A stretch of 64,000 nucleotides of DNA, from UHGV virus genome UHGV-0027388; one strand, 5' to 3'. The position numbers were made by a program, and so were the translations under genes. Positions 1 to 64,000 of the stretch are shown piece after piece (positions within the stretch are counted from its first letter, which is position 1; each line of letters opens with the position of its first letter). The stretch comes from a virus. The notes beneath the pieces are model-generated. The model saw only the letters and a list, made by a program, of their open reading frames with translations, did not search any database and was not told where the DNA came from.

Positions 1-581
1 TGCTGTTCTGCGGTCTCCTCGATAAATTTCCGGCCATTGATCCGCTCACAGGTTTCTTTTTCCCGGGCGGCAAGCTCGGCGGCGTGTTCCTCGGCGATCC
101 GCGCAGTTTCGGCGGCGTTGTTCATGGCCTCGACGGCTTCCAGGTCGGAGGCGGTCGGCTGTCCCTTCGGCAGGGTCTCCAGCTCGGCGCGGTATTTCTC
201 CAGATTTTCACGGCGGCGGGCGATCTCCGTTTTATAGCCGTCTGCAAACGGCCCGCGCAAAGTGGCGTATTTTTCTAGCGTGGGAATATACTTTTCAGCG
301 CTGCGGATTGCGCTTTTCAGCGCTGCCGCCCGCACGAATTTATAAAGCGGGTGCGACGGGGTGACGGTTGCGCGGTCGCTGTCGTAATAGTCCGTGTAAA
401 CGTCCGTGTTATTGGACACCGCGAACACGTCACCGGGCAAATTATCATAATCCCGCGCGGAAATGCTAACTTCCTCGCGGCCCTCTGCGTTGTTGTCCAG
501 GCTGTAAAATACCCGGATCAGCTTCTTTTCTCCGTTGACGCGCAGACCGTTGTAATAAAATTTAATGGATGTCGTTTTCAT
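1..581 (-). CDS. hypothetical protein, 5' part only (gene continues beyond the window start); phage/plasmid-like
   Basis: Minus-strand ORF with ATG at 581-579 running off the window start (MKTTSIKFYYNGLRVNGEKK...). It is not in the ORF table because no stop lies inside the window. Weak RBS (GGGGA). Confidence 0.45.
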   Translation of the reverse strand, partial: MKTTSIKFYYNGLRVNGEKKLIRVFYSLDNNAEGREEVSISARDYDNLPGDVFAVSNNTDVYTDYYDSDRATVTPSHPLYKFVRAAALKSAIRSAEKYIPTLEKYATLRGPFADGYKTEIARRRENLEKYRAELETLPKGQPTASDLEAVEAMNNAAETARIAEEHAAELAAREKETCERINGRKFIEETAEQ

Positions 582-667
582 GATGTTTTCCCCTTTCAAT
601 TTTTTGGCCTGCCATCATCAGCGCTGCGCGGCCATTCACAGCGGACGCCCTCGCGGGCGTTTCGGCG

Positions 668-952
668 TTATATCGCTTGCAGGTTGATCCCCTTTTCCCG
701 CATTGCCTCGCGGGTGGATCGTCTGAGGGTGTCGCGCCAATCCTCAGCCCAGCAAATAACGCTGTTTTGCACCCAAAACGGGACGCGGAGCCGGTCGAGC
801 TGAGAAAAAACAAGCTCTAGCGTTTTGCGGACCCGTTCCAGGTTCCCGACGTCCTCCGGTGCCCGTTCTTTTGTCGCGGCCTGTTCTGCGATCCAGTATT
901 TAAGGCCTTCGAGGGCGTTCGTTTGTTCGCGGTTGGCTGTAAATTGCAACAT
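668..952 (-). CDS. hypothetical protein (94 aa)
   Basis: ORF-table entry. RBS AAGGAGAA lies upstream of the ATG on the minus strand. Confidence 0.5.
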   Translation of the reverse strand: MLQFTANREQTNALEGLKYWIAEQAATKERAPEDVGNLERVRKTLELVFSQLDRLRVPFWVQNSVICWAEDWRDTLRRSTREAMREKGINLQAI

Positions 953-1036
953 TTCTTTTATTCTCCTTCATTTTTTGTTTTTTGGGGCGGGGTTGCTTTA
1001 CGGTGCAGCCCCGCGAAAGTGTCCGCCTCGGTCGTT

Positions 1037-1342
1037 TTAGTTTTCCTCCAGGCTTGCCCGGTGTGCGGCATATGCTGCGCGATCTTCCACGGCCTCCGCG
1101 ATCCTGTCGGCGATCTCCTGCGCGGTCATGCTGTCGTAGGCGTCACACACCGCAAAAATAGCGGGGTCGTCAAATGCGACATAATCGCCATCGGTTAGCG
1201 GGCCGGATGCCCAAGCCTCGCCGGTGTCGCTGTCAAAATTGATCTGCATATGCAGATTATAGCGGCGGCTTCTGTTTTCTGTGGCTTTCGCGGCCTTTTC
1301 CAGACTGTTGATGTTCAGCCCGCGCATATTAACTTTTTTCAT
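1037..1342 (-). CDS. hypothetical protein (101 aa)
   Basis: ORF-table entry. RBS AAGGAGGAAAACAAA directly upstream of the ATG. Confidence 0.55.
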   Translation of the reverse strand: MKKVNMRGLNINSLEKAAKATENRSRRYNLHMQINFDSDTGEAWASGPLTDGDYVAFDDPAIFAVCDAYDSMTAQEIADRIAEAVEDRAAYAAHRASLEEN

Positions 1343-1384
1343 TTTGTTTTCCTCCTTGTTTTTGATGCTTGCAGATACTTGGAT

Positions 1385-1555
1385 TTAATACGCGCCGACG
1401 GCGACGGAATAAACGATGATTCCGGCGGCCTCCATTTTTCCGGCTTCGGCGGCTGCAATCCGCTCCGCCTCTTCGCGGCTTTCCGCGGTCCAGTCGGTAA
1501 AGCCCTTTTGGCCTGGCTTCCCGTTGTCGTGCTCGATCACTGCATAATATTTCAT
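1385..1555 (-). CDS. hypothetical small protein (56 aa; internal start of ORF 1385..1639)
   Basis: An internal ATG (MKYYAVIEHDNGKPG...) is preceded by a perfect AAGGAGGAAAACAAAATG RBS. The longer ORF start has no RBS. Confidence 0.45.
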   Translation of the reverse strand: MKYYAVIEHDNGKPGQKGFTDWTAESREEAERIAAAEAGKMEAAGIIVYSVAVGAY

Positions 1556-1595
1556 TTTGTTTTCCTCCTTGACTTTTCCGGTGCCCTGTGATACC

Positions 1596-1799
1596 TTATA
1601 GGGGTACACAACATACGACATCAATATAGATGATTTCATAATTCAGGCCGTTCATGTCGCATCTGGTCAGCTTTTCGCCGATGTAAAACCCGTTTCTAAA
1701 GCATGGCGTTACGTGGTAGCGGTAAAAGCGCCCGACATACTCGCCATTATCAGACTCGCGGACACGCTCCATCATTTCCAGCGCTTTCTTTTTCGTCAT
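1596..1799 (-). CDS. hypothetical small Cys-containing protein (67 aa)
   Basis: ORF-table entry. RBS AAGGAGGTTTTTAA upstream of the ATG. Confidence 0.45.
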   Translation of the reverse strand: MTKKKALEMMERVRESDNGEYVGRFYRYHVTPCFRNGFYIGEKLTRCDMNGLNYEIIYIDVVCCVPL

Positions 1800-2105
1800 T
1801 TTAAAAACCTCCTTGACTTTTTTGATTACAGGAGTTAATATATAAAATGCCCCTGTAAAATTGATTTGGTTGGTTACTAGTTAATTTTTCGGGCTTGCGC
1901 CTCAGATGCTGCTACATCTGGGGCGCTCTTTCTTTTACTTTTTCAGCTTCTCCCAAATCAGCCGGAACAACCAGCGGAAAAGGAAGAACAGAACCAGGAA
2001 AAGAACGATCAAAAACAGATTTTTCATTTTTACCCATTGACAAGGGCGGGAAACTGTTTTATATTCCAGGTGTGGAGGGCTGTAACCTCCACACCCGCCG
2101 GAAGA

Positions 2106-2243
2106 TTATCCGAGTAGTTTAGAAACCGCCCAGACGATCAGCCCGGAAACAACGCCGGAAACGGTGCTAATAATAAGTTCTTTCACCGTTTCGCGCCGCG
2201 CCGCTGGATTTTTCCGGCGGCGTTTCCTTTTGCCCTTCTCCAA
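2106..2243 (-). CDS. candidate small basic/hydrophobic peptide (about 45 aa, TTG start)
   Basis: AGGAGG RBS sits 8 nt before a TTG. The peptide has an Arg/Lys-rich N-terminus followed by a single predicted TM segment (LEKGKRKRRRKNPAARRETVKELIISTVSGVVSGLIVWAVSKLLG). It is below the ORF-table size cutoff. Confidence 0.3.
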   Translation of the reverse strand: MEKGKRKRRRKNPAARRETVKELIISTVSGVVSGLIVWAVSKLLG

Positions 2244-2626
2244 TGGGCTAACCTCCTTTCATGCGGTGGGCTTTTCGCCCTCCTTGATTGTCTATATTTT
2301 ACCATAACAGCGCCGCAAACGATACCGGCAGAATAGCTAATGTATTTAACTGTATTTGTGTAATATTATAATCACTTTCTAAGCACATAAATGGCATTAT
2401 TAAACGCATTTGATCTATTTTAGTAATTATATTTATTAAAATAACTGCGATAAAACGCAGAAAAAATCTTTTTATATTTTCCAGGCGATTACATTTTTGG
2501 CGGCTGATTTCTGCCAGTTCCGGCAGTTCCGGCAATCGCCGAGCAGATCCGCGCCATCTGGGACAGCCACGCAGCCGGAGCCATTGACCACCACCAGCGC
2601 AAGCAGTAGCAAGCCTTTATATATAA

Positions 2627-3062
2627 TAATAAATTCTTACTGACTATATATATTATTATAATATTATAAATTAAATATATAAATATAAGGGCATGGCAGG
2701 AGGCAACGCGCCAGGAACCCGCCCCGACTGCCTGCACCCGCAACCGGGAAGCCAAAGCAAGACACCGCCGCCGCAAACCGCCAGGACAAAGACACCGCAC
2801 CGCCGCCCGGAAGGCCGCGAAGGGCCAGAGATCAGCCCGCACGGCATCAGCTGACACGCCGCAAAGGTCCGCGCATCTTCCAGCACGCCCGCGCCCGTCA
2901 TTTTCTGCGCTGCACCACCGCCAAAGCAAGCCCGCCGCCGCGCCGCGCTTTATTGCCTTACTAGTATATATGATATAATATAATATATATATATATATAA
3001 TAAATAATAATAAAATAAATAGATAAATAATAAATAGATAATAGATAGATAAAAGATAAAAG
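2627..3062. repeat. low-complexity region: two AT-only microsatellite-like islands ((TA)n, (ATAA/ATAG)n at 2627-2690 and 2950-3062) bracketing a 260-bp T-depleted CA-rich segment
   Basis: Direct reading of the sequence. Runs such as tatatatatatata and ataaataataaatagataaataataaatagataatagatagataaaag. The intervening + strand has almost no T. Confidence 0.8.
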
Positions 3063-3425
3063 CGCAAGTAAAAGCCAGCGCAGACCAGGACAGCCCGCAG
3101 CACCTGCACCGGACACCAGCGCAGAGCCGCGACCGGAAGAGCAGCGGAAACAATCACCCGGCCGCCGTTGTTCACGGTTAAAATTTACAATAATATTTTC
3201 TGACCAATCCGACAGCCAAACCAGCCGAAAAAGCCGCAAACCATTGCGCCGCAAGGCGTTTTACAATAATAGTCCATTAGCACAACACGGACACCCCCCC
3301 ACTTTACAGTCAGCGCCGCGCCTCTTGCGGCTACGCCGCATTAGCTGTTCCCCCTCAATCCACGTTCCGTTCCCCCTTCCCACCACGAACAGAAGCCGTT
3401 AAAATTACACTCAGGAGGTGTAAGC

Positions 3426-4571
3426 ATGGTTTACTTTGACAATGCGGCCACTACAAAGCCCACTGTAGCTGTTTTAAATACGATGACGAATATTTACCTT
3501 CATTCGTGGGAAAACCCGTCAGCGCTTTACACAGGCGCTCAGAACGCATATCAGCTTCTAGAGCATTACAGGGGAAGGATAGCGCATATGCTTCATTGCG
3601 AAGATGGGGAAGTTTATTTCACGTCTGGGGGGACGGAATCTGACAACTGGGCGATTAAATCTCTAGCTGCTCTTGGGGAGAAGTCGGGGAAGAAGCACGC
3701 TGTCTCCACTGCGATAGAGCACCACGCGGTTTTAAATGCGCTGTACGCCCTCGAACTATCCGGATGGGAAATTACATACCTCACCCCCTCAAAACTCGGT
3801 GTAGTCGATCCTGTGGCGCTAGGAAAGGCATTACGGCCTGATACTGCATTTGTATCTGTCATGTATGCCAACAATGAGACGGGTGCTGTGCAGCCAATCA
3901 GGGAGATTGGAGTCATATGCCGGGAGCGCAACATTCCGTTCCATGTAGACGCTGTTCAGGCTGTAGGGCACATACCTGTAGACATGGAATCGGACAACAT
4001 AGACCTGCTCAGTCTGTCTGCTCACAAGTTCAAAGGTCCGCTGGGAGTTGGGGCTTTGGCTGTGAAGGACAACATTCAGCTTCCTCCGTTCATTGTTGGA
4101 GGGGCGCAGGAGCGCAATATGCGGGCGGGGACTGAGAACCTTCCGGGGGTAGCCGGGATGGAACGCGCACTCTCTGACTGCCGCTCCAATTTGCAAGAAA
4201 CAATTCACGAAGTTGCAAATCTGCGTCGAGAGCTGATTACGCAGATTGAGAAAAGAATACCTGGTGCGAACTGGGTACAGACTTCTTCCAACTGCCTTCC
4301 TGGAATCGCCAGTTTTGTCATTGAGGGCGTAGAGAGTATGCCGCTCATTCTGAGATTAAGCGGGGAAGGGGTGTGTGCTTCGGCTGGTTCCGCCTGTAAC
4401 TCAGGTTCCCTTGATCCATCCCACGTCCTGCTGGCAATGGGGTATGACCGTGAGTTAGCGCATGGGGCCGTCAGATTCAGCCTGAGCGAAGATAACACTC
4501 TTGACGAAGTTCTATATACCGTTGATAAATTGTCCTCTATCGTCTCTGATTTGCGTGAAATGATGTGTTGA
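3426..4571 (+). CDS. cysteine desulfurase (class V aminotransferase, NifS/IscS type)
   Basis: 381 aa. The PLP-lysine motif SAHKFKGPLGVGAL and the active-site Cys loop GSACNSG are present. RBS AGGAGGTG upstream. Confidence 0.9.
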   Translation: MVYFDNAATTKPTVAVLNTMTNIYLHSWENPSALYTGAQNAYQLLEHYRGRIAHMLHCEDGEVYFTSGGTESDNWAIKSLAALGEKSGKKHAVSTAIEHHAVLNALYALELSGWEITYLTPSKLGVVDPVALGKALRPDTAFVSVMYANNETGAVQPIREIGVICRERNIPFHVDAVQAVGHIPVDMESDNIDLLSLSAHKFKGPLGVGALAVKDNIQLPPFIVGGAQERNMRAGTENLPGVAGMERALSDCRSNLQETIHEVANLRRELITQIEKRIPGANWVQTSSNCLPGIASFVIEGVESMPLILRLSGEGVCASAGSACNSGSLDPSHVLLAMGYDRELAHGAVRFSLSEDNTLDEVLYTVDKLSSIVSDLREMMC

Positions 4572-4596
4572 CAAACTGTTGATATAGCCTTATAAT
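4568..4596 (+). promoter_or_regulatory. consensus sigma-A promoter (TTGACA-N17-TATAAT)
   Basis: Perfect -35 TTGACA at 4568-4573 and -10 TATAAT at 4591-4596 with a 17-nt spacer. No ORF follows. Confidence 0.7.
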
Positions 4597-4602
4597 TTAG
4601 TT

Positions 4603-4797
4603 GCATTACGGAGGATTGCCTATCCTCTCTGATGTTTTGAGCGGTGCATCTGATTCTGCAAATAGATGTTCGATAAACCCTGGGTGGACTCCCCGCCACC
4701 ACGGCCAAACCGCTCTTATCTGAAACCTGCGCTTCTCCCACAAGCCCGGTTTCATGAAGAAGCACCGATGCTGGATCGCACCGGTGCTTCTTTTTTT
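4603..4797 (+). ncRNA. candidate about 190-nt small RNA of unknown class (promoter to intrinsic terminator, no credible ORF)
   Basis: Bounded by the consensus promoter and a strong terminator. Internal hairpins are present (GGTGG-actccccg-CCACC; AAACCG...CGGTTT). The only ORF runs through the terminator. Confidence 0.4.
4759..4797 (+). terminator. rho-independent terminator
   Basis: 9-bp stem GAAGCACCG/CGGTGCTTC with a 13-nt loop, followed by T7. Confidence 0.75.
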
Positions 4798-4903
4798 GTT
4801 TTTCACTTCCGGCAAAAAAAAACTGCAACTCATTTTCTACACGGTTAGGATTTTACCGTTCCGTAAAAAACGAATTGCAGCAGCAGGATAAAATAAAAAA
4901 CTA

Positions 4904-4932
4904 TTGACTTTCTGCTAGGCAGATGTTATATT
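4904..4932 (+). promoter_or_regulatory. promoter TTGACT-N17-TATATT with a CTAGGC/GCCTAG palindrome around -10
   Basis: Direct reading. The inverted repeat ctaggcagatgttatattatgcctag overlaps the -10. Confidence 0.55.
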
Positions 4933-4962
4933 ATGCCTAGGCGAAAAACTGGAGGTGATTCA

Positions 4963-5145
4963 ATGTCGCCTAAAATGGGACGGCCTATCATGGGAGATGA
5001 GCCAAAGAACAAGCAGATTGCAATGCGAGTAGCGCAAAGCACGGCCGATAAGTTTCAAAAATGCTCTGAACTTTCAGGAAAACCAAAGGTCACTCTGTTT
5101 GAAGACATGGTTAACAGCCTATATGAAAAGCTGACGCAAAAATAA
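4963..5145 (+). CDS. ribbon-helix-helix (CopG/Arc-like) DNA-binding protein (60 aa)
   Basis: RBS GGAGGTG upstream. Starts MSPKMGRPIMGDE..., with a beta strand then two helices. It is paralogous to the MSQNMGRP... RHH at 7473-7649 and sits upstream of small acidic family gene A. Confidence 0.6.
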   Translation: MSPKMGRPIMGDEPKNKQIAMRVAQSTADKFQKCSELSGKPKVTLFEDMVNSLYEKLTQK

Positions 5146-5268
5146 AAATCTCTGCGCTGTTACTTCTTGACGGTCGTACAGCACAGAGATTCGCCAAAGA
5201 GGTTACTCATTGGTAAATCTATTATACCATGCGGTTTGGCCTCTTACAAGTAGAAATGAGGTTTTACT

Positions 5269-5544
5269 ATGACTATCCGTAAAAGCATGAAAGAATTCCA
5301 TAATGACCACTGCGACAACATCTACTGGCTGACGTTCTGCGGCGAGAAAATGTCCGAGCTGATGCGGGACAGCAAGTACGGAGACCGGGCGGCAAAGCCG
5401 GATGACATCGACGATACCGAGATCATGGGAGCGTGGTTCAACTGGGCATTCTCATTTATCGGCGATGAGATTATGAAAGTTGAGGAAAACGTTGATTACC
5501 TGCCGGACGTTCAGATTGAGGAATCTAGCGATATTGCGGAGTAA
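5269..5544 (+). CDS. small acidic protein, family copy A (motif WFNWAFSFIGDE)
   Basis: 91 aa with about 22 Asp/Glu. Paralogous to 7071-7349, 30131-30409 and 63815-64000. Function unknown. Confidence 0.7.
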   Translation: MTIRKSMKEFHNDHCDNIYWLTFCGEKMSELMRDSKYGDRAAKPDDIDDTEIMGAWFNWAFSFIGDEIMKVEENVDYLPDVQIEESSDIAE

Positions 5545-5581
5545 AGTAATAACCCCCTCGATTTCGAGGGGGTTATTACTT
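5545..5581. terminator. bidirectional hairpin terminator between gene A and the 3' end of the tRNA operon
   Basis: agtaataaccccctcg-atttc-gagggggttattact: an 11-bp GC-rich stem flanked by T/A runs. Confidence 0.7.
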
Positions 5582-5656
5582 TGGCAGCGATGGCTGGATT
5601 CAAACCAGCGATGGAGGAGTCAAAGTCCCCTGCCTTAATCACTTGGCTACACCGCT
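5582..5656 (-). tRNA. tRNA-Gln (TTG)
   Basis: The reverse complement folds as a cloverleaf. Acceptor stem AGCGGTG pairs with CATCGCT. Anticodon loop CTTTGAC, T-loop TTTGAAT, encoded CCA. Closely resembles the Firmicute tRNA-Gln pattern. Confidence 0.75.
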
Positions 5657-5846
5657 AAATAGTATTAGCCGCCTCCCTGGATTCGCAGAAGCGGCTAATA
5701 CGTCTCACTAGAGCTGGACTTCTGGTGATCCACCCAGAAACGCTAATTATGCGCATGAATCAGCTGTCCAGCAAAGGCGGGTCATGGTCATTGCACCCAT
5801 GCGCAACCCTTGTACTTCGAGCTGCCCACTAACGCCCCGCATATGA

Positions 5847-5923
5847 TGGTGGACCTTGTAGGTCTCGAACCTACGACCGTGCGGTTATGAGCCGCGTGCT
5901 CTAACCAACTGAGCTAAAGGTCC
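5847..5923 (-). tRNA. tRNA with CAT anticodon (Met or lysidine-type Ile2; the GGACCTTTAGCTCAGTTGGTTAGAGC body favours Ile2)
   Basis: GGACCTTTAGCTCAGTTGGTTAGAGCACGCGGCTCATAACCGCACGGTCGTAGGTTCGAGACCTACAAGGTCCACCA. Confidence 0.8.
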
Positions 5924-6020
5924 GCATTAAACCGAGAGGGCGCATCTTGGTTATCTGGTTTTCTCCCAGACCATCTTTCAGGCGTGCGCCGGTGAGCATT
6001 TATTCCGCTCCTCTCCCGGT

Positions 6021-6094
6021 TGGAGCACCAAGCGGGAATCGAACCCGCGCAATCAGCTTGGAAGGCTGATGTTCTGCCATTAAACTACTGGTGC
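6021..6094 (-). tRNA. tRNA-Gly (TCC)
   Basis: GCACCAGTAGTTTAATGGCAGAACATCAGCCTTCCAAGCTGATTGCGCGGGTTCGATTCCCGCTTGGTGCTCCA. Anticodon loop CTTCCAA. Confidence 0.8.
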
Positions 6095-6201
6095 AAAATG
6101 CCGCCCGAATTGCACGGTCGCCGCCGGAGGTATGTTAAGCGGAGCATTCCATCTAGGCCGAATGCTTATATATGAAAGGAGATGGTTATGTACGCCATCC
6201 G

Positions 6202-6285
6202 TGGTGCCGCTAGTGGGAGTCGAACCCACACGCACAAAGCACAGGAACCTAAATCCTGCACGTCTGCCAATTCCGTCACAGCGGC
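6202..6285 (-). tRNA. tRNA-Leu (TAG), type II with a long variable arm
   Basis: Acceptor GCCGCTG pairs with TAGCGGC. 3-bp D stem. Anticodon loop TTTAGGT. T-arm GTGGGTTCGACTCCCAC. CCA encoded. Confidence 0.8.
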
Positions 6286-6303
6286 AAGCCTGAGTTGAGT
6301 GTA

Positions 6304-6393
6304 TGGCGGCGCAGGTGGGATTTGAACCCACGCACGGTTTCTCCGTCTAGCGGGTTTCAAATCCGCCCCCTTAAACCACTTGGGTACTACGCC
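6304..6393 (-). tRNA. tRNA-Ser (TGA), type II (31:39 A-C mismatch in the anticodon stem)
   Basis: Acceptor GGCGTAG pairs with CTGCGCC. Anticodon loop TTTGAAA. Variable-arm hairpin ACGG-agaaa-CCGT. T-loop TTCAAAT. CCA encoded. Confidence 0.7.
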
Positions 6394-6394
6394 G

Positions 6395-6470
6395 TGGTCG
6401 AAGTGGTGAGACTCGAACTCACGACCTCCTGAACCCAAATCAGGAGCGCTACCAACTGCGCTACACCTCG
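6395..6470 (-). tRNA. tRNA-Pro (TGG)
   Basis: CGAGGTGTAGCGCAGTTGGTAGCGCTCCTGATTTGGGTTCAGGAGGTCGTGAGTTCGAGTCTCACCACTTCGACCA. Only 1 nt separates it from tRNA-Ser. Confidence 0.8.
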
Positions 6471-6486
6471 ATCTATTATATTTCTT

Positions 6487-6563
6487 TGGCGCTATCGGCA
6501 AGGACTTGAACCTGCATCCTCCTGAGTACGAATCAGGCGCTCTGCCATTAGAGCTACGACAGC
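6487..6563 (-). tRNA. tRNA-Thr (CGT), with a bulged T in the T-stem
   Basis: Acceptor GCTGTCG pairs with CGATAGC. Anticodon loop TTCGTAC. T-arm GCAGG-TTCAAGT-CCTtGC carries one extra nucleotide. Confidence 0.7.
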
Positions 6564-6701
6564 ATATATAGCGCCGCCGGAATTGCACCGTGGCTTTCAG
6601 CGTTCGCCGGGGAACTTCCCCAACTGGCCGAAAGAGCCTCCCACTTAGGCGATGAAGGCTTATAAATACATGAAAGGAGAAAGGGCTATCGACCTGCCCT
6701 A

Positions 6702-6777
6702 TGGAGCTGGTGGACGGACTTGAACCGCCGACCATCGACTTACAAAGACGCCGCTCTACCAACTGAGCTACACCAGC
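6702..6777 (-). tRNA. tRNA-like gene, probably tRNA-Thr (TGT), with an imperfect anticodon stem (possible pseudo-tRNA)
   Basis: Acceptor, D arm (GCTCAGTTGGTAGAGC) and T arm (GGCGGTTCAAGTCCGTC) are canonical, with CCA encoded. The anticodon loop is TTTGTAA. Only 3 of 5 anticodon-stem pairs can form (GCGTC/GTCGA). Confidence 0.55.
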
Positions 6778-6854
6778 AGATCGACCGCCCCGAACCGAAA
6801 GAAACAGAAAAATTCGGAGCGGTCAAATAGGATATGTCCCCCATCCCTGATAAA

Positions 6855-6883
6855 ATTATAGCAACAGGTTTGCGTGGTAGTAA
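6855..6883 (-). promoter_or_regulatory. promoter of the tRNA operon (minus strand TTACTA-N17-TATAAT)
   Basis: The reverse complement of 6855-6883 reads TTACTAccacgcaaacctgttgcTATAAT, about 75 nt upstream of the first tRNA. Confidence 0.6.
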
Positions 6884-6999
6884 CCCCTAAAAAAATTTTC
6901 TTGAAAAGGGCTTGATAAGAACGCAGAGCCTGTTAAACTATAGTTGCGCTTGGACGATAGTCTCATGTTTGCCTTCCTCGCAAGTCTTTATTTCTAAAG

Positions 7000-7045
7000 A
7001 AGAAGCAGCACCCGGTGAAAATTCGGGTGCTGCTTCTTTATGCTT
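7000..7045. terminator. bidirectional rho-independent terminator (13-bp stem)
   Basis: gaagcagcacccg-gtgaaaatt-cgggtgctgcttc with T-rich tracts on both sides. Terminates minus-strand family gene B. Confidence 0.75.
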
Positions 7046-7070
7046 TCTAACCGCGTCGATTTCGACACAG

Positions 7071-7349
7071 TTACTTTTTGTATCGCTTCTGCATTTCCTC
7101 CACGGTGTCCACTGTCTCTTCCAGCTGGATGTCAGGAAGGTACTCTGTGTTTTCTCCCATTTTCACAACTTCATCCTGGATGAACTCGAACGCCCACGCA
7201 AAGTAAGTTCCCGCCACCAATGGGTCAATTTCTTGATCTTTGGGGGCATCCCGGAACAGCTCCGCCATCTTCTGAGCGGATTCTGCCGTGTGAATGATGT
7301 TCTCAAAGTGTTCGTTCTGATAGTCTCTCATGCTCTTACGGATAGTCAT
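7071..7349 (-). CDS. small acidic protein, family copy B (motif YFAWAFEFIQDE)
   Basis: ORF 7071..7355. The likely start is the ATG of MTIRKSM..., preceded by AGAAAGGA. Paralog of 5269-5544, with the same MTIRKSM N-terminus. Confidence 0.7.
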   Translation of the reverse strand: MTIRKSMRDYQNEHFENIIHTAESAQKMAELFRDAPKDQEIDPLVAGTYFAWAFEFIQDEVVKMGENTEYLPDIQLEETVDTVEEMQKRYKK

Positions 7350-7472
7350 ATTCAAAATCCTTTCTTGCGTCAGGCAAGAACTAGTGATATAATAAATTTA
7401 TCATTAGGCCTTGCCTTTTGGTGTGTATAAGGCTTCGTCCCGTGATTGCTAGTCCAGGGGGCGAAGTCTTAT

Positions 7473-7649
7473 TTACTTTTCGGTGGACTGTTCAACAAGG
7501 TCAATTCCCTTTCTGACAATATCGCTCTTGGAGAGATTCAGCTTTTCAGCGCACCGTTCAAGTTTCTTGCGGTATTCTTCGTCAAGCCGAACTCTGAGCA
7601 TCGTGTCTTTAGGGCTGTCGCTCTTTGGACGTCCCATGTTTTGCGACAT
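7473..7649 (-). CDS. ribbon-helix-helix protein (58 aa, MSQNMGRPKSDSPKDTMLRVRLDEEYRKKLERCAEKLNLSKSDIVRKGIDLVEQSTEK)
   Basis: Below the ORF-table cutoff. Minus-strand promoter TTGACT-N17-TATATT overlaps direct/palindromic repeats TTGTAGCTACAA. RBS AGAGGTGA. The conflicting + ORF 7446..7898 spans these promoters and is rejected. Confidence 0.55.
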   Translation of the reverse strand: MSQNMGRPKSDSPKDTMLRVRLDEEYRKKLERCAEKLNLSKSDIVRKGIDLVEQSTEK

Positions 7650-7832
7650 CTAATCACCTCTTTCTGTCGCTACAACAAATATATCATTGTAGCTACAACA
7701 AGTCAAGAGTTTTTTTATTTTTCCTTGTCTGTGGCGGAACCGCATGGTATAATGGATTTACCAGTTGCACCGCTTCTGGGGGATAACCGTAAGCTGTTGG
7801 TCGTCAGCCTTTACCAGCTTGCGGTTATTTTC

Positions 7833-8006
7833 TTACTTGCTGAGTTCTTCCTCAAGGACACGCCTGAACCACTCTGTGCGCCCCTCTCCACGTTCTGAGA
7901 GTTTTCGGTCGAGAGCGTCAGCCTTGTCCCTGTCTACGAGGAAAACTAATTGCTTCTTAGCTTTCCTCAACTCGCGGAAGTATTCAGCACGGCTTTTTTC
8001 AGCCAC
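7833..8006 (-). CDS. ribbon-helix-helix-like small protein (57 aa, GTG start; ...KQLVFLVDRDKADALDRKLSERGEGRTEWFRRVLEEELSK)
   Basis: RBS AAGGAGGTG 6 nt upstream of the GTG. Its own TTGACT-N17-TATATT promoter carries a repeated TGTTGCTAACAACAA motif. Confidence 0.45.
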   Translation of the reverse strand: MAEKSRAEYFRELRKAKKQLVFLVDRDKADALDRKLSERGEGRTEWFRRVLEEELSK

Positions 8007-8057
8007 CGGCTCACCTCCTTGTTGCTAACAACAATATACTATGTTGCTAACAACAAG

Positions 8058-8120
8058 TCAAGAAGTTTCTTTTCGTCGGCGGTCACAGTGGGGCTGCTTC
8101 ATGCTTTTACGAATAGTCAT
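8058..8120 (-). pseudogene. truncated 5' remnant of an acidic-family gene (MTIRKSMKQPHCD..., 20 codons then stop)
   Basis: DNA atgactattcgtaaaagcatgaa...ccactgtgac matches the start of copy A with an internal deletion. It runs directly into the promoter of the RHH gene at 7833-8006. Confidence 0.45.
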
Positions 8121-8363
8121 ACTTAAAACCTCATTTCTGGTATTTTGGGATTGGACTTCGGAATGAAGCCCCGCTCCCTTGAACTGCCTTTATTATAGTA
8201 CTTACTAAGTACAACCGCAATCGGCAGAATAAACAATGATTAAGTACAAGTATTGTGCATTATTGTACTTGCCAAGTGCTGACATTATGCGCTATAATAA
8301 GGACAATGGAAAAGGTATGCTTATATTAGTTTGCTACTTACAGAAACGAAAGGGCGGGATAGC

Positions 8364-8705
8364 ATGGCTGTAACTGAATCCAGGAAAAAAGCGAACGCTA
8401 AATGGGATGCGGCAAATCTTGATAGGATGTCGCTTGCACTCCACAAAGGAAAGAAAGACGCAATTAAAGCGGCGGCGGCGCTGGCCGGTGAAAGTATGAA
8501 CCAGTATATCGGTAATGCAATTGATATGCGCATGGCTGGGGTGGCAGGGAGTGAAGTTACTGCTTCTATTTTGACACCTGCTGCTCTGTGTGCGGCTCAG
8601 ACGGGCGCAAAGCTGGCAGGGGAGGAAGTACCCGCCTTTGTGGAAAGGGCTGTTAAAAACGAATCTAAGCGGGATGAAATGCAAAGAAAACTGCTTGGTA
8701 AATAA
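8364..8705 (+). CDS. ribbon-helix-helix-like DNA-binding protein (113 aa)
   Basis: Likely internal start of ORF 8331..8705. Paralogous to 30578-30775 (KANAKWDAANLD...GESMNQYIGNAI versus KAVAKYTKANYD...GESVNGFIGRAI). The upstream operator carries inverted AAGTACAA/TTGTACTT repeats. Confidence 0.55.
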   Translation: MAVTESRKKANAKWDAANLDRMSLALHKGKKDAIKAAAALAGESMNQYIGNAIDMRMAGVAGSEVTASILTPAALCAAQTGAKLAGEEVPAFVERAVKNESKRDEMQRKLLGK

Positions 8706-9081
8706 AAGGCCCGGAAAAGTGGTGCAAACATGGCAAAAACCAAAGCCCAGCAAGCTACACAAAAGATGAAAACGAGAGTCAACCTTGACGGGCTGGCTCT
8801 CGTTTCTTATTAAAGGCAAGATTGATTTTCTGTGATTATTTTTCGGAATCCGTCTTTATCTGCTTCATAGCATCCTGCATCTTAATCTTATACCAGTAAA
8901 CAGGAAGATTTGCGCAAATTTACACGGTAAACAGTAAGGGATTTACACGGTAAACAGGAGCAAGGGGTGAGAACAGGTATTTTCCCCTATTCCGCAACAC
9001 ATTTTTGTCAACCTGTCAACAGAACTGTCAACTTTCACCCGACTCTACAACTTTTTATTGTGGACGCGGTTGTAGCTAGAT

Positions 9082-9351
9082 TTATGGAATATATTTACAG
9101 AATTTCATGCGCCACGTTCTGGTTGTTATTTCCTCTCTGTGCTTGCGCTGCCATTCTTCTGAAACCTGCTTGAAAGTTATTATTTTTGGCTGAATTGCCT
9201 TGTTTAACTTCGTGTAAAGGCGTTCGGGATCGCGGTCATAAACATACCTCCGTTGACCGTTTCCGCCCAGATAAGAGCCTTGATAGCGACCGTCTTTTTG
9301 CAGTGTAAACATCGACGCGAAATCCAAAGTTTTCTCTTGTTCTTTGCCCAT
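9082..9351 (-). pseudogene. N-terminal fragment of a second tyrosine integrase (arm-binding domain only)
   Basis: MGKEQEKTLDFASMFTLQKDGRYQGSYLGGNGQRRYVYDRDPERLYTKLNKAIQPKIITFKQVSEEWQRKH... matches the integrase N-terminal DNA-binding domain pattern. GGAGGT RBS. No catalytic domain follows. Confidence 0.5.
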
Positions 9352-9846
9352 GATGTTACCTCCCCGTAACAAGCGTTTCTGTTTCTTACGGCGTCAGTTT
9401 ATCATGCGCAGTTTGAAAGTCAATGAACCATCCTGCCCAACAGGCCAGACTGTAAAACGGCGTAGAATGCGTTCTGAGCGGTTTTTATCTGCCGTTGATT
9501 AGTTTTGCACCTACGCACCTAAAAATCGCTTTACGGTCGTTCTGTGGCTTCTGATGGCATTTTGGAAGTGTTCCCTGTGTGTGCAGGTGCGTATATGCGT
9601 GTGTGAGCGCGTGTGATGCCCGGTGTGCCGTTTTCAGAGCTTCAACGGGAAATTACATTCCGCAAGTTCAAAACGCCTTCTTAGCCGCTCTGTGACTGTT
9701 AGAGGGCAACTGATTGATTTGCGCCGAGATTGTATTTTTTTCTTTCCTGATTTCGCAGAATTCCGTCCCACCCGCCGTGTACGCGCACGCGCATCAAGTC
9801 TCTGCATATCTTATAAATATATATTATATATATACTAGACTTGTAA

Positions 9847-9995
9847 GTCTTATTTTCTATTTAGACTCTCTATATATGCTAGTCTCTACTCCTAATCCTG
9901 TAGGTCTTATCTTCTATTTAAGCTCTCTATATATGCTAGTCTGTACTCCTAATCCTGATAGTCTTATTTTCTAACGTAAATCTGTACTATCTGTA
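9847..9995. repeat. about 58-bp tandem repeat, 2.5 copies (agtcttattttctatttagactctctatatatgctagtctctactcctaatcctgt)
   Basis: Direct reading. Copies at 9847-9902, 9903-9960 and 9961-9995. Degenerate TTCTACCGT-type motifs continue to about 10200. Confidence 0.8.
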
Positions 9996-10414
9996 GGTTT
10001 GTACTTCTACCGTACTAAACCTGGAAGTCTTTACTTCTAACTAAGTACTCAAAAAAATAAAAAACTGCATCAATAAACTTGCAAGTCAGTATTTCTACCG
10101 TTAATACGCTGATAGTTATAGCTTTTACTCTTACCGACTATGCTTATAACTTTCCTAAACTTAGAGTTCAAGCCGCTACACAGTATTGCCATTTACTACC
10201 ATAAATATTCCTTTGATTTTACAATTTTATGCGTCTACGGCAGATTTGTTACGGAGTTGACACTTTTTGTCAAGGTTGACAAATATTTTCCTACTCGGTA
10301 GTTAATTACTATTATTATAAAATCCGACGATTTTCGCCTCTTGGTGCATGATACGCCTTTGCCGTGCACCAAACAACACCGCAAATCAGTTTACCATCAT
10401 AAGGAGGAACGCAA

Positions 10415-10715
10415 ATGAAAGAGAAGCGAAATAAGTTAGGCCTGACACAAGAGCAGGTCGACAGGGTGTGATCGTGTGCTTGATGCAAAAGAGATCAACG
10501 CCGAAATAGCCCGCCTTGAATACGTCGAGAGCAGCTATCCGAATTACGCCAAGCTGGCCGACCTCTATATCATCCGCGATAAGATGGAGTCATGCGCAAG
10601 ATTGAGCAAATATAATGCAAATCCCCCAGCCGAAAAAGCTGGGGGATTTGCCGTAGCAAAAACGTATCAAAAGGCGAAATTCACGGTACTTAATTCAAAC
10701 AGAAACGAGCCTTAA
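10415..10715 (+). pseudogene. disrupted HTH-domain gene (18-codon XRE-like N-terminus MKEKRNKLGLTQEQVDRV, stop, then a C-terminal ORF in the +1 frame)
   Basis: AAGGAGGAAC RBS. The first frame stops at 10469-10471. ORF 10476..10715 continues in another frame. Confidence 0.35.
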
Positions 10716-10890
10716 TCGTCATCAAAACACACAAAAATGCGTTAGCGCACAATGGATTGCGTGTTCTGTCAGTCTATGATACAATAAAATACATATAAAA
10801 TATACGAATATTTATCACTATAAAACGAAGCAAACAAGCAAAAACAATCATAATCTGCAATCATTAAGTGTAAAAAATAAAATGCGAGAT

Positions 10891-11961
10891 TTATGGCGTA
10901 GCAGAATCGTAGCATCTCTCCAAAATGGAGCACAAATCGTCCCGTTTGGCTTTGTAGAGATGGGAGTAAACACGGAGTGTTACAGTCACATTTTCGTGGC
11001 CTAAACGCTCTGCTATGAGCAGTGGCTGCACCCCCTGGTCTATCAGCATCGACGCGTGAGAATGTCGGAGATCATGCACCCTGATGATCGGCACACCTGC
11101 CTTAACGCAGTTGCGCTTGCAGTGGTTGCGGAGCATAGACGCGCTTGTACCCTCGAATAGCCTACCGCCTGACATTGTGGCGATAAGCGGGGCTAATTCC
11201 TCCTGCAAAAAGTGTGGGATTGATACAACTCTGACGGAGCTTGCAGTTTTAGGCACTCCGATAATTTCTTCTCCGTTCAGCTTTATGTAGGTTTTGGTAA
11301 TGGATATTTTACCGTCGCTCACATCCTCTGGTGCAAGCGCCAGCAACTCGCCCTCACGCATACCCGTCCAAAACAATGTGTCGAAAGCAATCTTCATAAG
11401 CTCGTTTTGCTCACAAGAACGGAATTTGGCATACTCCTGCACGGTCAGAAATTTCATTTCTCGCTTTTTTTCATTTCTCTTTTCGGCGACTGCGTTTGTG
11501 CATGGATTTGACGGCAGTCCATATAACCGGACAGCAAAGTTAAAAATGCTCGATAACCTCGATTTCAACATAGCGGTCGTCGTTTGAGATAGTTTCCCTC
11601 CGGTTATGCGCGATTTCCGGTTTTGCAGATCGCTATACCACTTGCGTACAGCCAGTGGCGTGACGTCTTGCACTGCGGTTTTTCCAAACGCTGGGCGCAA
11701 ACTCTTTTCGACCGCGAATTCAATCGACGAGTATGTCGTCGGCTTCACCCTTGTTTTTGCGTCCTCTAGATATAGGTCAAGCAGCGACGACATGGACATA
11801 GATAGACTTCCATTCATCTTTTGCAAAAATTCACGCTCGTACTGCTGGGCTTCTCGTTTTGTTGGAAATCCCTCTTTTTTCTTTTGTTTTCGCGTCCCAT
11901 CAAATGTAGTATATCTACAGGTCACCTTCCAGCGCCCGTCCGGCATTTTCGATACGCTCAT
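10891..11961 (-). CDS. int: tyrosine site-specific integrase (phage integrase family)
   Basis: 356 aa. N-terminal arm-binding motif MPDGRWKV. C-terminal catalytic residues in HDLRHSHASMLIDQG...LGHENVTVTLRVYSHLY. Confidence 0.9.
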   Translation of the reverse strand: MSVSKMPDGRWKVTCRYTTFDGTRKQKKKEGFPTKREAQQYEREFLQKMNGSLSMSMSSLLDLYLEDAKTRVKPTTYSSIEFAVEKSLRPAFGKTAVQDVTPLAVRKWYSDLQNRKSRITGGKLSQTTTAMLKSRLSSIFNFAVRLYGLPSNPCTNAVAEKRNEKKREMKFLTVQEYAKFRSCEQNELMKIAFDTLFWTGMREGELLALAPEDVSDGKISITKTYIKLNGEEIIGVPKTASSVRVVSIPHFLQEELAPLIATMSGGRLFEGTSASMLRNHCKRNCVKAGVPIIRVHDLRHSHASMLIDQGVQPLLIAERLGHENVTVTLRVYSHLYKAKRDDLCSILERCYDSATP

Positions 11962-11971
11962 GTCCTACACC

Positions 11972-12391
11972 TCAAATATAGTCCTCAAAATATTGGAGCG
12001 TGCTATATTCGCAAATCAACTTATTGCGCGGAACATCAATCCGAGACTTTGCCTTTTTGTATGTCCTGATATATTGCTCCATTTTTTGCGCTACGAGATG
12101 TTCTTTCCCTCTCAAAGCGTCAAACTCGTTCTGCCTGATATGTGGCTGCACATCGGAAATATAGGAGTTCTTGCGGAGCAAAACGGCCTTTGTGAAATCA
12201 ACACCACACCCAGAATCTTGATCTGTCCATAACACATATTTGTGCTTGATGTGCGACCTCAAAGGAACAGCAAATAAATTCCCCTTAATTCGCACGCAAA
12301 GCATAATGTATGGTCTATCTGCTTTCTGCTCAATTTCCGGGCAATCAAGGTGATCTCGGAAGAATGTATCGGTAAGAAAGATAAAATGCAA
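11972..12391 (-). CDS. toxN: type III toxin-antitoxin toxin, ToxN/AbiQ-family endoribonuclease
   Basis: 139 aa. RPYIMLCVRIKGNLFAVPLRSH aligns with the RPY..G....G..Y..PLSS core of ToxN/AbiQ. The C-terminal CEYSTLQYFEDY resembles ToxN C.FS.LEE.Y. TTG start directly after an intrinsic terminator. Confidence 0.75.
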   Translation of the reverse strand: MHFIFLTDTFFRDHLDCPEIEQKADRPYIMLCVRIKGNLFAVPLRSHIKHKYVLWTDQDSGCGVDFTKAVLLRKNSYISDVQPHIRQNEFDALRGKEHLVAQKMEQYIRTYKKAKSRIDVPRNKLICEYSTLQYFEDYI

Positions 12392-12394
12392 AAG

Positions 12395-12430
12395 AAATAC
12401 CCCCTCATAAATGAGGGGGCGGTCTTCTGG
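12395..12430 (-). terminator. rho-independent terminator between antitoxin repeats and toxN (type III TA attenuator)
   Basis: Minus-strand CCCCCTCAT-tta-TGAGGGGG hairpin followed by TATTTCTTTT. Confidence 0.7.
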
Positions 12431-12432
12431 TT

Positions 12433-12535
12433 GAGCTTTCTTTATATTTAGTTCGACGCGCTCTACGTCGAAATCAACTCAGTGAGCTTTCTTTTTTCCG
12501 CGACAATCGCGCTCTACGATTGCATCTTCAAGGTT
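12433..12535 (-). ncRNA. toxI: ToxI-like antitoxin RNA: two about 51-nt tandem repeats
   Basis: Both repeats share GAGCTTTCTTT and CGCGCTCTACG. Each has a hairpin with the identical loop CGCTCTA on different, compensatory stems (ttcgacg/cgtcgaa versus caatcg/cgattg). Confidence 0.6.
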
Positions 12536-12550
12536 TCCCTTGCACCCTCA

Positions 12551-12578
12551 ATTATATTCAATTTTTCATCTAAGTCAA
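12551..12578 (-). promoter_or_regulatory. promoter of the toxI-toxN operon (TTGACT-N16-TATAAT on the minus strand)
   Basis: The reverse complement reads TTGACTtagatgaaaaattgaaTATAAT. Confidence 0.6.
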
Positions 12579-12611
12579 CACGCTACAAAAGATTATTTTA
12601 TACAGCGGCGC

Positions 12612-13211
12612 TCATAACTTATGCACCACCGATGTTGTATAACTCGCCTTACCGTCCATGACGGCCGCACGGCCTTTGCGCAGGCCGTCTCGGAAAGTCT
12701 CCACATCTGGCATGATGCGGTCTGTGTTGACCAGTAGGCCGTTCGCGCTGGCTGCCTCGTACAGGGTGTCAATCAGGGATGCGACCGCCAGACGCATTGT
12801 CATGGGGAGGTGATCTAACATCACAAATTCTTCAGACTGAGCGCCGATGTTGGAGCCGTGTTCGCCAAACACTAAAAAATCGAATTTTCGCACGGCGCGG
12901 TCCGATGCGACATTGCCTATATAGTGTAGCGCTGCACGGCGCAGCTCGTCGATGCTGCTATCCCGCGTGAGCGTGTACACATCCGGGTAAAGATACTCCA
13001 GCACGGAGGTCAGGGCGTCAACGCTGAATAGGTCAAACCACGAGATAAACTCATCGACGCGAGGAGCTGTCTGCCCGGACTCGTACTTGTCCCACGTCCT
13101 CAAATCTACACCGATCATCTCGGCCATTTTATACTTCGGCAGGCCGGTTCGCGCTCTCAATTTTTGTAGCACAAGAGCACATCCGCCTCGTAATTCTTCC
13201 CTCGTTCTCAT
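12612..13211 (-). CDS. XRE-family HTH protein with an uncharacterised C-terminal domain (199 aa)
   Basis: N-terminal HTH LQKLRARTGLPKYKMAEMIGVDLRTWDKYESGQ. No peptidase motif seen. Confidence 0.65.
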   Translation of the reverse strand: MRTREELRGGCALVLQKLRARTGLPKYKMAEMIGVDLRTWDKYESGQTAPRVDEFISWFDLFSVDALTSVLEYLYPDVYTLTRDSSIDELRRAALHYIGNVASDRAVRKFDFLVFGEHGSNIGAQSEEFVMLDHLPMTMRLAVASLIDTLYEAASANGLLVNTDRIMPDVETFRDGLRKGRAAVMDGKASYTTSVVHKL

Positions 13212-13743
13212 AACTTCACTCCTTTTCTGTGTAAAAATTGTGGTAAATTTTGCTTATGTTACCTCGTTTTATCCATTAAAAGGATAAACGATTTCCTGTA
13301 CAATAACGCTCAAAGGGGGGATAGGGGATGAATTATCGTATAAAAATAGCCGAGCACCCTGAATACGCAGACGCCCTTGTCGCAATGTTTTGAACGGACG
13401 ACATTGGCCGCATATCTGAGCAGGATGCCCGACTTTTCTGGCACTACGTTGTGCCGCAATTACAAGACGGTCATTTTAGGGGAGCAAAGAGGTCACTTGA
13501 TTTCCCACGAGTTCCCGCACTCTTGGCAGAGACAAATTTTCCGGTTCGTGATCTTTGTCTTTTCGCCTCCTTTGGACTTTTTCCAAACGAGATTGGACAG
13601 ACCAAGTGCGCATATCGAACATATGTACTAGTATTTAACTATCAGATGAAAGACGGAGGGGAAAGACATGAATGAAAACGAGCGAGAAGAGATTTTGACG
13701 ATGCTGGATACAATCTATGCCAACAAAGCGGCGAAGGAAAAAC

Positions 13744-14103
13744 TTATTGCATATCTTTTAGATCAGAGTACATTTCGCGGATCATGCGCTTCACCCGCTC
13801 TTGCTCGGTTGGAGGAAGCGTATCAATAAAAGCAGCAGTTTCTTCCGCCGCCTGACTATGACCGCCGCCCATTTGGGTGGCGGTTTTTTCGTCTCCAACA
13901 ATGGAGTCAATCGACACAGAAAAATACTCCGCAATCTTGTTCAGTGTCTTTGTGCTTAATCCGAACTTTCTTCCGCTTTTTAAATCGCTCATGATACCAC
14001 GGCTTATTCCGATGTCGGTACACATCCGGGAATCGGTGACACCCTTGCGCACACACAATGCGTGGATTGTTTCGTACAAATTGCCCATATGCAGACACCC
14101 CAT
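13744..14103 (-). CDS. CI-like XRE-family repressor (119 aa)
   Basis: HTH IHALCVRKGVTDSRMCTDIGISRGIMSDLKSGRK. Divergent from a Cro-like gene across a repeat-rich operator region. Confidence 0.7.
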   Translation of the reverse strand: MGCLHMGNLYETIHALCVRKGVTDSRMCTDIGISRGIMSDLKSGRKFGLSTKTLNKIAEYFSVSIDSIVGDEKTATQMGGGHSQAAEETAAFIDTLPPTEQERVKRMIREMYSDLKDMQ

Positions 14104-14270
14104 TTTGGCATTTACTCCAAATGTACTTAGTTGAGTAATATGTACTTGACTATGTACTCAAACAAGTATATAATAACCATTGTAATGACGCAAACAAGTA
14201 CAATATTTGTTATAATAATTTTAGTACACAAATGCGTACTTGTCAACGAAAAAAGTCAGGAGGTGATAGG
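14104..14270. promoter_or_regulatory. immunity operator region with multiple TGTAC/GTACT half-site repeats
   Basis: atgtacttag, atgtacttgac, atgtactcaaacaagta, caagtacaat, tagtacac, gcgtacttgtcaac. -10-like TATAAT and TTGTCA elements are present. Confidence 0.55.
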
Positions 14271-14528
14271 TTGGTAGCCCAGACGAAGTTTGGTTATGTG
14301 GTCAAGGCAAAGCTACTGGAAATTGGAAAAACACAACAGTGGCTGTATGCCGAGGTAAAAGCTCGCACTGGATTGTACCTTGATAGCGGGTATCTGCATA
14401 AAATCCTGACAAACCAGCGCGAGGCGGTTAATGTACGCAATGCAATTATCGACATCCTTGACATCAGCGAAGATGAAATCAGGGAAGATGAAATCAGGGA
14501 AGAGGATGAGAAAGCGGAGGTGAAATAA
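14271..14528 (+). CDS. Cro-like small HTH regulator (85 aa, TTG start)
   Basis: AGGAGGTG RBS 5 nt before a TTG. HTH KLLEIGKTQQWLYAEVKARTGL. Acidic C-terminus encoded by a 15-bp tandem duplication (EDEIREDEIRE). Confidence 0.55.
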   Translation: MVAQTKFGYVVKAKLLEIGKTQQWLYAEVKARTGLYLDSGYLHKILTNQREAVNVRNAIIDILDISEDEIREDEIREEDEKAEVK

Positions 14529-14714
14529 ATGACCAGACAGCTCATCAACGCCAAAGAGGCCGCCGCCATTCTCGGCATCGGCGAACAGTCAGCGCGGGAA
14601 GTCCTGCGCAAGATCAACGCCGAGATGAAGAAAGAGGGGCTGTTTACATTGGACAACCCCGTTAAGGTCCCCCGGAGAAGATTGCTACAGCGGTTCGGGC
14701 TGGAAAAGGAGTGA
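14529..14714 (+). CDS. small HTH DNA-binding protein (excisionase/AlpA-like, 61 aa)
   Basis: INAKEAAAILGIGEQSAREVLRK matches the Xis/MerR-type HTH pattern. Confidence 0.55.
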   Translation: MTRQLINAKEAAAILGIGEQSAREVLRKINAEMKKEGLFTLDNPVKVPRRRLLQRFGLEKE

Positions 14715-14983
14715 TGGCATGGACAACCTGATTACCCAGCACGGTCGCTGACGTCGCAAAACTGTACGGCGTAGCAGACACCAGAGCACTCATAAAGCAC
14801 GTTAAGTTTGTCGGGACCAGATGGAGCCGCAGGGTGTCTAAGGCTTCTCTAGCGCGGCAGATGAGTTCCTATTGACCATTCTCACATTAAAACGACAACG
14901 GAGGAAGGGAAAAATGAAAGAACGAGATATTGATACCGAAATCAAGGAAGTCTGGAAGCAGCTAAGCGACGAAAGAAAGAAAA

Positions 14984-15355
14984 TCAGTCTTTTGTATCTT
15001 CGCTCTCTTCTGCAAGAAACTCCTGAGCAAGCTGTCCGCGAAGATACCGCAGAACAAACTTCTTCCGTTCAGGGGACAATCTGAGCAGGATATAGTCAAT
15101 TTCTTCATCAACATTTAAATCTTTAGAGAATCCGTCGTTCTTCGGAGCGATGGATTCTTTTTTTACGTCATTGTCCAGAAAATACTCAACCGGAATATCA
15201 AGAGCATCTGCGATAGCTTTCAGCGTATTTCCGCGAGGCTTTCCTCCGTTTTGCCAGTTGGTAATATTTCCGCTGCTCATTCCTATCTTAGCCAAAAAAG
15301 CTGTGACAGAGATACCCTTGCACGCGCACGCATACTGCAATTTGCTATAAAACAT
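14984..15355 (-). CDS. XRE-family HTH repressor (123 aa)
   Basis: HTH LAKIGMSSGNITNWQNGGKPRGNTLKAIADAL. Confidence 0.7.
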   Translation of the reverse strand: MFYSKLQYACACKGISVTAFLAKIGMSSGNITNWQNGGKPRGNTLKAIADALDIPVEYFLDNDVKKESIAPKNDGFSKDLNVDEEIDYILLRLSPERKKFVLRYLRGQLAQEFLAEESEDTKD

Positions 15356-15550
15356 AATACTGCCTCCTCATTTTTGTGCAATTCGTAGAATTGCGTTAAA
15401 ATGCGTAATTTGCAGTTGCAATGCGCAGTTTTACGCAGTATAATGCAAATGCAAGGACGCAAAAACGCAATCTACTTTGTTTCCGCAAATTCATTGTAGC
15501 ACAAAAGCGCATTTTCGTCAATGCAAAAAATTGCGTGGAGGTGAGTTGTT
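15356..15550. promoter_or_regulatory. divergent promoter/operator region with TTGCGTAA/TTACGCA and GCAATTC-gta-GAATTGC palindromes
   Basis: tgcaattcgtagaattgcgttaaaatgcgtaatttgcagttgcaatgcgcagttttacgcagtataatgcaaatgcaaggacgcaaaaacgcaat. Confidence 0.6.
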
Positions 15551-15778
15551 TTGAGTTTCTGGGAAAACTTCGTTTTGCTGTGCAAAGAGAACGGAGAGAA
15601 GCCCACAGTAGTTGTTAACAAGTTGGGGTTAAGCAGTGGAAACATTGCACGTTGGAAAAACGGCGGATCAATTTCCCTTGAGAACGGGAAGAAAATTGCC
15701 GAACATTTCAATGTGCAGATGGAGCGACTAACGTCAGATGACGCAAAAGCGCCACCCACCACAAGGCACTTGGAATGA
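15551..15778 (+). CDS. XRE-family HTH regulator (75 aa)
   Basis: HTH NKLGLSSGNIARWKNGGSISLENGKKIAEHF. Paralogous to 14984-15355. Confidence 0.65.
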   Translation: MSFWENFVLLCKENGEKPTVVVNKLGLSSGNIARWKNGGSISLENGKKIAEHFNVQMERLTSDDAKAPPTTRHLE

Positions 15779-15825
15779 GCGCGGAAAGGAGGAATAAGAA
15801 ATGACACGAAGAGATACGCAGACCA

Positions 15826-16041
15826 TCAGCGGTTAATCTCTGGGTTGTCTGTGCGTCCGGTGAGATAGTCTAGGGAAACTTCAAAGTAATCCGCTAGAGA
15901 AAGCAATTTTTCGTATGCAGGGAATTTTCCGTACTCATATCTCTGGTACACGATGGGCGAAGCACCGATGGCTGTATAAACATCCCTTTGAGTCAGTCCA
16001 CGGGCGGTGCGAAGCTCGCGCAGACGTTCAGCGAAGGTCAT
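15826..16041 (-). CDS. XRE-family HTH repressor (71 aa)
   Basis: LRTARGLTQRDVYTAIGASPIVYQRYEYGKF. Confidence 0.7.
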   Translation of the reverse strand: MTFAERLRELRTARGLTQRDVYTAIGASPIVYQRYEYGKFPAYEKLLSLADYFEVSLDYLTGRTDNPEINR

Positions 16042-16150
16042 AATGGGACACCTCCAAATATTTTTACAAAAGGGGTTGTAACTACAAATGTGTAGTGCTA
16101 TAATACAGCTACACTACATTTTTGTAGTGAATCCAGAAAGAGAGGAGCAA
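16042..16150. promoter_or_regulatory. divergent operator region with ACTACA-aatg-TGTAGT and CACTACA-ttttt-TGTAGTG palindromes flanking TATAAT
   Basis: Direct reading. Confidence 0.6.
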
Positions 16151-16357
16151 GTGAATGTGGCATTAAGAGCGGCCCGCGAACAGTCCGGCAAGACACAAGC
16201 GCAGGTCGCTAAAGAAGTGGGAATTGCCGAAATTGCGTACCAAAGATACGAATACGGCACGACAGAACCACGAGTGCGGACGGCAATCCGCATCGCAGAC
16301 GCATTGGGAACAACGGTGGAAGCGTTGTTCAGGGAAGATTATACACGCTCAGAATGA
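16151..16357 (+). CDS. XRE-family HTH regulator (68 aa, GTG start)
   Basis: GAGAGGAGCAA RBS then GTG. AREQSGKTQAQVAKEVGIAEIAYQRYEYGTTEP is paralogous to 15826-16041 (shared YQRYEYG). Confidence 0.6.
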   Translation: MNVALRAAREQSGKTQAQVAKEVGIAEIAYQRYEYGTTEPRVRTAIRIADALGTTVEALFREDYTRSE

Positions 16358-16379
16358 GCGTGGCAAGGAGGAATAAGAA

Positions 16380-16739
16380 ATGACACGAAAAGATGCGCAG
16401 AAATCTCAAATTCTCCAACATCTAAAACGGCATGGAACTATCACGAGCATGGAAGCTATTACACTGTTTGGATGCACCCGCTTGAGCGGACGGATATTCG
16501 ACCTCCGACATGAAGGTTATCTTATCCGAAGCGACAAAACAGAGGGCAAAGCCCGTAATGGTAATGCGTGTCAGTTCACTACTTACGTTTACGAAGGGAG
16601 GATGACGGAGAATGGACATTTGGAGCCTGCTACTTGGAACAGTGATCGGCATCTGGTTCTGGGAGTTTGCGAAACAGCTGGCACGGGTGATTGCGTCGAT
16701 GATCGGAACACACCGGACACGAAAGCTGCGAGAGCGTAA
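16380..16739 (+). CDS. winged-helix DNA-binding protein (phage small regulatory protein family)
   Basis: QILQHLKRHGTITSMEAITLFGCTRLSGRIFDLRHEGYLI matches a common phage wHTH pattern. The ORF tail overlaps the next gene and may be shorter. Confidence 0.5.
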   Translation: MTRKDAQKSQILQHLKRHGTITSMEAITLFGCTRLSGRIFDLRHEGYLIRSDKTEGKARNGNACQFTTYVYEGRMTENGHLEPATWNSDRHLVLGVCETAGTGDCVDDRNTPDTKAARA

Positions 16740-16821
16740 GGAAGAAGCCAGAAAGGCTAAATCCGATAAGGTGAGCAGAAGAGAACTGTTTCTTCACAAT
16801 GAACGGGAGATTACCCGCTGA
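16612..16821 (+). CDS. small membrane protein (69 aa)
   Basis: GGGAGG RBS. N-terminal TM segment LLLGTVIGIWFWEF, basic C-terminus. Confidence 0.35.
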   Translation: MDIWSLLLGTVIGIWFWEFAKQLARVIASMIGTHRTRKLRERKEEARKAKSDKVSRRELFLHNEREITR

Positions 16822-16901
16822 TTGAAGAGCAAGGGCATTAGTCACAGGTGGAGGCATGGACGAAAAAATTGCCATGAAAGCGGCGGTAGTGGCCGCCTGG
16901 A

Positions 16902-17315
16902 ATGGCAGAAAGGAAGTTTGAAGGTATGGATCATGAGAAAATGACCACCAGCATTCTGGATATGTGCATGGGAGCCATCAAAGAGCGGGTGGACTACGAC
17001 GCCGCCCGGGTGGTGGAGAACATCCTTGACCCGAATACGGAGCCGAAGGCAAAGCGCAAGATTACGCTGACGATCGAATTTATCCCCAGCAGCGACCGCA
17101 GCCATATCACGGTGCATACGGGCAGTAAGGCAGCTCTGGCACCCACCGCGCCGGTGGAGACCAGCCTGGGCATGATGAGCGATGCCAACGGTGAGATGCA
17201 GTTGGTGGAGCTGCTGCCACAGGTGGCCGGTCAGATGGACTTTGATGGCGAGCAGACGCCAGAGCCGAAGGTTCTGAAACTGGCCGCTCTGGCAGAGCAA
17301 CGGAAAACGATGTGA
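16902..17315 (+). CDS. hypothetical phage protein (137 aa)
   Basis: ORF-table entry within the early gene series. Confidence 0.5.
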   Translation: MAERKFEGMDHEKMTTSILDMCMGAIKERVDYDAARVVENILDPNTEPKAKRKITLTIEFIPSSDRSHITVHTGSKAALAPTAPVETSLGMMSDANGEMQLVELLPQVAGQMDFDGEQTPEPKVLKLAALAEQRKTM

Positions 17316-18055
17316 TGGAGGGAACAATCATGTTGAAGGAAGCAATCGAGAAAATCGTGGAATTGTCTGGTCCTAAGACGATTACAGATCAGTACGGTCA
17401 GGTCTGGTCCGATCGTCCAATGAAGGTCGTGGAGCGCGAAAGACAGCGCCCGGATAAGCTGGCAGTGAGCAGCTTGGATTCCATTGCCCGTCTTGTCCGT
17501 AAAGAGGCGGTCGAGAATTTTGATGAAGGAGTCCCGATTTACGTTCATGTGACCGGTTACAAAACCGTGCGCGTGTTCACCGGTTATCTGGACGACTATT
17601 CCAGAGATGTGCTCTATGAGGCAACTGCCGATGTGCCGGATTTTCGAGGCGGCTATCGTGAGCGCGAGACGGCACTGATTGAGTTGCGTAGCTTGTTCCT
17701 GCCCGGTGACGGCGTTGAATATCTGCTGGATCTACTCAGCCGGATGAGCGATGAGAGCAAGGTTATCAGCGTCGACAACGGTGTGACACAGGGCGTGGAG
17801 GTTGCAAAGGGCATTTCGCTCAAGTCGACGCAGGCTATCCGCCCCAGAGTGGCGTTGCAGCCCTTCCGCACGTTTCTGGAGGTGACTCAACCCGCTAGTG
17901 AATTTCTACTCCGGGTGTCCGAAAATGGGAACATCGGCCTGTTTGAGGCGGACGGAGGTGTCTGGAAGCTGGAGGCCAAAAATAATATCGCGGCCTACCT
18001 CCGCGAGGCGCTGGCTGATGAGATCAAAAGCGAAAAGGTGGTGGTCATGGTATGA
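17312..18055 (+). CDS. hypothetical phage protein (247 aa)
   Basis: ORF-table entry. Its start overlaps the previous stop (ATGA). Confidence 0.55.
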   Translation: MMEGTIMLKEAIEKIVELSGPKTITDQYGQVWSDRPMKVVERERQRPDKLAVSSLDSIARLVRKEAVENFDEGVPIYVHVTGYKTVRVFTGYLDDYSRDVLYEATADVPDFRGGYRERETALIELRSLFLPGDGVEYLLDLLSRMSDESKVISVDNGVTQGVEVAKGISLKSTQAIRPRVALQPFRTFLEVTQPASEFLLRVSENGNIGLFEADGGVWKLEAKNNIAAYLREALADEIKSEKVVVMV

Positions 18056-18117
18056 TCGTCTATCCGGCCGGGCCGATCACCGATGTGGCGGCGCAGAGAT
18101 GAAGGGGGTAAGGTCAA

Positions 18118-18861
18118 GTGGCTGACTGCATTGACGCGATGGAGGCCACAGTAGCCGGACTCCACGCGGTTGAGCGCTTATGCACCGCGAATGCAGTCAG
18201 TAGGCAATATCCGGTCGGCTACAAGACGCGGCGCAAGGTTTTCAAAGACAGGGAAAGCTGGCTGGAAGGCCGTGAGAACGGAATCGGTGCCAGCGAAGCA
18301 AGCGCAATTCTAGGGTTCAGTCCGTGGCTGAGTTCCATCGAACTATGGAAGCGCAAGGCCGGTCTTGTCACTCCGAAAGAGATTGTTGGTAACGCTGCAA
18401 TCGACCGGGGGAAACGCATGGAGGGCGCACTCAGAAACCTGTTTGCCACCCAGCACCCGGAATACCGTGTAGATTACCGTGAGTTCGACATTCTCTATCA
18501 GGCTAACCGCCCGTGGCTGACCGCTACACTGGACGGAGAGTTGCACGACGAAAACGACCGCTTCGGCGTTCTTGAAATCAAGACTGCGCTATGCTCGAAG
18601 CGAACTGACTGGGAAAAATGGAAAGACCAGGTTCCAGACTACTACGCCGTGCAGTGCTTCCATCAGATGTTAGCCACAGGCGCTGAGTTCGTAAAACTCT
18701 ATGCGTGGCTGTGCAACATTGAGGGTGACGCTTCCTTGAGGACGTACACTTTCGAGCGCACAGATCACAAAGAGGATTTGGAATACCTGCTGGAACGCGA
18801 AACAGAGTTCTGGGGATATGTCGAAAAACGCATCATGCCGCCCATGATTATTACGTTCTGA
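18118..18861 (+). CDS. YqaJ-like viral recombinase exonuclease (lambda Exo-like)
   Basis: GIGASEASAILGFSPWLSSIELWKRKAG matches the YqaJ domain signature. Confidence 0.8.
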   Translation: MADCIDAMEATVAGLHAVERLCTANAVSRQYPVGYKTRRKVFKDRESWLEGRENGIGASEASAILGFSPWLSSIELWKRKAGLVTPKEIVGNAAIDRGKRMEGALRNLFATQHPEYRVDYREFDILYQANRPWLTATLDGELHDENDRFGVLEIKTALCSKRTDWEKWKDQVPDYYAVQCFHQMLATGAEFVKLYAWLCNIEGDASLRTYTFERTDHKEDLEYLLERETEFWGYVEKRIMPPMIITF

Positions 18862-18894
18862 ATAAATCGAGACATTATACAGGAAGGAGATAAC

Positions 18895-19770
18895 ATGGCA
18901 AACGAGATTGGGTTTGTCGTCGATCAGACGGCACTCACGAGCGCACAGGCCACTGTCATTCAGGCAAACTTTGACGAGATGAAGAAGTATCTCACAGAGA
19001 TGATGGAGCCTTATAAAACGCTCTCTATCAGCCCAGATGACATTCAGGCCGCAAAGGCCATTCAGGCCAGAATCGGCAAAGTCAAAGACCGTATTGAGGA
19101 ACAGCGCAAGACTGTCAAGAAAATGTGGGGAGTTCCGCTGGCTGAATTTGAGAAGCGCTGCAAGGAACTGACCGCAGAGTGCGATGAAGCTACCAGCAAT
19201 ATCAAAGGACAGCTTGCAGAGTATGAAGAACAGCGCAAGCAGGAAAAGGGGTATGAGCTTTCCAACTTTTTTGATGGATGTGTCGCGGAGTCACCGGAAG
19301 TCGAGGCATATCTCAAGTGGAGTGACATCTTTGATTCCAGATGGCTTAACGTTACCTACTCCATCGGAAAGGCAAAGATGGAAATCTCTAACGCAGTTGG
19401 AAAATGTGCGGAAGAACTGAGACAAATCCGTTCCCTCAAGAGCAGATATGAGACGGCACTCTTGGATGTTTACAAGAGCACACATAACCTGGCACTTGTC
19501 ATGCAAAAGCAGATCGAATATGCCAACCGGGATGCGGAACAGCGGCGCAAAGAGCTTGAAGAACAGGCCGCCGAGAAAGAGAAGGAAGCACACAGGCAGG
19601 AAACGGAAACCGCAGAGCAGGTTCAGGCGCAAGAGACAGCACCTGTCGAGCCAGAAAAACCCGCTGCGAAAATTTACCGCCTTTCTTTCAGAGTCACCGG
19701 AACCAGAGAACAGCTTATGGAACTCAGTTCCTACATGAAAAACGCTGGAATTTCCTACGAAAGAATCTGA
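18895..19770 (+). CDS. coiled-coil phage protein (possibly DUF1351-like, commonly adjacent to RecT)
   Basis: 291 aa with a charged coiled-coil C-terminus. The family name is from memory and is uncertain. Confidence 0.5.
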   Translation: MANEIGFVVDQTALTSAQATVIQANFDEMKKYLTEMMEPYKTLSISPDDIQAAKAIQARIGKVKDRIEEQRKTVKKMWGVPLAEFEKRCKELTAECDEATSNIKGQLAEYEEQRKQEKGYELSNFFDGCVAESPEVEAYLKWSDIFDSRWLNVTYSIGKAKMEISNAVGKCAEELRQIRSLKSRYETALLDVYKSTHNLALVMQKQIEYANRDAEQRRKELEEQAAEKEKEAHRQETETAEQVQAQETAPVEPEKPAAKIYRLSFRVTGTREQLMELSSYMKNAGISYERI

Positions 19771-19779
19771 CACACGCAA

Positions 19780-20630
19780 TGGATATGCGCCGAACGGAAA
19801 AGAAACGCCTAGTAATTGCCAAGCCGTGAGTTGCTCTGCGATGGAATGGCGGCGAAAAGCAAGAAACCGATTTGCTATGTAACTGCTCTGAACAGCACTG
19901 AAAAGCTATGGATGAGCTGAGAAGAGATTAGCGTGGGAGAGGCGAAGCACCGAAAGGCCGTGCATAGTAATGGCATAGAACTGAATAGCGGCGGAACAGA
20001 ACGGAACAGCAAAGCATAGGCAGAGAACAGAGATGTTAAGCAAAGGCAAAGACTTGCAGTGAAGCGCGGCGGCGGAGACAAGCCTCGAGATGCATTGGAA
20101 CGGCACAGTTTCGCAAGGCCTAGGAATGGCACTGATTCCCAACGCAAAGCAAAAAAATGGTGCAGAACGTCAAAGCGGCGCAACGGAAAAGAACTGATGT
20201 GAGTAGCAGCGGAATGGCGCAGTGTGGACACGCAAGGCAATGGTTCCGCCATGCTCTGAATAGCTCTGGCATTGCTGGGACTGGAGACGATGGGATAGGC
20301 ATTGGAATTGCAAAGCAAGGTAAGAGGCGCATTGGAAGAGCACTGAACCGCTAAGGAAAAGCAAGGATTCGACGCGACCGGCAAAGGATTCGCAGAGCAA
20401 GGAGACGTGGTGCAACGGAATTGCAGTGAGTAGCACAGCTGGGGCTTTGCGGTGCTTCGCAAAGCATAGGAATGGCAAAGCATCGAAACACTACGCAATG
20501 GAACTGAGTAGCAACGTAAAGCGCTACAATGGATATGCAATGCGAGGCGGTGCGGCGGACTAGCATAGCACAGCGAAGGAGCTGCACGGCGCGGCCACGA
20601 ATGGAAAACAACATTTTGGAGGTATAGACA
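19780..20630. repeat. 850-bp non-coding, purine-rich (T-poor + strand) degenerate repeat tract with about 30-bp periodicity (motifs NATGG, GCAAAGC, GCAAGG, GAGTAGCA)
   Basis: Read directly. Only low-complexity spurious ORFs overlap it. Recurring words include gcaatggatatgc (x2), gagtagca (x3) and gcaaagcatagg (x2). Confidence 0.7.
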
Positions 20631-21349
20631 TGGATATTTTGAAAGCAATGACGAAGAAGCACATTCGCATGACCTTTACGGAGGAAGTTTTGGGAACCTG
20701 CTCCAACAACCCGGAGTTGCATGATGAGTTTATCGCCAGCAAAGCACCAGACGCTATGACACGCGAACAGGAGGTTGCAGCAATCGGTGTCGGCGATATG
20801 GTCGAGAAGGGAATGACCGTTTTCCCCCGCAACTCCGATGGCGTACCTATCCTCTGGGGATACCAGATCGAGGGGTTTCTCAAAGAGGCCATGAAGAATA
20901 TCAAAAAACATTGGCCTAACAGCGAGTGCGCAAAAGTAAAGGCCAACAAACAGACTATCGACAATGCGATTTTCGTCTATTACGAGGCTATTCCGTACAT
21001 CGAGATTCAGAGCAAGGAGAAAACAGACCGTATCGGCGTTCCGTATCAAAAGGACGGTGTTTTCTACGACACGGCTATTCCGGTCGATATGTACGGAGGT
21101 GTCGTAGGAGACTGCCAGCGTCCTCTGAGAGCAGAAACCGCACAGGGGCCAAGAGTTGCTCTCGCACACTCCGAGAGCTTGCCCGCCGGGAGCCAAATCG
21201 AGTTCTGGGTCAGCATTGCTCCAATTCTCGGTAAAGGCATTGACGCAGAGGAGGTCTTGCACGAAGTGCTTGACTACGCACAGCTCAAGGGTATTGGCCA
21301 GTGGCGCAACTCTGGCAAGGGCCGAGCCGTTTGGGAATATATTGACTAA
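20630..21349 (+). CDS. hypothetical protein (239 aa) with a C-terminal RAMP-like glycine-rich loop GIGQWRNSGKG
   Basis: The loop matches the Cas6/RAMP GhGxxxxxGhG pattern. Size about 240 aa. No other similarity recognised. Confidence 0.55.
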   Translation: MDILKAMTKKHIRMTFTEEVLGTCSNNPELHDEFIASKAPDAMTREQEVAAIGVGDMVEKGMTVFPRNSDGVPILWGYQIEGFLKEAMKNIKKHWPNSECAKVKANKQTIDNAIFVYYEAIPYIEIQSKEKTDRIGVPYQKDGVFYDTAIPVDMYGGVVGDCQRPLRAETAQGPRVALAHSESLPAGSQIEFWVSIAPILGKGIDAEEVLHEVLDYAQLKGIGQWRNSGKGRAVWEYID

Positions 21350-21380
21350 TCCTAAAAATTGATAAGGAGGAAATGCCAAA

Positions 21381-21689
21381 ATGAAGATGATGAAGTGTGG
21401 GCACTCGGCTAACGCAGAGAGAATCAACCCAGATGGAAGCAAATCCCCATACTGCCTGATTTGCGATTGCGGAGAAGTAGCTGATGAGCCAAATTTGTCC
21501 GGGAGAATGGCAAGATGCTCCTGTTACGGTATGATTGTAGATCGGAAGAACGAAACATGGTACCCGCAGATGATGAACGGGAATAGGTGCGGAAGCATCG
21601 TTCCATCCAGTACAGACTTGCCATTCTTTGAGTATAGACCAAATTTCGAGTTCGACAAGTTTTATTGCGGGTGCCAGTCTTGGGACTGA
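21381..21689 (+). CDS. Cys-rich putative zinc-binding protein (102 aa)
   Basis: Multiple CxxC pairs (CLICDCG, CSCYG, CGCQ). Confidence 0.5.
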   Translation: MKMMKCGHSANAERINPDGSKSPYCLICDCGEVADEPNLSGRMARCSCYGMIVDRKNETWYPQMMNGNRCGSIVPSSTDLPFFEYRPNFEFDKFYCGCQSWD

Positions 21690-21722
21690 TTTGCCGCCAA
21701 CTAAAGGAGGAATAAAAACTAA

Positions 21723-22724
21723 ATGAACGTAAAAAATCAGCTAGTCACACGCCAGAAAGAAGAATTCTCTGCCTTCATTGCAAAAGAAGGGACTCAGAAA
21801 ACAATTATGAATGCGCTGAATGATACAGCGTCAGCGCAGAGACTTACATCAACTCTTGTTTCAGCCGTTGCGTCAAACCCGCAGCTGAAACAATGTAAGT
21901 CGGAAACCATCCTTGCAAGTGCTTTGCGCGGTGAAGGAATGGGGCTTATCTACGGGCTGACATATTACCTTGTGCCGTACAATGACATCTGCACCTTCCA
22001 AATGGGCTACAAGGCATACATTCAGCTTGCGATCACAACGGGGCTTTACTCTGACATGGACTGTCTGGAGGTACGGGAGGGTGAGCTTGCTGGGCGCGAC
22101 AAGCGCACAGGAAAGCGCCTAGTTGACTTGTCAGTGTACGAAACCGACGAAGAACGCCTTTCCCACCCAGTTATCGGCTACTACGCCTATTTCATCCTGA
22201 AAGATGGCACTTTCCGATGTGAATACTGGCCTATGGAAAAGATTTTGGAGCACGCAGACCACTATTCAAAAGCATTTGACCTGGAAAAATTCCGAAAGCT
22301 ACAGAACAATGAGCTTTCAGACAGTGAAGCGGCAAGTCTGCTCGGTGGTTCTCCGTGGTACGATGCGGGCGGCGGTCAGATTAAGATGGCAAAAAAGACT
22401 GTCCTGAAATCACTCCTGACTTCCGGCTTTGCTCCGCTGTCCAACGAGGTCAAATATCAGTTCCGCTTTGATTCCTCTGATGAAACCCCGAAGTTTGAGG
22501 GAATGCCGATTTTCAGCACTGACAATACACCCAGGATCGGAAACGAGGCGGCAGAACCAGAGAGTGATGCGCTTCCGGCTGCTGCTAGTGCGGGGCCCGC
22601 TACTCAGAGCGCAGATTCCTTCGATGCGGCCAACGAGCAAACGAAACCGAAGCGCGGTCGGTCAGCTAAGAAAGCGGAAACAGACGATGATGTTTTCAAC
22701 CAGTTTTTCGGAGAGACTGAATAA
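21723..22724 (+). CDS. recT: RecT-family single-strand annealing protein
   Basis: ICTFQMGYKAYIQLAITTG and overall RecT architecture, with an acidic C-terminal tail. Confidence 0.85.
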   Translation: MNVKNQLVTRQKEEFSAFIAKEGTQKTIMNALNDTASAQRLTSTLVSAVASNPQLKQCKSETILASALRGEGMGLIYGLTYYLVPYNDICTFQMGYKAYIQLAITTGLYSDMDCLEVREGELAGRDKRTGKRLVDLSVYETDEERLSHPVIGYYAYFILKDGTFRCEYWPMEKILEHADHYSKAFDLEKFRKLQNNELSDSEAASLLGGSPWYDAGGGQIKMAKKTVLKSLLTSGFAPLSNEVKYQFRFDSSDETPKFEGMPIFSTDNTPRIGNEAAEPESDALPAAASAGPATQSADSFDAANEQTKPKRGRSAKKAETDDDVFNQFFGETE

Positions 22725-23188
22725 TGAAAATTGCACAAGTCGGGAAAGACGGAACAATCTACACTATTGTTACCGGGAAGGTTTCGCGTGATGCAAAATT
22801 AGAATATACGCCAAATAAGCACACTCCAAAGGTGACATTCTCAATGTCATACGGGAAGAAGCAGTATGTAAACTGTTGCGCGCTCGGAGAGAATGACACA
22901 ACGGTTATTGCATCTACGCTTGAAGGTGGAGATGTTATTTGTGCGGCTGGAACTTACTCTGAGCGAAAATATACGTCTAAGAAGGATGGCTCCGAAAAGG
23001 TCTGGGGGGAAATCCTAGTTGACTTTATCTGCCCGCAGTCATCACTTGCATTTGGAAACCAAGACAGCGCGGAAAGCGTTCAGGGCGTTCCAGAAGGCTC
23101 AGATCAGGCAGAAGCGCAACAGCAGAAGAACGACGATGACAGCGGTTTCTCCGAAGTATGTGACGAGGATGAAGAGTTGCCGTTCTGA
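22724..23188 (+). CDS. ssb: single-stranded DNA-binding protein
   Basis: OB-fold-like N-terminus followed by a Gln/acidic linker. Ends with the SSB acidic tip DEDEELPF. Confidence 0.85.
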   Translation: MKIAQVGKDGTIYTIVTGKVSRDAKLEYTPNKHTPKVTFSMSYGKKQYVNCCALGENDTTVIASTLEGGDVICAAGTYSERKYTSKKDGSEKVWGEILVDFICPQSSLAFGNQDSAESVQGVPEGSDQAEAQQQKNDDDSGFSEVCDEDEELPF

Positions 23189-23257
23189 TGTAACAAATAC
23201 GGTTTGGGCGGTGCCGCGTCGTCGCCCAAGCCGAAAAAGAAAGGTACGGGATGAGAA

Positions 23258-24148
23258 TTGGCAGATGCAATTATTGAGCGATCCATAGTAAGGAAAATTA
23301 TAGAGAACGCATCTAGACTTCCTTCCCCCTACACATACATTGGAACCGACGGACTTAAACATTGCTCAAGATGCCACGGCCTGAGAGAGCATACCGTGAA
23401 AGTTGATGGTGTATTCAATGGTGTCAAGGTTCCGTGCATCTGTGCTTGTATGCAAAAACGGTATGATGCATCGCTGGAATCACAAAGGAAGAAGCAGCTT
23501 GAATTAAAAATCATGGAATACCGCAGCTTGGGGTTTGCGGAACGGCGCTACGAGTCCATGACATTTGATGCAGATGCCAATGCGGGAAGCAAGTTGTCTA
23601 ACGCAATGAAGCGTTACTGCGACAACTTCGACAAATTCAAGGAGCGCGGATTAGGGTTGTTGCTATACGGTCCGTGCGGAACCGGAAAAACATTTTATGC
23701 GGCTTGCATCGTGAATCAGCTCATAAACAGCGGCAGACCGGCAATGCTTACGAATTTTTCAAGGCTTGTAAATCTGGCGCAAGCTACAAAGTTTGAGAAT
23801 CGTCAAGACTTCTATGATAACTTAGCGCGGGCTGATTTGATTGCCATTGATGATCTCGGAGTTGAGCGTGGAACAGAGTATATGACCGAACAGATGGAAT
23901 TGATTATAGATCAGCTCTATCGAGCCGGAACTCCGATGATTATTACGAGCAATTACAGTCCAGAATGGATGATGAGAGAACAGGAACTCAGACGCAAGCG
24001 AATGTATGACCGTATATTAGAGCGTTGCCATGCAGTCGAGATTGCCGGAGAGAGTAAAAGAATACAAGCGGGAAGGTCAAATCACTGGCCTGTGCATAAG
24101 GAACTTGGATTGAGCGGTGGAGAAGATGCGTCCGGCACGAGAGCTTGA
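23258..24148 (+). CDS. DnaC/IstB-like AAA+ helicase loader with an N-terminal zinc finger
   Basis: Walker A LYGPCGTGKT and Walker B LIAIDDLG. Confidence 0.85.
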   Translation: MADAIIERSIVRKIIENASRLPSPYTYIGTDGLKHCSRCHGLREHTVKVDGVFNGVKVPCICACMQKRYDASLESQRKKQLELKIMEYRSLGFAERRYESMTFDADANAGSKLSNAMKRYCDNFDKFKERGLGLLLYGPCGTGKTFYAACIVNQLINSGRPAMLTNFSRLVNLAQATKFENRQDFYDNLARADLIAIDDLGVERGTEYMTEQMELIIDQLYRAGTPMIITSNYSPEWMMREQELRRKRMYDRILERCHAVEIAGESKRIQAGRSNHWPVHKELGLSGGEDASGTRA

Positions 24149-24314
24149 GAACTGCCCGTTTTGTGGCTCCGAGGCCAAGCTATTTTCACACGAAATAGAC
24201 ACCGGGAAGTTTATTTGGTGGGTGCAATGCAGAAATACTCACTGCCTTGCCAGACAAACGCCTGTCAACAGTGAGAAAATCGCAGTTGAAAGATGGAATT
24301 ACAGGGAGTGTTAA
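24117..24314 (+). CDS. lar: Lar-family restriction alleviation protein
   Basis: 65 aa. ENCPFCGSEAKLF CPFCG motif near the N-terminus plus a second Cys pair. Confidence 0.65.
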   Translation: MEKMRPARELENCPFCGSEAKLFSHEIDTGKFIWWVQCRNTHCLARQTPVNSEKIAVERWNYREC

Positions 24315-24373
24315 GACGTTGTTTCAACGTGCGTAATATACTTCACACAGTTCTGAAATGAGGACGGTACCAA

Positions 24374-24568
24374 ATGACACGGTTTGAATGGCTACAGGCC
24401 ACATCTAAAGAAGAAGCCGCAGATTGCCTTGCGAACCTTCTGAATTGGACTGTTTCAGAGGCTTGTGCCTACTACAATCAAATGCCGCCTTATTGGGCAT
24501 ACCTGACGAGAGAAGATATTCTTGAAATATTAGATAGACCGATAGAGAAGGACGTGACAGCTGAATGA
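24374..24568 (+). CDS. hypothetical protein (64 aa)
   Basis: ORF-table entry. Confidence 0.4.
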   Translation: MTRFEWLQATSKEEAADCLANLLNWTVSEACAYYNQMPPYWAYLTREDILEILDRPIEKDVTAE

Positions 24569-25035
24569 TCTTTATTGGAATAGACCCAGGAAAGAGCGGC
24601 GCTATGGTCGTTTCATTCCCAGATGGGCATATGGATTGCATTTTCTTTGACGAGAGAGCTTACGCGAAAGAGATCAGAACTGTAGCAGACACAATGCGGC
24701 AGGAGAATGAAAAGGCTGTGTGCTGCTTGGAACGAGTCGGAGCGATGCCAAAACAGGGACTGGCAAGCACCTTCAATTTTGGCATGAATTACGGGATTAT
24801 CCAGGGCGCCTTAATCGCTTGCGGAGTTCCGTTTGAGCTAGTAAGCCCGCAGAAATGGAAGAAGGAGTTTGGGGTAACATCAGACAAGAACACGTCAATT
24901 CAGGTTTGTCAGCACCTTTTCCCAGACCTCAATCTTTACAGGACAGACCGCTGTAGGAAGCCACATGATGGGCTTGCAGAAGCGGCCCTGATGTGCGAAT
25001 ACGCCAGAAGAAAGTGGAGTGATGCGCAACGATGA
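24565..25035 (+). CDS. RuvC-like Holliday junction resolvase (phage type)
   Basis: Starts with the characteristic MIFIGIDPGKSGAMVV catalytic motif. Confidence 0.75.
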   Translation: MIFIGIDPGKSGAMVVSFPDGHMDCIFFDERAYAKEIRTVADTMRQENEKAVCCLERVGAMPKQGLASTFNFGMNYGIIQGALIACGVPFELVSPQKWKKEFGVTSDKNTSIQVCQHLFPDLNLYRTDRCRKPHDGLAEAALMCEYARRKWSDAQR

Positions 25036-25226
25036 AGGAATTTATTAAATGCCCGAACGGGCATATTTTGGGAGAACTCAAGAAGGATGGAACCTTTACA
25101 AGTAAGCACAGGCGCAGAATTGTGACCGTCAGAGCTGACGGAGAAATCACTCTTGAGTGTGGCCAATGCGGGAAAATCGTTCAGATTTCCACCCATTACC
25201 CCGTCGGAAGCGGTGATGGAGAATGA
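25032..25226 (+). CDS. zinc-ribbon small protein (64 aa)
   Basis: CPNGH...ECGQCG. Confidence 0.4.
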   Translation: MKEFIKCPNGHILGELKKDGTFTSKHRRRIVTVRADGEITLECGQCGKIVQISTHYPVGSGDGE

Positions 25227-25429
25227 ATTATAGGGGTCAAAAGCACCTGCACCCTCTCCCACCTTGTCAACATTGCGGGATGGATAGTGGAGTGAGGAAA
25301 CAGACAGAAGAACCAGATCGATACTGCGTGATTTGTGAAAGTTGCGGATGGCATACAGCAATGAGCACAGACAAGGCTAAGGCAACCCGCGATTGGAAGA
25401 ACGGAAAACTCTTTCCGGGACGCAAATAA
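25223..25429 (+). CDS. zinc-finger small protein (68 aa)
   Basis: CQHCG...CVICESCGWH. Confidence 0.4.
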   Translation: MNYRGQKHLHPLPPCQHCGMDSGVRKQTEEPDRYCVICESCGWHTAMSTDKAKATRDWKNGKLFPGRK

Positions 25430-25442
25430 AGGCGGCGATTGA

Positions 25443-26003
25443 ATGACCTACGAAGAATGCAAAAAAAAAGGCGTATGCCCGCAGTGCAGGAAAAGGAAGG
25501 CAATAGAAGGATATTTCTACTGCCAAGAATGTCTGGATTACAAGCGCAAGTCCGCAGAGGAATACAGGAGAAGGAGAGGGGCTATGCCAAGGGCCGGAAT
25601 CGGAGAAAAGTATATAGCGTGTCGTCTAGAAAAATTTTGCCAGTATGGCGGCGGGAATGGGACGTGCGACTATTATCTCGATACAGGAATAAGGCGGGTT
25701 CCAATATGCGGAGTTGATTCAGAATGTACCGTGTTTGATCCGATAAGCGATGTAGCCGAAAAAGAAGCAAACAAAATAATTTCTGGGGCTTATTCCGAGG
25801 CTTGTGCGGGTGAAAAGGCGGGAAGAAAGGGCTGTCCTGCAATAAAGGGACACGAAGAAAAAGCGCTTGAGTTATACAAGAGCGGAATGTACGACACGGA
25901 AATTGGATGTGCGCTTGGACTTAGCACAAGCCAGATTTTTGAATGGAGAAAGTCGCTTAGATTGCCAGCAAACACTAGAAGAAGATCGGGCGAAAGGACG
26001 TGA
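25443..26003 (+). CDS. Cys-rich protein with a C-terminal sigma-70 region-4-like HTH (candidate late-gene regulator); A9 tract near its 5' end
   Basis: C-terminal IGCALGLSTSQIFEWRKSL. Multiple CxxC motifs. The poly-A9 at 25460-25468 lies inside codons 6-9. Confidence 0.45.
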   Translation: MTYEECKKKGVCPQCRKRKAIEGYFYCQECLDYKRKSAEEYRRRRGAMPRAGIGEKYIACRLEKFCQYGGGNGTCDYYLDTGIRRVPICGVDSECTVFDPISDVAEKEANKIISGAYSEACAGEKAGRKGCPAIKGHEEKALELYKSGMYDTEIGCALGLSTSQIFEWRKSLRLPANTRRRSGERT

Positions 26004-26233
26004 ATTTTGTGCCGTATGGGTATGAGAGACGCAGACGGAGAGCTGCAATATGCGAAGATAACTGCATGATGGAGCCGGAAATGCGAAACTGCAAAAGAGA
26101 CTGCGGGTCGTGCGGATGGGACATTGGAGAGCATCGGAGACGGGTTAAGCGGGTAAAAAATCTGGATTTAAAAGTGAATCAAGAAACCGGAAACCATTAT
26201 CTATCAATCAGAAGGAAGAACCCGTTTTTATGA
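26000..26233 (+). CDS. hypothetical small Cys-containing protein
   Basis: ORF-table entry. Confidence 0.35.
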   Translation: MNFVPYGYERRRRRAAICEDNCMMEPEMRNCKRDCGSCGWDIGEHRRRVKRVKNLDLKVNQETGNHYLSIRRKNPFL

Positions 26234-26511
26234 AAACGTGTCAGCACTACAAGAATGAGAGTTCGTGTTTTACTTGTCCATACCCGGATTGCAGATGGCA
26301 AGGGAAAATTGGAGTACGCAGACTGACCATTGATGAAAAAATCCAGAAAGAGGAAGCGTTGACTCTCAAATACGAATTAGAGTATATCGCAAAGAAAGAG
26401 CAGGGGGACCGTACAGGATCAAAGGGGCCATACAGCAAGATGAAATACCATGAAAAACGGCTGAGAGAGCTACGGTCTGAGAAAAAACGGATATATGGAG
26501 AAGCCGAATGA
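26230..26511 (+). CDS. hypothetical protein (93 aa), Cys4 N-terminus, basic C-terminus
   Basis: ORF-table entry. CQHYKNESSCFTCPYPDC. Confidence 0.4.
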   Translation: MKTCQHYKNESSCFTCPYPDCRWQGKIGVRRLTIDEKIQKEEALTLKYELEYIAKKEQGDRTGSKGPYSKMKYHEKRLRELRSEKKRIYGEAE

Positions 26512-26602
26512 GACACTCGGAAACTCCATAGCGCTTCCGCAAAGGAATTGTCGGAGATTATCAGAAATACCTATGAGGTGAAATTTGTTCGGAGATGATT
26601 GA

Positions 26603-27298
26603 TTGAGCGAATATATAAAAAACGGAGTTGCAAGCCGGACGTTCAACGCAGACTGCCTCATAAAAATGAAGGAGTACCCTGATGGTTATTTTGACCTTGC
26701 AGTGGTTGACCCACCATATGGCGGGGGGGGGGGGATTTCACGGCAGGAACGGAACGAGGTTCGGTGGCCGGTTCGAGAAATATACCTCTCAAGAACCGGC
26801 GGCGGATGGGCAGCTAAATTCGGCAAAAAAATTGTGGCTTGGGACAACGCGCCAAGCAAAGAATATTTCGATGAACTGTTTCGCGTTTCTAAGCAACAGG
26901 TCATATGGGGCGGGAATTACTTCAACCTCCCACCGTGCCGATGCTTTATTGCGTGGCATAAAACGAACATCCCGGAAGAATTTACAATGTCGAACGTAGA
27001 GTATGCATGGACTAGCTTCAATGAAAATGCCAAGCTATGGCACGGTTCCAGCGCAAGAAGCAAGAATGAATCCCATTTCCACCCGACGGAAAAGCCACAA
27101 GCTCTCTACGCATGGATTTTCCGGCGATTTTCAAAACCGGGCGATAAAATCCTAGATACACATTTAGGAAGCGGGACAAGCCGAAAGGCCGCATGGGATG
27201 CAGGGCTTGACTTCACTGGATTTGAGATAGATGCGGAGTACTTCCTGAAACAGGAGGAAGCATTTCAGGAATATGCGAATCAAACCACGCTATTTTAG
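26603..27298 (+). CDS. orphan DNA methyltransferase (beta-class N6-adenine/N4-cytosine, PF01555-like) with a coding G12 homopolymer
   Basis: Motif IV DPPY is followed immediately by GGGGG encoded by G12 (26723-26734). Motif I DTHLGSGTS. No partner restriction gene. Confidence 0.85.
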   Translation: MSEYIKNGVASRTFNADCLIKMKEYPDGYFDLAVVDPPYGGGGGISRQERNEVRWPVREIYLSRTGGGWAAKFGKKIVAWDNAPSKEYFDELFRVSKQQVIWGGNYFNLPPCRCFIAWHKTNIPEEFTMSNVEYAWTSFNENAKLWHGSSARSKNESHFHPTEKPQALYAWIFRRFSKPGDKILDTHLGSGTSRKAAWDAGLDFTGFEIDAEYFLKQEEAFQEYANQTTLF

Positions 27299-27348
27299 GT
27301 AGAACGCATATAAATGTACAGTTACAGATTCAACGCAAGGAGGATAAC

Positions 27349-27747
27349 ATGGGTAAAACATACAAGATCATGCTGACTGAGAATCAGCTCAGAGTCATCA
27401 ATGCAGCATTGGAGGAATATTTCCGGGCGGCGCTTGGCCAGTGGGATTTGCTGGCAGAACGTTTAGCTTTCCGTGGTTTCAACGACCACTCCAACAACAA
27501 CATTGAGCTTGTCCGGCGTATGACAAAGAAAGATGCAGCTAGGCGTATGCTTAACGCGGTAGGCGAAATCCTAGTTGATCGCTATGATATTCCCAAGCAG
27601 GAAGAAGATATGATCGCCGTTGATATGTGGCGCATTCTGCGGTGGGAATTGCAACCGGAGTCATTCAAGCGGGAAATTTACAGAGACACATACCACGAGA
27701 GCGATGAACCACCTATCAAGGTGGAGGAGGTATCAGATGACGCTTGA
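27349..27747 (+). CDS. hypothetical protein (132 aa)
   Basis: ORF-table entry. GGAGGA RBS. Confidence 0.5.
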   Translation: MGKTYKIMLTENQLRVINAALEEYFRAALGQWDLLAERLAFRGFNDHSNNNIELVRRMTKKDAARRMLNAVGEILVDRYDIPKQEEDMIAVDMWRILRWELQPESFKREIYRDTYHESDEPPIKVEEVSDDA

Positions 27748-27937
27748 AAACAAAAAGGAGCTTGTACGGCTTTTACATCTGTACATGGCTGATATTATGC
27801 GGCAGGATGCGGTCAAGCGGCGCGAGGATAAGCGCAATATGGGAATGCATATTGGCATTAAAAGCCAGTTCGACCATGCACGCATTATCGCAGACAAACT
27901 AACGAAAGAGATTTCAAACGATCTTTTCAGATTTTGA
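27737..27937 (+). CDS. hypothetical small protein (66 aa, internal start of ORF 27620..27937)
   Basis: GGAGGAGGT RBS before ATG MTLENKK. Confidence 0.4.
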   Translation: MTLENKKELVRLLHLYMADIMRQDAVKRREDKRNMGMHIGIKSQFDHARIIADKLTKEISNDLFRF

Positions 27938-27950
27938 CGGGGGAACAACC

Positions 27951-28154
27951 ATGTATGAACTGAAACCTTGCCCATTTTGCGGCGGGAGCGCGCTTCTGGG
28001 CACCGACCCGGACGGCGTGACCGATACAGAAGGAAGAAAATGGGCGTATATAGTTGTTTGTAGTGAATGTTGCGCAACGACAGGGCTGTGCGACTCTATT
28101 AGAATGGCGGCAAATAGCTGGAACAGGAGGGCCGAAGATGTACCTACTCTTTAA
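27951..28154 (+). CDS. lar: Lar-family restriction alleviation protein (second copy)
   Basis: MYELKPCPFCGGSALLG is the canonical Lar N-terminus. Confidence 0.75.
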   Translation: MYELKPCPFCGGSALLGTDPDGVTDTEGRKWAYIVVCSECCATTGLCDSIRMAANSWNRRAEDVPTL

Positions 28155-28401
28155 CATTATCTCCTTTTGTGCTGGCGCTATCATCGGCGTAGTGCTAACA
28201 GCCTGCATCGTTGCGGCGGATTGGCACGAGAAGCCCCGGCGGCACCGGGGTTGGTGGATTGTAGATGAAGAAGGTCGCGCGCACTGCTCTAGGTGCGGTG
28301 GTGTGATTGGCTTTAATGACCATGAGCCTACGGATTACTGCCCGTTATGCGGTGCAGAAATGAAAGGAGTGAAGATCGATGCAAAGAGAGATCAACAATG
28401 A
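28138..28401 (+). CDS. membrane-anchored zinc-ribbon protein (87 aa)
   Basis: TM segment IISFCAGAIIGVVLTACIV, then CSRCGG...CPLCG. Confidence 0.45.
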   Translation: MYLLFNIISFCAGAIIGVVLTACIVAADWHEKPRRHRGWWIVDEEGRAHCSRCGGVIGFNDHEPTDYCPLCGAEMKGVKIDAKRDQQ

Positions 28402-28729
28402 ACTGTACATCATGACAGAGGAAATCGAAAAGAGAATTGACATCGGCAATCAGCTCACACAAATTGCAGAGGAGGCTACAGAGCTGGCTCAAGCGGCGCT
28501 AAAATACAGGAGGGAGCTCCAAACCGAATATGGAGATAAAGGTATCAGTCCAACGCCCAAAACTGCAAATGAAACATATGTCGATCTCGTGGAAGAGTGT
28601 TCCGATGTTATGCTCTCCCTTATGGTGTTCGGAGAAGGACTTATCTCAGATGGAATTATGCTCAACAAGGCCAGACGCTGGCTAGACCGCTTGAAGCGCT
28701 ATCGGGATGAAGGCGAAGAAAACGACTAA
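28379..28729 (+). CDS. MazG-like nucleotide pyrophosphohydrolase-like protein (116 aa)
   Basis: EEATELAQA...EECSDVMLSL, two EExxE-type acidic helices. Assignment tentative. Confidence 0.45.
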   Translation: MQREINNELYIMTEEIEKRIDIGNQLTQIAEEATELAQAALKYRRELQTEYGDKGISPTPKTANETYVDLVEECSDVMLSLMVFGEGLISDGIMLNKARRWLDRLKRYRDEGEEND

Positions 28730-28758
28730 AAACTACGAAAAAGGAGCGAGGATAAAAG

Positions 28759-29352
28759 ATGAAAAAAGTAATTTCGTGCCATTGTGCAAATAGTTGCTCA
28801 CACTATCTAGTAAAACGTACCGTACCAATCACAATAGGAAAACACAAATTTGAATACAAAAATGTTAGAGCATTCTGTAGTAATTGCGGAGGAGAGGTGT
28901 GGACAGACGAAATTGTTATGCTCGCACACGAGACAGCCTCAGCATTGAGTCGGTTGATTGAGACTGCCCTGTATGAATCGTCTGAAGAAATCGAAAATCG
29001 TACAACGAGGAATGAGAGAAGAATGACCAGAAACGAAATTCTGAAAGCCGCAGAGAAAATCGTGAGCGGCGAACGACAGGAACAGTACGGTTCCCCGGAA
29101 GATAATTTTGCGGTGATTGCCCGCTATTGGGAGTGCTATCTTGATGCACGGGCGAAAAACGGCGGCAGTGATGCAACATTCACGCTTGGCGCAGACGATG
29201 TGGCGGCTATGATGATTCTTTTTAAAGTTGGCCGTCTAAGCACTGGTGCCGGAAGCGCCGATACATGGATTGACATTGCGGGCTATGCGGCTTGCGGCGG
29301 TCAAATTCAGACGGCGAAGAAGAATGACGGAGAATCCCCAAATGAAACGTAA
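28759..29352 (+). CDS. conserved phage protein with an N-terminal Cys4 zinc ribbon (197 aa)
   Basis: CHC...CSNCGG. C-terminal QYGSPEDNFAVIARYW...DTWIDIAGYAACG. Confidence 0.5.
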   Translation: MKKVISCHCANSCSHYLVKRTVPITIGKHKFEYKNVRAFCSNCGGEVWTDEIVMLAHETASALSRLIETALYESSEEIENRTTRNERRMTRNEILKAAEKIVSGERQEQYGSPEDNFAVIARYWECYLDARAKNGGSDATFTLGADDVAAMMILFKVGRLSTGAGSADTWIDIAGYAACGGQIQTAKKNDGESPNET

Positions 29353-29677
29353 TTCATACTTGGATAGGCTCCAACAACAGCGGGAGCTGGAACTCAATAT
29401 TGCGGAGACATGGGCTATTCAGAGTGCTATGGACTGCGCTGGGGATATTATGAACTCCATGTTTGGAATCGGTCGAGACAGGCTGGCGGAGTTCAATGCG
29501 GAATTTCAGAAGAATTACCCGGACTACCGAAGGGCGCTGACAAGAGACCCGGAAGCAGACTATTTCAGAGAAAAGATAGACCAGCGTCAAAAAGAAATTT
29601 ATAAAGAAAAAGCCCTCCCGTGGGAGGACAGATACGATGGATGGAAGGAGTTTTCCAATGCGAGTAAAGTTAGATGA
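29342..29677 (+). CDS. hypothetical protein (111 aa)
   Basis: Internal ATG (MKRNSYLDRL) of ORF 29246..29677. Confidence 0.4.
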   Translation: MKRNSYLDRLQQQRELELNIAETWAIQSAMDCAGDIMNSMFGIGRDRLAEFNAEFQKNYPDYRRALTRDPEADYFREKIDQRQKEIYKEKALPWEDRYDGWKEFSNASKVR

Positions 29678-30068
29678 GGGTGCATTCCCACCAGTCAGAG
29701 AGCATGAAACAGATGCTGGGCTTGACCTTAAAACCCCTATTTCCTTCAAGATTCTTCCGCACGAATCTAAAATCATTGATACCGGAGTCCATATTGAGCT
29801 TCCGCACGGAACAGTCGGAATGCTGAAAAGCAAGTCCGGACTGAACGTCAAGAAGAACATTGTGTCGGAGGGTGTCATTGATGAAGGATATACCGGGAGC
29901 ATTCGCGTAAAGCTCTATAATCATGGGAATTTCTTTGTGCCATTTGAGCGCGGAGACAAAATCAGCCAGCTTGTGATTATGCCTGTTCTCTATGAAGATG
30001 TAAAGATCGTTCATAAGCTGAAACCCTCTGAGCGCGGTGACAACGGATTTGGAAGCACCGGACGATAA
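29658..30068 (+). CDS. dut: dUTP diphosphatase (dUTPase)
   Basis: Motifs AGLDL, GVIDEGYTG and RGDNGFGSTG. AAGGAG RBS. Confidence 0.9.
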   Translation: MRVKLDEGAFPPVREHETDAGLDLKTPISFKILPHESKIIDTGVHIELPHGTVGMLKSKSGLNVKKNIVSEGVIDEGYTGSIRVKLYNHGNFFVPFERGDKISQLVIMPVLYEDVKIVHKLKPSERGDNGFGSTGR

Positions 30069-30130
30069 AGACAACCGAACGATAAAAAATGAGTGGCGCT
30101 CAAAACTGAGCGCCACTCATTATGCTTCTG

Positions 30131-30409
30131 TCACGCATTGCTCTCCGGTTTCTCGACAGATGCCGCGCAAAGTTTGCTCACTGCATCTAACACTTCGTCA
30201 ACGCCCGGCATTTCGGTCAGATCAAGCGTCTCCTCGTACAGATCACGCGCCTCCTTATGGATGAACTCACTCGCCCAGTAGAAGAACTGGCTGTATTCCT
30301 CGGAATCTACCTCAGTTCCGATTTTGAGTTGGAAGTTCATGAAATCTGCGACCTGCTTTGCGCCATAGGCTACCTGACGGATGTTTTCAATCTTGGTATT
30401 CTTGTTCAT
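30131..30409 (-). CDS. small acidic protein, family copy C (motif FFYWASEFIHKE)
   Basis: 92 aa. Shares the family motif. AAGGAGGA RBS. Divergently transcribed from an RHH gene across palindromic operators. Confidence 0.7.
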   Translation of the reverse strand: MNKNTKIENIRQVAYGAKQVADFMNFQLKIGTEVDSEEYSQFFYWASEFIHKEARDLYEETLDLTEMPGVDEVLDAVSKLCAASVEKPESNA

Positions 30410-30500
30410 AGTAAAATCCTCCTTAAAGTATGTGTGGCTTACTGGGATGTCCTTATTCTAATATAATGGGGACAATATATCAATTGCCGACTTACACAAA

Positions 30501-30544
30501 TATTGTACCCAATATATGTGTAAAGTGACTATTGTACCCAATAT
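30501..30544. promoter_or_regulatory. two copies of a 16-bp palindromic operator ATATTGtaccCAATAT (30501-30516, 30529-30544)
   Basis: Direct reading. Lies between divergent genes C and the RHH at 30578, just upstream of the -10-like GATATAAT. Confidence 0.65.
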
Positions 30545-30577
30545 GCGAATGAGATATAATGCAAAAGGGGTGATGCA

Positions 30578-30775
30578 ATGTCAGCAACTAAAGCACAGCA
30601 AAAGGCTGTTGCAAAGTATACTAAAGCAAATTATGACGAAATTAAGATTCGCACAGCAAAAGGCCAGAAAGCAGTAATCAAAGCCCACGCAGAAGCGCAC
30701 GGAGAAAGCGTCAACGGTTTTATAGGCCGCGCAATCAATGAGACGATTGACAGAGACAACGCCGAAAGCAGATAA
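30578..30775 (+). CDS. ribbon-helix-helix-like DNA-binding protein (65 aa)
   Basis: Paralogous to 8364-8705. Immediately downstream of the palindromic operators. Confidence 0.6.
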   Translation: MSATKAQQKAVAKYTKANYDEIKIRTAKGQKAVIKAHAEAHGESVNGFIGRAINETIDRDNAESR

Positions 30776-30917
30776 ACCATTGAATTTTGTGCGTTATAGT
30801 TGACAATGCGTGGTAAATAAAGTATATTTATTTTGATAAACGGCGCACTCCGCGTCACCGACAAGGTGTATGGAGTGCGCCGTTTCTTTATTTACGGAGA
30901 AAGGGGGATGCAATCGG

Positions 30918-32024
30918 ATGAAGTACAGCGAGTTTGACGAGGACGAACTGGACGAACTGGATGAAGAATTCGACGATGATCCGGATGAAACGGAAGATGC
31001 GGAAGAAGCCGTTGGTGAATCCAAGGGCACACGGGATTGGTCTGAGCGCGGGATGGCGGAAAAGGCCGTATTTGACCAGTTCGAGGCGGTCTTTGGAAAG
31101 AATCTTGCTGTGTTTTACTGCTGCGTCCGGTTTGACATTCCCTTTGAGACGAACTGCGTTCCTAAGAAACCAGTAGATAACGCATGGGCGCTCTATAAGC
31201 GCCGTCTGCGCAAGAGAAAAGAATATCTCGGTGAGAATTTTGGTGGAAAAGGCTTTCTTGATGGAATGGCCGACATCACCAAAATTTTTGGTGCAGACCT
31301 TACCCTAAAGGACTTCTCACGGGCAGTTGACGCGGAGGTTGCCGCCCGTGTGCGCCGCAATGGCACTAATAAGCAGAGGGCGGATTGGGGCACAAACGGC
31401 ACCAAGAATCCGTACACGAACTACGACTACCAAGAACTGGACAGAACCTACGCTATTTTCTGCTCCCGTAAAAAGGGCGTTGGTTTGGATGAACAGCAGG
31501 AATATACTCTGCGTGAGTGCGCAAAGATGGACTTGGCAATGCAGAAAGCAATGCAAGCCGGAGACGTTCAGACCGCCGCAAAGTATCACGCTATGATTCA
31601 AAAGAGCCTTGAATCTGAAAGTATGCGCAAGAAGGATGAAAAACCAGTTGATGATTTGAGAATCGACGGCATCACAGATGCGCTTGAAAAGAAGTATGGA
31701 ATTGATCCTAACAAGATGCTCTCTAAAGAAGCGGTTCTGAAAGTGATCTATGAATGGATGCGCAGTAAGAAATATCCCGAAACGCTGGACTGCGCCCATA
31801 AAATCACACTGAGCATTATCAATGCAACGCGAATCAACAACGATGAACCACCGCTGCTTGACCTGCCAGAAGAACTTGAGTTCACCGACGATTACGGAGA
31901 GCTGGCAAAAGAGCCGAATGAAGCGGAACAAGCGGCATATGAGTATCTTGGATTGATCCGAGGGAATGGGAAGGCAAACCCACCCACGGAAGAAAACGAC
32001 AAGGACGAGATAGACGATGGCTAA
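30918..32024 (+). CDS. acidic phage protein, possible terminase small subunit or packaging accessory (368 aa)
   Basis: Sits immediately upstream of, and overlapping, the terminase large subunit. N-terminal poly-acidic tract. Assigned by position only. Confidence 0.35.
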   Translation: MKYSEFDEDELDELDEEFDDDPDETEDAEEAVGESKGTRDWSERGMAEKAVFDQFEAVFGKNLAVFYCCVRFDIPFETNCVPKKPVDNAWALYKRRLRKRKEYLGENFGGKGFLDGMADITKIFGADLTLKDFSRAVDAEVAARVRRNGTNKQRADWGTNGTKNPYTNYDYQELDRTYAIFCSRKKGVGLDEQQEYTLRECAKMDLAMQKAMQAGDVQTAAKYHAMIQKSLESESMRKKDEKPVDDLRIDGITDALEKKYGIDPNKMLSKEAVLKVIYEWMRSKKYPETLDCAHKITLSIINATRINNDEPPLLDLPEELEFTDDYGELAKEPNEAEQAAYEYLGLIRGNGKANPPTEENDKDEIDDG

Positions 32025-33882
32025 GAGAGGCGGCAAAGTCTGGGTGTCCAGCATAGGCTGGGTCACTAAGAAAACCACAGAAGCAATCGACTATGCAGAG
32101 TTCCAAGAGGACGGCTGGGCACTGCTGATTTCATTCATTAGATGGTTTCCAGACTTCCTTCTTGATCTGATGCGTTCAGATGAAGCAGATTACCAGAATG
32201 AGGAACTCATTCAGAGAGTCATGATGCGGGCTATGGCTGAATACCAGTATGTTGATATTACAGGTTGCCGTGGCCTGACAAAGACGAACACAACGTTCAA
32301 AGAAGAGTATGTAGAAGCCCTAGTTTGGCCGGGAACTAAAACTGCTTACTACGGCCCTTCCTATAAACAGCTTGCCAAGATTGGAAGTAAGACCCACCAA
32401 CAGCTTGAACACGACTACCCCGGTATAACCAAACACTTTGTGGTGGAAGCAGAGTCCGTTGATAGATTTGAGCTGTCTACACAGTTCCACTCCACATTTG
32501 CTATTACTGCAATTCGTGGCGATAACATCCACAAGGTCATTGCAGAAGAATATGCACAGGAAGAAAACCCTGCATTCGACTACGAGGAATATAAACGTGT
32601 CGTTCTTCCTGCTGTCCGTCTGCAACATATGGTGAATGGACGACCCGACCCGACATATGTTCGCTTCAAACAGCACAGCATAACGTCAGCTGGACGCAGA
32701 CAGAACCACAGCTACGAAACCAGAAGCAGGCACTACCAGATGATGCAGCGCGGAGAAAGCGCGTTCGTGATGGATGTTCCGTTCGCTGTTCCGCTCCTGT
32801 CTCAAATGCGGCCCATTCAATGGGCACAGAACCTTAAAACGGAGTTGACCCCGGAAGAGTGGGCAAGAGAAATGGACAGCAGATATACAGGCGCAGACGC
32901 AAATCCTATTGTCAGTGACGAGGATTTGCATGAAAGCAGAAGCCTGATGCTGATGGAAGAACACCACTGCTGCAAAGACCAAGGATGTAAGTTAAATCCA
33001 GAGGATGTTATCTATATTGTCTGCTATGACGTTTCATATGAGGACAACAAGCGGAACGCAAAATGCGCCTGTTGCGTCCTGAAACTGACAAAACAGAGCG
33101 ACTTTTTAAAGCGCGACAAATACCTAAAGCAGGTTGTTTGGGTAGACGATTGGCCGCCGCCTCCAACCAGTATGATGCAGGCCAGAAAGCTAAAGCAGAT
33201 TTGGTATAAATACTGCATAGAGGGTGGAAACACAACCTATATTGCAATCGACGGTTGGCAGTACGGTAAATCCGTTGTTGAAAACCTCATGATGGATTTA
33301 GGAGATGGCGTTTCTCCGCTTTGTATTGTTGACCATGCGCAATACACAGAATTGGAGCTTGAGGGTGCGCTTCCCGTTATATACGCCATAAAGGCGGGCG
33401 GTGCTGGCGCGACAGACCCGGATAGTGAAATGGTGCGAAACGCAGAGCTTCAATTCGTCAACCATAATGTCCAACTACTAACATTCAATAGATACGAGGG
33501 TGTGGAAGCCTACAAAAAGGCCCATCGTATTAAAGACGACTATATGGATGCCGTTATAGACACACCATATAAAAAGACAACAGCTCTTGTTGGACAGATT
33601 CAGAACCTAAAAAAGGTTCCAAGTGGTGCTGGATTCAGCGAAAAGCGCATTTCAAAGCACATTCAACGTGATAGTTGGTCTGCGTTGAAATACGGTTTGA
33701 GAATCGCCCAGAGGCTTGAATGGAAGAACCTGATGCGGGCTGAGAAAAAATCAGATTGGGACGAAGAGCTGAATAAATATCGCGGCAAATCGGAACTGAA
33801 AACCAGAAGCGTAGTTGGCACCACGGGCGGAACATTCGGCGGTCGAATGATCGGCACAAGAAGGGGCGGGAGAATTTCGTAA
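32017..33882 (+). CDS. terminase large subunit
   Basis: 621 aa. P-loop-like ITGCRGLTKT near the N-terminus. Followed by the portal gene. Confidence 0.75.
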   Translation: MAKRGGKVWVSSIGWVTKKTTEAIDYAEFQEDGWALLISFIRWFPDFLLDLMRSDEADYQNEELIQRVMMRAMAEYQYVDITGCRGLTKTNTTFKEEYVEALVWPGTKTAYYGPSYKQLAKIGSKTHQQLEHDYPGITKHFVVEAESVDRFELSTQFHSTFAITAIRGDNIHKVIAEEYAQEENPAFDYEEYKRVVLPAVRLQHMVNGRPDPTYVRFKQHSITSAGRRQNHSYETRSRHYQMMQRGESAFVMDVPFAVPLLSQMRPIQWAQNLKTELTPEEWAREMDSRYTGADANPIVSDEDLHESRSLMLMEEHHCCKDQGCKLNPEDVIYIVCYDVSYEDNKRNAKCACCVLKLTKQSDFLKRDKYLKQVVWVDDWPPPPTSMMQARKLKQIWYKYCIEGGNTTYIAIDGWQYGKSVVENLMMDLGDGVSPLCIVDHAQYTELELEGALPVIYAIKAGGAGATDPDSEMVRNAELQFVNHNVQLLTFNRYEGVEAYKKAHRIKDDYMDAVIDTPYKKTTALVGQIQNLKKVPSGAGFSEKRISKHIQRDSWSALKYGLRIAQRLEWKNLMRAEKKSDWDEELNKYRGKSELKTRSVVGTTGGTFGGRMIGTRRGGRIS

Positions 33883-33883
33883 T

Positions 33884-34219
33884 ATGGCAAGAAAAAAGAA
33901 ATATCGCCTGTTCGCACTTCGACCGGATGAGAGCGGCGTAAAGTGTGCGACCGAAAGCGAGTTTAGCCGCATTACTCCCAAATACGTTCTGATCTATAAA
34001 TCTGGCAGAAAGCCAGAGAATAGCGTAGAGATAAAGAGTGCAGACCTGGATCGCCTGACTTTGGCTGATGAACAGTGGCTATTTGAGTCAAATCTTAAAA
34101 TCATTGCAAACGAAGCAAGGAAGAAGCGCCCGGAAACGGAAGCAAAACTGAACGCAATGGTTGAGAGTTTGCAAAAGGCGCTGGAAGAGGAAAGAAAAAA
34201 AGAGGAGGGTGCAATTTGA
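33884..34219 (+). CDS. hypothetical phage protein (111 aa)
   Basis: ORF-table entry between terminase and portal. Confidence 0.5.
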   Translation: MARKKKYRLFALRPDESGVKCATESEFSRITPKYVLIYKSGRKPENSVEIKSADLDRLTLADEQWLFESNLKIIANEARKKRPETEAKLNAMVESLQKALEEERKKEEGAI

Positions 34220-36009
34220 ATCGTTTTGCAGAAATGCGGGAAATGCAGTTCTCCTCTTTTCCTAAGATTTATGAAAAGATGCGCCAGCTTTCAAAGCAGT
34301 ATGGCGATATGTCAACGGGGAGCCTGATTTCCGCTTTTACAAAGGCCACAAGCGGGCAATATTCGCTCGGAAATCCCTACATTCAGAACAGGAGAGTTAA
34401 GGAAATATCCTCACTCCCCAGAGATTACAGCAAAGACCAGGTTGTTGAAATGCTCCGCAACCCAAACGGAAACGAAAAGCCGCTGAGAGAGGTTGCGCAC
34501 ACGTTGGAATATACGGCATACCCGCAGTTCCACCTACGAAAAGTATATCAAGAACTTCTGACGTACCACAACTTTATTTCCCCCGCTTATGCAGATGAGA
34601 CAGATGTTAAGTCTCAGGACTTCTGGCGGGAGTGGAAGTTACTTGAGAAAATCAGAGCTGAACTGAACCCTGCCGATGTGGCACATAAAGCAGCAGGACA
34701 AGCACTCGTTGAAGGGAAGGTATTCTACCACCCCAGAGTGAGCGCAGACAAGGCGCACAATTCCGTCAATCATGCGTTCGTTCAGCAGCTTCCCTCTGAC
34801 TGGACTAAGATTGTGGGATTCAACAACAAGAGCAAATATACCATTGCTTTCAACCTTTTCTATTTTTTGCAACCCGGCGCTGACCCGCTCCAATTCGGAA
34901 AATTGTTCTTGCCGTATCTCGACCAATTCAACGACGTGTTGAACATTGCTCCACCCGCCGGAACCGGAAAGGGAATTGTGTACGCTTCAACTCAGAATGT
35001 GGCCGTTGACATGAACAAATTCAACAAGATGAGTCAGACTCGCCACCTGAACGGAAATCCAGATGTTTACTATCAGGGTGGAAAATGGTTCTACTGGGTC
35101 ACACTTCCTGTTGACAGCGTTTTCACATTTGAAGTCGATGACGCGAATGCAAATGTTGTTTCTCCGTTTACCGGGCTATATATATCAATGCTACAAATTG
35201 CCCAGTACGAGCAAATCCAGCTTGAGCTTGTTCAAAACCCGTTAATTGCCCTCATCACTGGCGAGATACCTTATAGAGATGACAACAAGGCTGATGCAGA
35301 CGATGCATACAAGCTGTCTAATGCAGGGCGGCAGCTATTTGAAGCCCTCTGGTATCAGATGATGAGCGAGAACAATACGAGCGGCATTGGCTTGTACATG
35401 GCTCCGTTGGAGAACATCACGATGCATCAGTTAGCCGAAGCACCGTCCGCGACAGAAATAAGCACCAACGGGTACAGTTACACCATCGATAAAGCCGGTA
35501 TGGCGGGAATTATCCCGACAAGCGGAGATACAAGAGCTGGAACAGCAAATATATCCTACGCGATTGAAAGTAAGTTTGCTCAACCGATATACTCTTGCAT
35601 GGAAAACATGATGTGCCGCATCATAGCTGGACTCCACCTTAAATATGATTGGGAGTTTAAAATGTTCGGCTCCCTTGCGACAGACGAGAAGATGGAGGAG
35701 GCGTCCAGAACAGGCGCTACGCTAGGCATAATGAGTGACCAGCTCACATATCTGGCATTGCACGACCGAAGCCTGTTGAACGATATTTCCATTTCCAGAG
35801 CCATAGATGCAAGCGGAATCATGGAGCTGAGAAAGCCGCTTTCAAGCACTTTTGGCGCAAGCAAGGATTCCAGTTCGTCCAATAGCGGTGAGAAAGAAAA
35901 AGCAGAATCGCCAGAGATTAAGAAATCGCTGAATCCGGGCGGGCGCCCTTCCACAGGAGATGCAGCAACCACGGATGGACAGGAAGGCGATTTGGACAGC
36001 GGGGTGTAA
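34216..36009 (+). CDS. portal protein (putative)
   Basis: 597 aa. Assigned by position after the terminase and by size. Acidic, Gly/Ser-rich C-terminus. Confidence 0.6.
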   Translation: MNRFAEMREMQFSSFPKIYEKMRQLSKQYGDMSTGSLISAFTKATSGQYSLGNPYIQNRRVKEISSLPRDYSKDQVVEMLRNPNGNEKPLREVAHTLEYTAYPQFHLRKVYQELLTYHNFISPAYADETDVKSQDFWREWKLLEKIRAELNPADVAHKAAGQALVEGKVFYHPRVSADKAHNSVNHAFVQQLPSDWTKIVGFNNKSKYTIAFNLFYFLQPGADPLQFGKLFLPYLDQFNDVLNIAPPAGTGKGIVYASTQNVAVDMNKFNKMSQTRHLNGNPDVYYQGGKWFYWVTLPVDSVFTFEVDDANANVVSPFTGLYISMLQIAQYEQIQLELVQNPLIALITGEIPYRDDNKADADDAYKLSNAGRQLFEALWYQMMSENNTSGIGLYMAPLENITMHQLAEAPSATEISTNGYSYTIDKAGMAGIIPTSGDTRAGTANISYAIESKFAQPIYSCMENMMCRIIAGLHLKYDWEFKMFGSLATDEKMEEASRTGATLGIMSDQLTYLALHDRSLLNDISISRAIDASGIMELRKPLSSTFGASKDSSSSNSGEKEKAESPEIKKSLNPGGRPSTGDAATTDGQEGDLDSGV

Positions 36010-36010
36010 T

Positions 36011-36175
36011 ATGGCAATTTACTTGACTGCTGATGACCTGCATTGCATCAACCAAGCCTTGAGCAAGGGTGATGATGTGGAGATACGAAAAACACCGGAT
36101 GGTGTCAAAATCACCGCCAAGTCCGTGAGAACCATAAAGAAGAAGCAGGAGCGAAAACTTCCTAACACAAAATGA
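36011..36175 (+). CDS. hypothetical small protein (54 aa)
   Basis: ATG immediately after the portal stop. Internal start of ORF 35960..36175. Confidence 0.35.
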   Translation: MAIYLTADDLHCINQALSKGDDVEIRKTPDGVKITAKSVRTIKKKQERKLPNTK

Positions 36176-36287
36176 ACACTATTCCACTCCGCAAACGGGC
36201 AGAGTGAAGAGCCAAACGGGGCTGAATTTGTACAATTTTCGTACAGGTTCAGCCCCGTTTTTATATCCCGGAAAAGGAGGTGAAAGC

Positions 36288-36830
36288 ATGGCTAAAGCAT
36301 ATGACATTTTCAATTATGATAGCGCCCTATATGGCGTTATGCGAGACCCGACAAGACGTGCCACTCAGGCTTGCCAGAACGCAAACAGGGCGCTAGATAC
36401 GCTGAAAGAGAGAGTTCTCATCGAGTTTGGACTTCCGAACACATCTGAATACATCCACAATCTCGCCCACTGGTTTCCACCATTCTTTGACAGAATCGGA
36501 GACATACTGCATCAACGGCATCTGACACAGGAGTATCCAGAAACACCGGAATATAAGGAACGGCCAGCAGACTTGGACGGAGTTTTCGGAGAGATTATCC
36601 GACTACTAGACGAAGTTCAAAATGCGCTCCATCAATGCGTAGTGACTGCGGATGATAATAACCTATATCCACTAGGCAGACAGTTTGAGAACCTAGAAGC
36701 AGATAACTCTAAGCTATATGAGCAAATCTTGTACGCATGGAATATGTTTGACGCTTCCGAGGACAGCGCCACCAGCTACGACAACTGGGTTGCCCAGTAT
36801 CTACTTAAAGATTGGACTGATGAGCATTGA
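36288..36830 (+). CDS. hypothetical head-morphogenesis protein (180 aa)
   Basis: GGAAAAGGAGGTG RBS. Internal start of ORF 36204..36830. Confidence 0.5.
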   Translation: MAKAYDIFNYDSALYGVMRDPTRRATQACQNANRALDTLKERVLIEFGLPNTSEYIHNLAHWFPPFFDRIGDILHQRHLTQEYPETPEYKERPADLDGVFGEIIRLLDEVQNALHQCVVTADDNNLYPLGRQFENLEADNSKLYEQILYAWNMFDASEDSATSYDNWVAQYLLKDWTDEH

Positions 36831-38194
36831 GCAGATTTAAGACACCGAACCGCGAATACGGGGCGGGCGAACTGAAAGTGCTACAACGGCTCAATAAATA
36901 CGAATTTGCCGTAGAGCTTTGGGTTATGCGTGAAGGCCCTAATAGAAACAAATGGGACTACCGTAATATAAGGGAACACTATCTCTCATTCCGTGGAGCG
37001 CCTATCCTGTGCGCCTACGTTGGACGAGAAATAGGAGACGGCCACAATATGCGGGAAACCAGAAACCCCAAGACAGGAGAAAGCTACTACACATTCACAG
37101 ACGGAACCGCCGAACGAATTGTAGGAACTATTTCCGACGATGAGAAAGACCTATCTCTCGCTGAGAGGGACGGCCATACATGGATTGTAGCCAAAGGACG
37201 GCTTTGGTCGTTCTACGCCCCGGAACTGGTTGACAAAATCGTGCGTACAGGGCGCATGGAGGTGTCCGCCGAGACTGAGGTTGAGCCAGGGGAGAAAGAC
37301 GAAAAAGGAAATGAAGTCTATACGAACTGGACGGGCGTTGGTGTCACGATCCTCGGCGACAATGTACCACCTGCTATTCCGGGTGCCAGAATTGCCGCAC
37401 TAACCGCAATGCAGAACGAATTTAAGGAAATGAAGCTCCGTGTTGCATCGCTTTCCAGCGAACAAAACAAGCCGAATTCAACCCGAAAAGGAGTGAAACA
37501 AATGAACAACAAGCAGGCAATTTCCCGCCTTGCTTCCAAGTTCGACGGTTATAGAATCGTCGGCCTGTCCGAAGATGGCATGAGAGCCGCACTGGTGGAT
37601 TCCGCCGGTCGTGCTTACAGCTATACCTTTAATCAGGAGGACGGAGAGGAAATTATTCAAGCTCGTATCAAGCCCGCAAACCTGTCTGCTTTCTATCGTT
37701 TCGACGGAGAGGACGCAGATGTTTATGTGGACATTGCAGACATCACAGAGTATGTCGCCGCAAATGCCCGCACAAAGAGCGAGTCAGACGATGCCAAGAT
37801 TGCCGATCTCAGCAAGCAGCTCAGTGACGCTACAGCCGAGCTTGAAACCATGCGCAAGGCAGAACACGCCCGCCGCATCCAGTCCGTGAAAGATATTCTG
37901 AAAGCGACTGTCGCTTCAATTCGTAAAGCCGCCGATGACGAAGATGATGATCCGGCTGATGATGCGGATGAAATTGAGAAGAACGCCGAGGACTACGCTT
38001 GCATGGAAGCTGACGGTAAGTTTGTGGGCGACCAGAAGGCCGCACACGATCTGATGGCGCGTTGCATGGAAAAGAAGCTAAAGAGAGCCAATAACTCCCG
38101 TAAGAAGGCCTACATTTGGGATTCTGACAACGGCGAAGATGGCGGCTCCGACTCCGGCATCGACGAACTGCTGTCCTACTTCGATAACAAGTAA
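36827..38194 (+). CDS. putative scaffold/prohead-maturation protein (455 aa)
   Basis: Assigned by position before the capsid genes. Coiled-coil, acidic C-terminal half. Confidence 0.5.
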   Translation: MSRFKTPNREYGAGELKVLQRLNKYEFAVELWVMREGPNRNKWDYRNIREHYLSFRGAPILCAYVGREIGDGHNMRETRNPKTGESYYTFTDGTAERIVGTISDDEKDLSLAERDGHTWIVAKGRLWSFYAPELVDKIVRTGRMEVSAETEVEPGEKDEKGNEVYTNWTGVGVTILGDNVPPAIPGARIAALTAMQNEFKEMKLRVASLSSEQNKPNSTRKGVKQMNNKQAISRLASKFDGYRIVGLSEDGMRAALVDSAGRAYSYTFNQEDGEEIIQARIKPANLSAFYRFDGEDADVYVDIADITEYVAANARTKSESDDAKIADLSKQLSDATAELETMRKAEHARRIQSVKDILKATVASIRKAADDEDDDPADDADEIEKNAEDYACMEADGKFVGDQKAAHDLMARCMEKKLKRANNSRKKAYIWDSDNGEDGGSDSGIDELLSYFDNK

Positions 38195-38208
38195 AGGAGT
38201 GATATAAA

Positions 38209-38832
38209 ATGGCAACTATCGCTAAGACTGCGTTTGAGGTCAAAATCTCCAACCATGAGTTTGACTCCATCGCTAACATTACGGGCTATTTCCAGACTGA
38301 TGGCGCGGCTGACATTTGCCCTGCCGGTATGCTGTGCATTCGTGACACGCTGACTGACAACGACGGCTATACATCAGTTGGCCCCAGCGATGCGCAGGTC
38401 ACTATCAAGAACATGAACACATGGACAATGAAGGTTGCACCCGCCGCCACCGCCGCTCAGACTGGCATTTATGCTTGCAATCCTTTTGATGTCAACATGA
38501 TTACCGACCCAGTTACTGGTGCCGTTTACAAGGTCGGCTCCAACACGCTAGGCCTTCCCGCTCCTGCCGGATACCCCGTCACATTCACCAAGATTGAGTT
38601 CAACAACAACAATGTGTACCGATTCGGCGTGGGTAATGTCAACGGGACTGTCACAAACCAGACATTCTTCACGATTGCAAACGGCCTGCTCGTTCCCGCT
38701 GCCGCTGCGCCCACTACGGCTGATGCTCCGTACTTCCAGCTTGTCGGAAGCGGCACATTTACCGTTGGAGCCTCTGCTGGATTCGGCTACTATGATCTCC
38801 GCGCCTGCAAGACTGTGGCCGCTGCGGGCTAA
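38209..38832 (+). CDS. head protein (possible decoration or minor capsid, 207 aa)
   Basis: AAGGAG RBS. Gly/Ala/Thr-rich. Confidence 0.5.
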   Translation: MATIAKTAFEVKISNHEFDSIANITGYFQTDGAADICPAGMLCIRDTLTDNDGYTSVGPSDAQVTIKNMNTWTMKVAPAATAAQTGIYACNPFDVNMITDPVTGAVYKVGSNTLGLPAPAGYPVTFTKIEFNNNNVYRFGVGNVNGTVTNQTFFTIANGLLVPAAAAPTTADAPYFQLVGSGTFTVGASAGFGYYDLRACKTVAAAG

Positions 38833-38851
38833 CGGAAAGGAGTGATTTTAA

Positions 38852-40096
38852 ATGGCAATTAACTTTAACAGCATCAATCCTGATGTTTACAACGTAAACT
38901 CCGCTGAGTTTAACGGTGTTGAGCGTGAGCGCGCCAATATCGTTGCTATGGGACGCCTTCTGATGGCCGAGCGAAACGGACGCGACCTCAACAGTCTGCG
39001 CGCACTTGAGAACAAGGCCGCAGAGTACACCCCCCGCCTGTCAGATACTGGCGGAAAGAGCTATGCTGACATGAACCAGAAGATGCAGCGGACTCTGATG
39101 CTCTTCTGCGCTAAGCGTGCTTGCTCAGCTACTGGTGCTGTGGCTCCCGCCACCTATCAGGATTTCCTCAAGGCGCAGCGCCGCTTTATGAGCGACCGTA
39201 CCTTCCTGAACACCCTGCAAGGAATTATCCGCGAGGTAGTTACTCCCATCATCCCAACCACCATGAGCAACGCCGTCTCTTGGTTTGCCGATACCGTTAG
39301 CGTTCCTCTGGGCCAGACCTATGAGTTGGATGTTGCCAGCAACGACTTCTTTGTGTTCGAGGATGATTCCTGGGGCGCTTCCCGTTCCAAGCCCTCTAAC
39401 TACCTCTACAGCCAGCCAATCACCATCAATCCCACTCTGCGCACCGCAAAGTCCACTGTTAAGTGGTATCAGCTGGTCGGAAATAACGCCGATCTGGGCC
39501 ATGTGTTTAATGCTATTGCCGCTGGTATGTACAGCAAGATTGTCGCCCTGTGGAACAAGGCTATGACAAAGGTCGGAGACACCGGCTCCACCTACGTTCC
39601 TTCTGGCCTGCGTTTCACCAACACATCCAAGAACTGGGTTAAGGCCGCCGAACGTGTGAGCATGGTCAACGGAACTCAGTACAGCAATATCGTTGCTATC
39701 GGTATGCCGTCTGCCCTGAGCACAGCTCTTCCTTCCGGCATTGTGAACGGCTCCAGCACGAATCTTGACGCGGCTCTGTCTACCATGCTTGGTCTGGACT
39801 ATACCCGTTACGGATTCATGGGCGAGTACATGGGTGTTCGTCTGCATCCTCTACAGGGCGCTATTGTCCCAGGCACTCAGAACAGCACTGTGACCAACAT
39901 CGTCCCCGACAATAAGATTTGGATGATGGCCACCGCTGGCTACAAGCCCGTTTACATCGGTCTTGAGGAGGGCGGAGACATTACTATCCAGCTCGACCCC
40001 AGCGAGACTGCGGACATGACCATCGACATCATGGTTTCTATGAGCATCGAGGCCGTTCCTGTCTGCGCGTCCAAGATTGCCATTATCACCGTGTGA
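38852..40096 (+). CDS. putative major capsid protein (414 aa)
   Basis: Assigned by position, size and strong RBS. Confidence 0.55.
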   Translation: MAINFNSINPDVYNVNSAEFNGVERERANIVAMGRLLMAERNGRDLNSLRALENKAAEYTPRLSDTGGKSYADMNQKMQRTLMLFCAKRACSATGAVAPATYQDFLKAQRRFMSDRTFLNTLQGIIREVVTPIIPTTMSNAVSWFADTVSVPLGQTYELDVASNDFFVFEDDSWGASRSKPSNYLYSQPITINPTLRTAKSTVKWYQLVGNNADLGHVFNAIAAGMYSKIVALWNKAMTKVGDTGSTYVPSGLRFTNTSKNWVKAAERVSMVNGTQYSNIVAIGMPSALSTALPSGIVNGSSTNLDAALSTMLGLDYTRYGFMGEYMGVRLHPLQGAIVPGTQNSTVTNIVPDNKIWMMATAGYKPVYIGLEEGGDITIQLDPSETADMTIDIMVSMSIEAVPVCASKIAIITV

Positions 40097-40203
40097 TACG
40101 GCACCAGAGGCGGTTATTCCGCCTCTGGATATGCAGATAAGGGTATAGCGCCGGTTCAACTCCGGCAATCTGCCTACAAAGCCGAAAACAAGGAGGAATT
40201 GAT

Positions 40204-41007
40204 ATGGCTAGAGGTGCAAAGACACCAGAAGAGAAGGCAGCTTTCGCTGAAAAGATGAAGGCCGCACGAGCTGAGAAGGCCGCAGAAAAGAAGCTGGCTG
40301 AGAAGGAAGCACAAGAGAAGAAGGCTGATGTGCAGCCGGAGAATACCGCTATCGAAGAAGCAAGCAAGGTAAACGAATCTCAATCTGCCGAGATCGAATT
40401 GCTGAAAAAGCAGGTCGAAAGCCTGATGGCACAGCTTCAAACAAAGCAGACTACGCAGGTTATCAATGTCATGCAAGACACCGAGAAGGTGATTCTGCGC
40501 TGGCAAGCGGAGGTTGCGGACGATAATACCGAAATTTTTGGGCCGAACGGTATGTACGGCCAAGTTACAGGCAAAACGGGAAAGGTAATTGTTCCAAAAT
40601 CTGAGTGGAGCAGATTCTACACTGATTCCGTTCGCTGGAGAATTGATAACCGCTGGCTGATCGTCCTCTCCGGCCTTACCGATGATGAGAGAGAAATTTA
40701 CCGTTGCAACTACAGGGAAGGCGAAGTATTGGATGAACAGGCATTCACCAAGCTGGTTGAAATGCGAGATGGCCTTCTGGATATTTTCTCTGATCTGTGC
40801 ATTCCGAACCAAGAGTTTGTTGCGCAGAGATTCATTCAGGCGTGGTATGACGGCACTATCACAAGCGACGACCGCCAGCTTATCACTAAGCTGAACCAGA
40901 TGAGCAGAGCCGCATACGAAAAGGCTGGAATCCCAGCCTCCGACTATCGCGCAAAAGGAGCGTTTATGCCACTAATTGAGTGGATGAACGCAAAGGAAGT
41001 CCAATAA
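40204..41007 (+). CDS. hypothetical structural protein (267 aa) with an N-terminal coiled coil
   Basis: ORF-table entry. Confidence 0.5.
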   Translation: MARGAKTPEEKAAFAEKMKAARAEKAAEKKLAEKEAQEKKADVQPENTAIEEASKVNESQSAEIELLKKQVESLMAQLQTKQTTQVINVMQDTEKVILRWQAEVADDNTEIFGPNGMYGQVTGKTGKVIVPKSEWSRFYTDSVRWRIDNRWLIVLSGLTDDEREIYRCNYREGEVLDEQAFTKLVEMRDGLLDIFSDLCIPNQEFVAQRFIQAWYDGTITSDDRQLITKLNQMSRAAYEKAGIPASDYRAKGAFMPLIEWMNAKEVQ

Positions 41008-41021
41008 TAGAGGGTGATTGA

Positions 41022-41729
41022 ATGGCAACACAATTTGCAGATGTAATTACCGGGTATGCGCTCCCTGTAATTAATGACGTGCGACTGCAAGAGGAACTCG
41101 CTAAAAATCCAGCAGTTCTGTTCCGCAGAATGTCCATATTTTTGACCGTTGCCATTCCGTCACTTAATTACCCGCCTACTCTTGTCCCGTATCTTTTGGA
41201 TGGCTTAACAGAAGCGCGATATGACGATTACTACTGGGTGGCAGGGGAATCAGAAACGGAAACGGTTATAGAAACCGGTAAAATCGGGTATGAGCTGATG
41301 AGTTGCCAACTCAATAAAGCTGCACAAGACGGAACAATCTACTCCACGCCGTACAAACAGGCAAGCTATGATCCGAAAACAGGGGAAGTTGCTTTTCCGG
41401 CAGGCATAGCCGCTGGAACGGAATTTCAGATAGACTTCTACTCCGATGGCACGTTTGCAAATGACCTCACACCTAGCATAAAGCGCCTGCTCGGCCTTGC
41501 TATCGCTATCGTATGGGATGAGAGATTTACGCGAAACTGGCTGAATATGCAGCAGAAGATACATGACAAGTCCTTTGATACCGTAAACGAGGGTACCTAT
41601 ATGCGCGAGTCCTCTAACAGGCTAGAGAAGAACAGAGCGGAGTTCTTCGCACAACTGCGAAAGTACGAACAGGACTGCGCATACGCTAAGGCCGTGAGCC
41701 GCTCAGGCAAGAGGATGGAGTTCGTTTAA
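41022..41729 (+). CDS. hypothetical structural protein (235 aa)
   Basis: ORF-table entry. Confidence 0.5.
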   Translation: MATQFADVITGYALPVINDVRLQEELAKNPAVLFRRMSIFLTVAIPSLNYPPTLVPYLLDGLTEARYDDYYWVAGESETETVIETGKIGYELMSCQLNKAAQDGTIYSTPYKQASYDPKTGEVAFPAGIAAGTEFQIDFYSDGTFANDLTPSIKRLLGLAIAIVWDERFTRNWLNMQQKIHDKSFDTVNEGTYMRESSNRLEKNRAEFFAQLRKYEQDCAYAKAVSRSGKRMEFV

Positions 41730-41735
41730 AGAGAG

Positions 41736-43148
41736 GTGATACCTATGTCCAAGATAGACAGCTACATTAAAAGCGCCTTAACTCTGGACAGAAGCATTGC
41801 CCGGAACAATAACTCTCCGTCCCAATACTCAGACCAGCTTAACCCGTACCTATATGCAGAGAGCACCGAGTTTGTACACCAGTACGCGAAGTACGCCTCT
41901 GATTTTTTTACCGTGGAATCTCAAGGGCTGAATCCGAATGATTTCTTCGATTGGGTTAGCACAAGGGCGAGAATGTCAGATGCTTCTACGGCGACCGCTG
42001 CTACAACCAAACTGGTAGATGACTTCAAAATGATCTTGTTTGAAAATCCATCTATCCTGTACTTTCCAATCGGCGCAAAGCTGAAAGCAATGGGGTCAGT
42101 GTGGATTTCAGTTAATCCGCAGAATATTTCCGCACCAACCGGATCAGGCCTTGTTCAGCGGTGCAATAGCGTTTGGAACCATCTTGATTTTTACGGGAAC
42201 ATTTTATCTGAGCCGATCTGCCTAATGAAAGCCGCTGAAATGGCAAACGACAACGACGAACAGCGGCTTACGCTCATCACGAAGGGCTATATGGATGTGC
42301 TGTGCCAATACAACAGCGAAACAAAGCAACTAAACCAAAATAGCCGTTTGATTCTAGGTTCAAGTGCTTTTTCAATCACCGGCTATACAGACTATGTTCA
42401 AGAGTTTACAGGCGACTACAACAGTGTGCATATATTGAGATTCACTGTACGGTACATGGAGCCAAATGAGACTGACGATATGGTTAATCATGTGGCGGGG
42501 GGAAAACTGTTCAGCTGGAAAATCTTGATTGATGGCACACCGACAATAGCTACGGGGACAAAGACGATATTTACCGCATCTTCAATAAGACGCGGTGAAT
42601 CAGTCGTAGCTACGTCCGAAAATCCAATCTCATACATATGGGAAAGTTCAGATGAAAGCATAGCCACTGTAGATTCCAACGGAACTGTGACTGCGATTTC
42701 ACCCGGAACCTGCACCATTACCGCCACGCTAGAACAAAATAAAAAAATTTCTTCAAGCGTACTCATATCAACATATATTTCAACGTATCTGCAAGACTCC
42801 GAGGGAGAGTACATTTTGGATAGTTCTGGTGAAAAAATCGAAACCGCGCTTTCCGACCAGCAACCGCCCGCAATATCTGAACTTAAATTTACTACAGAAC
42901 CTCCAACGGCTTTATCCATGTTTGATTCTGCAACATTAAGTGTGGCGCTCTATTCAGATGGTGTTCCGCAGGATGCAGAAATTTCTTGGGACTTATCTGG
43001 GGCGCCGAAAGAATCTTACAAATTCTTAATACAGGACCAAAACAGCATCAAAATAACCTGCTTTAGGGGTTCAGAAACTCAGCTCCAAATCAAAGCGAGC
43101 ACCGGAGAAAAAGCAATAACAACCGCTATTAGACTTATAGGGATGTGA
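41736..43148 (+). CDS. structural protein with C-terminal Ig-like (BIG2-type) domains
   Basis: YIWESSDESIATVDSNGTVTAISPGTCTITAT matches the Ig-like fold signature. Confidence 0.55.
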   Translation: MIPMSKIDSYIKSALTLDRSIARNNNSPSQYSDQLNPYLYAESTEFVHQYAKYASDFFTVESQGLNPNDFFDWVSTRARMSDASTATAATTKLVDDFKMILFENPSILYFPIGAKLKAMGSVWISVNPQNISAPTGSGLVQRCNSVWNHLDFYGNILSEPICLMKAAEMANDNDEQRLTLITKGYMDVLCQYNSETKQLNQNSRLILGSSAFSITGYTDYVQEFTGDYNSVHILRFTVRYMEPNETDDMVNHVAGGKLFSWKILIDGTPTIATGTKTIFTASSIRRGESVVATSENPISYIWESSDESIATVDSNGTVTAISPGTCTITATLEQNKKISSSVLISTYISTYLQDSEGEYILDSSGEKIETALSDQQPPAISELKFTTEPPTALSMFDSATLSVALYSDGVPQDAEISWDLSGAPKESYKFLIQDQNSIKITCFRGSETQLQIKASTGEKAITTAIRLIGM

Positions 43149-43348
43149 TGAAATGGAAAAATGTAAATTTGCGTTCAGAAAACCGGGCGATGCAAGCATT
43201 CACTGCGAGTTGCTTACAAAATACAACGCAAGCCAATGTGCCCACCAGTATTACTGCAAGCGCAGTCGCCGGTGGGAGGCAAGCCCACAGTCAAACACCT
43301 GTCCTATCAGGGTAAGAGAACTCGAAAATTCCACGAAAAAGGAAGGAA

Positions 43349-43945
43349 ATGAAGATGGAATTCGTAAGACTGCAAAAAGAGGACATAAAGTCAGCAGCTG
43401 ACTACCTGCCAATGCTTGAAAAGCGCAAGTTCCTCACACTTGCCGCCGCAAATTGTATTGAACGCATTTCGGTCAGTTTGGAAGAGCCGGATGAGTATAG
43501 TATGCCTATGCCGGACTACTACAAAGAAAATCAGGCCCAAATGCACCGATACCTCATGGGCGCGTTCGTCAAGCTATATCTAAAAAAGGAATTTGAACCA
43601 ATCGCAGGTGATGATTACCTGATGGCGCAGGATGATTTCGACCGCTGGGCGGGCGGTCATGTTTTCAACCAGATTGACCGAGCCAAGAAAGACACTGAAC
43701 TCAAGGACAAGTGCTTTGATATTCTGGAGGACTATAACAATCTGCGCCGGATGTTTTACGCAGAAGTTCACTCCCTCCTAGCCACGATGAACGACCCGTG
43801 CCAGCGCATCATGGCAATGCTTCAAATGCAAGGAACACCCGAAAATGTAAGCAAAAGTATTGAGGAAGTGGAGCGCCTGAAAAAGGAATGGGAAGCAACG
43901 AGAAAGCAAGTTGGTGATTCTTATGCCGCCGCAAGTGCCATTTGA
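43349..43945 (+). CDS. hypothetical head-tail joining protein (198 aa)
   Basis: ORF-table entry. Confidence 0.45.
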   Translation: MKMEFVRLQKEDIKSAADYLPMLEKRKFLTLAAANCIERISVSLEEPDEYSMPMPDYYKENQAQMHRYLMGAFVKLYLKKEFEPIAGDDYLMAQDDFDRWAGGHVFNQIDRAKKDTELKDKCFDILEDYNNLRRMFYAEVHSLLATMNDPCQRIMAMLQMQGTPENVSKSIEEVERLKKEWEATRKQVGDSYAAASAI

Positions 43946-44627
43946 CTCCCCATTTTATCCGTATGAAAAGACCCAAACTGGGTTTTCCGGGTTCAGAGGG
44001 GCGGAACAAATTCCGTATAAAATCATACAGTATCTTCTAGACCTGCCGGACGCAAACGGTTATGAGCCAGCAGACGATAATACGAGACCGAGAGTCCGAC
44101 TGATGAAGTACCTTTGGTACGACGGCGCAAATCCCCTGGAACATCCGCTTCCTACTCCGAAAGAGAAATTGTCTTTGCTTTTTAACGGTGACGAACCGGT
44201 TTTAAACACAGACGAACTCAAAGCGAAGCATCCTAAAGGCTACCGCATATTCCCACAAGTTCTCTGGGGGCAGAGCCAGAAGGACGCACAAAGCACACTG
44301 AAAATCTATATGGACAGGTCTGTTGCTCTCACGGATTTCAAGACAAGTCTGGGGATTACATTTGAAATTATGACAAATGCCCATACAGACGGCAACACAC
44401 GCACAGATGCATATTCACGGACATATGACATGGAACAGTGCCTCCTAGAAGCGCTGCATGGCGTGAATATTGCAGGTGTCGGTGTTCTCGACTTCGCCCG
44501 CAGTTCTCACGGAGATGCAGGAAGTAATGCCATATACGACACATCCGGCACGAATGTTGGGCGAGAGCTACATATGAGTGTCCTATGGATGGACAGCAAC
44601 GCAGAAGCGATAAACGACTATCAGTAA
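43911..44627 (+). CDS. hypothetical structural protein (238 aa)
   Basis: ORF-table entry. Confidence 0.45.
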   Translation: MVILMPPQVPFDSPFYPYEKTQTGFSGFRGAEQIPYKIIQYLLDLPDANGYEPADDNTRPRVRLMKYLWYDGANPLEHPLPTPKEKLSLLFNGDEPVLNTDELKAKHPKGYRIFPQVLWGQSQKDAQSTLKIYMDRSVALTDFKTSLGITFEIMTNAHTDGNTRTDAYSRTYDMEQCLLEALHGVNIAGVGVLDFARSSHGDAGSNAIYDTSGTNVGRELHMSVLWMDSNAEAINDYQ

Positions 44628-44651
44628 TGATCTGGGGAAGGATGAAGGAAG

Positions 44652-45530
44652 TTGAAACTCCCAGCTCAATATATAAAAGCTATCGGTCGCTATGAACCGA
44701 TTAGGTTCGGCGATGTGGTAGCATACCCAATTTTGATGGACGAATACGAAGAATTTTTGTCCGCAAAACCAGCGATTGAAGCAATGCAGCAAACATTTAA
44801 AGTCAGATACGCTGTAAAGCCGCTTCTCTCCGCGCTGTATGCAATGGATATGGATTCGGTCTTGGGTGGAGAGCAGCCACTGGGGTTGTTCAACTGCGCA
44901 CTTGCGTTCTTGGCGCTCTCCTTACGGCTTGGGAGAGGAAAGAGCTTAGAGGAGCGCGTTAGACAATTCCAGCTGATGTACTCCAAAACAGACCCTACCG
45001 ACCTCCAACGCATAGCATATACTCAAACCATCAACGGGAAGGAGCAGGAAATATCTATATCCCCTGTCCTGTTTTCTGAGATGCGCCCTGTACTCGCAGC
45101 TCAGAACGGGATAGAGCTTATAGATGAAGCGGATAACCCGGAACTAATCCAAGCTGAGCGAGACATCGCAGAGCTGAATTGCCCACCAATGAAGCAAGAC
45201 ATCTACGCTGCCATTTCTACGGTCGCAACGTTTTCACACTGTGACGAGTCAGAGATAAATTCATGGCCAATCTTAAAGTTTGATTATAGAAGAAAAGCCA
45301 TTCAGCGTAGTCTCGATTACGTTATATGCTCCATCAACGAGGGAGCAGGGTGCAAGTTCAAGGGCGGCAACCCGTGTCCCAGTCCTTTCTTCGATAAACT
45401 CAAAACGAGCAATAGCGGTCTTATGGCCTTGTCCAGTTTCGCTGGAGGTCAAGGCGAAAAGGCCGTTATGCAACAGATGGCAACCGGTGCTCAAAATGCA
45501 CCACCGCCGGAATTTCAACAGAAGGAGTGA
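44652..45530 (+). CDS. hypothetical structural protein (292 aa)
   Basis: ORF-table entry. Confidence 0.45.
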   Translation: MKLPAQYIKAIGRYEPIRFGDVVAYPILMDEYEEFLSAKPAIEAMQQTFKVRYAVKPLLSALYAMDMDSVLGGEQPLGLFNCALAFLALSLRLGRGKSLEERVRQFQLMYSKTDPTDLQRIAYTQTINGKEQEISISPVLFSEMRPVLAAQNGIELIDEADNPELIQAERDIAELNCPPMKQDIYAAISTVATFSHCDESEINSWPILKFDYRRKAIQRSLDYVICSINEGAGCKFKGGNPCPSPFFDKLKTSNSGLMALSSFAGGQGEKAVMQQMATGAQNAPPPEFQQKE

Positions 45531-45535
45531 AATAA

Positions 45536-46636
45536 ATGATCTCTTTTAGCGACAAGCGCCTCTATGTGAAGGGCACCTGCTCTGCTCTGTGCTCTGATCC
45601 TGTCACAGGCCAAGTGCTGTATTACAGCAACAAGTTCCAGACCGGAAATGTGGAGTCCAGCGTAACTCTGGGCGATATTCACGCCGGACTTGGCAATGCT
45701 ATTGCCGCCATTATCCCATCTGACTCTGCACTGAACGTCAACTTTGTTGCCGCAGACTTCTCTCTGTGGGCAAAGGCGGCTCAGGTTGGTGCCGCACTCA
45801 GCTATAATGCGGTGGTTCCTACCTGCCAAGTCGTTACAGCCAATACTACAAGCCTCAAAATCGACGTTACAGACGGCGCACCTACCGCCCAATACGGCTA
45901 TGGTAACGCCTTCTGCCAAGTGCAGGAGGTCGGAAAGCCCTCTCCTATCGCCACGGGCGGAACGCAGTACAGTATCTCCCCGGATGGAACCGTTGCCGGA
46001 TTCACGGCTACTTCCGGCACGAAGTATAAGGTGTGGTATTTCGTCAACCGCGCTTCCGCGCAGGTTGCGGAACTGTCCACCATGTTTGACCCCCGCGTCG
46101 TTCACTTTACGGCTCAGATTGCCGTTTATGCGAACGATGTCTCCGCTTCCGAGTCTCAGGGAACCCGCGTTGGATGGCTATACGTCATTGTCCCGCGCAT
46201 GAAGATGAACGGAGCTGGAACCATCACTGGCGATCAGAGCAATCCAGACACAACCAGCCTGACCGGTCAAGCCATTGCGTTTGACACCGATACGGTCTCT
46301 GCTGAATGCAGTGATTGCTCTGCCGGAACTCTGGCTTATTACATCTACTGCCCGGATAATGCCACGGAAGAGAACGTGGTCGGTCTAGCCGTCGTGGGCG
46401 GAGTTGTTTCCGTCCCACAATCTACCAGCGCTCAAATTCCCGTTCGCTACGTCATGGCTGACGGCTCTCTGGTGACTCCGGCTTATAGCGCTCTGACCTA
46501 CAAGCTGACTAGCCCTCCTTCTGGAACTAATGTTTCCGACTCAGGAGTGATTACCGCAGGGGCCACTACTGGTACCTGCACTGGAACAGCCACGTTTAAC
46601 TCTATGCAAACGTCCTTTAGCGTATCCGTGGTCTAA
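45536..46636 (+). CDS. putative major tail protein (366 aa)
   Basis: Assigned by position before the tape-measure module. Followed by a strong hairpin. Confidence 0.5.
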   Translation: MISFSDKRLYVKGTCSALCSDPVTGQVLYYSNKFQTGNVESSVTLGDIHAGLGNAIAAIIPSDSALNVNFVAADFSLWAKAAQVGAALSYNAVVPTCQVVTANTTSLKIDVTDGAPTAQYGYGNAFCQVQEVGKPSPIATGGTQYSISPDGTVAGFTATSGTKYKVWYFVNRASAQVAELSTMFDPRVVHFTAQIAVYANDVSASESQGTRVGWLYVIVPRMKMNGAGTITGDQSNPDTTSLTGQAIAFDTDTVSAECSDCSAGTLAYYIYCPDNATEENVVGLAVVGGVVSVPQSTSAQIPVRYVMADGSLVTPAYSALTYKLTSPPSGTNVSDSGVITAGATTGTCTGTATFNSMQTSFSVSVV

Positions 46637-46644
46637 CCTCAAAG

Positions 46645-46668
46645 TCCCCGTCCCTTCGAGGGACGGGG
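46645..46668 (+). terminator. GC-rich hairpin (attenuator or possible terminator) after the major tail gene
   Basis: tccccgtccc-ttcgag-ggacgggga. No T-run follows. Confidence 0.4.
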
Positions 46669-46734
46669 ACAATCACAAGCCCACGAATTTTCACTGACTC
46701 GTTGGTTTGTGATTGATATTGTGGAGGTGTTCGT

Positions 46735-47274
46735 ATGGCAGATAATATGGTTTTCTGCAACGAAACGCTGGAACAGGATATATTGCAGTTCGAGCAGAAG
46801 TGCAAAGACGCATTCTTTCAAGCTATGCCAGCACTCGCACAGGACATTATAGAAGCCCTATCATCCCATATTCAGACGGATGTGTATGATGCCTATACTC
46901 CAAAATCCTACAAGCGCCGCAAGGATAACCCGAATCTCGGAACCTCAATCAGCGACATCAAAGGCTCTGGAATGGGTAGCTATGGGCGCGACAATGTAAC
47001 TATTACTTACATCCCGGACGGCTCACATCCACAATGGGAAAATCCGGCAAGCGGTGACGACTTGATCCGCAGAATCGAAAGCGGAAGCGGCTATGAATGG
47101 CGCAAACATCCCGGCGCAAGGCCATTCTTCAAAAACACGACCGAAGAGCTATTTGACGAAGGGCGCGCAGAGCAATTCTTCATACAAGCCGTCAATGCCG
47201 CAGAACCAAATCTCGGCATTGATTATGGGGACGATTTCGATATTATACGAGACTCAAACGACTGGAATGGTTAA
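46735..47274 (+). CDS. hypothetical tail protein (possible assembly chaperone, 179 aa)
   Basis: Assigned by position immediately upstream of the tape-measure gene. Confidence 0.45.
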   Translation: MADNMVFCNETLEQDILQFEQKCKDAFFQAMPALAQDIIEALSSHIQTDVYDAYTPKSYKRRKDNPNLGTSISDIKGSGMGSYGRDNVTITYIPDGSHPQWENPASGDDLIRRIESGSGYEWRKHPGARPFFKNTTEELFDEGRAEQFFIQAVNAAEPNLGIDYGDDFDIIRDSNDWNG

Positions 47275-47302
47275 AAATCGCGCAGAAGGGCGGTTAGCAT
47301 AA

Positions 47303-50300
47303 ATGGCAAAAATCGTAGTCAAGACTCAACTTGATAACTCAGAGTTTACCAAGCAAGCGCAGCAGTTTCGACAGGAACTTTCAAAGCTAAAATCAACGCC
47401 TGTTAAACTGAGTGTCGATACCGAAGGAATCGACTCAAAGGCCGTTTCTGCTATCGCCCGCCTGACTAGGGCGCAGGCTGAACTTCTTGCGCAGCAGACA
47501 AAAGCTCAACAAGTAAACGCAGCGGCACAGAGAACGGAAACAAGCCTAGCTAAAGCGAAAGAAGCCACTGCACAGGCTACAGAAAGACGGATAGCCGCCG
47601 AAAAGAAGCTGGCTCAGGAACAACAGCGTAGCGCAACACAAGCAGCTATGCAAGCCACAGAGACCCAGAAACAAGCTACTGCGCAAGCCCAACTCGCCCT
47701 CCAGCAGGAAAAGACGTCCACCCAGACTGCGCGACTGGCCACAGAACAGCAAAAAGGCGCTAATATAGCCGCAAAGGCAACTTCTCAGGCTAACGAAATG
47801 ACAAGCGCCAGCGACCGCATGAGCGAGAGTTTGCTTTCGTCAGCTGCTGCTATGGCGAAATGGCAAATTCTAGGTAATATTGTCGGCTCGGCAATTCGCT
47901 CTTTCAAGGATGCCCTCTCCACAATGAAAGAGGTCGATAGCGAATTAACCGTAATCAAGAAGGTTACGGATGCCTCCGAAGATCAGCTTGCCGCAATAGA
48001 GCAGCAAGCGTATAAAACAGCTTCCGCATACGGGGTTGCAGCCGATAGTTACCTATCTTCCGCCGCTGATTTTGCAAGAGCTGGCTACAAAGAACAGTCT
48101 GAATCTCTTGCCGAACTAGCTGTAAAGACACAGCTTGTCGGAGACGTTGACGAAGAAACCGCAAATCAGTTCTTACTTTCTCTTGATGCTGCCTACCAGT
48201 ATAAAGGTTCCATAGAGCAACTGAGCCGCGTCTTGGATGGCGCAAATGAAATTGACAACAACTACGCCACCAGCATTCAGAAAATAGCAGAAGGACTTGG
48301 CAAAATCGCCCCTATCGCTTCTCAGGCTCATGTTGGCGTAGACGAGCTTTCTGCTGCAATCGGCACAATTACCGCCGTAACCCAGAGAAGCGGCACAGAA
48401 GCCGCCACAGCCCTTCGCGCCCTGTTTCTGAACATCATCGGTGACACAAAGACCGAGATTGAAGATGGTGCAACATGGACTGCCGGAGAAATCGCCGGAC
48501 TTCGTGACGTCTTGAAAACCTACGCCCCAGAAGCCGTTAAGGCAGCAGAAGCGACAGGTCAAGTCATTAACCCGATGGAGGCAATTGGCGGACTGGCTCA
48601 ATCCTTTAAGGATGGACTGCTGACCGAGCAGAAGTTGATGGAGATGACTTCTGACATCGGTGGCAAGCTCCGCACGTCCCAGCTCCTGGCCATTGTCGAA
48701 AACTGGGATACCATCTACGAACCAATGCTCCAGTCATTCCAAGACTCCGTTGGAAGCGCCGATAAGGAAGTTGAGAATGCTCTTGGTTCTTGGGATTCAA
48801 AGGTAAATATCCTCAAAAATACATGGACTGAGTTTATACAGCAGACGGTAAACACGGACTGGATTAAGAAGCTGCTGGACGGCCTGACAAATCTCATCAA
48901 ATATACCGGTGATCTCGGAAATGCCCTTATCATTGCGCTTGCCGTATTCACAACTATAAAAGCAAGATCAATCGTCGGTTTTTTTGAAAATCTTGCCGTT
49001 CAATTCTCCCTCCTCAAGATGGAGGCTGCGGATGCCGGCGGCGGAGTGAAGGGATTTTTCTCTGTATTAACATCCGGGGCTGCTGGTGCTCAAATCGCTA
49101 TGGGTGCTCTGACTGCTGTTATTACAGGCGTAATTGTCGCCTATAATGCTTACAAGCAGCACCAAACAGAACTGCGGGAGGAAGCCACAGAAGCGGCAAA
49201 AGCCGCAAATGAGGAAATTTCTTCGCTTGAGGATTTGCGCCAGCAGTATGTTGAAATTATAGACAGCACGGATGACGAAGCCACAAAGAATCAAAAACTG
49301 ACAGAATGGAAAAAGCAGCTTGTCGAGCAATACGGATTTGAAGAGGAAGCCCTCAGAAACGTCAACTCCGAACGGCAAAACACTCTCGACCTGCTTGACT
49401 CTGAAATCGCTAAGAAATCCGCAACATCTTGGGGAGAAATACAAAAAGAGTACGAAAAGGCACAGGGCGCATATCAAAAAGCGGGTCAAAAAGAAACTTC
49501 TCTTGCGGGATTCACCATTTCAGAATCAGACCTACAGCTTCTTGGCAAGTACAAAGACGAGGTAGAAGAGCTTGGTGTTCTTTTCTCGGATGCAGGTGAT
49601 GGAAGCTATTTTATCGGCGTTCAGCAGTTCGATGATGTGCAGAAGGGCTATGATAACATCATGGCCGCACAAGTCAAGCTACGCGAAGCATCGGAGCAGA
49701 CCGGGAAAGGTATATACAATAGTATTGCCGAAGCACTCATTCAGGATGCTGACCGTAAAAAGAAAATCATTGACGAATACGGAGAGATATACGAGGAAGG
49801 AAACAAAATCTTCGCTCAGTATGACCTCACCAACAATCGTGCCAATGATATTCTGACCGTAGACTCTCAAGATAAATATGACGCTCTGACAGAATCAATC
49901 AAGAACAGCGTCACGAACCTTCAAGTTCAAGAGGCGGAGCTAGAACTACTATCTCAGATGTTCCCGCAGTTCAGCGGAGTTGTTGATGACAGCGCAGATG
50001 CCCTGAACAACGATACAGACGCACTCAATGATACTGCGGACGCGATGGACGCGCTCAGCGAGGAGTCTCAGGCACTTGAGAAAAACCTGAAATCCGCCGG
50101 AGATGCGTTCTCTGAGTTCGAGAAAAACGGACAGCTCTCATATTCCACTCTGGCCGACATTCAGAGCGCATTCAGCGATGTTGACGGAATCAACAATTAC
50201 ATAGACGCACTCAGCCAAACTGGAATAACTGCATCAGAAGTACAAAGCATACTAGGCGATCTTGTCACAAAGAAGATTGAAGCCTCCTACACGACGGAGC

Positions 50301-52039
50301 AGCTGGCCAATGCGAATGTAAATCTTGTGGCGGCAATGCTTGATGAAGCGGGGGTGGCGAACTCTCTTGAAGTCGCTACCGATCTAGTGGCGACGGCGCA
50401 GGAGAACCTCGCTCAGAAAACGTATGAAGCGCAGATTGCGTCCTATGATAGCGTCACGGCGGCGGTCGAATATGCAAACTCCCTATATGCAACGGGTCAA
50501 GCATCAGATGACACATACGACTCTCTGATAAACCTTGTTGCAGAACAATCCATATTCAACAATGCCTCTCTTGACGTTTCGCAAAAATGCCAAGCTCTAG
50601 GAGAAATGGCAAATGCCGCTTATGATGCCGCATATGCGCTGGAATACGCAATGCAGTATCAGCTTGTTGCCAGCAGGCTTAACAGTAACCAGTTCATGAC
50701 CGATTCGGAAAAGTCTGCGTCCCTGTCTGGTCTGATGAAATCATGGCAGAAGAAAAACCCAGCGGTATATAAGAATGGTGCAAACTCCGGCGGTGGCAGT
50801 GGTGGCGGAGGTGGAGGAACCTCTAGACGGCCAGTCACATTCAAGTCGAGCGGAGGCTCAGGCGGTGGTTCTAGCGGAAGGTCAAGCGGGGGCGGCGGTA
50901 GCTCAAGCGGCAGTTCTAGTACGCCATCATCCACTTCTGATTCGCAAAAGGAAGCACTAGAAGATAGAATTACGCTCCTTCAAAGTGAGCTGAAATTGCT
51001 TGAGGCGCAGAATGCTCCCGTTTCCCAGACGCTTGCCAAGCGCAGAGAGATTGCAGACGCACTCCAAAATGAAATAGATTATCTTCGCAGTATCGGTGGC
51101 TCACAGACGGAAATCAACAATCTGTGTGTCGAGTGGTATGGTGTCCTTGATGATATTAAGGATATGGAAGATGACCTATGGAGCGAACTGAAAGACAGTA
51201 TTTCAGATGCTATGCAGGCCGCTTCTGATGCAAAAGACGCCGCAATCGAAAAAATAAAACAGGAATACGAAACAGAAAGCGACCTGCTTGAGATTGATGA
51301 AAAGCGCAAGGCCGTTTTGGAAGCACAGAATGACCTTCTTGACGCCCAGAATGAGCGTACAGTCCGCATCTACAACGCCGCAACAGGCCAGTGGGAATGG
51401 GTCGCAGATGCCAGCAAGGTAAAGTCTGCACAAGAGGCGCTATCCGATGCACAAAAAACGCTTTCTGACGCAGAAAAGGATGCGGAAAAGGAATCTAGAA
51501 TCCAGCAAGTTGAAGACGCCTATAATGCCCTCGAAAAGCAATGGAAAGGCCTTCAAAATGCCAGTTTTAATTCCAACAGCACCAGGGATGCGCAAGCAAT
51601 AATCGCTGACATTTTGAACAATTTCGGATCATCGTCCGCTACCAACAAAGTAAATCAGGTCAACGCTCTCCTAAGCGCACTAGGAGCGTTTGAAAGCAAG
51701 ACCTATGATGATGGCGGAATTTTGTACGGAATGGGCGGAATTAAGGCAACTCCGCAAAACGAGGTCGTGCTGAACCCGAATCTTACATCAAAACTACTAT
51801 CACCCGTTGCGGATGACGTTTTCAGAAAGCGGGTTTCGGAGCTTGGCTATCTGTATGGAGCAAGTAACGATATACCGAGAAGTGTCGTGCAAACATCCTC
51901 AAGCCGCATAAGCAACGTAACGAACAATGGCGGCCCATACTATCTAAACGGTATAAAAATTGGAGAAGATGCTGCGCGAGGACTCACGCTGGAACAGCTT
52001 GCAAAGCAAATGCGCACACTATCTCTTTATAACAACTGA
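47303..52039 (+). CDS. tail tape measure protein (TP901-family core)
   Basis: 1578 aa. Coiled-coil N-terminus. TP901-type core (LGKIAPIASQAHVGVDELSAAIGTITAVTQRSGTEAATALRALFLNI). Gly/Ser linker. C-terminal domain. Confidence 0.9.
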   Translation: MAKIVVKTQLDNSEFTKQAQQFRQELSKLKSTPVKLSVDTEGIDSKAVSAIARLTRAQAELLAQQTKAQQVNAAAQRTETSLAKAKEATAQATERRIAAEKKLAQEQQRSATQAAMQATETQKQATAQAQLALQQEKTSTQTARLATEQQKGANIAAKATSQANEMTSASDRMSESLLSSAAAMAKWQILGNIVGSAIRSFKDALSTMKEVDSELTVIKKVTDASEDQLAAIEQQAYKTASAYGVAADSYLSSAADFARAGYKEQSESLAELAVKTQLVGDVDEETANQFLLSLDAAYQYKGSIEQLSRVLDGANEIDNNYATSIQKIAEGLGKIAPIASQAHVGVDELSAAIGTITAVTQRSGTEAATALRALFLNIIGDTKTEIEDGATWTAGEIAGLRDVLKTYAPEAVKAAEATGQVINPMEAIGGLAQSFKDGLLTEQKLMEMTSDIGGKLRTSQLLAIVENWDTIYEPMLQSFQDSVGSADKEVENALGSWDSKVNILKNTWTEFIQQTVNTDWIKKLLDGLTNLIKYTGDLGNALIIALAVFTTIKARSIVGFFENLAVQFSLLKMEAADAGGGVKGFFSVLTSGAAGAQIAMGALTAVITGVIVAYNAYKQHQTELREEATEAAKAANEEISSLEDLRQQYVEIIDSTDDEATKNQKLTEWKKQLVEQYGFEEEALRNVNSERQNTLDLLDSEIAKKSATSWGEIQKEYEKAQGAYQKAGQKETSLAGFTISESDLQLLGKYKDEVEELGVLFSDAGDGSYFIGVQQFDDVQKGYDNIMAAQVKLREASEQTGKGIYNSIAEALIQDADRKKKIIDEYGEIYEEGNKIFAQYDLTNNRANDILTVDSQDKYDALTESIKNSVTNLQVQEAELELLSQMFPQFSGVVDDSADALNNDTDALNDTADAMDALSEESQALEKNLKSAGDAFSEFEKNGQLSYSTLADIQSAFSDVDGINNYIDALSQTGITASEVQSILGDLVTKKIEASYTTEQLANANVNLVAAMLDEAGVANSLEVATDLVATAQENLAQKTYEAQIASYDSVTAAVEYANSLYATGQASDDTYDSLINLVAEQSIFNNASLDVSQKCQALGEMANAAYDAAYALEYAMQYQLVASRLNSNQFMTDSEKSASLSGLMKSWQKKNPAVYKNGANSGGGSGGGGGGTSRRPVTFKSSGGSGGGSSGRSSGGGGSSSGSSSTPSSTSDSQKEALEDRITLLQSELKLLEAQNAPVSQTLAKRREIADALQNEIDYLRSIGGSQTEINNLCVEWYGVLDDIKDMEDDLWSELKDSISDAMQAASDAKDAAIEKIKQEYETESDLLEIDEKRKAVLEAQNDLLDAQNERTVRIYNAATGQWEWVADASKVKSAQEALSDAQKTLSDAEKDAEKESRIQQVEDAYNALEKQWKGLQNASFNSNSTRDAQAIIADILNNFGSSSATNKVNQVNALLSALGAFESKTYDDGGILYGMGGIKATPQNEVVLNPNLTSKLLSPVADDVFRKRVSELGYLYGASNDIPRSVVQTSSSRISNVTNNGGPYYLNGIKIGEDAARGLTLEQLAKQMRTLSLYNN

Positions 52040-52056
52040 GAGGGGGCAAGTGAAGA

Positions 52057-54228
52057 ATGCTTTTTCAGCCCACAAATATATTTCCAAGCTTCACCGGAGG
52101 GCTTGGAAATGGCGTTGCGGATGTCAACTCCGACCTTACTGTTTCATGGCAAGTAAACGGAAACACGCCTATGACATCTTTCCAAATTGTAATTTACAAA
52201 AATGACGCAACCTCCACGAAACTCTACGACACGGGCACCCTTACGGATGGATGCCCATTTCACGGAATCAGCTACACAGGAGAGATTCAATTTTTCAGCT
52301 ATACGATTTCTCACGATGCACTGTATCAGGCCGGAGTACGGAACGGGGGAGAGTATAAGCTCATAATAACGCAATCATGGGATGGCGGTTCGGTTACACA
52401 GAGTTCCGCATCGGCCTTCCACGCAAAGGAAACTCCGGTCATAAAAATTGCAAAGTTTCCGCAACAAATGCCGTTTTCAAAATATACTTTTGAGCTTGAA
52501 TATCCAGATAATTCCGACCCGCTGAACTGGATGCGTTGGAGGGTTGCTACATGGGATAACACCTCAAATGAGCCAAGCGAAATTCTTTACGATACAGGAG
52601 ATATATTTGGAGCTTCCGATCTCAGGTGCTTCTACGACGGTTTTCTTGCTGGAATAACCTATGCAATAGTCTGTGATGTTGAGACTGTCTACGGAGTCCA
52701 GACCACCACGGGATGGAATACGTTTATTGCGTCCTATACTTTGCTAGATTACCCAGGAATTGTTACAGCAAAACGAATTTGCGGGCATACTGGAGTGTTG
52801 CTATCTTGGGATAAGCTGATTTACATTCCCGGCAATATCAGTGGAGACTACATCCTCAAAGACGGAACCCTAGAATTAAGCCACGGCGCAAAAATCTATT
52901 GGGATCACGTCAACGGAAGTCAGATGAGCTTCCCAATACCATGGACATTTTTATTTCGTGGAAAGCTCTCAGAAATTCCTGGTGAAATAAGTCTTACTAC
53001 AAGAAACTGTGACATATCCCTATCGCTCGCAAACGCAGACGGATTTACTTATATTCAAGATTCGTCCGGAAATGATATATTGGATAGCTCTGGAAATAAA
53101 ATTGAAGCTAACGCAGCTGGCTATACTCTCTTTGTGGCAAAAATAAACGGGGAAATCGTTTCATCCACCCCGATTGCTCAGAGTGGTTACGTTGACCAGA
53201 TTGCCGTGACACCAACCAAACTTATCTACACAACAGTAGAATTTTCGGGCGGCCTATTTCCTACCTCCACTCTCTATCCATCGAAGGAGCTATACCCAAA
53301 GCCAACAAGTGAAATAATAACTAGCACCTATACAATAGATTTGTCCTACACGCAGACGGAGTTGACTAAAATTTCTGTCACAGGTCCAGTTCTGTGTGAC
53401 TATCTATGGGTAGTTGGCATAAACGCCGACGGAAGCTACATATCGAATATCTTTTCAAACACTTCTTTTGAACCGTCGTTTGATAATAAAGACACGTTGT
53501 TTGCGGCTAAGTTTGAAAATGAACTCGGAGCCGGAAATGTCCCCGGACTATCTGCTGACTTGACTGGCATTGCGGTTTACCGCAGAACTGGGGCGAGTGG
53601 TACTTTAAAACGAATAGCGGATATGCCACTGTCACAATCCTCTGTTGCTGACTTTTCTGTTTGCTCTCAAATGGATTACACATATTACCTATATCCTTAC
53701 GGCGAAATGCGCATCGAAACCACTCCGCTTACAAGCGAGACGGTCAATATATGCTTCTGGGACTGGGCTATTTTGGAATGCGCGGAGGATAGTTTAGGTG
53801 TATTCCATGTGGTCGGTGAGTATTTGTTCGGCAAAAATCTTTCCAGCGGCTCTATTTCAAACAACAATTCCCCGAACATCCTAGAGAACTTTACGCAATA
53901 TCCGCTAGTGCAGCTCAGAAACGCAAATTACATGAGCGGCACTCTGTCAAGCCTAATCGGAATAATCAGAGATTGCGAGTATAGTGATACGATAGCGCAA
54001 AAGAACGCAGTCTACGCCCTCTCAACCTCTCAAAATGCGCTCTTTTTAAAGTCTAGAAAAGGTGATATTTGGAGAATCAGAATAGCCGGAAATATCCAAA
54101 TGGACACAATGGACGACACGAAACAGCAGGCGCAAACCGCTTCTATTCCGTGGGTTCAGACTGCCTCGGCGGAAAATTCTGCAATAATTTCCACACCAAG
54201 CGAAAACTTCTTTATAAACGCTTTATAA
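52057..54228 (+). CDS. tail component (distal tail/baseplate, 723 aa)
   Basis: Assigned by position after the tape-measure gene. Confidence 0.55.
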   Translation: MLFQPTNIFPSFTGGLGNGVADVNSDLTVSWQVNGNTPMTSFQIVIYKNDATSTKLYDTGTLTDGCPFHGISYTGEIQFFSYTISHDALYQAGVRNGGEYKLIITQSWDGGSVTQSSASAFHAKETPVIKIAKFPQQMPFSKYTFELEYPDNSDPLNWMRWRVATWDNTSNEPSEILYDTGDIFGASDLRCFYDGFLAGITYAIVCDVETVYGVQTTTGWNTFIASYTLLDYPGIVTAKRICGHTGVLLSWDKLIYIPGNISGDYILKDGTLELSHGAKIYWDHVNGSQMSFPIPWTFLFRGKLSEIPGEISLTTRNCDISLSLANADGFTYIQDSSGNDILDSSGNKIEANAAGYTLFVAKINGEIVSSTPIAQSGYVDQIAVTPTKLIYTTVEFSGGLFPTSTLYPSKELYPKPTSEIITSTYTIDLSYTQTELTKISVTGPVLCDYLWVVGINADGSYISNIFSNTSFEPSFDNKDTLFAAKFENELGAGNVPGLSADLTGIAVYRRTGASGTLKRIADMPLSQSSVADFSVCSQMDYTYYLYPYGEMRIETTPLTSETVNICFWDWAILECAEDSLGVFHVVGEYLFGKNLSSGSISNNNSPNILENFTQYPLVQLRNANYMSGTLSSLIGIIRDCEYSDTIAQKNAVYALSTSQNALFLKSRKGDIWRIRIAGNIQMDTMDDTKQQAQTASIPWVQTASAENSAIISTPSENFFINAL

Positions 54229-54254
54229 CCACGAAAAGGCAGGTAAAATAGGGT

Positions 54255-55520
54255 ATGAGAAGCACAAGAACCGAACAGTATATCTCCTATCTTAACGCCC
54301 TAAGACGCCCATTCAAAAAGATGTGCCGACTCAGGTTTTTAAATGCTGATGGGAGTACAGCGTTTTCCATAGACAATAACACACACAACAAAAGAAGTTC
54401 AGCTTTTATCCAGGATGGAACACTAACCGTAAACCTCCAGAACGGGCAGCGCAGGCAAGCCAATGTTACCCTGTCCAATCTGGACGGCGCATACGATTAT
54501 AATATCAATTCTTTATGGTTTGGACAGGAAGTAGCCATAGATGAGGGACTAGTCCTCCCAGATGGTACGGAATATTACATTCCGCAGGGTGTTTTTTTGA
54601 TTGAAACACCGACAGAAAACTACAGTCCGGGAGTCAGAACTGCACAGTTAAGTCTCATAGACAAGTGGGCTAATTTAGACGGAACTCTATTTGGAAATTT
54701 AGAGGGAACCTATCAAGTTCCTGTCGGAACGAATATTTTTTCCGCGATTCAGGGTATTCTAAACCTAGATAGGGGAAATGGAATTGCGCTCGATAGCATA
54801 TCTCCTATATTTACGGAATATTATAACGGTAAAACGCAGTTACTTCCGAACGGTAGAACTGCAAATTTAACCGATACCCCGTACACACTCAAAGTTGACA
54901 GCGACAGCGGAACCTATGCAGATGTTATTCGGGGCCTTTCCGATATGATTAACGCTTGGATAGGATACGATAAAACAGGCGCGTTACGGGTAGACCCGTC
55001 TCAAGATGATATTCTGGACACGGATAAGCCGGTTTTATGGCGCTTTTCTCCGAATGAAGTTGACTTCCTAGGGGCCACTTATACCGTAAAAAACACAGAT
55101 GTATATAACGACGTAATAGTGATCGGGGAGACCCTGAGTGACTATACGCAGGCCGCAGGAAGGGCCACAAACCTAGATCCATCCAGCGACACGAATATCT
55201 ATACCTCCCTCGGAAAACGAACCATACGCCTGAGTTCCAGCGGATATTACACAAAACAGCAATGCGAAGATTTAGCTGTTTGGAAATTGAAGCGCATGAG
55301 CGTACTGCAAAAAAGTGTATCTATATCATGTGGACAACTTTTCCACATAGAGGAAAACAATTTGGTTGAAATCCAGCGCACAGATAGGCCGGGAGCGCCG
55401 GTTGAACGACATCTTGTTATGGGATTCAGTCGCCCACTCAGCCAAACAGGAGCAATGACCATCTCCGCAGTATCTGTCAACGACTTTGCAACAGCGACGG
55501 TCACAAGCTGGCCGCAATAA
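54255..55520 (+). CDS. tail/baseplate protein (421 aa)
   Basis: Assigned by position. Confidence 0.55.
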   Translation: MRSTRTEQYISYLNALRRPFKKMCRLRFLNADGSTAFSIDNNTHNKRSSAFIQDGTLTVNLQNGQRRQANVTLSNLDGAYDYNINSLWFGQEVAIDEGLVLPDGTEYYIPQGVFLIETPTENYSPGVRTAQLSLIDKWANLDGTLFGNLEGTYQVPVGTNIFSAIQGILNLDRGNGIALDSISPIFTEYYNGKTQLLPNGRTANLTDTPYTLKVDSDSGTYADVIRGLSDMINAWIGYDKTGALRVDPSQDDILDTDKPVLWRFSPNEVDFLGATYTVKNTDVYNDVIVIGETLSDYTQAAGRATNLDPSSDTNIYTSLGKRTIRLSSSGYYTKQQCEDLAVWKLKRMSVLQKSVSISCGQLFHIEENNLVEIQRTDRPGAPVERHLVMGFSRPLSQTGAMTISAVSVNDFATATVTSWPQ

Positions 55521-55532
55521 GGAGGACACATA

Positions 55533-57023
55533 ATGCCGACTGTAAACGGAAAGTATACCAATCCCGGATGGGTTAACAACTCCGCCCCGGCATTGGACGC
55601 TGATGAGCTTAACGCGATGTCGAATGCCATTGAACAAAACCAAGAGAAACGTGGAGTGCAAATTGCATCACAAACGGCATCTCAGTATCAGTTTTCATCC
55701 ATAAGATATGCACCAGAAAATCAGACGTACCAAATAAACGCAATCGCCTACGGAGAAAACAAAGGGCTGTGCGCTTGCATCAGTGGTTCCGTTTTGTACT
55801 ACAACATAAACGGTATCGACTGGGTGAAACGTATATTGACCCCAGCGGTAGTGTCTGGAAATATGTACGATATAACGTATGCGAACGGCCTATTCGTGTC
55901 CGTCGGTGACAATATCATGTCCGCCGAAACGCCAGACGGTAAGTGGACTGCGCGTACTAAGCCGACAAATGCGGGGACAATGAGGGCAATCCGCTATATT
56001 TCCGGTTCTTGGGTAGTGGCTGGCGATGGTGGAATCTTTACATCATCTGACTTGAGGACATGGAGCCAGACGAATGCTGAGTCTTGGAAGGACATGGACT
56101 CCGATGGAACCACCCTATATGCGATTAACTCCAGCGGGATCAAGACATCATCCAATGGTAGCGTGTGGTCTAATTTTTCGCCCGCTAGAAGTGGAAGTAA
56201 AATCTCCATTTCGGATGAAGGAGAAATCTTTATCGTGGAAACTCAAGATGAAGATATGAGTACAGCTGCTGTATATTCTCCATCTACTTCCAAGTGGGTA
56301 GACTACTCCATCAGCGGCACCTCCTCATCAATCGTGAATGGAACTGTCCTGAATTCAATTCCGTACTTGGTCGTTGACGTCACCGACCCGGATGACGGTA
56401 CAGTTTCGACCATAATTAAGTACGCCACATCATCAAGCAGCATTCAGACTGCAAAAATTTACGGTTTCGCGCCAACAAAACTGAGCTGCATCTGCACGTT
56501 TAATAACGAGTTGTATCTTGGTGGACCATATGCAAACATCATAACGCAAATCCAAAATGTAACGTTATCCGACCCAAGCGGTCACGGAATCATACCTGCA
56601 TTTTTCGGAGATCAACCGCTTGCCGACTATGTAACGAGCGTAAAGAAGTACGCTGTACAGCAGACCGGAGGCGGCGGAGACGGGCAAAGGTATTGGATTG
56701 TTCGCACATACGCAAGTGGAACCAGAGAGATGTACCTCATTGGCTCTTATAGCGTAACGAGTGGAAGTGCGCAACAACTCAGAATACAAGTTGGTTTCCC
56801 GTCTGAAATTAAAGGAGCTGGCGAGGGTAACACTCTCATATTCGCGTCTATATCTCCATCGACACAAGACATCGGAGTTAAAAACGGAATCAGTTGTTGC
56901 GCAGAATACTATGAGTCATCGCTCGGTATTCCAACTATAACGGTTTACATATCTGTTAGTTCAGGTAGTTTAAACCCGTCTCAGGGTAGGTTCTGTATAC
57001 ATATTATCGGCTCCGAACTTTAA
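55533..57023 (+). CDS. tail/baseplate protein (496 aa)
   Basis: Assigned by position. Confidence 0.5.
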   Translation: MPTVNGKYTNPGWVNNSAPALDADELNAMSNAIEQNQEKRGVQIASQTASQYQFSSIRYAPENQTYQINAIAYGENKGLCACISGSVLYYNINGIDWVKRILTPAVVSGNMYDITYANGLFVSVGDNIMSAETPDGKWTARTKPTNAGTMRAIRYISGSWVVAGDGGIFTSSDLRTWSQTNAESWKDMDSDGTTLYAINSSGIKTSSNGSVWSNFSPARSGSKISISDEGEIFIVETQDEDMSTAAVYSPSTSKWVDYSISGTSSSIVNGTVLNSIPYLVVDVTDPDDGTVSTIIKYATSSSSIQTAKIYGFAPTKLSCICTFNNELYLGGPYANIITQIQNVTLSDPSGHGIIPAFFGDQPLADYVTSVKKYAVQQTGGGGDGQRYWIVRTYASGTREMYLIGSYSVTSGSAQQLRIQVGFPSEIKGAGEGNTLIFASISPSTQDIGVKNGISCCAEYYESSLGIPTITVYISVSSGSLNPSQGRFCIHIIGSEL

Positions 57024-57037
57024 GGGAGGGCTTCCAA

Positions 57038-57346
57038 ATGGATCAACCAATTTCTCGCGCCGAACACGAGGAGTTCAAAAGGCGACTCGAAGAGGAAAAC
57101 AGCCGTCAAGATAAGCGTCTATCCCTCCTTGAAGAAAGCATAAGCCAAGTCACGGGCATTGCCGTCAGCGTTGAGAAGTTAGCGCAAAGCGTTCAGGCAA
57201 TGTGCAAGGAGCAAGAAAAGCAAGGTAAGCGGCTTGAACGCCTAGAAAGTCGTGACGGTGAAATGTGGAGAAAAGTCTTGAGCACCGCCATATCCTGCAT
57301 TGTAGGAGCTGCGGTTGGCTACGCATTATCAAAAATAGGGATTTGA
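57038..57346 (+). CDS. xhlA: XhlA-like protein (coiled coil with C-terminal TM helix)
   Basis: 102 aa. Charged coiled coil followed by VLSTAISCIVGAAVGYALSKIGI. Confidence 0.55.
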   Translation: MDQPISRAEHEEFKRRLEEENSRQDKRLSLLEESISQVTGIAVSVEKLAQSVQAMCKEQEKQGKRLERLESRDGEMWRKVLSTAISCIVGAAVGYALSKIGI

Positions 57347-57359
57347 GAGGTGCTACCAA

Positions 57360-57530
57360 ATGCTCTGCCAAAACGTAGTGAAGAAATACTGGCTTGCCCT
57401 GATTCACCAAGCCGAAACAGAAAGCACAATCAGAATCTACGCAGAAACGGAAGCCGCCGCTAGGCTCATAGCACAAAAATACGGCGATGTTCTTTCACTT
57501 TCTGAAATTGATTGCGAGGATGTGATTTAA
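57360..57530 (+). CDS. hypothetical small protein (56 aa)
   Basis: GAGAGGTG RBS. Below the ORF-table cutoff. Confidence 0.3.
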   Translation: MLCQNVVKKYWLALIHQAETESTIRIYAETEAAARLIAQKYGDVLSLSEIDCEDVI

Positions 57531-57531
57531 T

Positions 57532-58317
57532 GTGGCGACAAAAGACGACCTGACCTCGATTGCAGAGTATGTATGGCGCTACATATCCCCCAAAATAGAG
57601 GAGCGCCTCGCTCATAACGTTCAGTGGTACAGAGCGAAGGTTACTCAGGCCGCGAAAGATGATAGAATATCAATCCAACGGCCATTTGACGAGACGGAGC
57701 AATCCATTCCTTACCTTTCCTCTATGGCGTCCGCGAACGCCGGGGACGAAGTAACGGTGTTCGTATTCGGTGGGACTTCCGGCGGCAATAACAACAACAG
57801 TGTAATTGTCAACAATGGTTCTTTTAACTATTTTGCACAGGATTTTGTGTCAGAATCTGGCACATCTGGAGGATGGGAGTACATTAAGTATGCCTCCGGC
57901 CTTGCTATGATGTGGTGCAACGTGACAGCGGAATATTCCACCGCATCCGTACTGGAAAAGTGGGTGAGTTACCCGTTCACCCTGCAAGCGGGCGTAGCGG
58001 CCTTCGGAACGCTGGAGGGTGTCGGGAGCAATTCCGGTGCGGCGCTTGGATGGAACGTCAAGATTGTCCCGCAGGGCGATAACAAAAATGCCCGCGTCTT
58101 TGTGCATGACCCGTCCGGCAGTTTCGGAGGCGCAGATGCACTTACCGTGTCCGTGCTGGTACTTGGACGATACGAGCAAGCAAATCAAGCACAGGTCGTC
58201 GGAACAGCCACCGTCGGTACCATCATTACGGCAGACCAGTTAAACGAGATTGAGGAAAGCAATTACAGCACAGACAGCAAGATTGCCGCTGTAAAGGAGG
58301 TCATGAGTAAACAGTGA
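57532..58317 (+). CDS. hypothetical tail-associated protein (261 aa, GTG start)
   Basis: ORF-table entry. Confidence 0.5.
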   Translation: MATKDDLTSIAEYVWRYISPKIEERLAHNVQWYRAKVTQAAKDDRISIQRPFDETEQSIPYLSSMASANAGDEVTVFVFGGTSGGNNNNSVIVNNGSFNYFAQDFVSESGTSGGWEYIKYASGLAMMWCNVTAEYSTASVLEKWVSYPFTLQAGVAAFGTLEGVGSNSGAALGWNVKIVPQGDNKNARVFVHDPSGSFGGADALTVSVLVLGRYEQANQAQVVGTATVGTIITADQLNEIEESNYSTDSKIAAVKEVMSKQ

Positions 58318-59765
58318 GTTACACGAAGAAAATATGGAAAACCGGAGACGTGATAACTGCGGAAGCGCTGAATAATCTAGAAGAGGGCGCAAGTGCAAAT
58401 GCCTCCGCCATTGCGGAGATCGAAAAAGAACTACCCTCTTATGTCGGCGCAGATGTACCGCGCAAGGCGGCGGAAACCATCACGCCCGGCACGGAAAATC
58501 AGACGATCGCCGCGAAGCAGTATCTCACTGGCGCTCAGACTATCGAAGGTGACGGAAACTTGAGCGCCGGAAACATCAAGAAGGGTGTGTCCATCTTCGG
58601 GGTATCTGGAACATTGGAAACTGGAAGCGCGGGGACTGACACCAGCGACGCGACAGCCACGGCAGGAGACATTTTGTACGGAGAGACAGCTTACGTCAAG
58701 GGCGAGAAGGTGACGGGTACCATAAAGAGCGTGAGTGCCGCAACAATTACGCCGGGAACCGAAAACCAAACTATCGCGTCCGGGCAATACCTTGCAGGCG
58801 CGCAGACAATTATGGGGGATAGTAGCCTTATCCCAGAGAACATTAAGAAAGGCATATCTATCTTTGGCGTAGGCGGAACCGCAGAAATGGACACCAGTGA
58901 TGCAACAGCAGAAGCGGGTGACATCCTAAGCGGGAAAACAGCCTATATCGCAAGCGGCAAGGTAACGGGAACTCTGAGAACCTCCACTCGTTTGATATAC
59001 GTTAGCGGCAACAGTGGTAGCGGCGATGCCTCGGTATCGGAAACAAGCTACAAGCCGATGGTCGGCAGCTCGTACAAAAAAATCATTGTCAAGGCTCCGT
59101 CCGTAACATCCACCAGCGGTAAAACTGTCGTAGATGCATCAAATGTCGAGATTGAAATAGAGGTTGGCTGCTCCGACTTTGGAAATGCCGTTGCCGCGAA
59201 CGTACTGTCCGGAAAGACATTTACCGCCTCTCCCGGATTGAAGGTTGCGGGGACAATGGCATCTAAGGAAGCTGAAACCATTACTCCCGGAGTAGATGAC
59301 CAGACCATAGCCGCGAACCAGTACCTCGCCGGAGCGCAGACCATCAAGGGCGACAGTAACCTTGTGGCGGCGAATATCAAGTCCGGCGTATCTATTTTTG
59401 GCGTAATTGGAACGTTGGAGGCAGGAAGCACAGGTAAAACTGTAAAAACTGGCAGCTTTACCGGGACTGCATCTGAGGTCGCAATCGAGACAGGCTTATC
59501 AAGTATCTCAGCGTTTATGGTTTACGACACAGCAAACAGGCTACATGCTGCGGGGCTTGTATGTGCATTTGTTGACGTAGCGGGCGGTATAACTGGACGC
59601 GGAATCGGGTGCTCGTCCTACTCATCATACATTCAAAATTTTGATATAAGTGACACGAATGTTTTGAATGTAGCCGGAGGTACTATCACAGTGCTTTCAA
59701 CTTCGACTGCCTATAAGCCGATCTCAAATGCAACCTATAAGTGGCTTGCAGTCGGAGAGGAATGA
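58314..59765 (+). CDS. tail fibre protein with three about 48-aa internal repeats
   Basis: Repeat unit TITPGTENQTIA..QYL.GAQTI.GD.NL...NIKKGVSIFGV.GT occurs three times. Confidence 0.6.
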   Translation: MSYTKKIWKTGDVITAEALNNLEEGASANASAIAEIEKELPSYVGADVPRKAAETITPGTENQTIAAKQYLTGAQTIEGDGNLSAGNIKKGVSIFGVSGTLETGSAGTDTSDATATAGDILYGETAYVKGEKVTGTIKSVSAATITPGTENQTIASGQYLAGAQTIMGDSSLIPENIKKGISIFGVGGTAEMDTSDATAEAGDILSGKTAYIASGKVTGTLRTSTRLIYVSGNSGSGDASVSETSYKPMVGSSYKKIIVKAPSVTSTSGKTVVDASNVEIEIEVGCSDFGNAVAANVLSGKTFTASPGLKVAGTMASKEAETITPGVDDQTIAANQYLAGAQTIKGDSNLVAANIKSGVSIFGVIGTLEAGSTGKTVKTGSFTGTASEVAIETGLSSISAFMVYDTANRLHAAGLVCAFVDVAGGITGRGIGCSSYSSYIQNFDISDTNVLNVAGGTITVLSTSTAYKPISNATYKWLAVGEE

Positions 59766-59825
59766 GCCGCCTAAAACGTTATAAAAGAATCCGTAATAAG
59801 ACAACGATTCAGTCAGGAGGTCAAT

Positions 59826-61745
59826 ATGGCGAAGATAAGCGAATACCCTAAATCGACATCGTTTACAGCTAACGATGTGCTACTCAAAGATGGATCTGGC
59901 GGGACCAGAATTATAACTTGGGAGGATGCAGCGGCACAATTCGGGCGTCAAATCGGTGTGCCAGCTATACAGACCGACATTGCTACGTTAAAAACCGAAG
60001 CCTCTGACACCGCATCAGATGTTGCCGCGCTGGAGGAATCAGTATCAGCGGCGAAAGATGACATTGCCGCCCTGCAATCAACCACGAAAACACAAGGAAC
60101 TCAAATCTCCTCACTTGAAGCTAAAGACTTAGAGCAGGATGAGAAAATCGGAGAAAATGCCGATGGAATCGCACAGGCAGATAAGGAAATCGAAGCCATA
60201 AAGAAATCTGTCTCCGATCTGTCGCAAAAGATAGATGACACGGCCCTTGACGTCCTGTTCCGCTTTCCCCGGACCGGCAAAATCTACACAGTTAAAATCC
60301 CAAAATTCTCCGCCAACCAGACTACGGTCTGCGAAAAGCTGGACGACAACGCCGGTCTGGTCTGTGAACCCTCCACAGACAGCGTAGAGGGACAGGACGA
60401 TTATGCGGACATACCGTTGTTTAGGTGGTATAACTGCAATTATGTTAGAGACCAATACGGCCACGCCGCGCCGACGGCAATTGAGGGACTGAGCGAGGAT
60501 TACGTCACCAGCGGTAATGTGGATGTGGGTGTCATTCAGATGGCCCCGTACATCAAGTGGGACAACAGCAACGAGGCCTACACTATCCTGTCTATCACAG
60601 ACTCCCCAAAGGATGGCTACACGCTCTGGAGCACCGCTCGGAGCAATGGTGTACACTATCCCTATGTGATACATTCCAAATATTTCAGCGGAGGCGCCTC
60701 GGACGGATTGCTGCGCTCCTTGCCCGGCCTAGCCCCGGCGCGGAATCAGTCGCATAACAATATCATTACCAATTATGCAAAAAAGGGAGATGGCTATTTC
60801 GGAGCAGGAGAAGATCGCAACACTTGGCAGATCGTGTTTACGCTCATCAAGTATGCCACAAAATCCAGTCAAGCCAAATTTGCCGGGTGTACTGCATATA
60901 ACTATCAATATCCCGCCAGCATCCAAAGAACCGAAAAGCTGACCTATTTCCCGCTGACCAAAGCGCAAGCTACAAATCTCGTTATTGGTTCCGGCGTGTC
61001 TGTTGGCTACGGAGCTAAATCAAACGATAATACTACGGTAAATACCGATAGAGGAGTATCGACGATGCACGCATACGCGGACAATGCGATAATCCTAAAA
61101 ATTGAGGATTTGGATGAAGAAAACTCGGCAGTCTATTTGGACATTACTGACGGCTTTGATACTATGCCAGTTGCGCTATCTGAAACGCTGAGTGCCCCTA
61201 TCACGTTATCCACGATGTTCTGGTATAGCGGGGCGACCGACGCAGTAAAAGCGCACCATGATGGAAGCCCAGGAAGCAATACTGATAGTAAGCGCCCATA
61301 CCGAGTGCAAGGCGTTGAATATGCCGTCGGCGGGTATTTTGCGGCAGCCAACGTAGAGCTTATGTTTCAGGCTGATGGTTCCAGTAAAAGTGTCCTTGTG
61401 GCACCCGCTGGGCAAAAGAATACAAGCGATGAGGCAGCTATTCGCAGCACGCACACCAATGTAGGCACTATTCCCGGCGGAAATCCACCAACTGGAGACT
61501 TTTGGATTGGAGACATCGATATGGACGTGGAAACCTGTGTAACTTGGGCGTCCGCCGAAGGCTCCGGAAGCAACACCGGCGTAGGAGATAATCTTTACGG
61601 CGGAGGCACAAGTGTTGCGGTCAATACTCTGCGAGAGTATCTGCGATGCGGCTACATCATGGTCAGGTCGAATTCCGGTTCCTCGTGTACGCTTTGCTGG
61701 AACGGGCTTGGGAGCTCGGGCTGGCACTTCCTCACCGCCGATTGA
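59826..61745 (+). CDS. tail fibre/receptor-binding protein with an N-terminal coiled coil (639 aa)
   Basis: Heptad-rich N-terminus. Gly-rich C-terminal domain. Confidence 0.6.
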   Translation: MAKISEYPKSTSFTANDVLLKDGSGGTRIITWEDAAAQFGRQIGVPAIQTDIATLKTEASDTASDVAALEESVSAAKDDIAALQSTTKTQGTQISSLEAKDLEQDEKIGENADGIAQADKEIEAIKKSVSDLSQKIDDTALDVLFRFPRTGKIYTVKIPKFSANQTTVCEKLDDNAGLVCEPSTDSVEGQDDYADIPLFRWYNCNYVRDQYGHAAPTAIEGLSEDYVTSGNVDVGVIQMAPYIKWDNSNEAYTILSITDSPKDGYTLWSTARSNGVHYPYVIHSKYFSGGASDGLLRSLPGLAPARNQSHNNIITNYAKKGDGYFGAGEDRNTWQIVFTLIKYATKSSQAKFAGCTAYNYQYPASIQRTEKLTYFPLTKAQATNLVIGSGVSVGYGAKSNDNTTVNTDRGVSTMHAYADNAIILKIEDLDEENSAVYLDITDGFDTMPVALSETLSAPITLSTMFWYSGATDAVKAHHDGSPGSNTDSKRPYRVQGVEYAVGGYFAAANVELMFQADGSSKSVLVAPAGQKNTSDEAAIRSTHTNVGTIPGGNPPTGDFWIGDIDMDVETCVTWASAEGSGSNTGVGDNLYGGGTSVAVNTLREYLRCGYIMVRSNSGSSCTLCWNGLGSSGWHFLTAD

Positions 61746-61917
61746 CCCTCCCACGGAGTGAATCCCGCGAAGCGGGAGAGGGACTTCCCCCTTGAGGGTC
61801 GGCGGCAGGCGCAGAAATGCGCCAGTTATGCCGGTATAAAAAACACCAGCTCTATCAAGCTGGCAAAGAAATACAAAATATACAGGACAATCAAGTTATC
61901 AAAAGGAGTGATAGCCC

Positions 61918-62220
61918 ATGAAAGCAATCTTCGATACACCGCAGCTCCCTGTCAAGGTAATCGAGGATGGTAACAAGGTATATGCCTTTATCGCCGTCAA
62001 CGGAGAATGGACGGAACATAAGTACAGCGACGAGCAGCCCACGCAGAAGGTGTGGGAGTGCGACTACCGCGAGATCGTGACCACACGCGGCAAAATTGAC
62101 CTAGACGCACTAAAGGCAAGCCCGGAGAACTATTTGGACTGGGTGGAACCAGAGGCGGATGACCCGCTGACCGACATCCAGCTTGCATTGGCAGAGCTGT
62201 ACGAAATGATTGGAGGCTGA
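61918..62220 (+). CDS. XkdW-like phage protein (100 aa)
   Basis: Matches in size and position (before an XkdX-like gene, holin and lysin). Confidence 0.45.
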   Translation: MKAIFDTPQLPVKVIEDGNKVYAFIAVNGEWTEHKYSDEQPTQKVWECDYREIVTTRGKIDLDALKASPENYLDWVEPEADDPLTDIQLALAELYEMIGG

Positions 62221-62224
62221 TGAT

Positions 62225-62335
62225 ATGGCAAAAATCTACGCCGAACTGGTGCGCAAGGGTTTGCGCACGCTGGACTCTGTACCCGCAAAGCTCCGGGCGC
62301 AGGTCGAAAAAATCCTAAAGGAGGAAACCGCATGA
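62225..62335 (+). CDS. XkdX-like small protein (36 aa)
   Basis: MAKIYAELVRKGLRTLDSVPAKLRAQVEKILKEETA. ATGA overlap with the next gene. Below the ORF-table cutoff. Confidence 0.35.
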   Translation: MAKIYAELVRKGLRTLDSVPAKLRAQVEKILKEETA

Positions 62336-62553
62336 AAAAGCTGAAATACCTTATCGCCACCGCCGCCCTTGCGGCCTGTCTGATCGGAAGCGCATCCGCC
62401 GTCACACCGCCATACAAGCCGCCAAAGCTGCCTGATATGTCCGACGTCAAAATTGAGGTCAGCGTCCCCAAGTTGAAGTTTTCTCCCGGCTATTTTGATT
62501 ATCTGTTTAAGAATATCAAAATTCCGGTGGACAAGCTACCCAAAACCAAGTAA
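62332..62553 (+). CDS. secreted protein or lipoprotein (signal peptide, 73 aa)
   Basis: MKKLKYLIATAALAACLIGSASA. Confidence 0.5.
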   Translation: MKKLKYLIATAALAACLIGSASAVTPPYKPPKLPDMSDVKIEVSVPKLKFSPGYFDYLFKNIKIPVDKLPKTK

Positions 62554-62604
62554 ATATGGAAATTTAAGCGAAAAACATTACAAGTAAAGAGGGGAATTTA
62601 GACT

Positions 62605-62868
62605 ATGAATATTAACTGGAAACTAAGATTTCAAAATAAGACTACTCTGACCGCAATCGTTCTGGCCTTTGTGGCGCTGGTGTACCAGGTTCTTTCCCTT
62701 ATCGGCATTGTTCCGCCCGTGAGCGAAAGCCAAATCGTTGAAGTTGTCGGCATGGTCATCAATCTTCTGTGCCTCCTGGGCATAGTGGTTGACCCGACCA
62801 CAAGCGGAATCACAGACAGTCAACAAGCCCTCACTTACGAAAAGCCAAAGGAGGCTGACAATAAATGA
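62605..62868 (+). CDS. holin (SPP1/Bacillus-phage type, two TM segments)
   Basis: MNINWKLRFQNKTTLTAIVLAF... and a second TM segment. Immediately upstream of the endolysin. Confidence 0.75.
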   Translation: MNINWKLRFQNKTTLTAIVLAFVALVYQVLSLIGIVPPVSESQIVEVVGMVINLLCLLGIVVDPTTSGITDSQQALTYEKPKEADNK

Positions 62869-63773
62869 TTGTCAACGTACATGGCGGCCACAACCGCATT
62901 GTCCCCGGTGCGTCCGGGTATCTGGATGAGGTGACCGAGGACAGAGCCGTCACCGCGCAGGTCATCGCCAAGCTCCGGGCGCTGGGGCACACCGTCTTTG
63001 ACTGCACCGACGACTCCGGCCGCACGCAGGGTCAGAACCTGGCCAACATCGTCCACGCATGCAATGCCCATGCGGCTGATCTGGATGTGAGCATCCACCT
63101 GAATTCCGGCGGCGGAACCGGAACCGAGGTTCTGGTGTATTCTGACACCGGCTCTGCGGCGGGCTATGCCGTCAAAATCTGCGCGGCCATCTCCGAGCTT
63201 GGCTATCGCAACCGCGGTGTGAAGGAGCGCAAGAACCTCTATGTGCTCCGCCGCACCACCGCCCCCGCGCTTCTGGTGGAGTGTTGCTTTGTAGATAGCG
63301 CAGAAGATAAGGCGCTGTACGATGCGGACAAGATGGCTTCTGCTATTGTCGCTGGCATTACCGGCCAATCCGCGGCAGATACGGACAATTCCACTGAAAC
63401 TACAACTCAGGCCGCGCCTGTTGAGCCACAGTCAGGCAAACTGACCGTGGATGGAGAGATCGGTGCAGAAACAATTAAGGCATTCCAGCGGCTTTTGGGG
63501 ACTCCTGTTGACGGCTACATTTCCGGCCAGTCCGTTTACCGCAAAAAATATTGGCCCGCGATTTGCGACTCTGCTTGCGGCTGGACTGGTGGCAAGTCTC
63601 AGTTTGTGGCCGCAATGCAATCTGCGGTAGGTGCATCTGTTGACGGTTCGCTGGGAAAAGGCACGGCAAGAACGTTGCAGTCTTTTTTGCGAAGCGAGGG
63701 ATTCTCCTGCTCCGTTGATGGCATATTCGGCACAGAATCCGCAGAGGCGCTCCAACGCTGGCTTAACTCCTAA
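62865..63773 (+). CDS. N-acetylmuramoyl-L-alanine amidase endolysin (Amidase_3) with C-terminal peptidoglycan-binding repeats
   Basis: N-terminal MIVNVHGGHNRIVPGASGY...SIHLNSGGGTGTEVLVY. C-terminal repeated GxxTxxAxQxxLGxxVDGxxG motifs. Confidence 0.85.
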   Translation: MIVNVHGGHNRIVPGASGYLDEVTEDRAVTAQVIAKLRALGHTVFDCTDDSGRTQGQNLANIVHACNAHAADLDVSIHLNSGGGTGTEVLVYSDTGSAAGYAVKICAAISELGYRNRGVKERKNLYVLRRTTAPALLVECCFVDSAEDKALYDADKMASAIVAGITGQSAADTDNSTETTTQAAPVEPQSGKLTVDGEIGAETIKAFQRLLGTPVDGYISGQSVYRKKYWPAICDSACGWTGGKSQFVAAMQSAVGASVDGSLGKGTARTLQSFLRSEGFSCSVDGIFGTESAEALQRWLNS

Positions 63774-63778
63774 TCAAA

Positions 63779-63812
63779 GAGAAAGACCGCCCATCTGGGC
63801 GGTCTTTCTCTC
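63779..63812. terminator. bidirectional hairpin terminator after the endolysin
   Basis: agaaagaccgccca-tctg-ggcggtctttct. Confidence 0.55.
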
Positions 63813-63814
63813 TC

Positions 63815-64000
63815 TCAAGAGTGGGCTTCCGTGGCTTCCTTCATGCTTGCGTCAGATGCACAGTCGTTGTTCTCAGCCAGCTTCGCCGTCTCATCCTGAA
63901 TGAACCCGAATGCCCAGCTGAAATAAGCTCCCATAACGTCCGTGTCACTGGCGAACTCCGAAACTTCCGACTTGTCGCATCTGCTATCGCACATCAGTTC
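63815..64000 (-). CDS. small acidic protein, family copy D (3' part; the gene starts beyond the window end)
   Basis: The reverse-strand translation ends ...DVMGAYFSWAFGFIQDETAKLAENNDCASDASMKEATEAHS*. About 75% DNA identity to copy B across the motif region. Confidence 0.6.
   Translation of the reverse strand, partial: ELMCDSRCDKSEVSEFASDTDVMGAYFSWAFGFIQDETAKLAENNDCASDASMKEATEAHS

Follow-up and report, generated by a model that had tools for sequence, protein, structure and literature searches.

In the immunity I region (immI) of phage P22, the RHH protein Arc heads an operon and autoregulates at an operator in its promoter, a small antisense RNA, sar, is made from the arc-ant spacer, and a second RHH repressor, Mnt, is divergently transcribed (PMC2629481). 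The P22 "ant moron" is a mosaic accessory insert whose content varies among related phages (PMC2629481). In pMV158, the antisense RNAII has its target in the intergenic mRNA, immediately 5' of the signals for repB translation (PMC4485353). Aca14, an RHH regulator with inverted repeats spanning the -10 box, is described in "acr-rhh" operons. AbbA of Bacillus and Qtip of phage VP882 are small antirepressors, a kind of short stand-alone protein that inactivates a DNA-binding repressor by binding it or by mimicking DNA; AbbA is acidic. Because the hosts in gut Clostridia are uncultured, hardly any work exists on conflict between their phages or on lysis-lysogeny control.

Here we analyzed a 64-kb stretch of DNA (the window), the source region of which is a prophage of an uncultured gut Clostridia bacterium. 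Each of the P22 immI elements (arc-sar-ant layout) has a counterpart in the window, the sRNA and the operators by prediction: there are RHH-first operons with putative operator repeats in their own promoters, a predicted cis-antisense sRNA between RHH and cargo, and Mnt-like divergent RHH genes at 8364-8705 (upstream of the B stack) and 30578-30775 (facing acidic gene C). Ant-family cargo, in contrast, was found only in homologous cassettes of other phages, and the 90-aa acidic cargo of the window, a predicted helical hairpin, is not similar to P22 Ant. The hosts also differ (enterobacteria for P22, Clostridia here), and cassettes in the window family are up to three deep.

The likeness to copG-RNAII-repB of pMV158 lies in an RHH repressor cotranscribed with a dosage-critical downstream gene and in a short intergenic countertranscript with its own intrinsic terminator (both predicted here), although RNAII is 48 nt long while the predicted sRNA has 70-80 nt and an extra 5' stem-loop, and the window cargo is not a replication initiator and sits in prophage accessory slots rather than in a replicon. 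With acr-aca loci the window shares, as far as its regulation is predicted, a small DNA-binding autoregulator with repeats over the -10 box that controls small, fast-evolving mobile-element proteins. However, Aca14 is described in the acr-rhh order, with the regulator downstream of acr in the same operon, whereas the window RHH genes lie upstream of the cargo (A and B) or diverge from it (C and the remnant), and antisense RNA goes unmentioned in the Aca14 study ("antisense" occurs 0 times in its text).

The acidic protein family

The window contains four paralogous ORFs of about 90 aa and one 20-codon remnant. The initial annotation had called these four copies and the truncated remnant, and all were found:

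5269-5544, + strand: acidic protein A, 91 aa, pI 4.29, net charge -13
7071-7349, - strand: acidic protein B, 92 aa, pI 4.59, ATG at 7349
30131-30409, - strand: acidic protein C, 92 aa, pI 4.43, MNKNTKIENIRQ subfamily
63815-64000 (window end), - strand: acidic protein D, C-terminal 61 residues only, the 5' part lying beyond the window end
8058-8120, - strand: 5' remnant of an acidic gene (MTIRKSMKQPHCDRRRKETS, then stop), fused to the RHH3 promoter

Asp and Glu account for 20-24% of residues in the four copies, short of the roughly 25% first proposed, and the computed pI and net charge are 4.3-4.6 and -9 to -13. Identity to copy A is 48% for B, 41% for D and 23% for C, and the F/W/A/F/I/E positions are invariant in the alignment of A to D. 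The motif proposed earlier, [YF]F.WA[FS].FI.[DK]E, therefore holds at its core, but its first position must admit W too, because copy A reads WFNWAFSFIGDE. A family profile detects its own members at E values of 1e-13 to 1e-34; judged by alignment and profile, A to D are true paralogs. Across all members, the pI ranges from 4.2 to 4.8 and the net charge from -5 to -13, except for one outlier, P0014 (pI 5.8, net charge -1).

The family forms 26 clusters among 5.8 billion proteins. It has no match in Pfam, PHROG, NCBIfam or PADLOC, nor to PDB sequences, and no significant Foldseek match in PDB or BFVD; the same database and structure searches revealed no homology to antirepressors or to any other protein. 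By these searches the family is an orphan, in agreement with the initial annotation, which had not recognized it. The predicted structure is a soluble, generic helical hairpin with an acidic tail, and the protein sequences contain no computed hydrophobic segment. The DNA-mimic anti-restriction function once suggested for these proteins has no counterpart in this prediction, which matched no mimic fold and bore no structural likeness to known mimics (Ocr, ArdA).

The acidic genes sit in accessory ("moron") prophage slots, of which three kinds were seen. One lies beside the integrase end of the prophage, and another lies behind the lysis genes, where copy D directly follows the holin and amidase genes. 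The third, that of copy C, is the boundary between early genes and the morphogenesis block; it is flanked by a dUTPase gene (29637-30068) and an ORF at 30870, with homologues of the YonD_N-gene neighbors of L086 on the side away from dUTPase. Copies C and D run counter to the phage genes alongside, which are on the + strand, C being antisense to its neighbors. The window acidic genes stand alone, without a Bro-N/ANT partner, and each complete one has its own terminator-like hairpin directly 3':

5543-5582, both strands: perfect 19-bp hairpin, bidirectional terminator at the boundary of acidic A and tRNA-Gln
6999-7039: 17-bp terminator-like hairpin downstream of acidic B
30088-30121, - strand: terminator of acidic C, 15-bp stem followed by a T-run

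RHH genes and a predicted antisense RNA

An RHH gene lies next to every acidic copy whose upstream region falls inside the window. RHH A and RHH B, with MS.xMGRP starts, are as the initial annotation had described them; RHH3 and the divergent RHH genes beside copy C and the remnant were absent from it:

4904-4942, + strand: promoter of RHH A, TTGACT-17-TATATT, operator-like repeats flanking the -10 box (GCTAGGCA at 4914-4921, GCCTAGGC at 4935-4942)
4963-5145, + strand: RHH A, 60 aa, MSPKMGRP..., first gene of the RHH A-acidic A operon
7473-7649, - strand: RHH B, 58 aa, MSQNMGRP...
7665-7706, - strand: promoter of RHH B, TTGACT-17-TATATT, direct operator-like repeats TGT(A/C)GCTACAACA at 7665-7678 and 7688-7701
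7833-8006, - strand: RHH3, third tandem RHH, starting with GTG and 57 aa long, stacked on the upstream side of the RHH B cassette
8020-8061, - strand: promoter of RHH3, TTGACT-17-TATATT, two identical 15-nt repeats TGTTGCTAACAACAA
8364-8705, + strand: Arc-like RHH, 113 aa, divergent from the remnant, Mnt-like position
30501-30544: ATATTGGGTACAATA, present twice between the divergent genes, putative Arc-like RHH operators
30578-30775, + strand: Arc/CopG-like RHH, 65 aa, divergent from acidic C

The same TTGACT-17-TATATT promoter with paired repeats thus precedes RHH A, RHH B and RHH3, and RHH promoters with paired putative operator repeats also occur in L001, L085, L086, L090 and L098. The palindromes previously reported in the RHH promoters correspond to pairs of operator-like repeats of 8-15 bp around the -10 box, but these are inverted in some cassettes and direct in others. 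RHH A is predicted to be an autorepressor. Against family libraries, the tandem or stacked RHH proteins gave generic RHH matches only: RHH A to phrog_876 (3.5e-7), RHH B to phrog_876 "transcriptional repressor" (1.7e-16) and to Pfam RHH_1 (20.8 bits, cut-off 20.5), and RHH3 to RHH_1 (E 0.019) and phrog_3896 (2.6e-14). PF10723 (RepB-RCR_reg), a further likeness to pMV158, is matched faintly by one tandem RHH and is borne, together with PF03869, by homologues of the RHH at 30578-30775, while the RHH at 8364-8705 weakly matches TacA1. The Arc-like RHH family is uninformative on function because its neighbors elsewhere vary. In other contigs, the RHH-acidic pairing proved to be conserved, with an RHH gene in 13 of 14 complete acidic-family loci; the exception is a deletion-fusion allele.

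Each tandem RHH gene is separated from its cargo by a spacer of about 120-130 nt that holds a predicted antisense sRNA gene, an element new to this analysis. In the predicted design, transcription starts from an extended -10 promoter, passes through a 5' stem-loop and ends at a terminator directly against the RHH stop codon:

5143-5249, - strand: predicted antisense sRNA A, promoter TTGTAA-17-TGgTATAAT at 5249-5221, 72-nt transcript from about 5214 to 5143 that opens with a 5' stem-loop and closes with a terminator hairpin plus U-run at the RHH A stop
7365-7475, + strand: predicted antisense sRNA B, promoter TTGCGT-17-TGaTATAAT at 7365-7393, transcript from about 7400 to 7475 (76 nt), terminator abutting the RHH B stop codon
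7717-7835, + strand: predicted antisense sRNA 3, promoter TTGTCT-17-TGgTATAAT at 7725-7753, transcript from about 7760 to 7835, terminator abutting the RHH3 stop codon

The 47-nt promoter element of sRNA 3 (7717-7763) is an inverted copy of 5211-5257. An antisense TTGnnn-17-TGnTAnnnT promoter, 5' stem-loop and terminator at the RHH stop were present in 16 of the 18 RHH-downstream spacers inspected, the hairpins keeping their design with unrelated sequences. In IMG/VR, a hairpin and T-run followed the promoter motif at a distance of 73-82 nt in 38 of 39 distinct sequences, compared to 13 of 117 shuffled control sequences. The predicted sRNA matches no Rfam family and has no sequence homology to P22 sar, and an attempt at a consensus fold gave none. 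Whereas sar covers the ant ribosome-binding site, the predicted sRNA would end about 40 nt short of that of the cargo, and a thermodynamic test of an sRNA-driven switch at this site gave small effects only.

Toxin-antitoxin classifications of these loci were considered and rejected: type II on the length of the sRNA-containing spacers, RHH proteins of 57-60 aa and the lack of a toxin-family or PADLOC match, and type I on a cargo that is acidic and a predicted soluble helical hairpin rather than a hydrophobic, membrane-active toxin.

The cassette in other phages and candidate roles of the cargo

The RHH and sRNA cassette occurs at no fewer than 85 IMG/VR loci (a lower bound: at least 85), and there its cargo consists mostly of Bro-N/ANT, AntA or Rha operons. 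The closest homologues of RHH B (68-82% identity) sit 5' of a small ORF and Bro-N/ANT, AntA/ORF6C or pRha, with a spacer of about 130 nt and the sRNA element as in the window. In 70 IMG/VR cassettes an RHH could be identified and the cargo measured 50 aa or more; of these, 21 have a Bro-N protein as direct cargo, 29 have a small protein from a class whose representative has Bro-N/ANT behind it, and only 1 has a member of the acidic family. The first cargo gene usually encodes a protein of 55-101 aa, and the largest small-cargo class is itself acidic (pI about 4.6, 84-101 aa) and followed by Bro-N/ANT. None of the cassettes examined carries a known acr gene. Within the window, tblastn found no Bro-N, ANT, AntA or Rha homologue, and a scan of the repressor-region ORFs detected no S24 or ImmA-type domain.

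Some antirepressor-type cassettes are located in slots equivalent to those of copies C and D: the P0032 cassette follows lysis genes, like copy D, and the P0041 cassette immediately precedes the terminase genes. RHH cassettes are also exchanged on the same acidic cargo, as a near-identical acidic C gene has a divergent Arc-like RHH in the window and a tandem RHH with sRNA in L086 and L089, and a B-type acidic gene in L085 has an Arc-like RHH with the same ATATTGGGTACAATA repeats. RHH genes are stacked three deep in L113 and two deep in L114 and the window, which suggests that leaky expression is costly.

As Bro-N/ANT, AntA and Rha operons of related phages lie behind this same tandem cassette, some of them in the same slots, anti-immunity is the most likely role of the acidic proteins, and we tentatively favor reading them as dosage-sensitive, antirepressor-like effectors under multilayer repression. 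That RHH homologues with the predicted sRNA element control such operons speaks more for a module resembling immunity I than for an acr locus. A shared regulator does not, however, prove a shared function, and "ANT," "AntA" and "Rha" are annotation names; to our knowledge, few members have been tested experimentally, none of them from Clostridia phages.

In the tandem form (copies A and B here, and copy C in sister phages), the RHH gene would be driven from a sigma-70-type promoter that carries two repeats around the -10 box, and transcription probably reads on into the acidic gene, because the intergenic hairpin has no U-tract on the sense strand. We infer that the RHH protein shuts its own promoter and that the countertranscript from the spacer pairs with the intercistronic mRNA; the cargo Shine-Dalgarno sequence, buried in a predicted hairpin, would damp translation further, and up to three such units may act in series. 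In the divergent form (copy C and the remnant), an Arc/CopG-like RHH gene and the acidic gene lie head to head, with two operator-like repeats between them. The acidic helical hairpin itself may bind and neutralize a DNA-binding repressor made by its own prophage or by a competitor, and the diverged paralogs may cover different targets. AbbA and Qtip offer a lead only, the resemblance being one of size, stand-alone nature and, for AbbA, acidity.

A role in anti-defence, with the proteins inhibiting CRISPR, restriction or other defences, possibly as DNA mimics, and an Aca-like RHH capping a strong early promoter, seems unlikely to us. The proteins are small, acidic, fast-diverging, multi-copy and lineage-restricted, and lie in accessory slots; Aca14 is a precedent for RHH control of anti-defence operons through inverted repeats over the -10 box, and a Lar-type gene and a methyltransferase in related phages indicate that the group invests in counter-restriction. 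Yet the order here is RHH before cargo, or divergent, unlike the acr-rhh order of Aca14, and the cassette elsewhere runs Bro-N/ANT, AntA and Rha operons rather than known acr genes, so the anti-CRISPR/Aca assignment of the initial annotation gained no specific support. Triple-stacked repression with an antisense RNA would also fit a product that harms the lysogen better than a harmless inhibitor. Such a product could be a host-directed toxic, abortive-infection or superinfection-exclusion factor kept silent by type I-like and transcriptional control, consistent with the predicted layers (repressor, countertranscript, buried ribosome-binding site), with the opposite orientation of C and D and with the hairpins behind the complete copies. 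We nevertheless regard this as improbable, as the acidic proteins are soluble and lack the hydrophobic segment of type I toxins, the RHH proteins are too short to have the C-terminal toxin-binding extension of type II antitoxins, the RHH and cargo genes are 120-130 nt apart rather than overlapping, and PADLOC and toxin families gave no match. Moreover, four intact copies coexist in one genome, one of which, P0009 of L001, is intact despite a deletion parting it from its RHH.

The size, charge and position of the acidic family are those of the largest IMG/VR small-cargo class, which precedes Bro-N/ANT, and the acidic proteins could be analogues of that first-gene product, modulating an ANT-type protein or RHH supplied in trans. 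This is very improbable, given that hhalign detected no homology between the two groups, that the window has no Bro-N/ANT-type gene, and that a terminator-like hairpin directly follows every complete acidic gene there.

If the acidic proteins are antirepressors, as we tentatively propose, they would be among the smallest known; if they serve anti-defence, they would be a new inhibitor family. The predicted combination of RHH repressor, cis-antisense sRNA and buried ribosome-binding site is a regulatory cassette absent from Rfam that would mark dosage-sensitive effectors in the IMG/VR contigs and could serve as guilt-by-association bait, as aca genes do for acr genes. The swapping, stacking and inversion of regulatory modules around the same cargo bears on how phage immunity specificities diversify. 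In a bolder and doubtful version, the acidic hairpins would represent a novel effector class, minimal, stand-alone and directed against immunity or defence, and the RHH and sRNA unit a previously undescribed stackable, portable lock of Clostridia phages; recombination at sRNA promoters, including a 2.5-kb inversion with the host tRNA operon, would re-deal effectors among locks, so that strains hold the same effector under different repressor specificities.

The tRNA operon segment

The window also contains a tRNA operon, which is located within the invertible 2.5-kb segment:

5582-6777, - strand: operon of eight tRNA genes (Thr, Thr, Pro, Ser, Leu, Gly, Met, Gln)
6863-6855: likely tRNA-operon promoter, extended -10 box TGCTATAAT

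The orientation of this segment, which comprises the tRNA operon and two acidic genes, is flipped between metagenomes.

Acidic genes beside a tRNA operon and in a prophage

The window is a segment of Clostridia-type chromosome with a cysteine desulfurase gene, a tRNA operon and a prophage. The prophage begins with a tyrosine integrase gene, followed by genes for HTH regulators, recombination and a dUTPase and then by an extended block of plus-strand ORFs, and it closes with holin and amidase genes. We found all four small acidic ORFs (A to D) that the initial annotation had named, and, as it had also described, a small ribbon-helix-helix (RHH) gene directly before each of copies A and B. The features are as follows.

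3426-4571, cysteine desulfurase gene
4963-5145, RHH A, directly before acidic A
5269-5544, plus strand, acidic A
5582-6777, minus strand, operon of eight tRNA genes
7071-7349, minus strand, acidic B
7473-7649, RHH B, directly before acidic B
7833-8006, RHH3, a third RHH gene stacked upstream of RHH B
about 8120-8058, minus strand, remnant of an acidic gene (5' part, 20 codons)
8364-8705, Arc/CopG-like RHH gene, divergent, facing the remnant
10891-11961, minus strand, tyrosine integrase gene, one prophage end
12612-13211, 13744-14103, 14984-15355 and 16088-16357, HTH proteins of the prophage
30131-30409, minus strand, acidic C
30578-30775, Arc/CopG-like RHH gene, divergent, facing copy C
62605-63773, holin and amidase genes, other prophage end
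63815-64000, minus strand, acidic D, cut by the window end

In a genome contig scan, the best reference match of the cysteine desulfurase was 51% identical (uncultured Clostridia MAGs, Candidatus Fimenecus), so no close reference genome exists for the host lineage. A DNA search of the phage collection returned the tRNA genes as its sole matches. Positions 8994-10468 (especially 9108-9372), which separate the tRNA locus from the intact integrase gene, match the integrase-proximal prophage end of contig L001, including just the first ~240 nt of its integrase gene. Judged by sequence, this stretch is a decayed prophage end, so the present prophage would adjoin, or have partly replaced, an older relative. 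In three other contigs (L110-L112), an IS605-family TnpB gene (OrfB, Cas12f-like TNB) lies between the cysteine desulfurase gene and RHH B, at the place of the window's RHH A cassette. The 384-aa ORF (30870-32024) that comes after the copy C module is extremely acidic near its N-terminus (DEDELDELDEEFDDDPDETEDAEE) and had no match in Pfam.

The four acidic proteins carry a net charge of -9 to -13, with 20-24% Asp+Glu and a pI of 4.3-4.6, and in their alignment the F, W, A, F, I and E positions are invariant. They fall into two subfamilies, one beginning MTIRKSM... (A, B and D) and the other MNKNTKIENIRQ... (C). A profile search of 5.8 billion proteins placed the family in 26 clusters, all unnamed and all metagenomic, while an exhaustive HMMER profile search of 1.84 billion 50%-identity representatives matched three clusters, all of them the family's own. 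Searches against Pfam, PHROGs, NCBIfam, PADLOC and PDB sequences yielded noise at most, and no relative was found encoded in the species-representative genomes scanned with the family. An AlphaFold model built on a 29-sequence alignment showed a hairpin of two long helices (7-33 and 43-66, pLDDT 86-94); the acidic tail after it includes a third helix and is poorly defined. Conserved positions map to helix 1 (N17, I18, A22) and helix 2 (F50, W52, A53, F56, I57) of the model, where they probably form the core of the hairpin. Fold searches with this model returned generic hairpins, with no significant Foldseek match and no DNA-mimic fold.

Putative RHH repressor genes and a predicted antisense sRNA

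RHH B scores above the Pfam RHH_1 cut-off, and both RHH B (1.7e-16) and RHH A (3.5e-7) match phrog_876, a "transcriptional repressor" family. Each tandem RHH gene has a promoter of the form TTGACT-17-TATATT, with a pair of 8-15 bp repeats flanking the -10 box whose sequence differs between cassettes. The intergenic region between copy C and its divergent Arc-like RHH gene instead contains ATATTGGGTACAATA twice. This Arc/CopG-like family comprises at least 420 clusters, many with PF10723 or PF03869; its neighbors elsewhere were considered as a functional clue and set aside as heterogeneous and uninformative (a HIRAN-domain gene, Uma2).

In the tandem cassettes, the 120-130 nt spacer between the RHH gene and the next gene contains a predicted sRNA gene on the opposite strand. 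Its promoter has a near-consensus extended -10 element (TTGTAA, TTGTCT or TTGCGT, 17 nt, then TGnTATAAT), and the predicted transcript consists of a short 5' stem-loop and then a strong hairpin with a U-run that terminates at the RHH stop codon. The sRNAs predicted in the window would start near 5214 (minus strand), 7400 and 7760 (both plus strand); they are 72-76 nt long and fold at -30 to -34 kcal/mol. As no U-tract follows the hairpin on the sense strand, the RHH transcript would be expected to read through into the cargo gene, the gene downstream of the spacer. The same design recurs in ten other contigs (L001, L086, L089, L090, L098, L104, L107, L110, L113 and L114) with terminator stems of unrelated sequence; of 18 spacers, 16 conform strictly to the pattern, and the remaining two carry weaker variants. 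An exact search for the promoter motif identified 85 IMG/VR loci, with an MSPRTGRP-type RHH gene directly upstream in ~80 of 89 occurrences. Downstream of the motif, a hairpin and T-run at 73-82 nt was present in 38 of 39 distinct sequences, compared with 13 of 117 shuffles. An Rfam scan of the region matched tRNAs alone, leaving the predicted sRNAs without a family, and MAFFT with RNAalifold on 11 of them produced no consensus structure, as their terminator stems cannot be aligned. Support for the structure therefore comes from per-sequence folds and the shuffle control, in place of covariation.

At all nine loci (9/9), the Shine-Dalgarno (SD) sequence of the cargo gene is paired in a predicted hairpin with a CCTCTT-like segment, which overlaps the -35 box of the sRNA. 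We considered a three-element switch, in which bound sRNA would release the anti-SD segment and the ribosome-binding site of the cargo would be sequestered, and examined it by masking the sRNA target. With the target masked, SD pairing rose only modestly in three loci (0.41-0.56 before, 0.57-0.80 after) and shifted by 0.05 or less in six; sRNA binding might conceivably strengthen the SD hairpin.

Rearrangement and cargo of the cassette

The same acidic gene can be paired with different cassettes. Acidic C faces a divergent Arc-like RHH gene in the window, whereas in L086 and L089 it follows a tandem RHH gene with an sRNA; a B-type gene in L085 is paired with an Arc-like RHH gene and has the same putative operator repeats as copy C. 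The 2.5-kb segment at 5211-7763, which spans acidic A, all eight tRNA genes and their promoter, acidic B and RHH B, is reversed in other metagenome contigs of the locus (L110, L001-L004). The breakpoints fall exactly at inverted 47-nt sRNA-promoter elements (5211-5257 and 7717-7763), such that inversion exchanges the partners of RHH cassettes and acidic genes. Since the segment occurs in both orientations and copies C and D are carried by the phage, the association of acidic genes with the tRNA operon is positional, and we found no evidence for a tRNA-related function. In L001-L004 (~11789-12058), a deletion with window equivalents at 4895 and 7307 joins DNA 3' of the cysteine desulfurase gene to a B-type acidic gene at codon 15. 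The N-terminus of the resulting protein, P0009, is foreign (MGNELQQQDKI-FENI...), and as no RHH gene precedes it, this is the sole family locus without a regulator.

Cassettes can also be stacked, with three RHH genes in L113 and two each in L114 and the window. At the internal junctions of stacks (L085, L086, L113, L114 and the window), an acidic gene persists as its first 12-17 codons, fused to the promoter of the next RHH gene. Such stubs occur at window 8058-8120, L085 ~2440-2510 and L113 ~2080-2145, and also before the first RHH gene in L086, L113 and L114. They are translatable, with a ribosome-binding site, span 20-25 codons where seen whole and are fused closely upstream of the next RHH promoter at comparable A-rich junctions, CCGA(C)GAAAA...TTGACT. 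The stubs may be scars of a single old recombination event, or short leader ORFs.

In other contigs, proteins closely related to RHH B precede the cargo listed here.

Relatives of RHH B in other contigs, with identity to RHH B, cargo and location
P0028: 95%; acidic B; adjoins the tRNA operon
P0030: 82%; 71-aa ORF, then Bro-N/ANT; adjoins an LPD25 gene
P0032: 81%; 69-aa ORF, then pRha; follows lysis genes
P0041: 76%; 55-aa ORF, then Bro-N/ANT; immediately 5' of terminase genes
P0048: 68%; second RHH, 76-aa ORF, then AntA/ORF6C; between head genes or near lysis genes

Copy D occupies the same phage slot as the P0032 cassette, after the lysis genes, and the slot of copy C, between early genes and the morphogenesis block, is comparable to the place of the P0041 cassette ahead of the terminase genes. 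In 70 IMG/VR cassettes the RHH gene could be identified and the cargo measured 50 aa or more. The direct cargo is a Bro-N protein in 21 of them, a small protein of one of two classes whose representatives are followed by Bro-N/ANT in 29, a small basic protein with a 211-285 aa protein in 16, and the acidic family in just one. The larger of the two small-protein classes is itself acidic (84-101 aa, pI ~4.6), and the Bro-N proteins of the largest cargo class (284-304 aa) have an acidic N-terminal extension and a weakly RHH-like C-terminus. Besides the acidic family of the window, the cassette marks several unannotated small-protein families of 55-101 aa in IMG/VR loci L126-L209 (e.g., L127, L129 and L138), one of them acidic with the motif F-x-(N/D/E)-W-F-(E/D)-E. 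No Bro-N, ANT, AntA or Rha homologs were found in the window, no S24 or ImmA domain was detected among the scanned repressor-region ORFs, and hhalign comparison did not relate the acidic family to the small proteins encoded first in ANT operons.

Anti-immunity and anti-defense readings

With its sRNA still a prediction, the cassette has the anatomy of two known dosage locks: immunity I of P22, where the Mnt and Arc RHH repressors and the sar antisense RNA control an antirepressor (PMC2629481), and pMV158, where the RHH protein CopG and the countertranscript RNAII control RepB, RNAII targeting intergenic mRNA immediately upstream of the translation signals (PMC4485353). Unlike the cargo of P22, the acidic family has no detectable homology to Ant proteins. 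As the cassette family overwhelmingly guards operons annotated as antirepressors, a label that for most of this cargo is an annotation name, the best-supported reading is that the acidic proteins are dosage-sensitive anti-immunity effectors, a role we propose tentatively and by association. The initial annotation had instead suggested anti-CRISPR or anti-restriction cargo. Its pairing of acidic and RHH genes and its view of these as accessory modules hold, and small, variable, acidic proteins under RHH control would generally suit anti-defense, with Aca14 as precedent that an RHH regulator can serve acr operons. However, the gene order here differs from that of the Aca14 operons and the acidic protein model recovered no DNA-mimic fold; the specific anti-defense assignment is unsupported and the less likely of the two. 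A toxin-antitoxin reading was rejected because of gene spacing, RHH size and the chemistry of the cargo. We favor an immunity I-like anti-immunity role over an anti-defense role. What is new is the orphan acidic family and a widespread lock of putative RHH repressor and predicted antisense RNA in Clostridia phages; both vary a regulatory logic that is already known and do not amount to a system of a new kind.

Sister phages carry a Lar_restr_allev gene, and the early region of L086 additionally contains genes for an N6_N4 methyltransferase and a PAPS_reduct protein (regions concerned: L086 12236-12427 and 13996-14688; L114 4902-5093). The Lar and methyltransferase genes are in keeping with the initial remark that the element in the window carries Lar proteins and a methylase.

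Follow-up and report, generated by a model that had tools for sequence, protein, structure and literature searches.

[quoted passage not shown] Toxins of the family span 70-259 aa, and its repeats average 50.9 nt in length (39-57 nt) and 2.2 in copy number (Blower et al., 2012; PMC3401426, Table 2), compared to a mean repeat of 44.8 nt (units of 40-48 nt) in CptIN and nearly identical units of about 36-38 nt (range 31-46 nt) in 2-5.6 copies for ToxI (PMC3401426). A later survey (Nadig et al., 2025; PMC12283969) gathered >700 TenpN sequences, of which Firmicutes account for over half and viruses for some. It described non-identical repeats missed by Tandem Repeats Finder (TRF), a conserved A-stretch, and manually predicted pseudoknots, and raised the question of whether both repeats function (PMC12283969). 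Neither Rfam nor 6A is mentioned in its text. The Rfam family RF02925, "6A RNA," is a candidate structured RNA of Weinberg et al. (2017), whose main text carries no discussion of 6A (PMC5737381), and is typed by Rfam as "Gene; sRNA." A literature text search for 6A motif or 6A RNA surfaced only m6A papers.

The window analyzed here is a stretch of 64,000 nucleotides of the virus genome UHGV-0027388. Its locus at 11972..12580 is very probably a type III TA module of the TenpIN family, an accessory cassette among the lysogeny genes of a siphovirus-like prophage whose host is a human-gut Clostridia bacterium, and is an ordinary addition to the already described family. The first-pass annotation had proposed a ToxIN/AbiQ-like type III TA system, of which the class and the layout were retained and the family was replaced by TenpIN. 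The analysis covered protein and RNA family membership, fold, operon anatomy, RNA-toxin co-occurrence, and both RNA helices by covariation.

The toxin and its relatives

A single strong match was obtained in NCBIfam, to the TenpIN family toxin equivalog NF047358 (E 6.3e-41, 139.9 bits compared to a curated cutoff of 90 bits, residues 6-138). The hidden Markov model search suggested earlier for a ToxN/AbiQ protein (PF13958) gave no such match by hmmscan against Pfam-A at E <= 1, where only three sub-threshold unrelated families appeared. PADLOC did not recognize the toxin as a defense gene, and in PHROGs it fell in phrog_8049, a family of unassigned function. Public data held 463 toxin homologues, the nearest having 67% identity besides a 99% identical cluster; the nearest relatives belonged to Oscillospiraceae, Allofournierella, and Bulleidia MAGs, and two homologues were named "protein AbiQ" by JGI. 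By tblastn, a B. thuringiensis plasmid gene annotated ToxN/AbiQ was reached at E 7e-4 and Yersinia and E. coli plasmid relatives at 28-35% identity, which places the window toxin at a distance from the experimentally tested proteobacterial TenpIN.

In a 32-sequence toxin alignment, 27 positions were invariant, including R26-P27-Y28, P43, R45, S46, H50, C62-G63, D65-F66, K68, R86, E89, and a C-terminal S-x-x-Q-Y-F-E pattern. The window open reading frame (ORF) is complete and has every one of these residues, and its TTG start aligns with the Met of the homologues. The protein reads RPYIMLCVRIKGNLFAVPLRSH ... CEYSTLQYFEDYI (in outline RPY…VPLRSH…CEYSTLQYFEDYI), an RPY / PL(R)S / C-terminal aromatic-acidic pattern that resembles ToxN/AbiQ; the signature quoted in the first-pass annotation is present in approximate form but not literally. 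At the position of the catalytic Lys in the ToxN "TSPK" motif, the TenpN family shows no conservation; position 49 is variable and the invariant His50 follows the PLRS motif, so that TenpN chemistry may differ.

AlphaFold2 applied to the same alignment (pLDDT 95.8, pTM 0.89) gave a predicted model with a ToxN-like (Kid/MazF-related) endoribonuclease fold. Sequence identity to the solved ToxN/AbiQ/CptN toxins was 11-15%, a range that, together with the lack of a PF13958 match, separates the window toxin from ToxIN/AbiQ systems (Pectobacterium ToxIN, B. thuringiensis 4ato, Lactococcus AbiQ 4glk, and E. coli ToxIN 7d8o). Eubacterium rectale CptIN (4rmo; Rao et al., 2015; PMC4627078) was the weakest of four structural matches at 15% identity, with no sequence-level family match. 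A single-sequence search of the PDB returned chance matches only and no TenpN structure, and a family-profile search reached ToxN 4ato at E 0.098, aligning RPY...VPL(T/R)S, again with no TenpN structure. The profile search also listed Tetrahymena mitoribosomal uL4 at E 1.6e-4, which is probably spurious. The protein is a TenpN with a ToxN fold and not a member of the ToxN/AbiQ or CptN families.

Operon anatomy and the antitoxin repeats

The promoter, two repeats of ~51 nt, terminator, and TTG toxin start described by the first-pass annotation on the minus strand were all recovered at the positions it had given them (Table 1). As in TenpIN, a promoter precedes two tandem repeats, and a terminator separates these from the toxin, promoter and terminator both being sequence predictions. 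The promoter has 11/12 consensus matches and was the sole promoter-like site in a scan of 11800..12800; a simple consensus scan found such a site <=70 nt upstream of unit 1 in 39/79 non-redundant related loci. The leader hairpin at the predicted transcript start, a putative functional element, has a GNRA-type loop and is followed directly on its 3' side by the first GA|AGA junction. The most closely related loci (L001-L004, L081, L083, and L092) have the hairpin too, with its stem altered (AAGG/CCUU, GGGG/CCCU).

Table 1. Coordinates of the predicted TenpIN cassette and of neighboring prophage features within the window.
Feature	Position	Strand	Details
tRNA cluster	5582..6777		Host side of prophage
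Prophage tyrosine integrase	10891..11961	(-)	phrog_1 E 3e-73; PF00589, PF14657, PF14659
tenpN toxin gene	11972..12391	(-)	139 aa, TTG start; predicted ToxN-fold endoribonuclease
Intrinsic terminator	12389..12420	(-)	9-bp G+C-rich hairpin 12420..12399 and U-run 12398..12389
TenpI antitoxin unit 2 (Rfam 6A RNA)	12426..12476	(-)	RF02925 56.7 bits; stem 1 ttcgacg/cgtcgaa; loop TAGAGCG; predicted pseudoknot GAGC 12463..12460 with GCUC 12436..12433
TenpI antitoxin unit 1 (Rfam 6A RNA)	12477..12527	(-)	RF02925 42.6 bits; stem 1 12523..12517 with 12509..12503, (g)caatcg/cgattg(t); loop TAGAGCG; predicted pseudoknot GAGC 12514..12511 with GCUC 12487..12484, A-rich loop 3 between
5' leader hairpin	12529..12542	(-)	CAAGG-GAAA-CCUUG; MFE fold; predicted transcript start
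Sigma-70-type promoter of tenpI-tenpN transcript	12578..12551	(-)	-35 TTGACT 12578..12573, 16-nt spacer, -10 TATAAT 12556..12551
199-aa protein, N-terminal HTH (repressor-like), directly upstream	12612..13211	(-)	HTH/repressor matches
HTH_26 repressor-like gene	13744..14103	(-)	Lysogeny module with 12612..13211 gene
Portal gene	34216..36009	(+)	In long plus-strand block
Tape-measure gene	47303..52039	(+)	In long plus-strand block

The terminator hairpin, GCCCCCUCA-UUUA-UGAGGGGGU, is directly followed by ATTTCTTTTG (also given as AUUUCUUUUG), and a hairpin with a T-run occupied the unit-toxin spacer of 67/79 related loci. Its 3' arm, GAGGGGG, is the only Shine-Dalgarno-like sequence and lies 8 nt before the TTG start codon, which itself falls within the U-run. 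This embedding of ribosome binding site (RBS) and start distinguishes the window locus from described TenpIN members, as does its place directly upstream of a prophage integrase; the terminator-embedded RBS is also present in the closest clade, where TTG starts recur. With this arrangement, terminated transcripts would lack the gene and read-through transcripts would carry a sequestered RBS, suggesting a possible regulatory effect.

The two units are adjacent, 51 nt each, and identical at 30/51 positions (59%). Both contain the blocks CGTAGAGCGCG and AAAGAAAGCTCA (CGUAGAGCGCG and AAAGAAAGCUCA in RNA form), which are the reverse complements of the CGCGCTCTACG and GAGCTTTCTTT recorded in the first-pass annotation. 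TRF reported no repeat on 12300..12700 due to the units being only 59% identical. Each unit matched RF02925 from end to end (model positions 1-52) above the gathering score of 41.2 bits, with E values of 1.4e-10 and 7e-7 for the two units in the local search, and shares with the Rfam family its hairpin, GUAGAGC loop, and AAAGAAAGCUCA tail. The repeat RNA is not new, both units being members of "6A RNA." The leader RNA folded at z = -3.8 compared to shuffled sequences, and this value together with the two Rfam E values places the locus far beyond chance.

Two tandem same-strand units of 51 nt upstream of the toxin lie within the 39-57 nt range of TenpIN and equal the family mean of 50.9 nt and 2.2 copies, which makes the locus a textbook TenpIN and not CptIN-like. 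The earlier suggestion of a system closer to the CptIN type does not agree with these figures, the CptIN mean being 44.8 nt (PMC3401426), and the window units also exceed the 40-48 nt of CptI. In contrast to ToxI, the units are not near-identical repeats of 31-46 nt. The non-identity of the repeats, the A-rich stretch, the predicted pseudoknot, and the occurrence in Firmicutes and in viruses or prophages are likewise reported for TenpIN (PMC12283969).

Co-occurrence and covariation of the TenpI units

A covariance model, R1, was built from the two window units (scoring 66.1 bits on unit 1 and 68.3 bits on unit 2) and used to search 116 loci encoding toxin relatives, 80 of them from genomes and 36 viral ones from IMG/VR, where it found 150 and 74 units, respectively. 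Units were present directly upstream on the toxin strand in 114/114 loci with upstream sequence, the toxin lying at a contig edge in the other two, and ended 30-70 nt before the toxin start. Approximately 100 loci had exactly two units, one had three, and a few had one detectable unit, and elsewhere in ~890 kb R1 matched only at E >= 0.13. The RNA is thus tied one-to-one to the toxin, which identifies the 6A motif as the TenpI antitoxin of Clostridia-type TenpIN. Weaker, sub-threshold RF02925 matches reached Leptotrichia and Yersinia TenpIN loci, and the RNA plan was kept with weak scores in more distant plasmid TenpIN loci of C. estertheticum, Leptotrichia, Klebsiella, and Yersinia pseudotuberculosis p153kb, whose TenpIN belongs to the original set of Blower et al. 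(2012; PMC3401426).

Hairpins with an identical loop (CGCTCTA, reverse complement TAGAGCG) on different complementary stems were seen in both window units, as the first-pass annotation had noted, and its proposal of a structured RNA was supported by compensatory changes in two helices over 128 distinct units. Stem 1 (7 bp) was paired in 97.9% of cases with double changes at 7/7 pairs, and a second helix of 4 bp between loop GAGC and downstream GCUC was paired in 99.2% with compensatory changes at 4/4 pairs, including the variants GAAC:GUUC, GGGC:GCCC, GAGU:ACUC, and AAGC:GCUU. Overall, 98.4% of cells were paired compared to 27-48% in controls with the 3' partners slid by 1-3 columns. As the alignment was fitted to stem 1 and not to the second helix, the stem 1 figure leans on the model and the pseudoknot test is independent. 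Both helices were kept in distal and toxin-proximal units alike. On this comparative evidence, each unit is predicted to be an H-type pseudoknot whose two stems have 7 bp (stem 1) and 4 bp (stem 2) and whose loops 1, 2, and 3 are UA, G, and the A-rich "6A" run of ~15 nt, respectively, with single-stranded tails 5' WGAU and 3' …CAnnGAGA; this agrees with the pseudoknots predicted for TenpIN repeats. Rfam models 6A as an sRNA with the hairpin only, whereas the loop GAGC and tail GCUC of the window units covary as a pseudoknot.

At 34/59 parsed loci, the two units had different loop and tail 4-mers, and each loop fitted its own tail (469/472 pairs in cis compared to 438/472 in trans). Loop-tail pairing between units was considered and rejected, with perfect cis pairing at 56/59 loci compared to perfect trans pairing at 30/59. 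A GA|WGA motif was kept at the leader|unit1, unit1|unit2, and unit2|spacer boundaries of related loci, the window junctions being UUGA|AGAU, GAGU|UGAU, and CAGA|AGAC. Its presence before the first and after the last unit would be expected if the toxin cuts every boundary and so frees RNAs of one unit each, as ToxN does with ToxI.

Across related loci, the distal unit, typically 41-48 nt long, has a stem and a loop 3 shorter than those of the 51-52 nt proximal unit. One speculative and rather unlikely proposal is that the two units are specialized, non-redundant RNAs that evolution has kept apart and that form an asymmetric closed 2:2 complex with two TenpN. Such a hetero-pair would explain the exactly two non-identical units at nearly every locus and the systematic junction and tail difference (…GAGU|UGAU… compared to …GAGA|AGA…), and is in line with the predicted pseudoknot in both units and the frequent difference of loop-tail pairs within one locus. 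The 2:2 stoichiometry of CptIN cannot be assumed for the window locus.

Prophage setting, proposed mechanism, and alternative explanations

The cassette lies between the integrase and the repressor-like genes, the two lysogeny-module genes matching phrog_2328 and phrog_8 (PF13560 and PF13443). The prophage position next to an integrase claimed in the first-pass annotation holds: tenpN and the integrase share a strand, 10 nt separate the tenpN stop from the integrase ATG, and the scan predicted no terminator or promoter between the two genes. Read-through of the tenpI-tenpN terminator could possibly couple toxin to integrase expression. A same-strand integrase just downstream of tenpN was found in 3/116 related loci (L002, L004, and L116), with unrelated integrases. 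A direct-repeat search for att sites over 8000..64000 gave no convincing attL/attR pair in the window, and the right prophage end may lie beyond it. An identical toxin protein was present on 63 contigs from many gut metagenomes, one Hadza contig was 100% identical to window positions 5972..18391, and in other metagenomes the integrase-TA-repressor block occupied the same insertion site with 98-100% conservation. No toxin relative was detected by tblastn among 50,697 deposited phage genomes.

In the most likely mechanism, given the established knowledge of type III systems including the P. luminescens TenpIN, excess TenpI pseudoknots would hold TenpN inactive. One promoter would yield a short, abundant transcript with two 51-nt TenpI units that mostly ends at the intrinsic terminator, and occasional read-through would give the tenpN mRNA. 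Burial of the only Shine-Dalgarno-like sequence in the terminator stem is proposed to keep the toxin in large deficit to the antitoxin RNA. Each unit would fold into an H-type pseudoknot with the A-rich "6A" loop 3 along stem 1, and TenpN, as a ToxN-fold endoribonuclease, may cut the precursor at the GA|WGA junctions flanking every unit and stay on the processed pseudoknots as an inactive closed ribonucleoprotein. If the RNA supply collapsed, for example when an infecting phage shuts off host transcription or the prophage is lost, the labile RNA would decay and freed TenpN could cleave cellular or phage RNA, resulting in abortive infection, superinfection exclusion, or prophage stabilization. 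The nuclease mechanism, cleavage site, and stoichiometry assumed here are extrapolated from ToxIN and CptIN. For the window locus, toxicity, RNA neutralization, and precursor processing would follow from analogy to described systems, as would the activity as a nuclease, the site of processing, the formation of a complex, and the biological role.

Several alternatives bear on this assignment. The fold common to ToxN, AbiQ, and CptN, the weak motif-level likeness by which RPY and PL(T/R)S align with ToxN 4ato (E 0.098), and the AbiQ names given to two homologues by JGI and ToxN/AbiQ to the B. thuringiensis plasmid gene would suit a ToxIN/AbiQ- or CptIN-family system, which is nevertheless extremely improbable: the TenpIN equivalog was the only NCBIfam match, Pfam gave none for ToxN/AbiQ at E <= 1, identity to the solved toxins was 11-15%, repeat length and copy number fit TenpIN and not ToxI (38 nt) or CptI (45 nt), and the RNA is Rfam 6A, its plan recurring ahead of the TenpIN that Blower et al. 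described on Yersinia p153kb. It is likewise very unlikely that the 6A repeats act as an independent small RNA, or as a leader or attenuator that in cis controls only the downstream gene, in place of a toxin-binding antitoxin. Some 6A copies reportedly lie away from toxin genes, Rfam files the family as an sRNA gene, and the terminator-embedded RBS does give the leader a cis-regulatory component. Set against this are the repeats in 114/114 loci with upstream sequence, without exception on the strand of the toxin and directly before a terminator, the junction motifs at all boundaries including that after the last unit, as expected for unit processing, and a layout that defines type III TA systems and works in the P. 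luminescens TenpIN (PMC3401426).

Decay of the locus into a non-functional remnant, carried as passive prophage cargo, is also highly doubtful; units of only 59% identity and a TTG start with a sequestered RBS might be read in this way, but non-identical units are the family norm (PMC12283969), TTG starts are shared by other members of the closest clade, the ORF is complete with 27/27 invariant family residues, both helices are kept in both units via compensatory differences, and the identical protein occurs on 63 contigs. Somewhat unlikely, yet deserving of more weight, is a TenpIN system that mainly stabilizes the prophage by addiction, or is coupled to integrase expression, and is not primarily an abortive-infection defense. 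The closeness of tenpN to the same-strand integrase with no predicted terminator or promoter between them, the recurrence of this arrangement with unrelated integrases, and the conservation of the integrase-TA-repressor block at one insertion site all favor it, and TA-mediated prophage stabilization is known for other TA types (PMC12283969). However, the downstream integrase in 3/116 loci only is not a family trait, and the single tested TenpIN confers phage resistance (PMC3401426). Prophage stabilization and defense are compatible and not mutually exclusive roles.

TenpIN already has a curated model at NCBI, one for its RNA at Rfam, and two published surveys. The 6A = TenpI equivalence, the pseudoknot covariation in the Clostridia-type clade, and the apparent structural selection on both units are, as read from sequence comparison, what is new here. 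The locus is useful as a clean example that links TenpN toxins one-to-one with an orphan Rfam motif, "6A RNA," and the covariation lends comparative support to an H-type pseudoknot in TenpI, an RNA without a solved structure. Structural selection on both non-identical repeats bears on the question raised by the 2025 survey (Nadig et al., 2025; PMC12283969). Finally, the analysis documents a prophage, widespread in the human gut, that carries a type III TA cassette in its integrase-repressor region, which bears on prophage-encoded defense and prophage stability in gut Clostridia.

Antitoxin unit architecture and its detection

The TenpI antitoxin repeats differed by position within the array. 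In most clades (L006-L010, L016-L041, and other related loci), the distal unit was systematically shorter (41-48 nt) than the toxin-proximal unit (51-52 nt), with both the stem and loop 3 reduced. The pseudoknot pair, formed by the loop and tail 4-mers of one unit, was also often unlike that of the proximal unit, such as GAAC:GUUC compared to GAGC:GCUC within a single locus. The distal and proximal units of the window locus were both 51 nt. Unit counts of one among the related loci are partly detection limits, because the covariance model built from the two window units misses further diverged distal units in some loci. A unit with a GGAU loop and AUCC tail was missed by the model in L109 (3632..3891), and the array in L014 (3765..3820) was rearranged or duplicated with a 126-nt spacer.

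The TenpN family profile matched the Tetrahymena mitoribosomal uL4 chain 6z1p_Ae (E 1.6e-4 over 43 residues) and scored it better than ToxN 4ato. The match covered TenpN residues 26-68 (window 12316..12188) with the motif F-x-VPLR-x-x-I-x-H-x-YVLW, and the similarity is probably a chance motif resemblance.

Further structured RNAs and repeats in the window

Rfam and repeat searches identified additional features in the prophage and its host flank. The type II hammerhead ribozyme and RAGATH-5 matches shared one strand of the flank, with approximately 300 nt between them, and the tRNA cluster separated them from the prophage. The gut-2 RNA match was located in the packaging region of the prophage, flanked by the portal gene (34216..36009) on one side and the following ORF (start 36204) on the other. 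The early-region duplication covered an RBS and the start of two adjacent genes, pointing to small paralogous genes.

Additional features of the window
Feature	Coordinates	Strand	Evidence
Type II hammerhead ribozyme	603..667	-	Rfam gathering-level match, 53.6 bits
RAGATH-5 RNA	976..1026	-	Rfam gathering-level match, 57.9 bits
96-aa ORF	9082..9372	-	Resembles N-terminal fragment of a second integrase; near the ~57-nt repeats
Degenerate tandem repeats, unit ~57 nt, five copies	9835..10097		Repeat search
Duplicated 50-nt segment	15773..15822 and 16352..16401		92% identity
gut-2 RNA	36182..36229	+	Rfam match, 42.1 bits (gathering score 39.8)

The integrase neighborhood

The ~57-nt tandem repeats lay in an AT-rich stretch past the 3' end of the tyrosine integrase gene. 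Their copies shared a 25-nt core of 72-100% identity and the region was kept at 88-93% in the related locus L117. It may represent an old att/arm-site area or the remnant of an earlier element.

In the window, tenpN and the integrase were separated by 10 nt on the same strand (11961..11972) with no terminator predicted between them. An integrase was also found 40-170 nt after tenpN on the same strand in three other loci (L002, L004, and L116). These integrases were only 21-24% identical to the window integrase. The recurrent adjacency suggests that mobile elements have repeatedly captured the cassette at their int-proximal end, or that the two genes are co-transcribed.

Follow-up and report, generated by a model that had tools for sequence, protein, structure and literature searches.

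Here we describe the early regulatory region of UHGV virus genome UHGV-0027388, analysed as one stretch of 64,000 nt (the window). The region carries three consecutive divergent gene pairs, designated pair 1 (B/C), pair 2 (E/F) and pair 3 (G/H), which are followed by gene I (Table 1). Each pair has a CI/Cro-type layout at the sequence level, with divergent genes for DNA-binding proteins, repeated operators and divergent promoter-like sites. Gene orientation, motif enrichment and the promoter-like sites in all three intergenic regions agree with an earlier note on this DNA, which had described three successive pairs with distinct operators. The enriched motifs were TGTACT in the B/C region (five copies against 0.08 expected), ATTGCGT in the E/F region (three against 0.06) and ACTACA/TGTAGT in the G/H region (four against 0.04).

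Membership of the XRE/HTH_3 group was assigned above the Pfam cut-off for B and E (33.3 and 29.3 bits on HTH_26, cut-off 22) and for G and H (42 and 56.6 bits on HTH_3, cut-off 23); F scored marginally below the cut-off, and C, for which the profile search gave no Pfam HTH match, is assigned by PHROG 1468 only. Profile searches for Peptidase_S24 and ImmA domains gave no match in A, B, E or G, and PADLOC assigned the regulators to no defence system beyond generic HTH matches.

Table 1. Features of the switch region and its surroundings (positions in the window; scores are those of the profile matches)
Feature	Position	Strand	Basis or remark
Tyrosine integrase	10891–11961	−	PHROG 1 integrase, 3.2e-73; left end of the 4.3-kb block
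A, 199 aa	12612–13211	−	Weak N-terminal XRE HTH, uncharacterised C-terminal domain
B, 119 aa, repressor-like, leftward member of pair 1	13744–14103	−	Pfam HTH_26, 5.8e-8
B/C intergenic region	14104–14270		Five TGTACT half-sites, divergent promoter-like sites
C, 85 aa, cro-like, rightward member of pair 1	14271–14528	+	PHROG 1468 'transcriptional repressor', 8.9e-8
D, 61-aa excisionase-like HTH protein	14529–14714	+	Weak matches to HTH_17/HTH_28
X2 remnant (last 44 of 72 aa)	14741–14872	+	Marks where the int-B/C block insertion ends on the right
E (allele E1), 123 aa, CI-like XRE repressor, leftward member of pair 2	14984–15355	−	HTH_26, 1e-6; HTH_3, 5.6e-5
E/F intergenic region	15356–15550		Repeated ATTGCGT/AATGCAA motifs, divergent promoter-like sites
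F (allele F1), 75-aa cro-like XRE protein, rightward member of pair 2	15551–15778	+	HTH_3, 22.8 bits, just below the 23-bit cut-off
Left junction repeat (J)	15773–15822	+	F stop-codon region, RBS, ATG and codons 1–7 of the HTH_39 gene
11-codon stub MTRRDTQTISG*	15801–15836	+	ATG..TAA ORF; 5' end cut off from the HTH_39 gene
G, 71-aa HTH-only XRE protein, leftward member of the inserted cassette	15826–16041	−	HTH_3, 9.6e-11
Predicted P_H and operators	16076–16129	+	Promoter scan, inverted repeat I3, motif enrichment
H, 66-aa XRE protein, rightward cro-like member of the cassette	16157–16357	+	HTH_3, 2.6e-15
Right junction repeat (J)	16352–16401	+	Functional junction (stop codon of H, RBS, HTH_39 gene start)
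I, winged-helix HTH_39 protein, first early-operon gene	16380–16739	+	PF14090, 3.3e-16

Pair 1 lies in a block of 4.3 kb (approximately 10469–14740) that contains the integrase, a TenpIN toxin, A, B/C and D, and whose boundaries were determined by blastn against three related loci (L001, L002 and L004). The blastn breakpoints, the truncated X2 gene and an integrase remnant indicate that the block is an insertion relative to the L001/L002-type relatives, from which B is missing. In L001 and L002 X2 is intact; the remnant in the window corresponds to X2 residues 29–72 with 98% identity (tblastn). Pair 1 evidently arrived with this integrase/TenpIN toxin/Xis-like block, which cut into two older genes. 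The promoter-like sites of the pair are TTGACT-17-TATAAT on the + strand (14146–14174) and TTGACA-17-TAAAAT on the − strand (14246–14218). Within the block, A matched HTH_31 (1.1e-4, below the cut-off) and the PHROG 2328 repressor (4.8e-6), and D reached 22 bits with the ICEBs1 excisionase model, also below the cut-off. An Rfam search over 9000–17500 found the switch region empty, the sole matches being 6A RNA repeats near the toxin gene.

Pair 2 has promoter-like sites at 15416–15444 (+, TTGCAA-17-TATAAT) and 15521–15493 (−, TTGACG-17-TACAAT), and E carries a C-terminal extension. An E1 or E2 allele was found at every related locus, and the pair is the CI/Cro-type core switch of this phage lineage, with two heteroimmune-looking alleles.

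Pair 3 is a self-contained cassette of 0.58 kb, in which two small HTH-only paralogues flank a strong predicted promoter and two 18-bp palindromic operators. Predicted P_H consists of a −35 element TTGTAA (16076–16081) and an extended −10 element TGcTATAAT (16096–16104), with O1 (16080–16097) within the spacer and O2 (16112–16129) just downstream of the extended −10. For G there were weak candidate promoters only, which are not convincing and whose −10 overlaps that of P_H. The start of H given in Table 1, chosen by the gene callers, is more likely than a GTG at 16151, which would give 68 aa. The C-terminus of G (...LDYLTGRTDNPEINR) is conserved in the G/H family. The G + C content of the cassette equals the genome average (0.486 versus 0.485) and thus gives no moron-like composition signal, and no terminator-like site was found on the + strand between F and I. 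A toxin-antitoxin reading of G/H was rejected, both being divergently encoded HTH proteins with no toxin partner. For I, PF14090 was the sole match, with no likeness to known anti-repressor families and empty PADLOC and NCBIfam searches.

Junction repeat

The two copies of the 50-nt direct repeat are identical at 46 of 50 positions (92%) and spaced 579 nt apart. A degenerate 50-mer search found exactly these two sites in 64 kb and none in 100 dinucleotide shuffles, so that the similarity noted earlier is significant; the first copy had been placed correctly (15774–15825), but the second (16343–16395) about 9 nt off. The sequence also bears out that gene 16380 (I) has its RBS and first codons copied in the repeat, with an 11-codon stub left over; the stub copies the RBS and codons 1–7 and shares 11 nt with the 3' end of G. 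Alignment with the empty sites of L004 and L010 places the breakpoint after ...CGCAGA at 15822, the stop codon of G being 3 nt away. An AATCTC microhomology, although shared in the alignment, was rejected as the crossover point, being 12 nt from the actual join.

The duplicated unit is the gene junction itself (stop-codon region, RBS and HTH_39 codons 1–7), copied when a heterologous cassette was inserted, and the repeats bracket the G/H cassette only rather than forming the ends of a duplicated module. Because the stub is present, an illegitimate join must have occurred once. The junction duplication, the stub and the relatives with an empty site all support the proposal that the arrangement was produced by recombination. 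An empty site could mean either that the insertion never happened or that the cassette was deleted between the repeats, and the direction of the event is not fully polarised.

Related loci

The sister phages are gut-metagenome loci (L-numbered). A blastn search of 13400–17000 against 50,697 deposited phage genomes gave no match, so no cultured relative is available. A search of GTDB genomes for the junction DNA pattern gave a sole match, in Neiella marina (L008), which was judged to be due to chance.

Whether related phages carry one module or two, a check proposed in the earlier note, received a clear answer, as the sister phages have 0, 1 or 2 G/H cassettes. The site is empty in L004–L007 and L010, where the stop codon of F2 lies 3 nt before the ATG of I; the I allele of these loci occurs on 23 contigs. 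One cassette is present behind F1 in the window and L009, and behind F2 in L002. L001, L011 and L012 carry two different cassettes head to tail, the stop codon of H2 being 6 nt from that of G3. The existence of sister phages without a cassette indicates that it is dispensable. Among the sister phages, exchange of the E/F allele is independent of that of the left int-B/C block. An identical G protein was encoded on 24 contigs, which come from independent samples and have the same three-pair gene order; the three-pair genome is therefore a circulating genotype. Between the window and L002/L009, G differs by four synonymous and one non-synonymous substitution, counts that are too small to show selection.

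More widely, a G-like gene was present at 79 IMG/VR loci, most with a divergent H-like gene immediately upstream. Two or three XRE pairs occurred within ±3 kb at 30 of the 79 loci, although many of these multi-pair loci come from one phage family and are not phylogenetically independent. All 13 cassettes inspected had the arrangement TTGACA, O1, extended −10, O2 and a conserved RBS, and the operator sequence co-varied with recognition-helix residues of both G and H. The order of a large CI/Cro pair, a G/H pair and early genes recurs in unrelated phages, namely in L023 (with an S24-type CI) and the L038 family. G/H-type pairs appear to form a widespread gut-phage family, often located just downstream of a larger CI/Cro switch; literature searches found no description of tandem or stacked XRE switch cassettes.

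Comparison with known systems

The cassette resembles the lambda CI/Cro switch in its divergent genes for two HTH proteins, its repeated intergenic dyad operators overlapping promoters, and the joint variation of specificity residues and operators between 'heteroimmune' alleles. It differs in that G and H are HTH-only proteins of about 70 aa without a C-terminal oligomerisation or S24 cleavage domain, in that just two operators flank the −10 of a single strong predicted promoter, and in that it lies downstream of another complete switch and is therefore not the sole switch of the phage.

Phage P22 has a second immunity region, immI (mnt/arc-ant), beside immC, with two small, paralogous, divergent repressors and overlapping promoter/operator sites; the fold of Mnt and Arc is ribbon-helix-helix. 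The G/H cassette is likewise an extra small divergent pair of paralogous repressors, additional to the main CI/Cro-type switch, and the G/H-like pairs of phages phiMMP02 and LY4 precede anti-repressor genes. However, G and H are HTH proteins rather than ribbon-helix-helix proteins, the gene after H encodes an HTH_39 protein without an anti-repressor domain and is present with or without the cassette, and the cassette adjoins the main switch and is optional among sister phages.

Morons are transcription units in their own right, inserted between two genes that lie side by side in related phages (PMC3594210). Like a moron, G/H is extra DNA between genes that abut in the empty-site sister phages (L004–L007, L010), has its own predicted promoter or promoters and spreads among phage backgrounds; unlike one, it has neither a deviant G + C content nor a predicted terminator, its cargo is regulatory rather than a host-benefit gene, and it is flanked by the 50-nt junction duplication. 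The best NCBIfam resemblance of G and H is to the small XRE repressor RstR of CTXphi (NF041951; 54.0 and 52.6 bits, below the curated cut-off of 80 bits), and in the CTXphi RstR/ig-2 system, too, repressor and operator region are swapped as a unit between conserved flanks. CTXphi is, however, filamentous, whereas G/H belongs to a tailed dsDNA phage, and RstR lacks the paired divergent paralogue. The CI/MOR switch of TP901-1, also from a Firmicutes phage and smaller than 1 kb, has an HTH protein of about 70 aa divergent from the repressor, but its CI has 180 aa and forms a CI-MOR complex (PMC7250872), and the likeness to G/H is one of layout.

Interpretation

The early region of this uncultured human-gut temperate phage evidently holds three unrelated switch modules piled up by mosaic recombination. 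To the account as a whole, in which unrelated switches accumulated, the G/H cassette was joined in at a gene junction and its role is probably a subordinate, second-tier one, we give a probability of about 0.7. The cassette would have been joined into the junction of the cro-like and HTH_39 genes, with duplication of 50 nt and formation of the stub. The repeats now constitute homology arms, by which the cassette could move between phages or be lost once more; YqaJ and RecT recombination proteins, both encoded by the phage, may mediate such movement. Most likely, the cassette functions as an accessory second-tier CI/Cro-like gate or provides an extra immunity specificity. The multiple immunity specificities or layered decision suggested in the earlier note are plausible. 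In a lysogen, G would bind the predicted O1 and O2 and shut P_H, so that the early operon would be locked a second time, and it might also make the lysogen immune to phages with the same operators. When the E/F switch flips, transcription from P_F would read through the cassette, which has no predicted terminator; H would be made regardless of G, transcription of G would meet collisions, and H would then silence G. Relief of G repression is hypothetical, because G has neither a sensor nor a cleavage domain.

The earlier note regarded E/F and G/H as diverged tandem duplicates of a single switch, with the 50-nt repeats as the ends of the unit. The two pairs adjoin each other, have the same gene order (leftward HTH gene, operators, rightward HTH gene) and share a direct repeat after the rightward gene, and the proteins are paralogous within each pair, as had been proposed (E and F, 33%, 1e-10; G and H, 36%, 2e-8). 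Protein similarity is nevertheless confined to within each pair, blastp between E/F and G/H giving E values of at least 0.01, i.e., nothing beyond the generic XRE fold, and the DNA repeat search found the pairs to share nothing except the junction repeat. That repeat is 92% identical, yet the supposed duplicated bodies are unalignable, and relatives swap each module independently, with either E/F allele occurring together with 0, 1 or 2 G/H cassettes. The tandem-duplicate view is already largely refuted and very improbable; the locus is a case of common phage mosaicism that left an unusually clear scar, not a duplicated switch.

It is unlikely that G/H is a neutral hitch-hiker, i.e., a captured fragment of another phage's primary switch with no role in decision or immunity, even though its G + C content matches the genome average, it is missing from otherwise near-identical sister phages, and a G/H-type pair is apparently the sole switch in some other phages, such as L014, L015 and L067, so that the cassette resembles a primary switch that was captured. 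The ORFs are intact, with operators and promoter nearly invariant, across at least 24 contigs and three genomic backgrounds, unrelated phage families have such a pair at the same place behind a larger CI/Cro pair, and two-cassette arrays are kept intact. A small G/H-related divergent pair stands directly before an annotated anti-repressor in Clostridioides difficile phage phiMMP02 and Bacillus phage LY4, the gene after H in L023 and L030 resembles a Rha-family or anti-repressor-type protein, as judged by reading the translation, and an XRE repressor was experimentally shown to control anti-repressor promoters in phiCDKH01 (PMC11172241). These precedents suggest a secondary immunity system like P22 immI, with the cassette controlling downstream I as an anti-repressor or early activator instead of gating the operon in general. 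This seems quite improbable here, as I is unlike the known anti-repressor families, and it is not cassette cargo because it is present, directly after the cro-like gene, in cassette-less relatives.

A further reading, which is possible but rather unlikely, is that G/H cassettes are portable, stackable mini-switches of human-gut Firmicutes phages, forming arrays of 0 to 3 or more that serve as a combinatorial immunity 'barcode'. Each cassette would have its own operator and recognition-helix specificity, and the arrays would directly follow the primary CI/Cro switch. They would be assembled and rearranged by recombination at junction repeats and conserved gene ends, and would exclude competing phages bearing the same cassette or coordinate induction with them.

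Stacked cassettes, if active, would be a natural system in which to study how temperate phages combine several bistable switches in series, and would reveal how gut phages trade immunity specificities in units of less than 1 kb. The naturally occurring sister genomes with 0, 1 and 2 cassettes already provide isogenic comparisons. Should the cassettes be inactive, the locus remains a mosaic join of unusual clarity, in which the junction duplication is preserved along with both the empty and the filled site. Either way, current concepts of phage regulation are unchanged.

Elsewhere in the genome, a tRNA array was considered as a host flank, which is probably wrong, because contigs of about 68.9 kb were seen repeatedly across samples and the array is part of IMG/VR genomes. 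A 621-aa protein (32017–33882) has its closest match in an unannotated human faecal 'Bacteriophage sp.' (61%), followed by SPbeta-like and Bacillus/Lactococcus phages (about 24%); judged by match names only, the named matches are large terminase subunit or YonF.

Gene organization

The regulator region contains three divergent gene pairs in series (B/C, E/F and G/H), with the gene order between 13744 and 16739 that the earlier note had described. The proteins belong to the XRE/HTH_3 superfamily and do not reach the threshold of the curated RstR family; canonical CI repressors have a C-terminal domain, whereas the G and H proteins do not, and G is without a sensor domain.

Features of the regulator region and of its surroundings
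Feature	Position	Strand	Remarks
Region of the 2.1-kb tRNA segment	5211-7763		possibly invertible
Inverted repeat	5211-5257 / 7717-7763		47 nt, 83%
Inverted repeat	5262-5322 / 7296-7356		61 nt, 79%
Eight tRNA genes	5582-6777	-
Integrase remnant	9108-9372		L001-type, N-terminal ~88 codons; about 1.2 kb deleted
TenpIN-family toxin	11972-12527	-	139-aa ORF by the integrase
6A RNA motif, two copies	12426-12476, 12477-12527	-	51 nt each; 56.7 and 42.6 bits
B	13744-14103	-	Pfam Cro/C1-type HTH, above cut-off
C	14271-14528	+	match only to PHROG 'transcriptional repressor' family
15-nt units in C	14459-14503		three in tandem
D	14529-14714	+	Xis-like
X2 remnant	14741-14872		C-terminal 44 codons
E	14984-15355	-	Pfam Cro/C1-type HTH, above cut-off
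44-nt stretch at E start	15347-15390		L004 5597-5640
F	15551-15778	+	Pfam Cro/C1-type HTH, just below cut-off
J, left copy	15773-15822		direct repeat
Stub of I	15801-15836	+	11 codons
G	15826-16041	-	Pfam Cro/C1-type HTH, above cut-off
CC->TA variant	16076-16086		-35/O1 left arm of P_H
H	16151/16157-16357	+	Pfam Cro/C1-type HTH, above cut-off
Promoter-like site	16338-16366	-	TTGCCA-17-TATAAT, 11/12
J, right copy	16352-16401		direct repeat
I	16380-16739	+	winged-helix HTH_39 protein
69-aa ORF	16612-16821		overlaps 3' third of I in another frame
1.36-kb insertion	16841-18202
ORFs of the insertion	16902-17315, 17312-18055		no Pfam match

Origin of the G/H cassette

The earlier note had interpreted E/F and G/H as tandem duplicates; its observation of the locus was confirmed, and this part of its interpretation was not. 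An all-against-all blastp comparison found similarity within each pair only (E and F, 33%, 1e-10; G and H, 36%, 2e-8), E/F being no closer to G/H than any two XRE proteins are to each other, and in the DNA of the 13.4-17.0 kb region the sole long repeat is the 50-nt junction J. The two copies of J, already noticed as direct repeats, proved truly similar when aligned (46/50 nt identical, spacing 579 nt), and no such pair is expected by chance (100 shuffles of the window). J is made up of the end of the upstream cro-like gene (last codon and stop), 16 nt of spacer, the ribosome-binding site, and the ATG and codons 1-7 of gene I; the repeat copies the ribosome-binding site and first codons of this gene, as had been stated, and the duplicated unit is the gene junction itself. 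Alignment of filled and empty junctions placed the breakpoint exactly after ...CGCAGA, which is codon 7/8 of I; the G stop lies 3 nt away. As an evolutionary reading, we attribute the locus to phage mosaicism that left a scar of unusual clarity (probability about 0.9).

No match to the region was found among deposited phage genomes; matches came from human-gut metagenome and IMG/VR contigs, whose architectures were determined with a tblastn map and blastn breakpoints.

Architectures of the window and its relatives (numbers denote E/F alleles and G/H cassette types; X1 and X2 are genes left of E/F)
Genomes	Left block	E/F	G/H and right flank
Window and 24 contigs with identical G protein	A, B/C, D	E1/F1	stub + G1/H1, then I
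L004-L007, L010	A, B/C, D	E2/F2	no cassette
L002	X1, X2	E2/F2	stub + G1/H1, then I
L009	not covered	F1	G1/H1, then I
L001, L003, L011, L012	X1, X2	E1/F1	stub + G2/H2 + G3/H3, then I

The comparison of relatives for one versus two modules yielded loci with 0, 1 or 2 G/H cassettes. In the five loci without a cassette, 3 nt separate the F2 stop from the ATG of I (23 contigs carry their I allele), and in the two-cassette loci the cassettes stand head to tail with 6 nt between the stops of H2 and G3. The combinations indicate independent assortment of three elements: the left block, the allele of E/F, and the G/H cassettes in both number and type. The cassette is missing in some sister phages and hence dispensable there; E/F is the only pair found in every relative with that position covered, and is therefore taken as the core switch of the lineage. 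As in the moron concept (PMC3594210), G/H was added between genes that abut in relatives, but its GC content is that of the genome, no terminator was predicted, and its cargo is regulatory.

The cassette family

A search of IMG/VR with the alignment of G1-G3 retrieved 79 loci; in most of them the G-like gene has a divergent H-like gene directly upstream. Counted with a simple pair definition and in loci that are not phylogenetically independent, XRE pairs within +/-3 kb numbered 0 in 20 loci, 1 in 29, 2 in 14, and 3 in 16. All 13 cassettes inspected share one layout. A near-consensus TTGACA -35 and an extended -10 enclose a 17-nt spacer that contains the predicted operator O1; the predicted operator O2 follows after about 8 nt, and then come a conserved ribosome-binding region, AAATCCAGAAAGAGAGGAG, and the start of H. 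The operators vary by cassette in step with residues of helices 2-3 in both G and H: CCTAAT...ATTAGG operators occur with S/T-x-x-M-YQFYEYG in G and S-x-A-Q-YQNIEY in H, and CACTACC.AATGGTAGTG operators with MS-x-LGYQRYEYG in G and I/V-S/T-x-x-C/T-YQRYE in H. The C-terminus of G (LDYLTGRTDNPEIN), the N-terminus of H, and its C-terminus (ALGTTVE.LF) are conserved as protein sequence and in part as DNA, so that homology lies on either side of the specificity cores, as it does in classical imm-region swaps.

A G/H pair is apparently the sole switch in L014, L015 and L067. In L023 it follows an S24-type CI and a cro-like gene and precedes a gene that is Rha-like by eye, and in the L038 family it comes after genes for a 137-aa CI-like protein, a cro-like protein and an HTH protein. 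C. difficile phage phiMMP02 and Bacillus phage LY4 have distantly related small pairs upstream of annotated anti-repressors. Direct series of three to four small divergent XRE pairs, ~100-180 nt apart, are present on further IMG/VR contigs (L051, 1380-4679; L056, 6-1423; L052, 1778-3213), and cassette arrays can thus exceed the two in L001. No description of stacked G/H-type cassettes was found in the literature, which is a weak sign of novelty because coverage was incomplete; stackable mini-switches in gut phages are possibly an under-appreciated family.

Operators and proposed function

Each intergenic region has a strongly enriched and distinct short motif, in agreement with the proposal that every pair has its own operators: TGTACT (five copies) in B/C, ATTGCGT (three) in E/F, and ACTACA/TGTAGT (four, forming two 18-bp palindromes) in G/H. 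A promoter scan found promoter-like sites toward both genes in every region except on the G side of G/H, where no site passed; the best candidates for P_G are weak, with a -10 that overlaps the -10 of P_H on the opposite strand and a -35 within O2. No terminator-like site was found on the + strand from F to I.

With its anatomy, insertion and family regularities shown, the cassette may be proposed to work as follows. G and H would bind O1 and O2, which lie within the P_H spacer and across the H transcript start, respectively, and occupancy should shut P_H; since the P_G candidate overlaps the P_H -10 and O2, the two promoters would be mutually exclusive. When E/F opens, transcripts from P_F would cross the stub, G (antisense), H and I because of the lack of a terminator-like site, so that H would be made independently of P_H, transcription of G would be hindered, and H would silence G. 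The cassette would then be a second gate for the early operon, subordinate to E/F. In addition, the G protein of a lysogen could repress an incoming phage reliant on these operators. Homology for cassette transfer or deletion may come from the two J copies; the phage encodes a YqaJ exonuclease and RecT. We give this functional reading roughly even odds.

The logic is that of lambda CI/Cro, and the allele structure is that of classical immunity regions. Phage P22 has in immI a second regulatory region with two small paralogous repressors. G/H is likewise a second region of this kind, but its fold is different and no anti-repressor follows H. For C. difficile phage phiCDKH01, an XRE repressor was shown to control anti-repressor promoters (PMC11172241).

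Relative to L002 and L009, the window has a CC->TA change in P_H (TTGCCACTACA -> TTGTAACTACA); it costs the otherwise symmetric operator CACTACA-N4-TGTAGTG its outer C and is a possible variant of the operator or the promoter. The near-consensus promoter-like site inside the right J copy and the 3' end of H points leftward, antisense to H; it is found wherever H ends in ...REDYTRSE, is not general to the cassette family, and may be a chance match. The 44-nt stretch over the start codon, ribosome-binding site and leader of E (...TTTTGTGCAAT.CGTAGAA...) is 84-86% conserved between E1/F1 and E2/F2, two modules that are unrelated elsewhere; it may serve as a further recombination linker or be a regulatory element common to both.

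Other insertions and variable features

B/C is part of an inserted 4.3-kb block that also contains the integrase, the TenpIN toxin, A and the Xis-like D. The block truncates X2 and adjoins the remnant of the integrase used by L001-type phages; this remnant and that of X2 bracket the acquisition region. The type III toxin-antitoxin TenpIN-family toxin was identified with NCBIfam NF047358 (139.9 bits, cut-off 90) and was not detected by PADLOC; the two tandem 6A copies directly upstream (Rfam RF02925, gathering score 41.2) are probably the repeated RNA antitoxin. The 15-nt units, in the 3' end of the cro-like gene C, encode (S/R)EDEI repeats, and their number probably varies between phages, as the protein has 85 aa in the window and 80 aa in relatives.

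The 1.36-kb insertion is present in none of the relatives examined and adds a ~29-codon N-terminal extension to the YqaJ gene. The tRNA segment is bordered by the two inverted repeats and has opposite orientations in L001/L012 and the window, and its tRNAs are probably phage-borne rather than host flank. The 69-aa ORF has a hydrophobic N-terminal stretch; compared by eye with L001/L002, its changes are mostly conservative and those in I pile up in the tail after residue ~75, a pattern suggesting that the functional part of I is little more than its ~70-aa HTH_39 domain.
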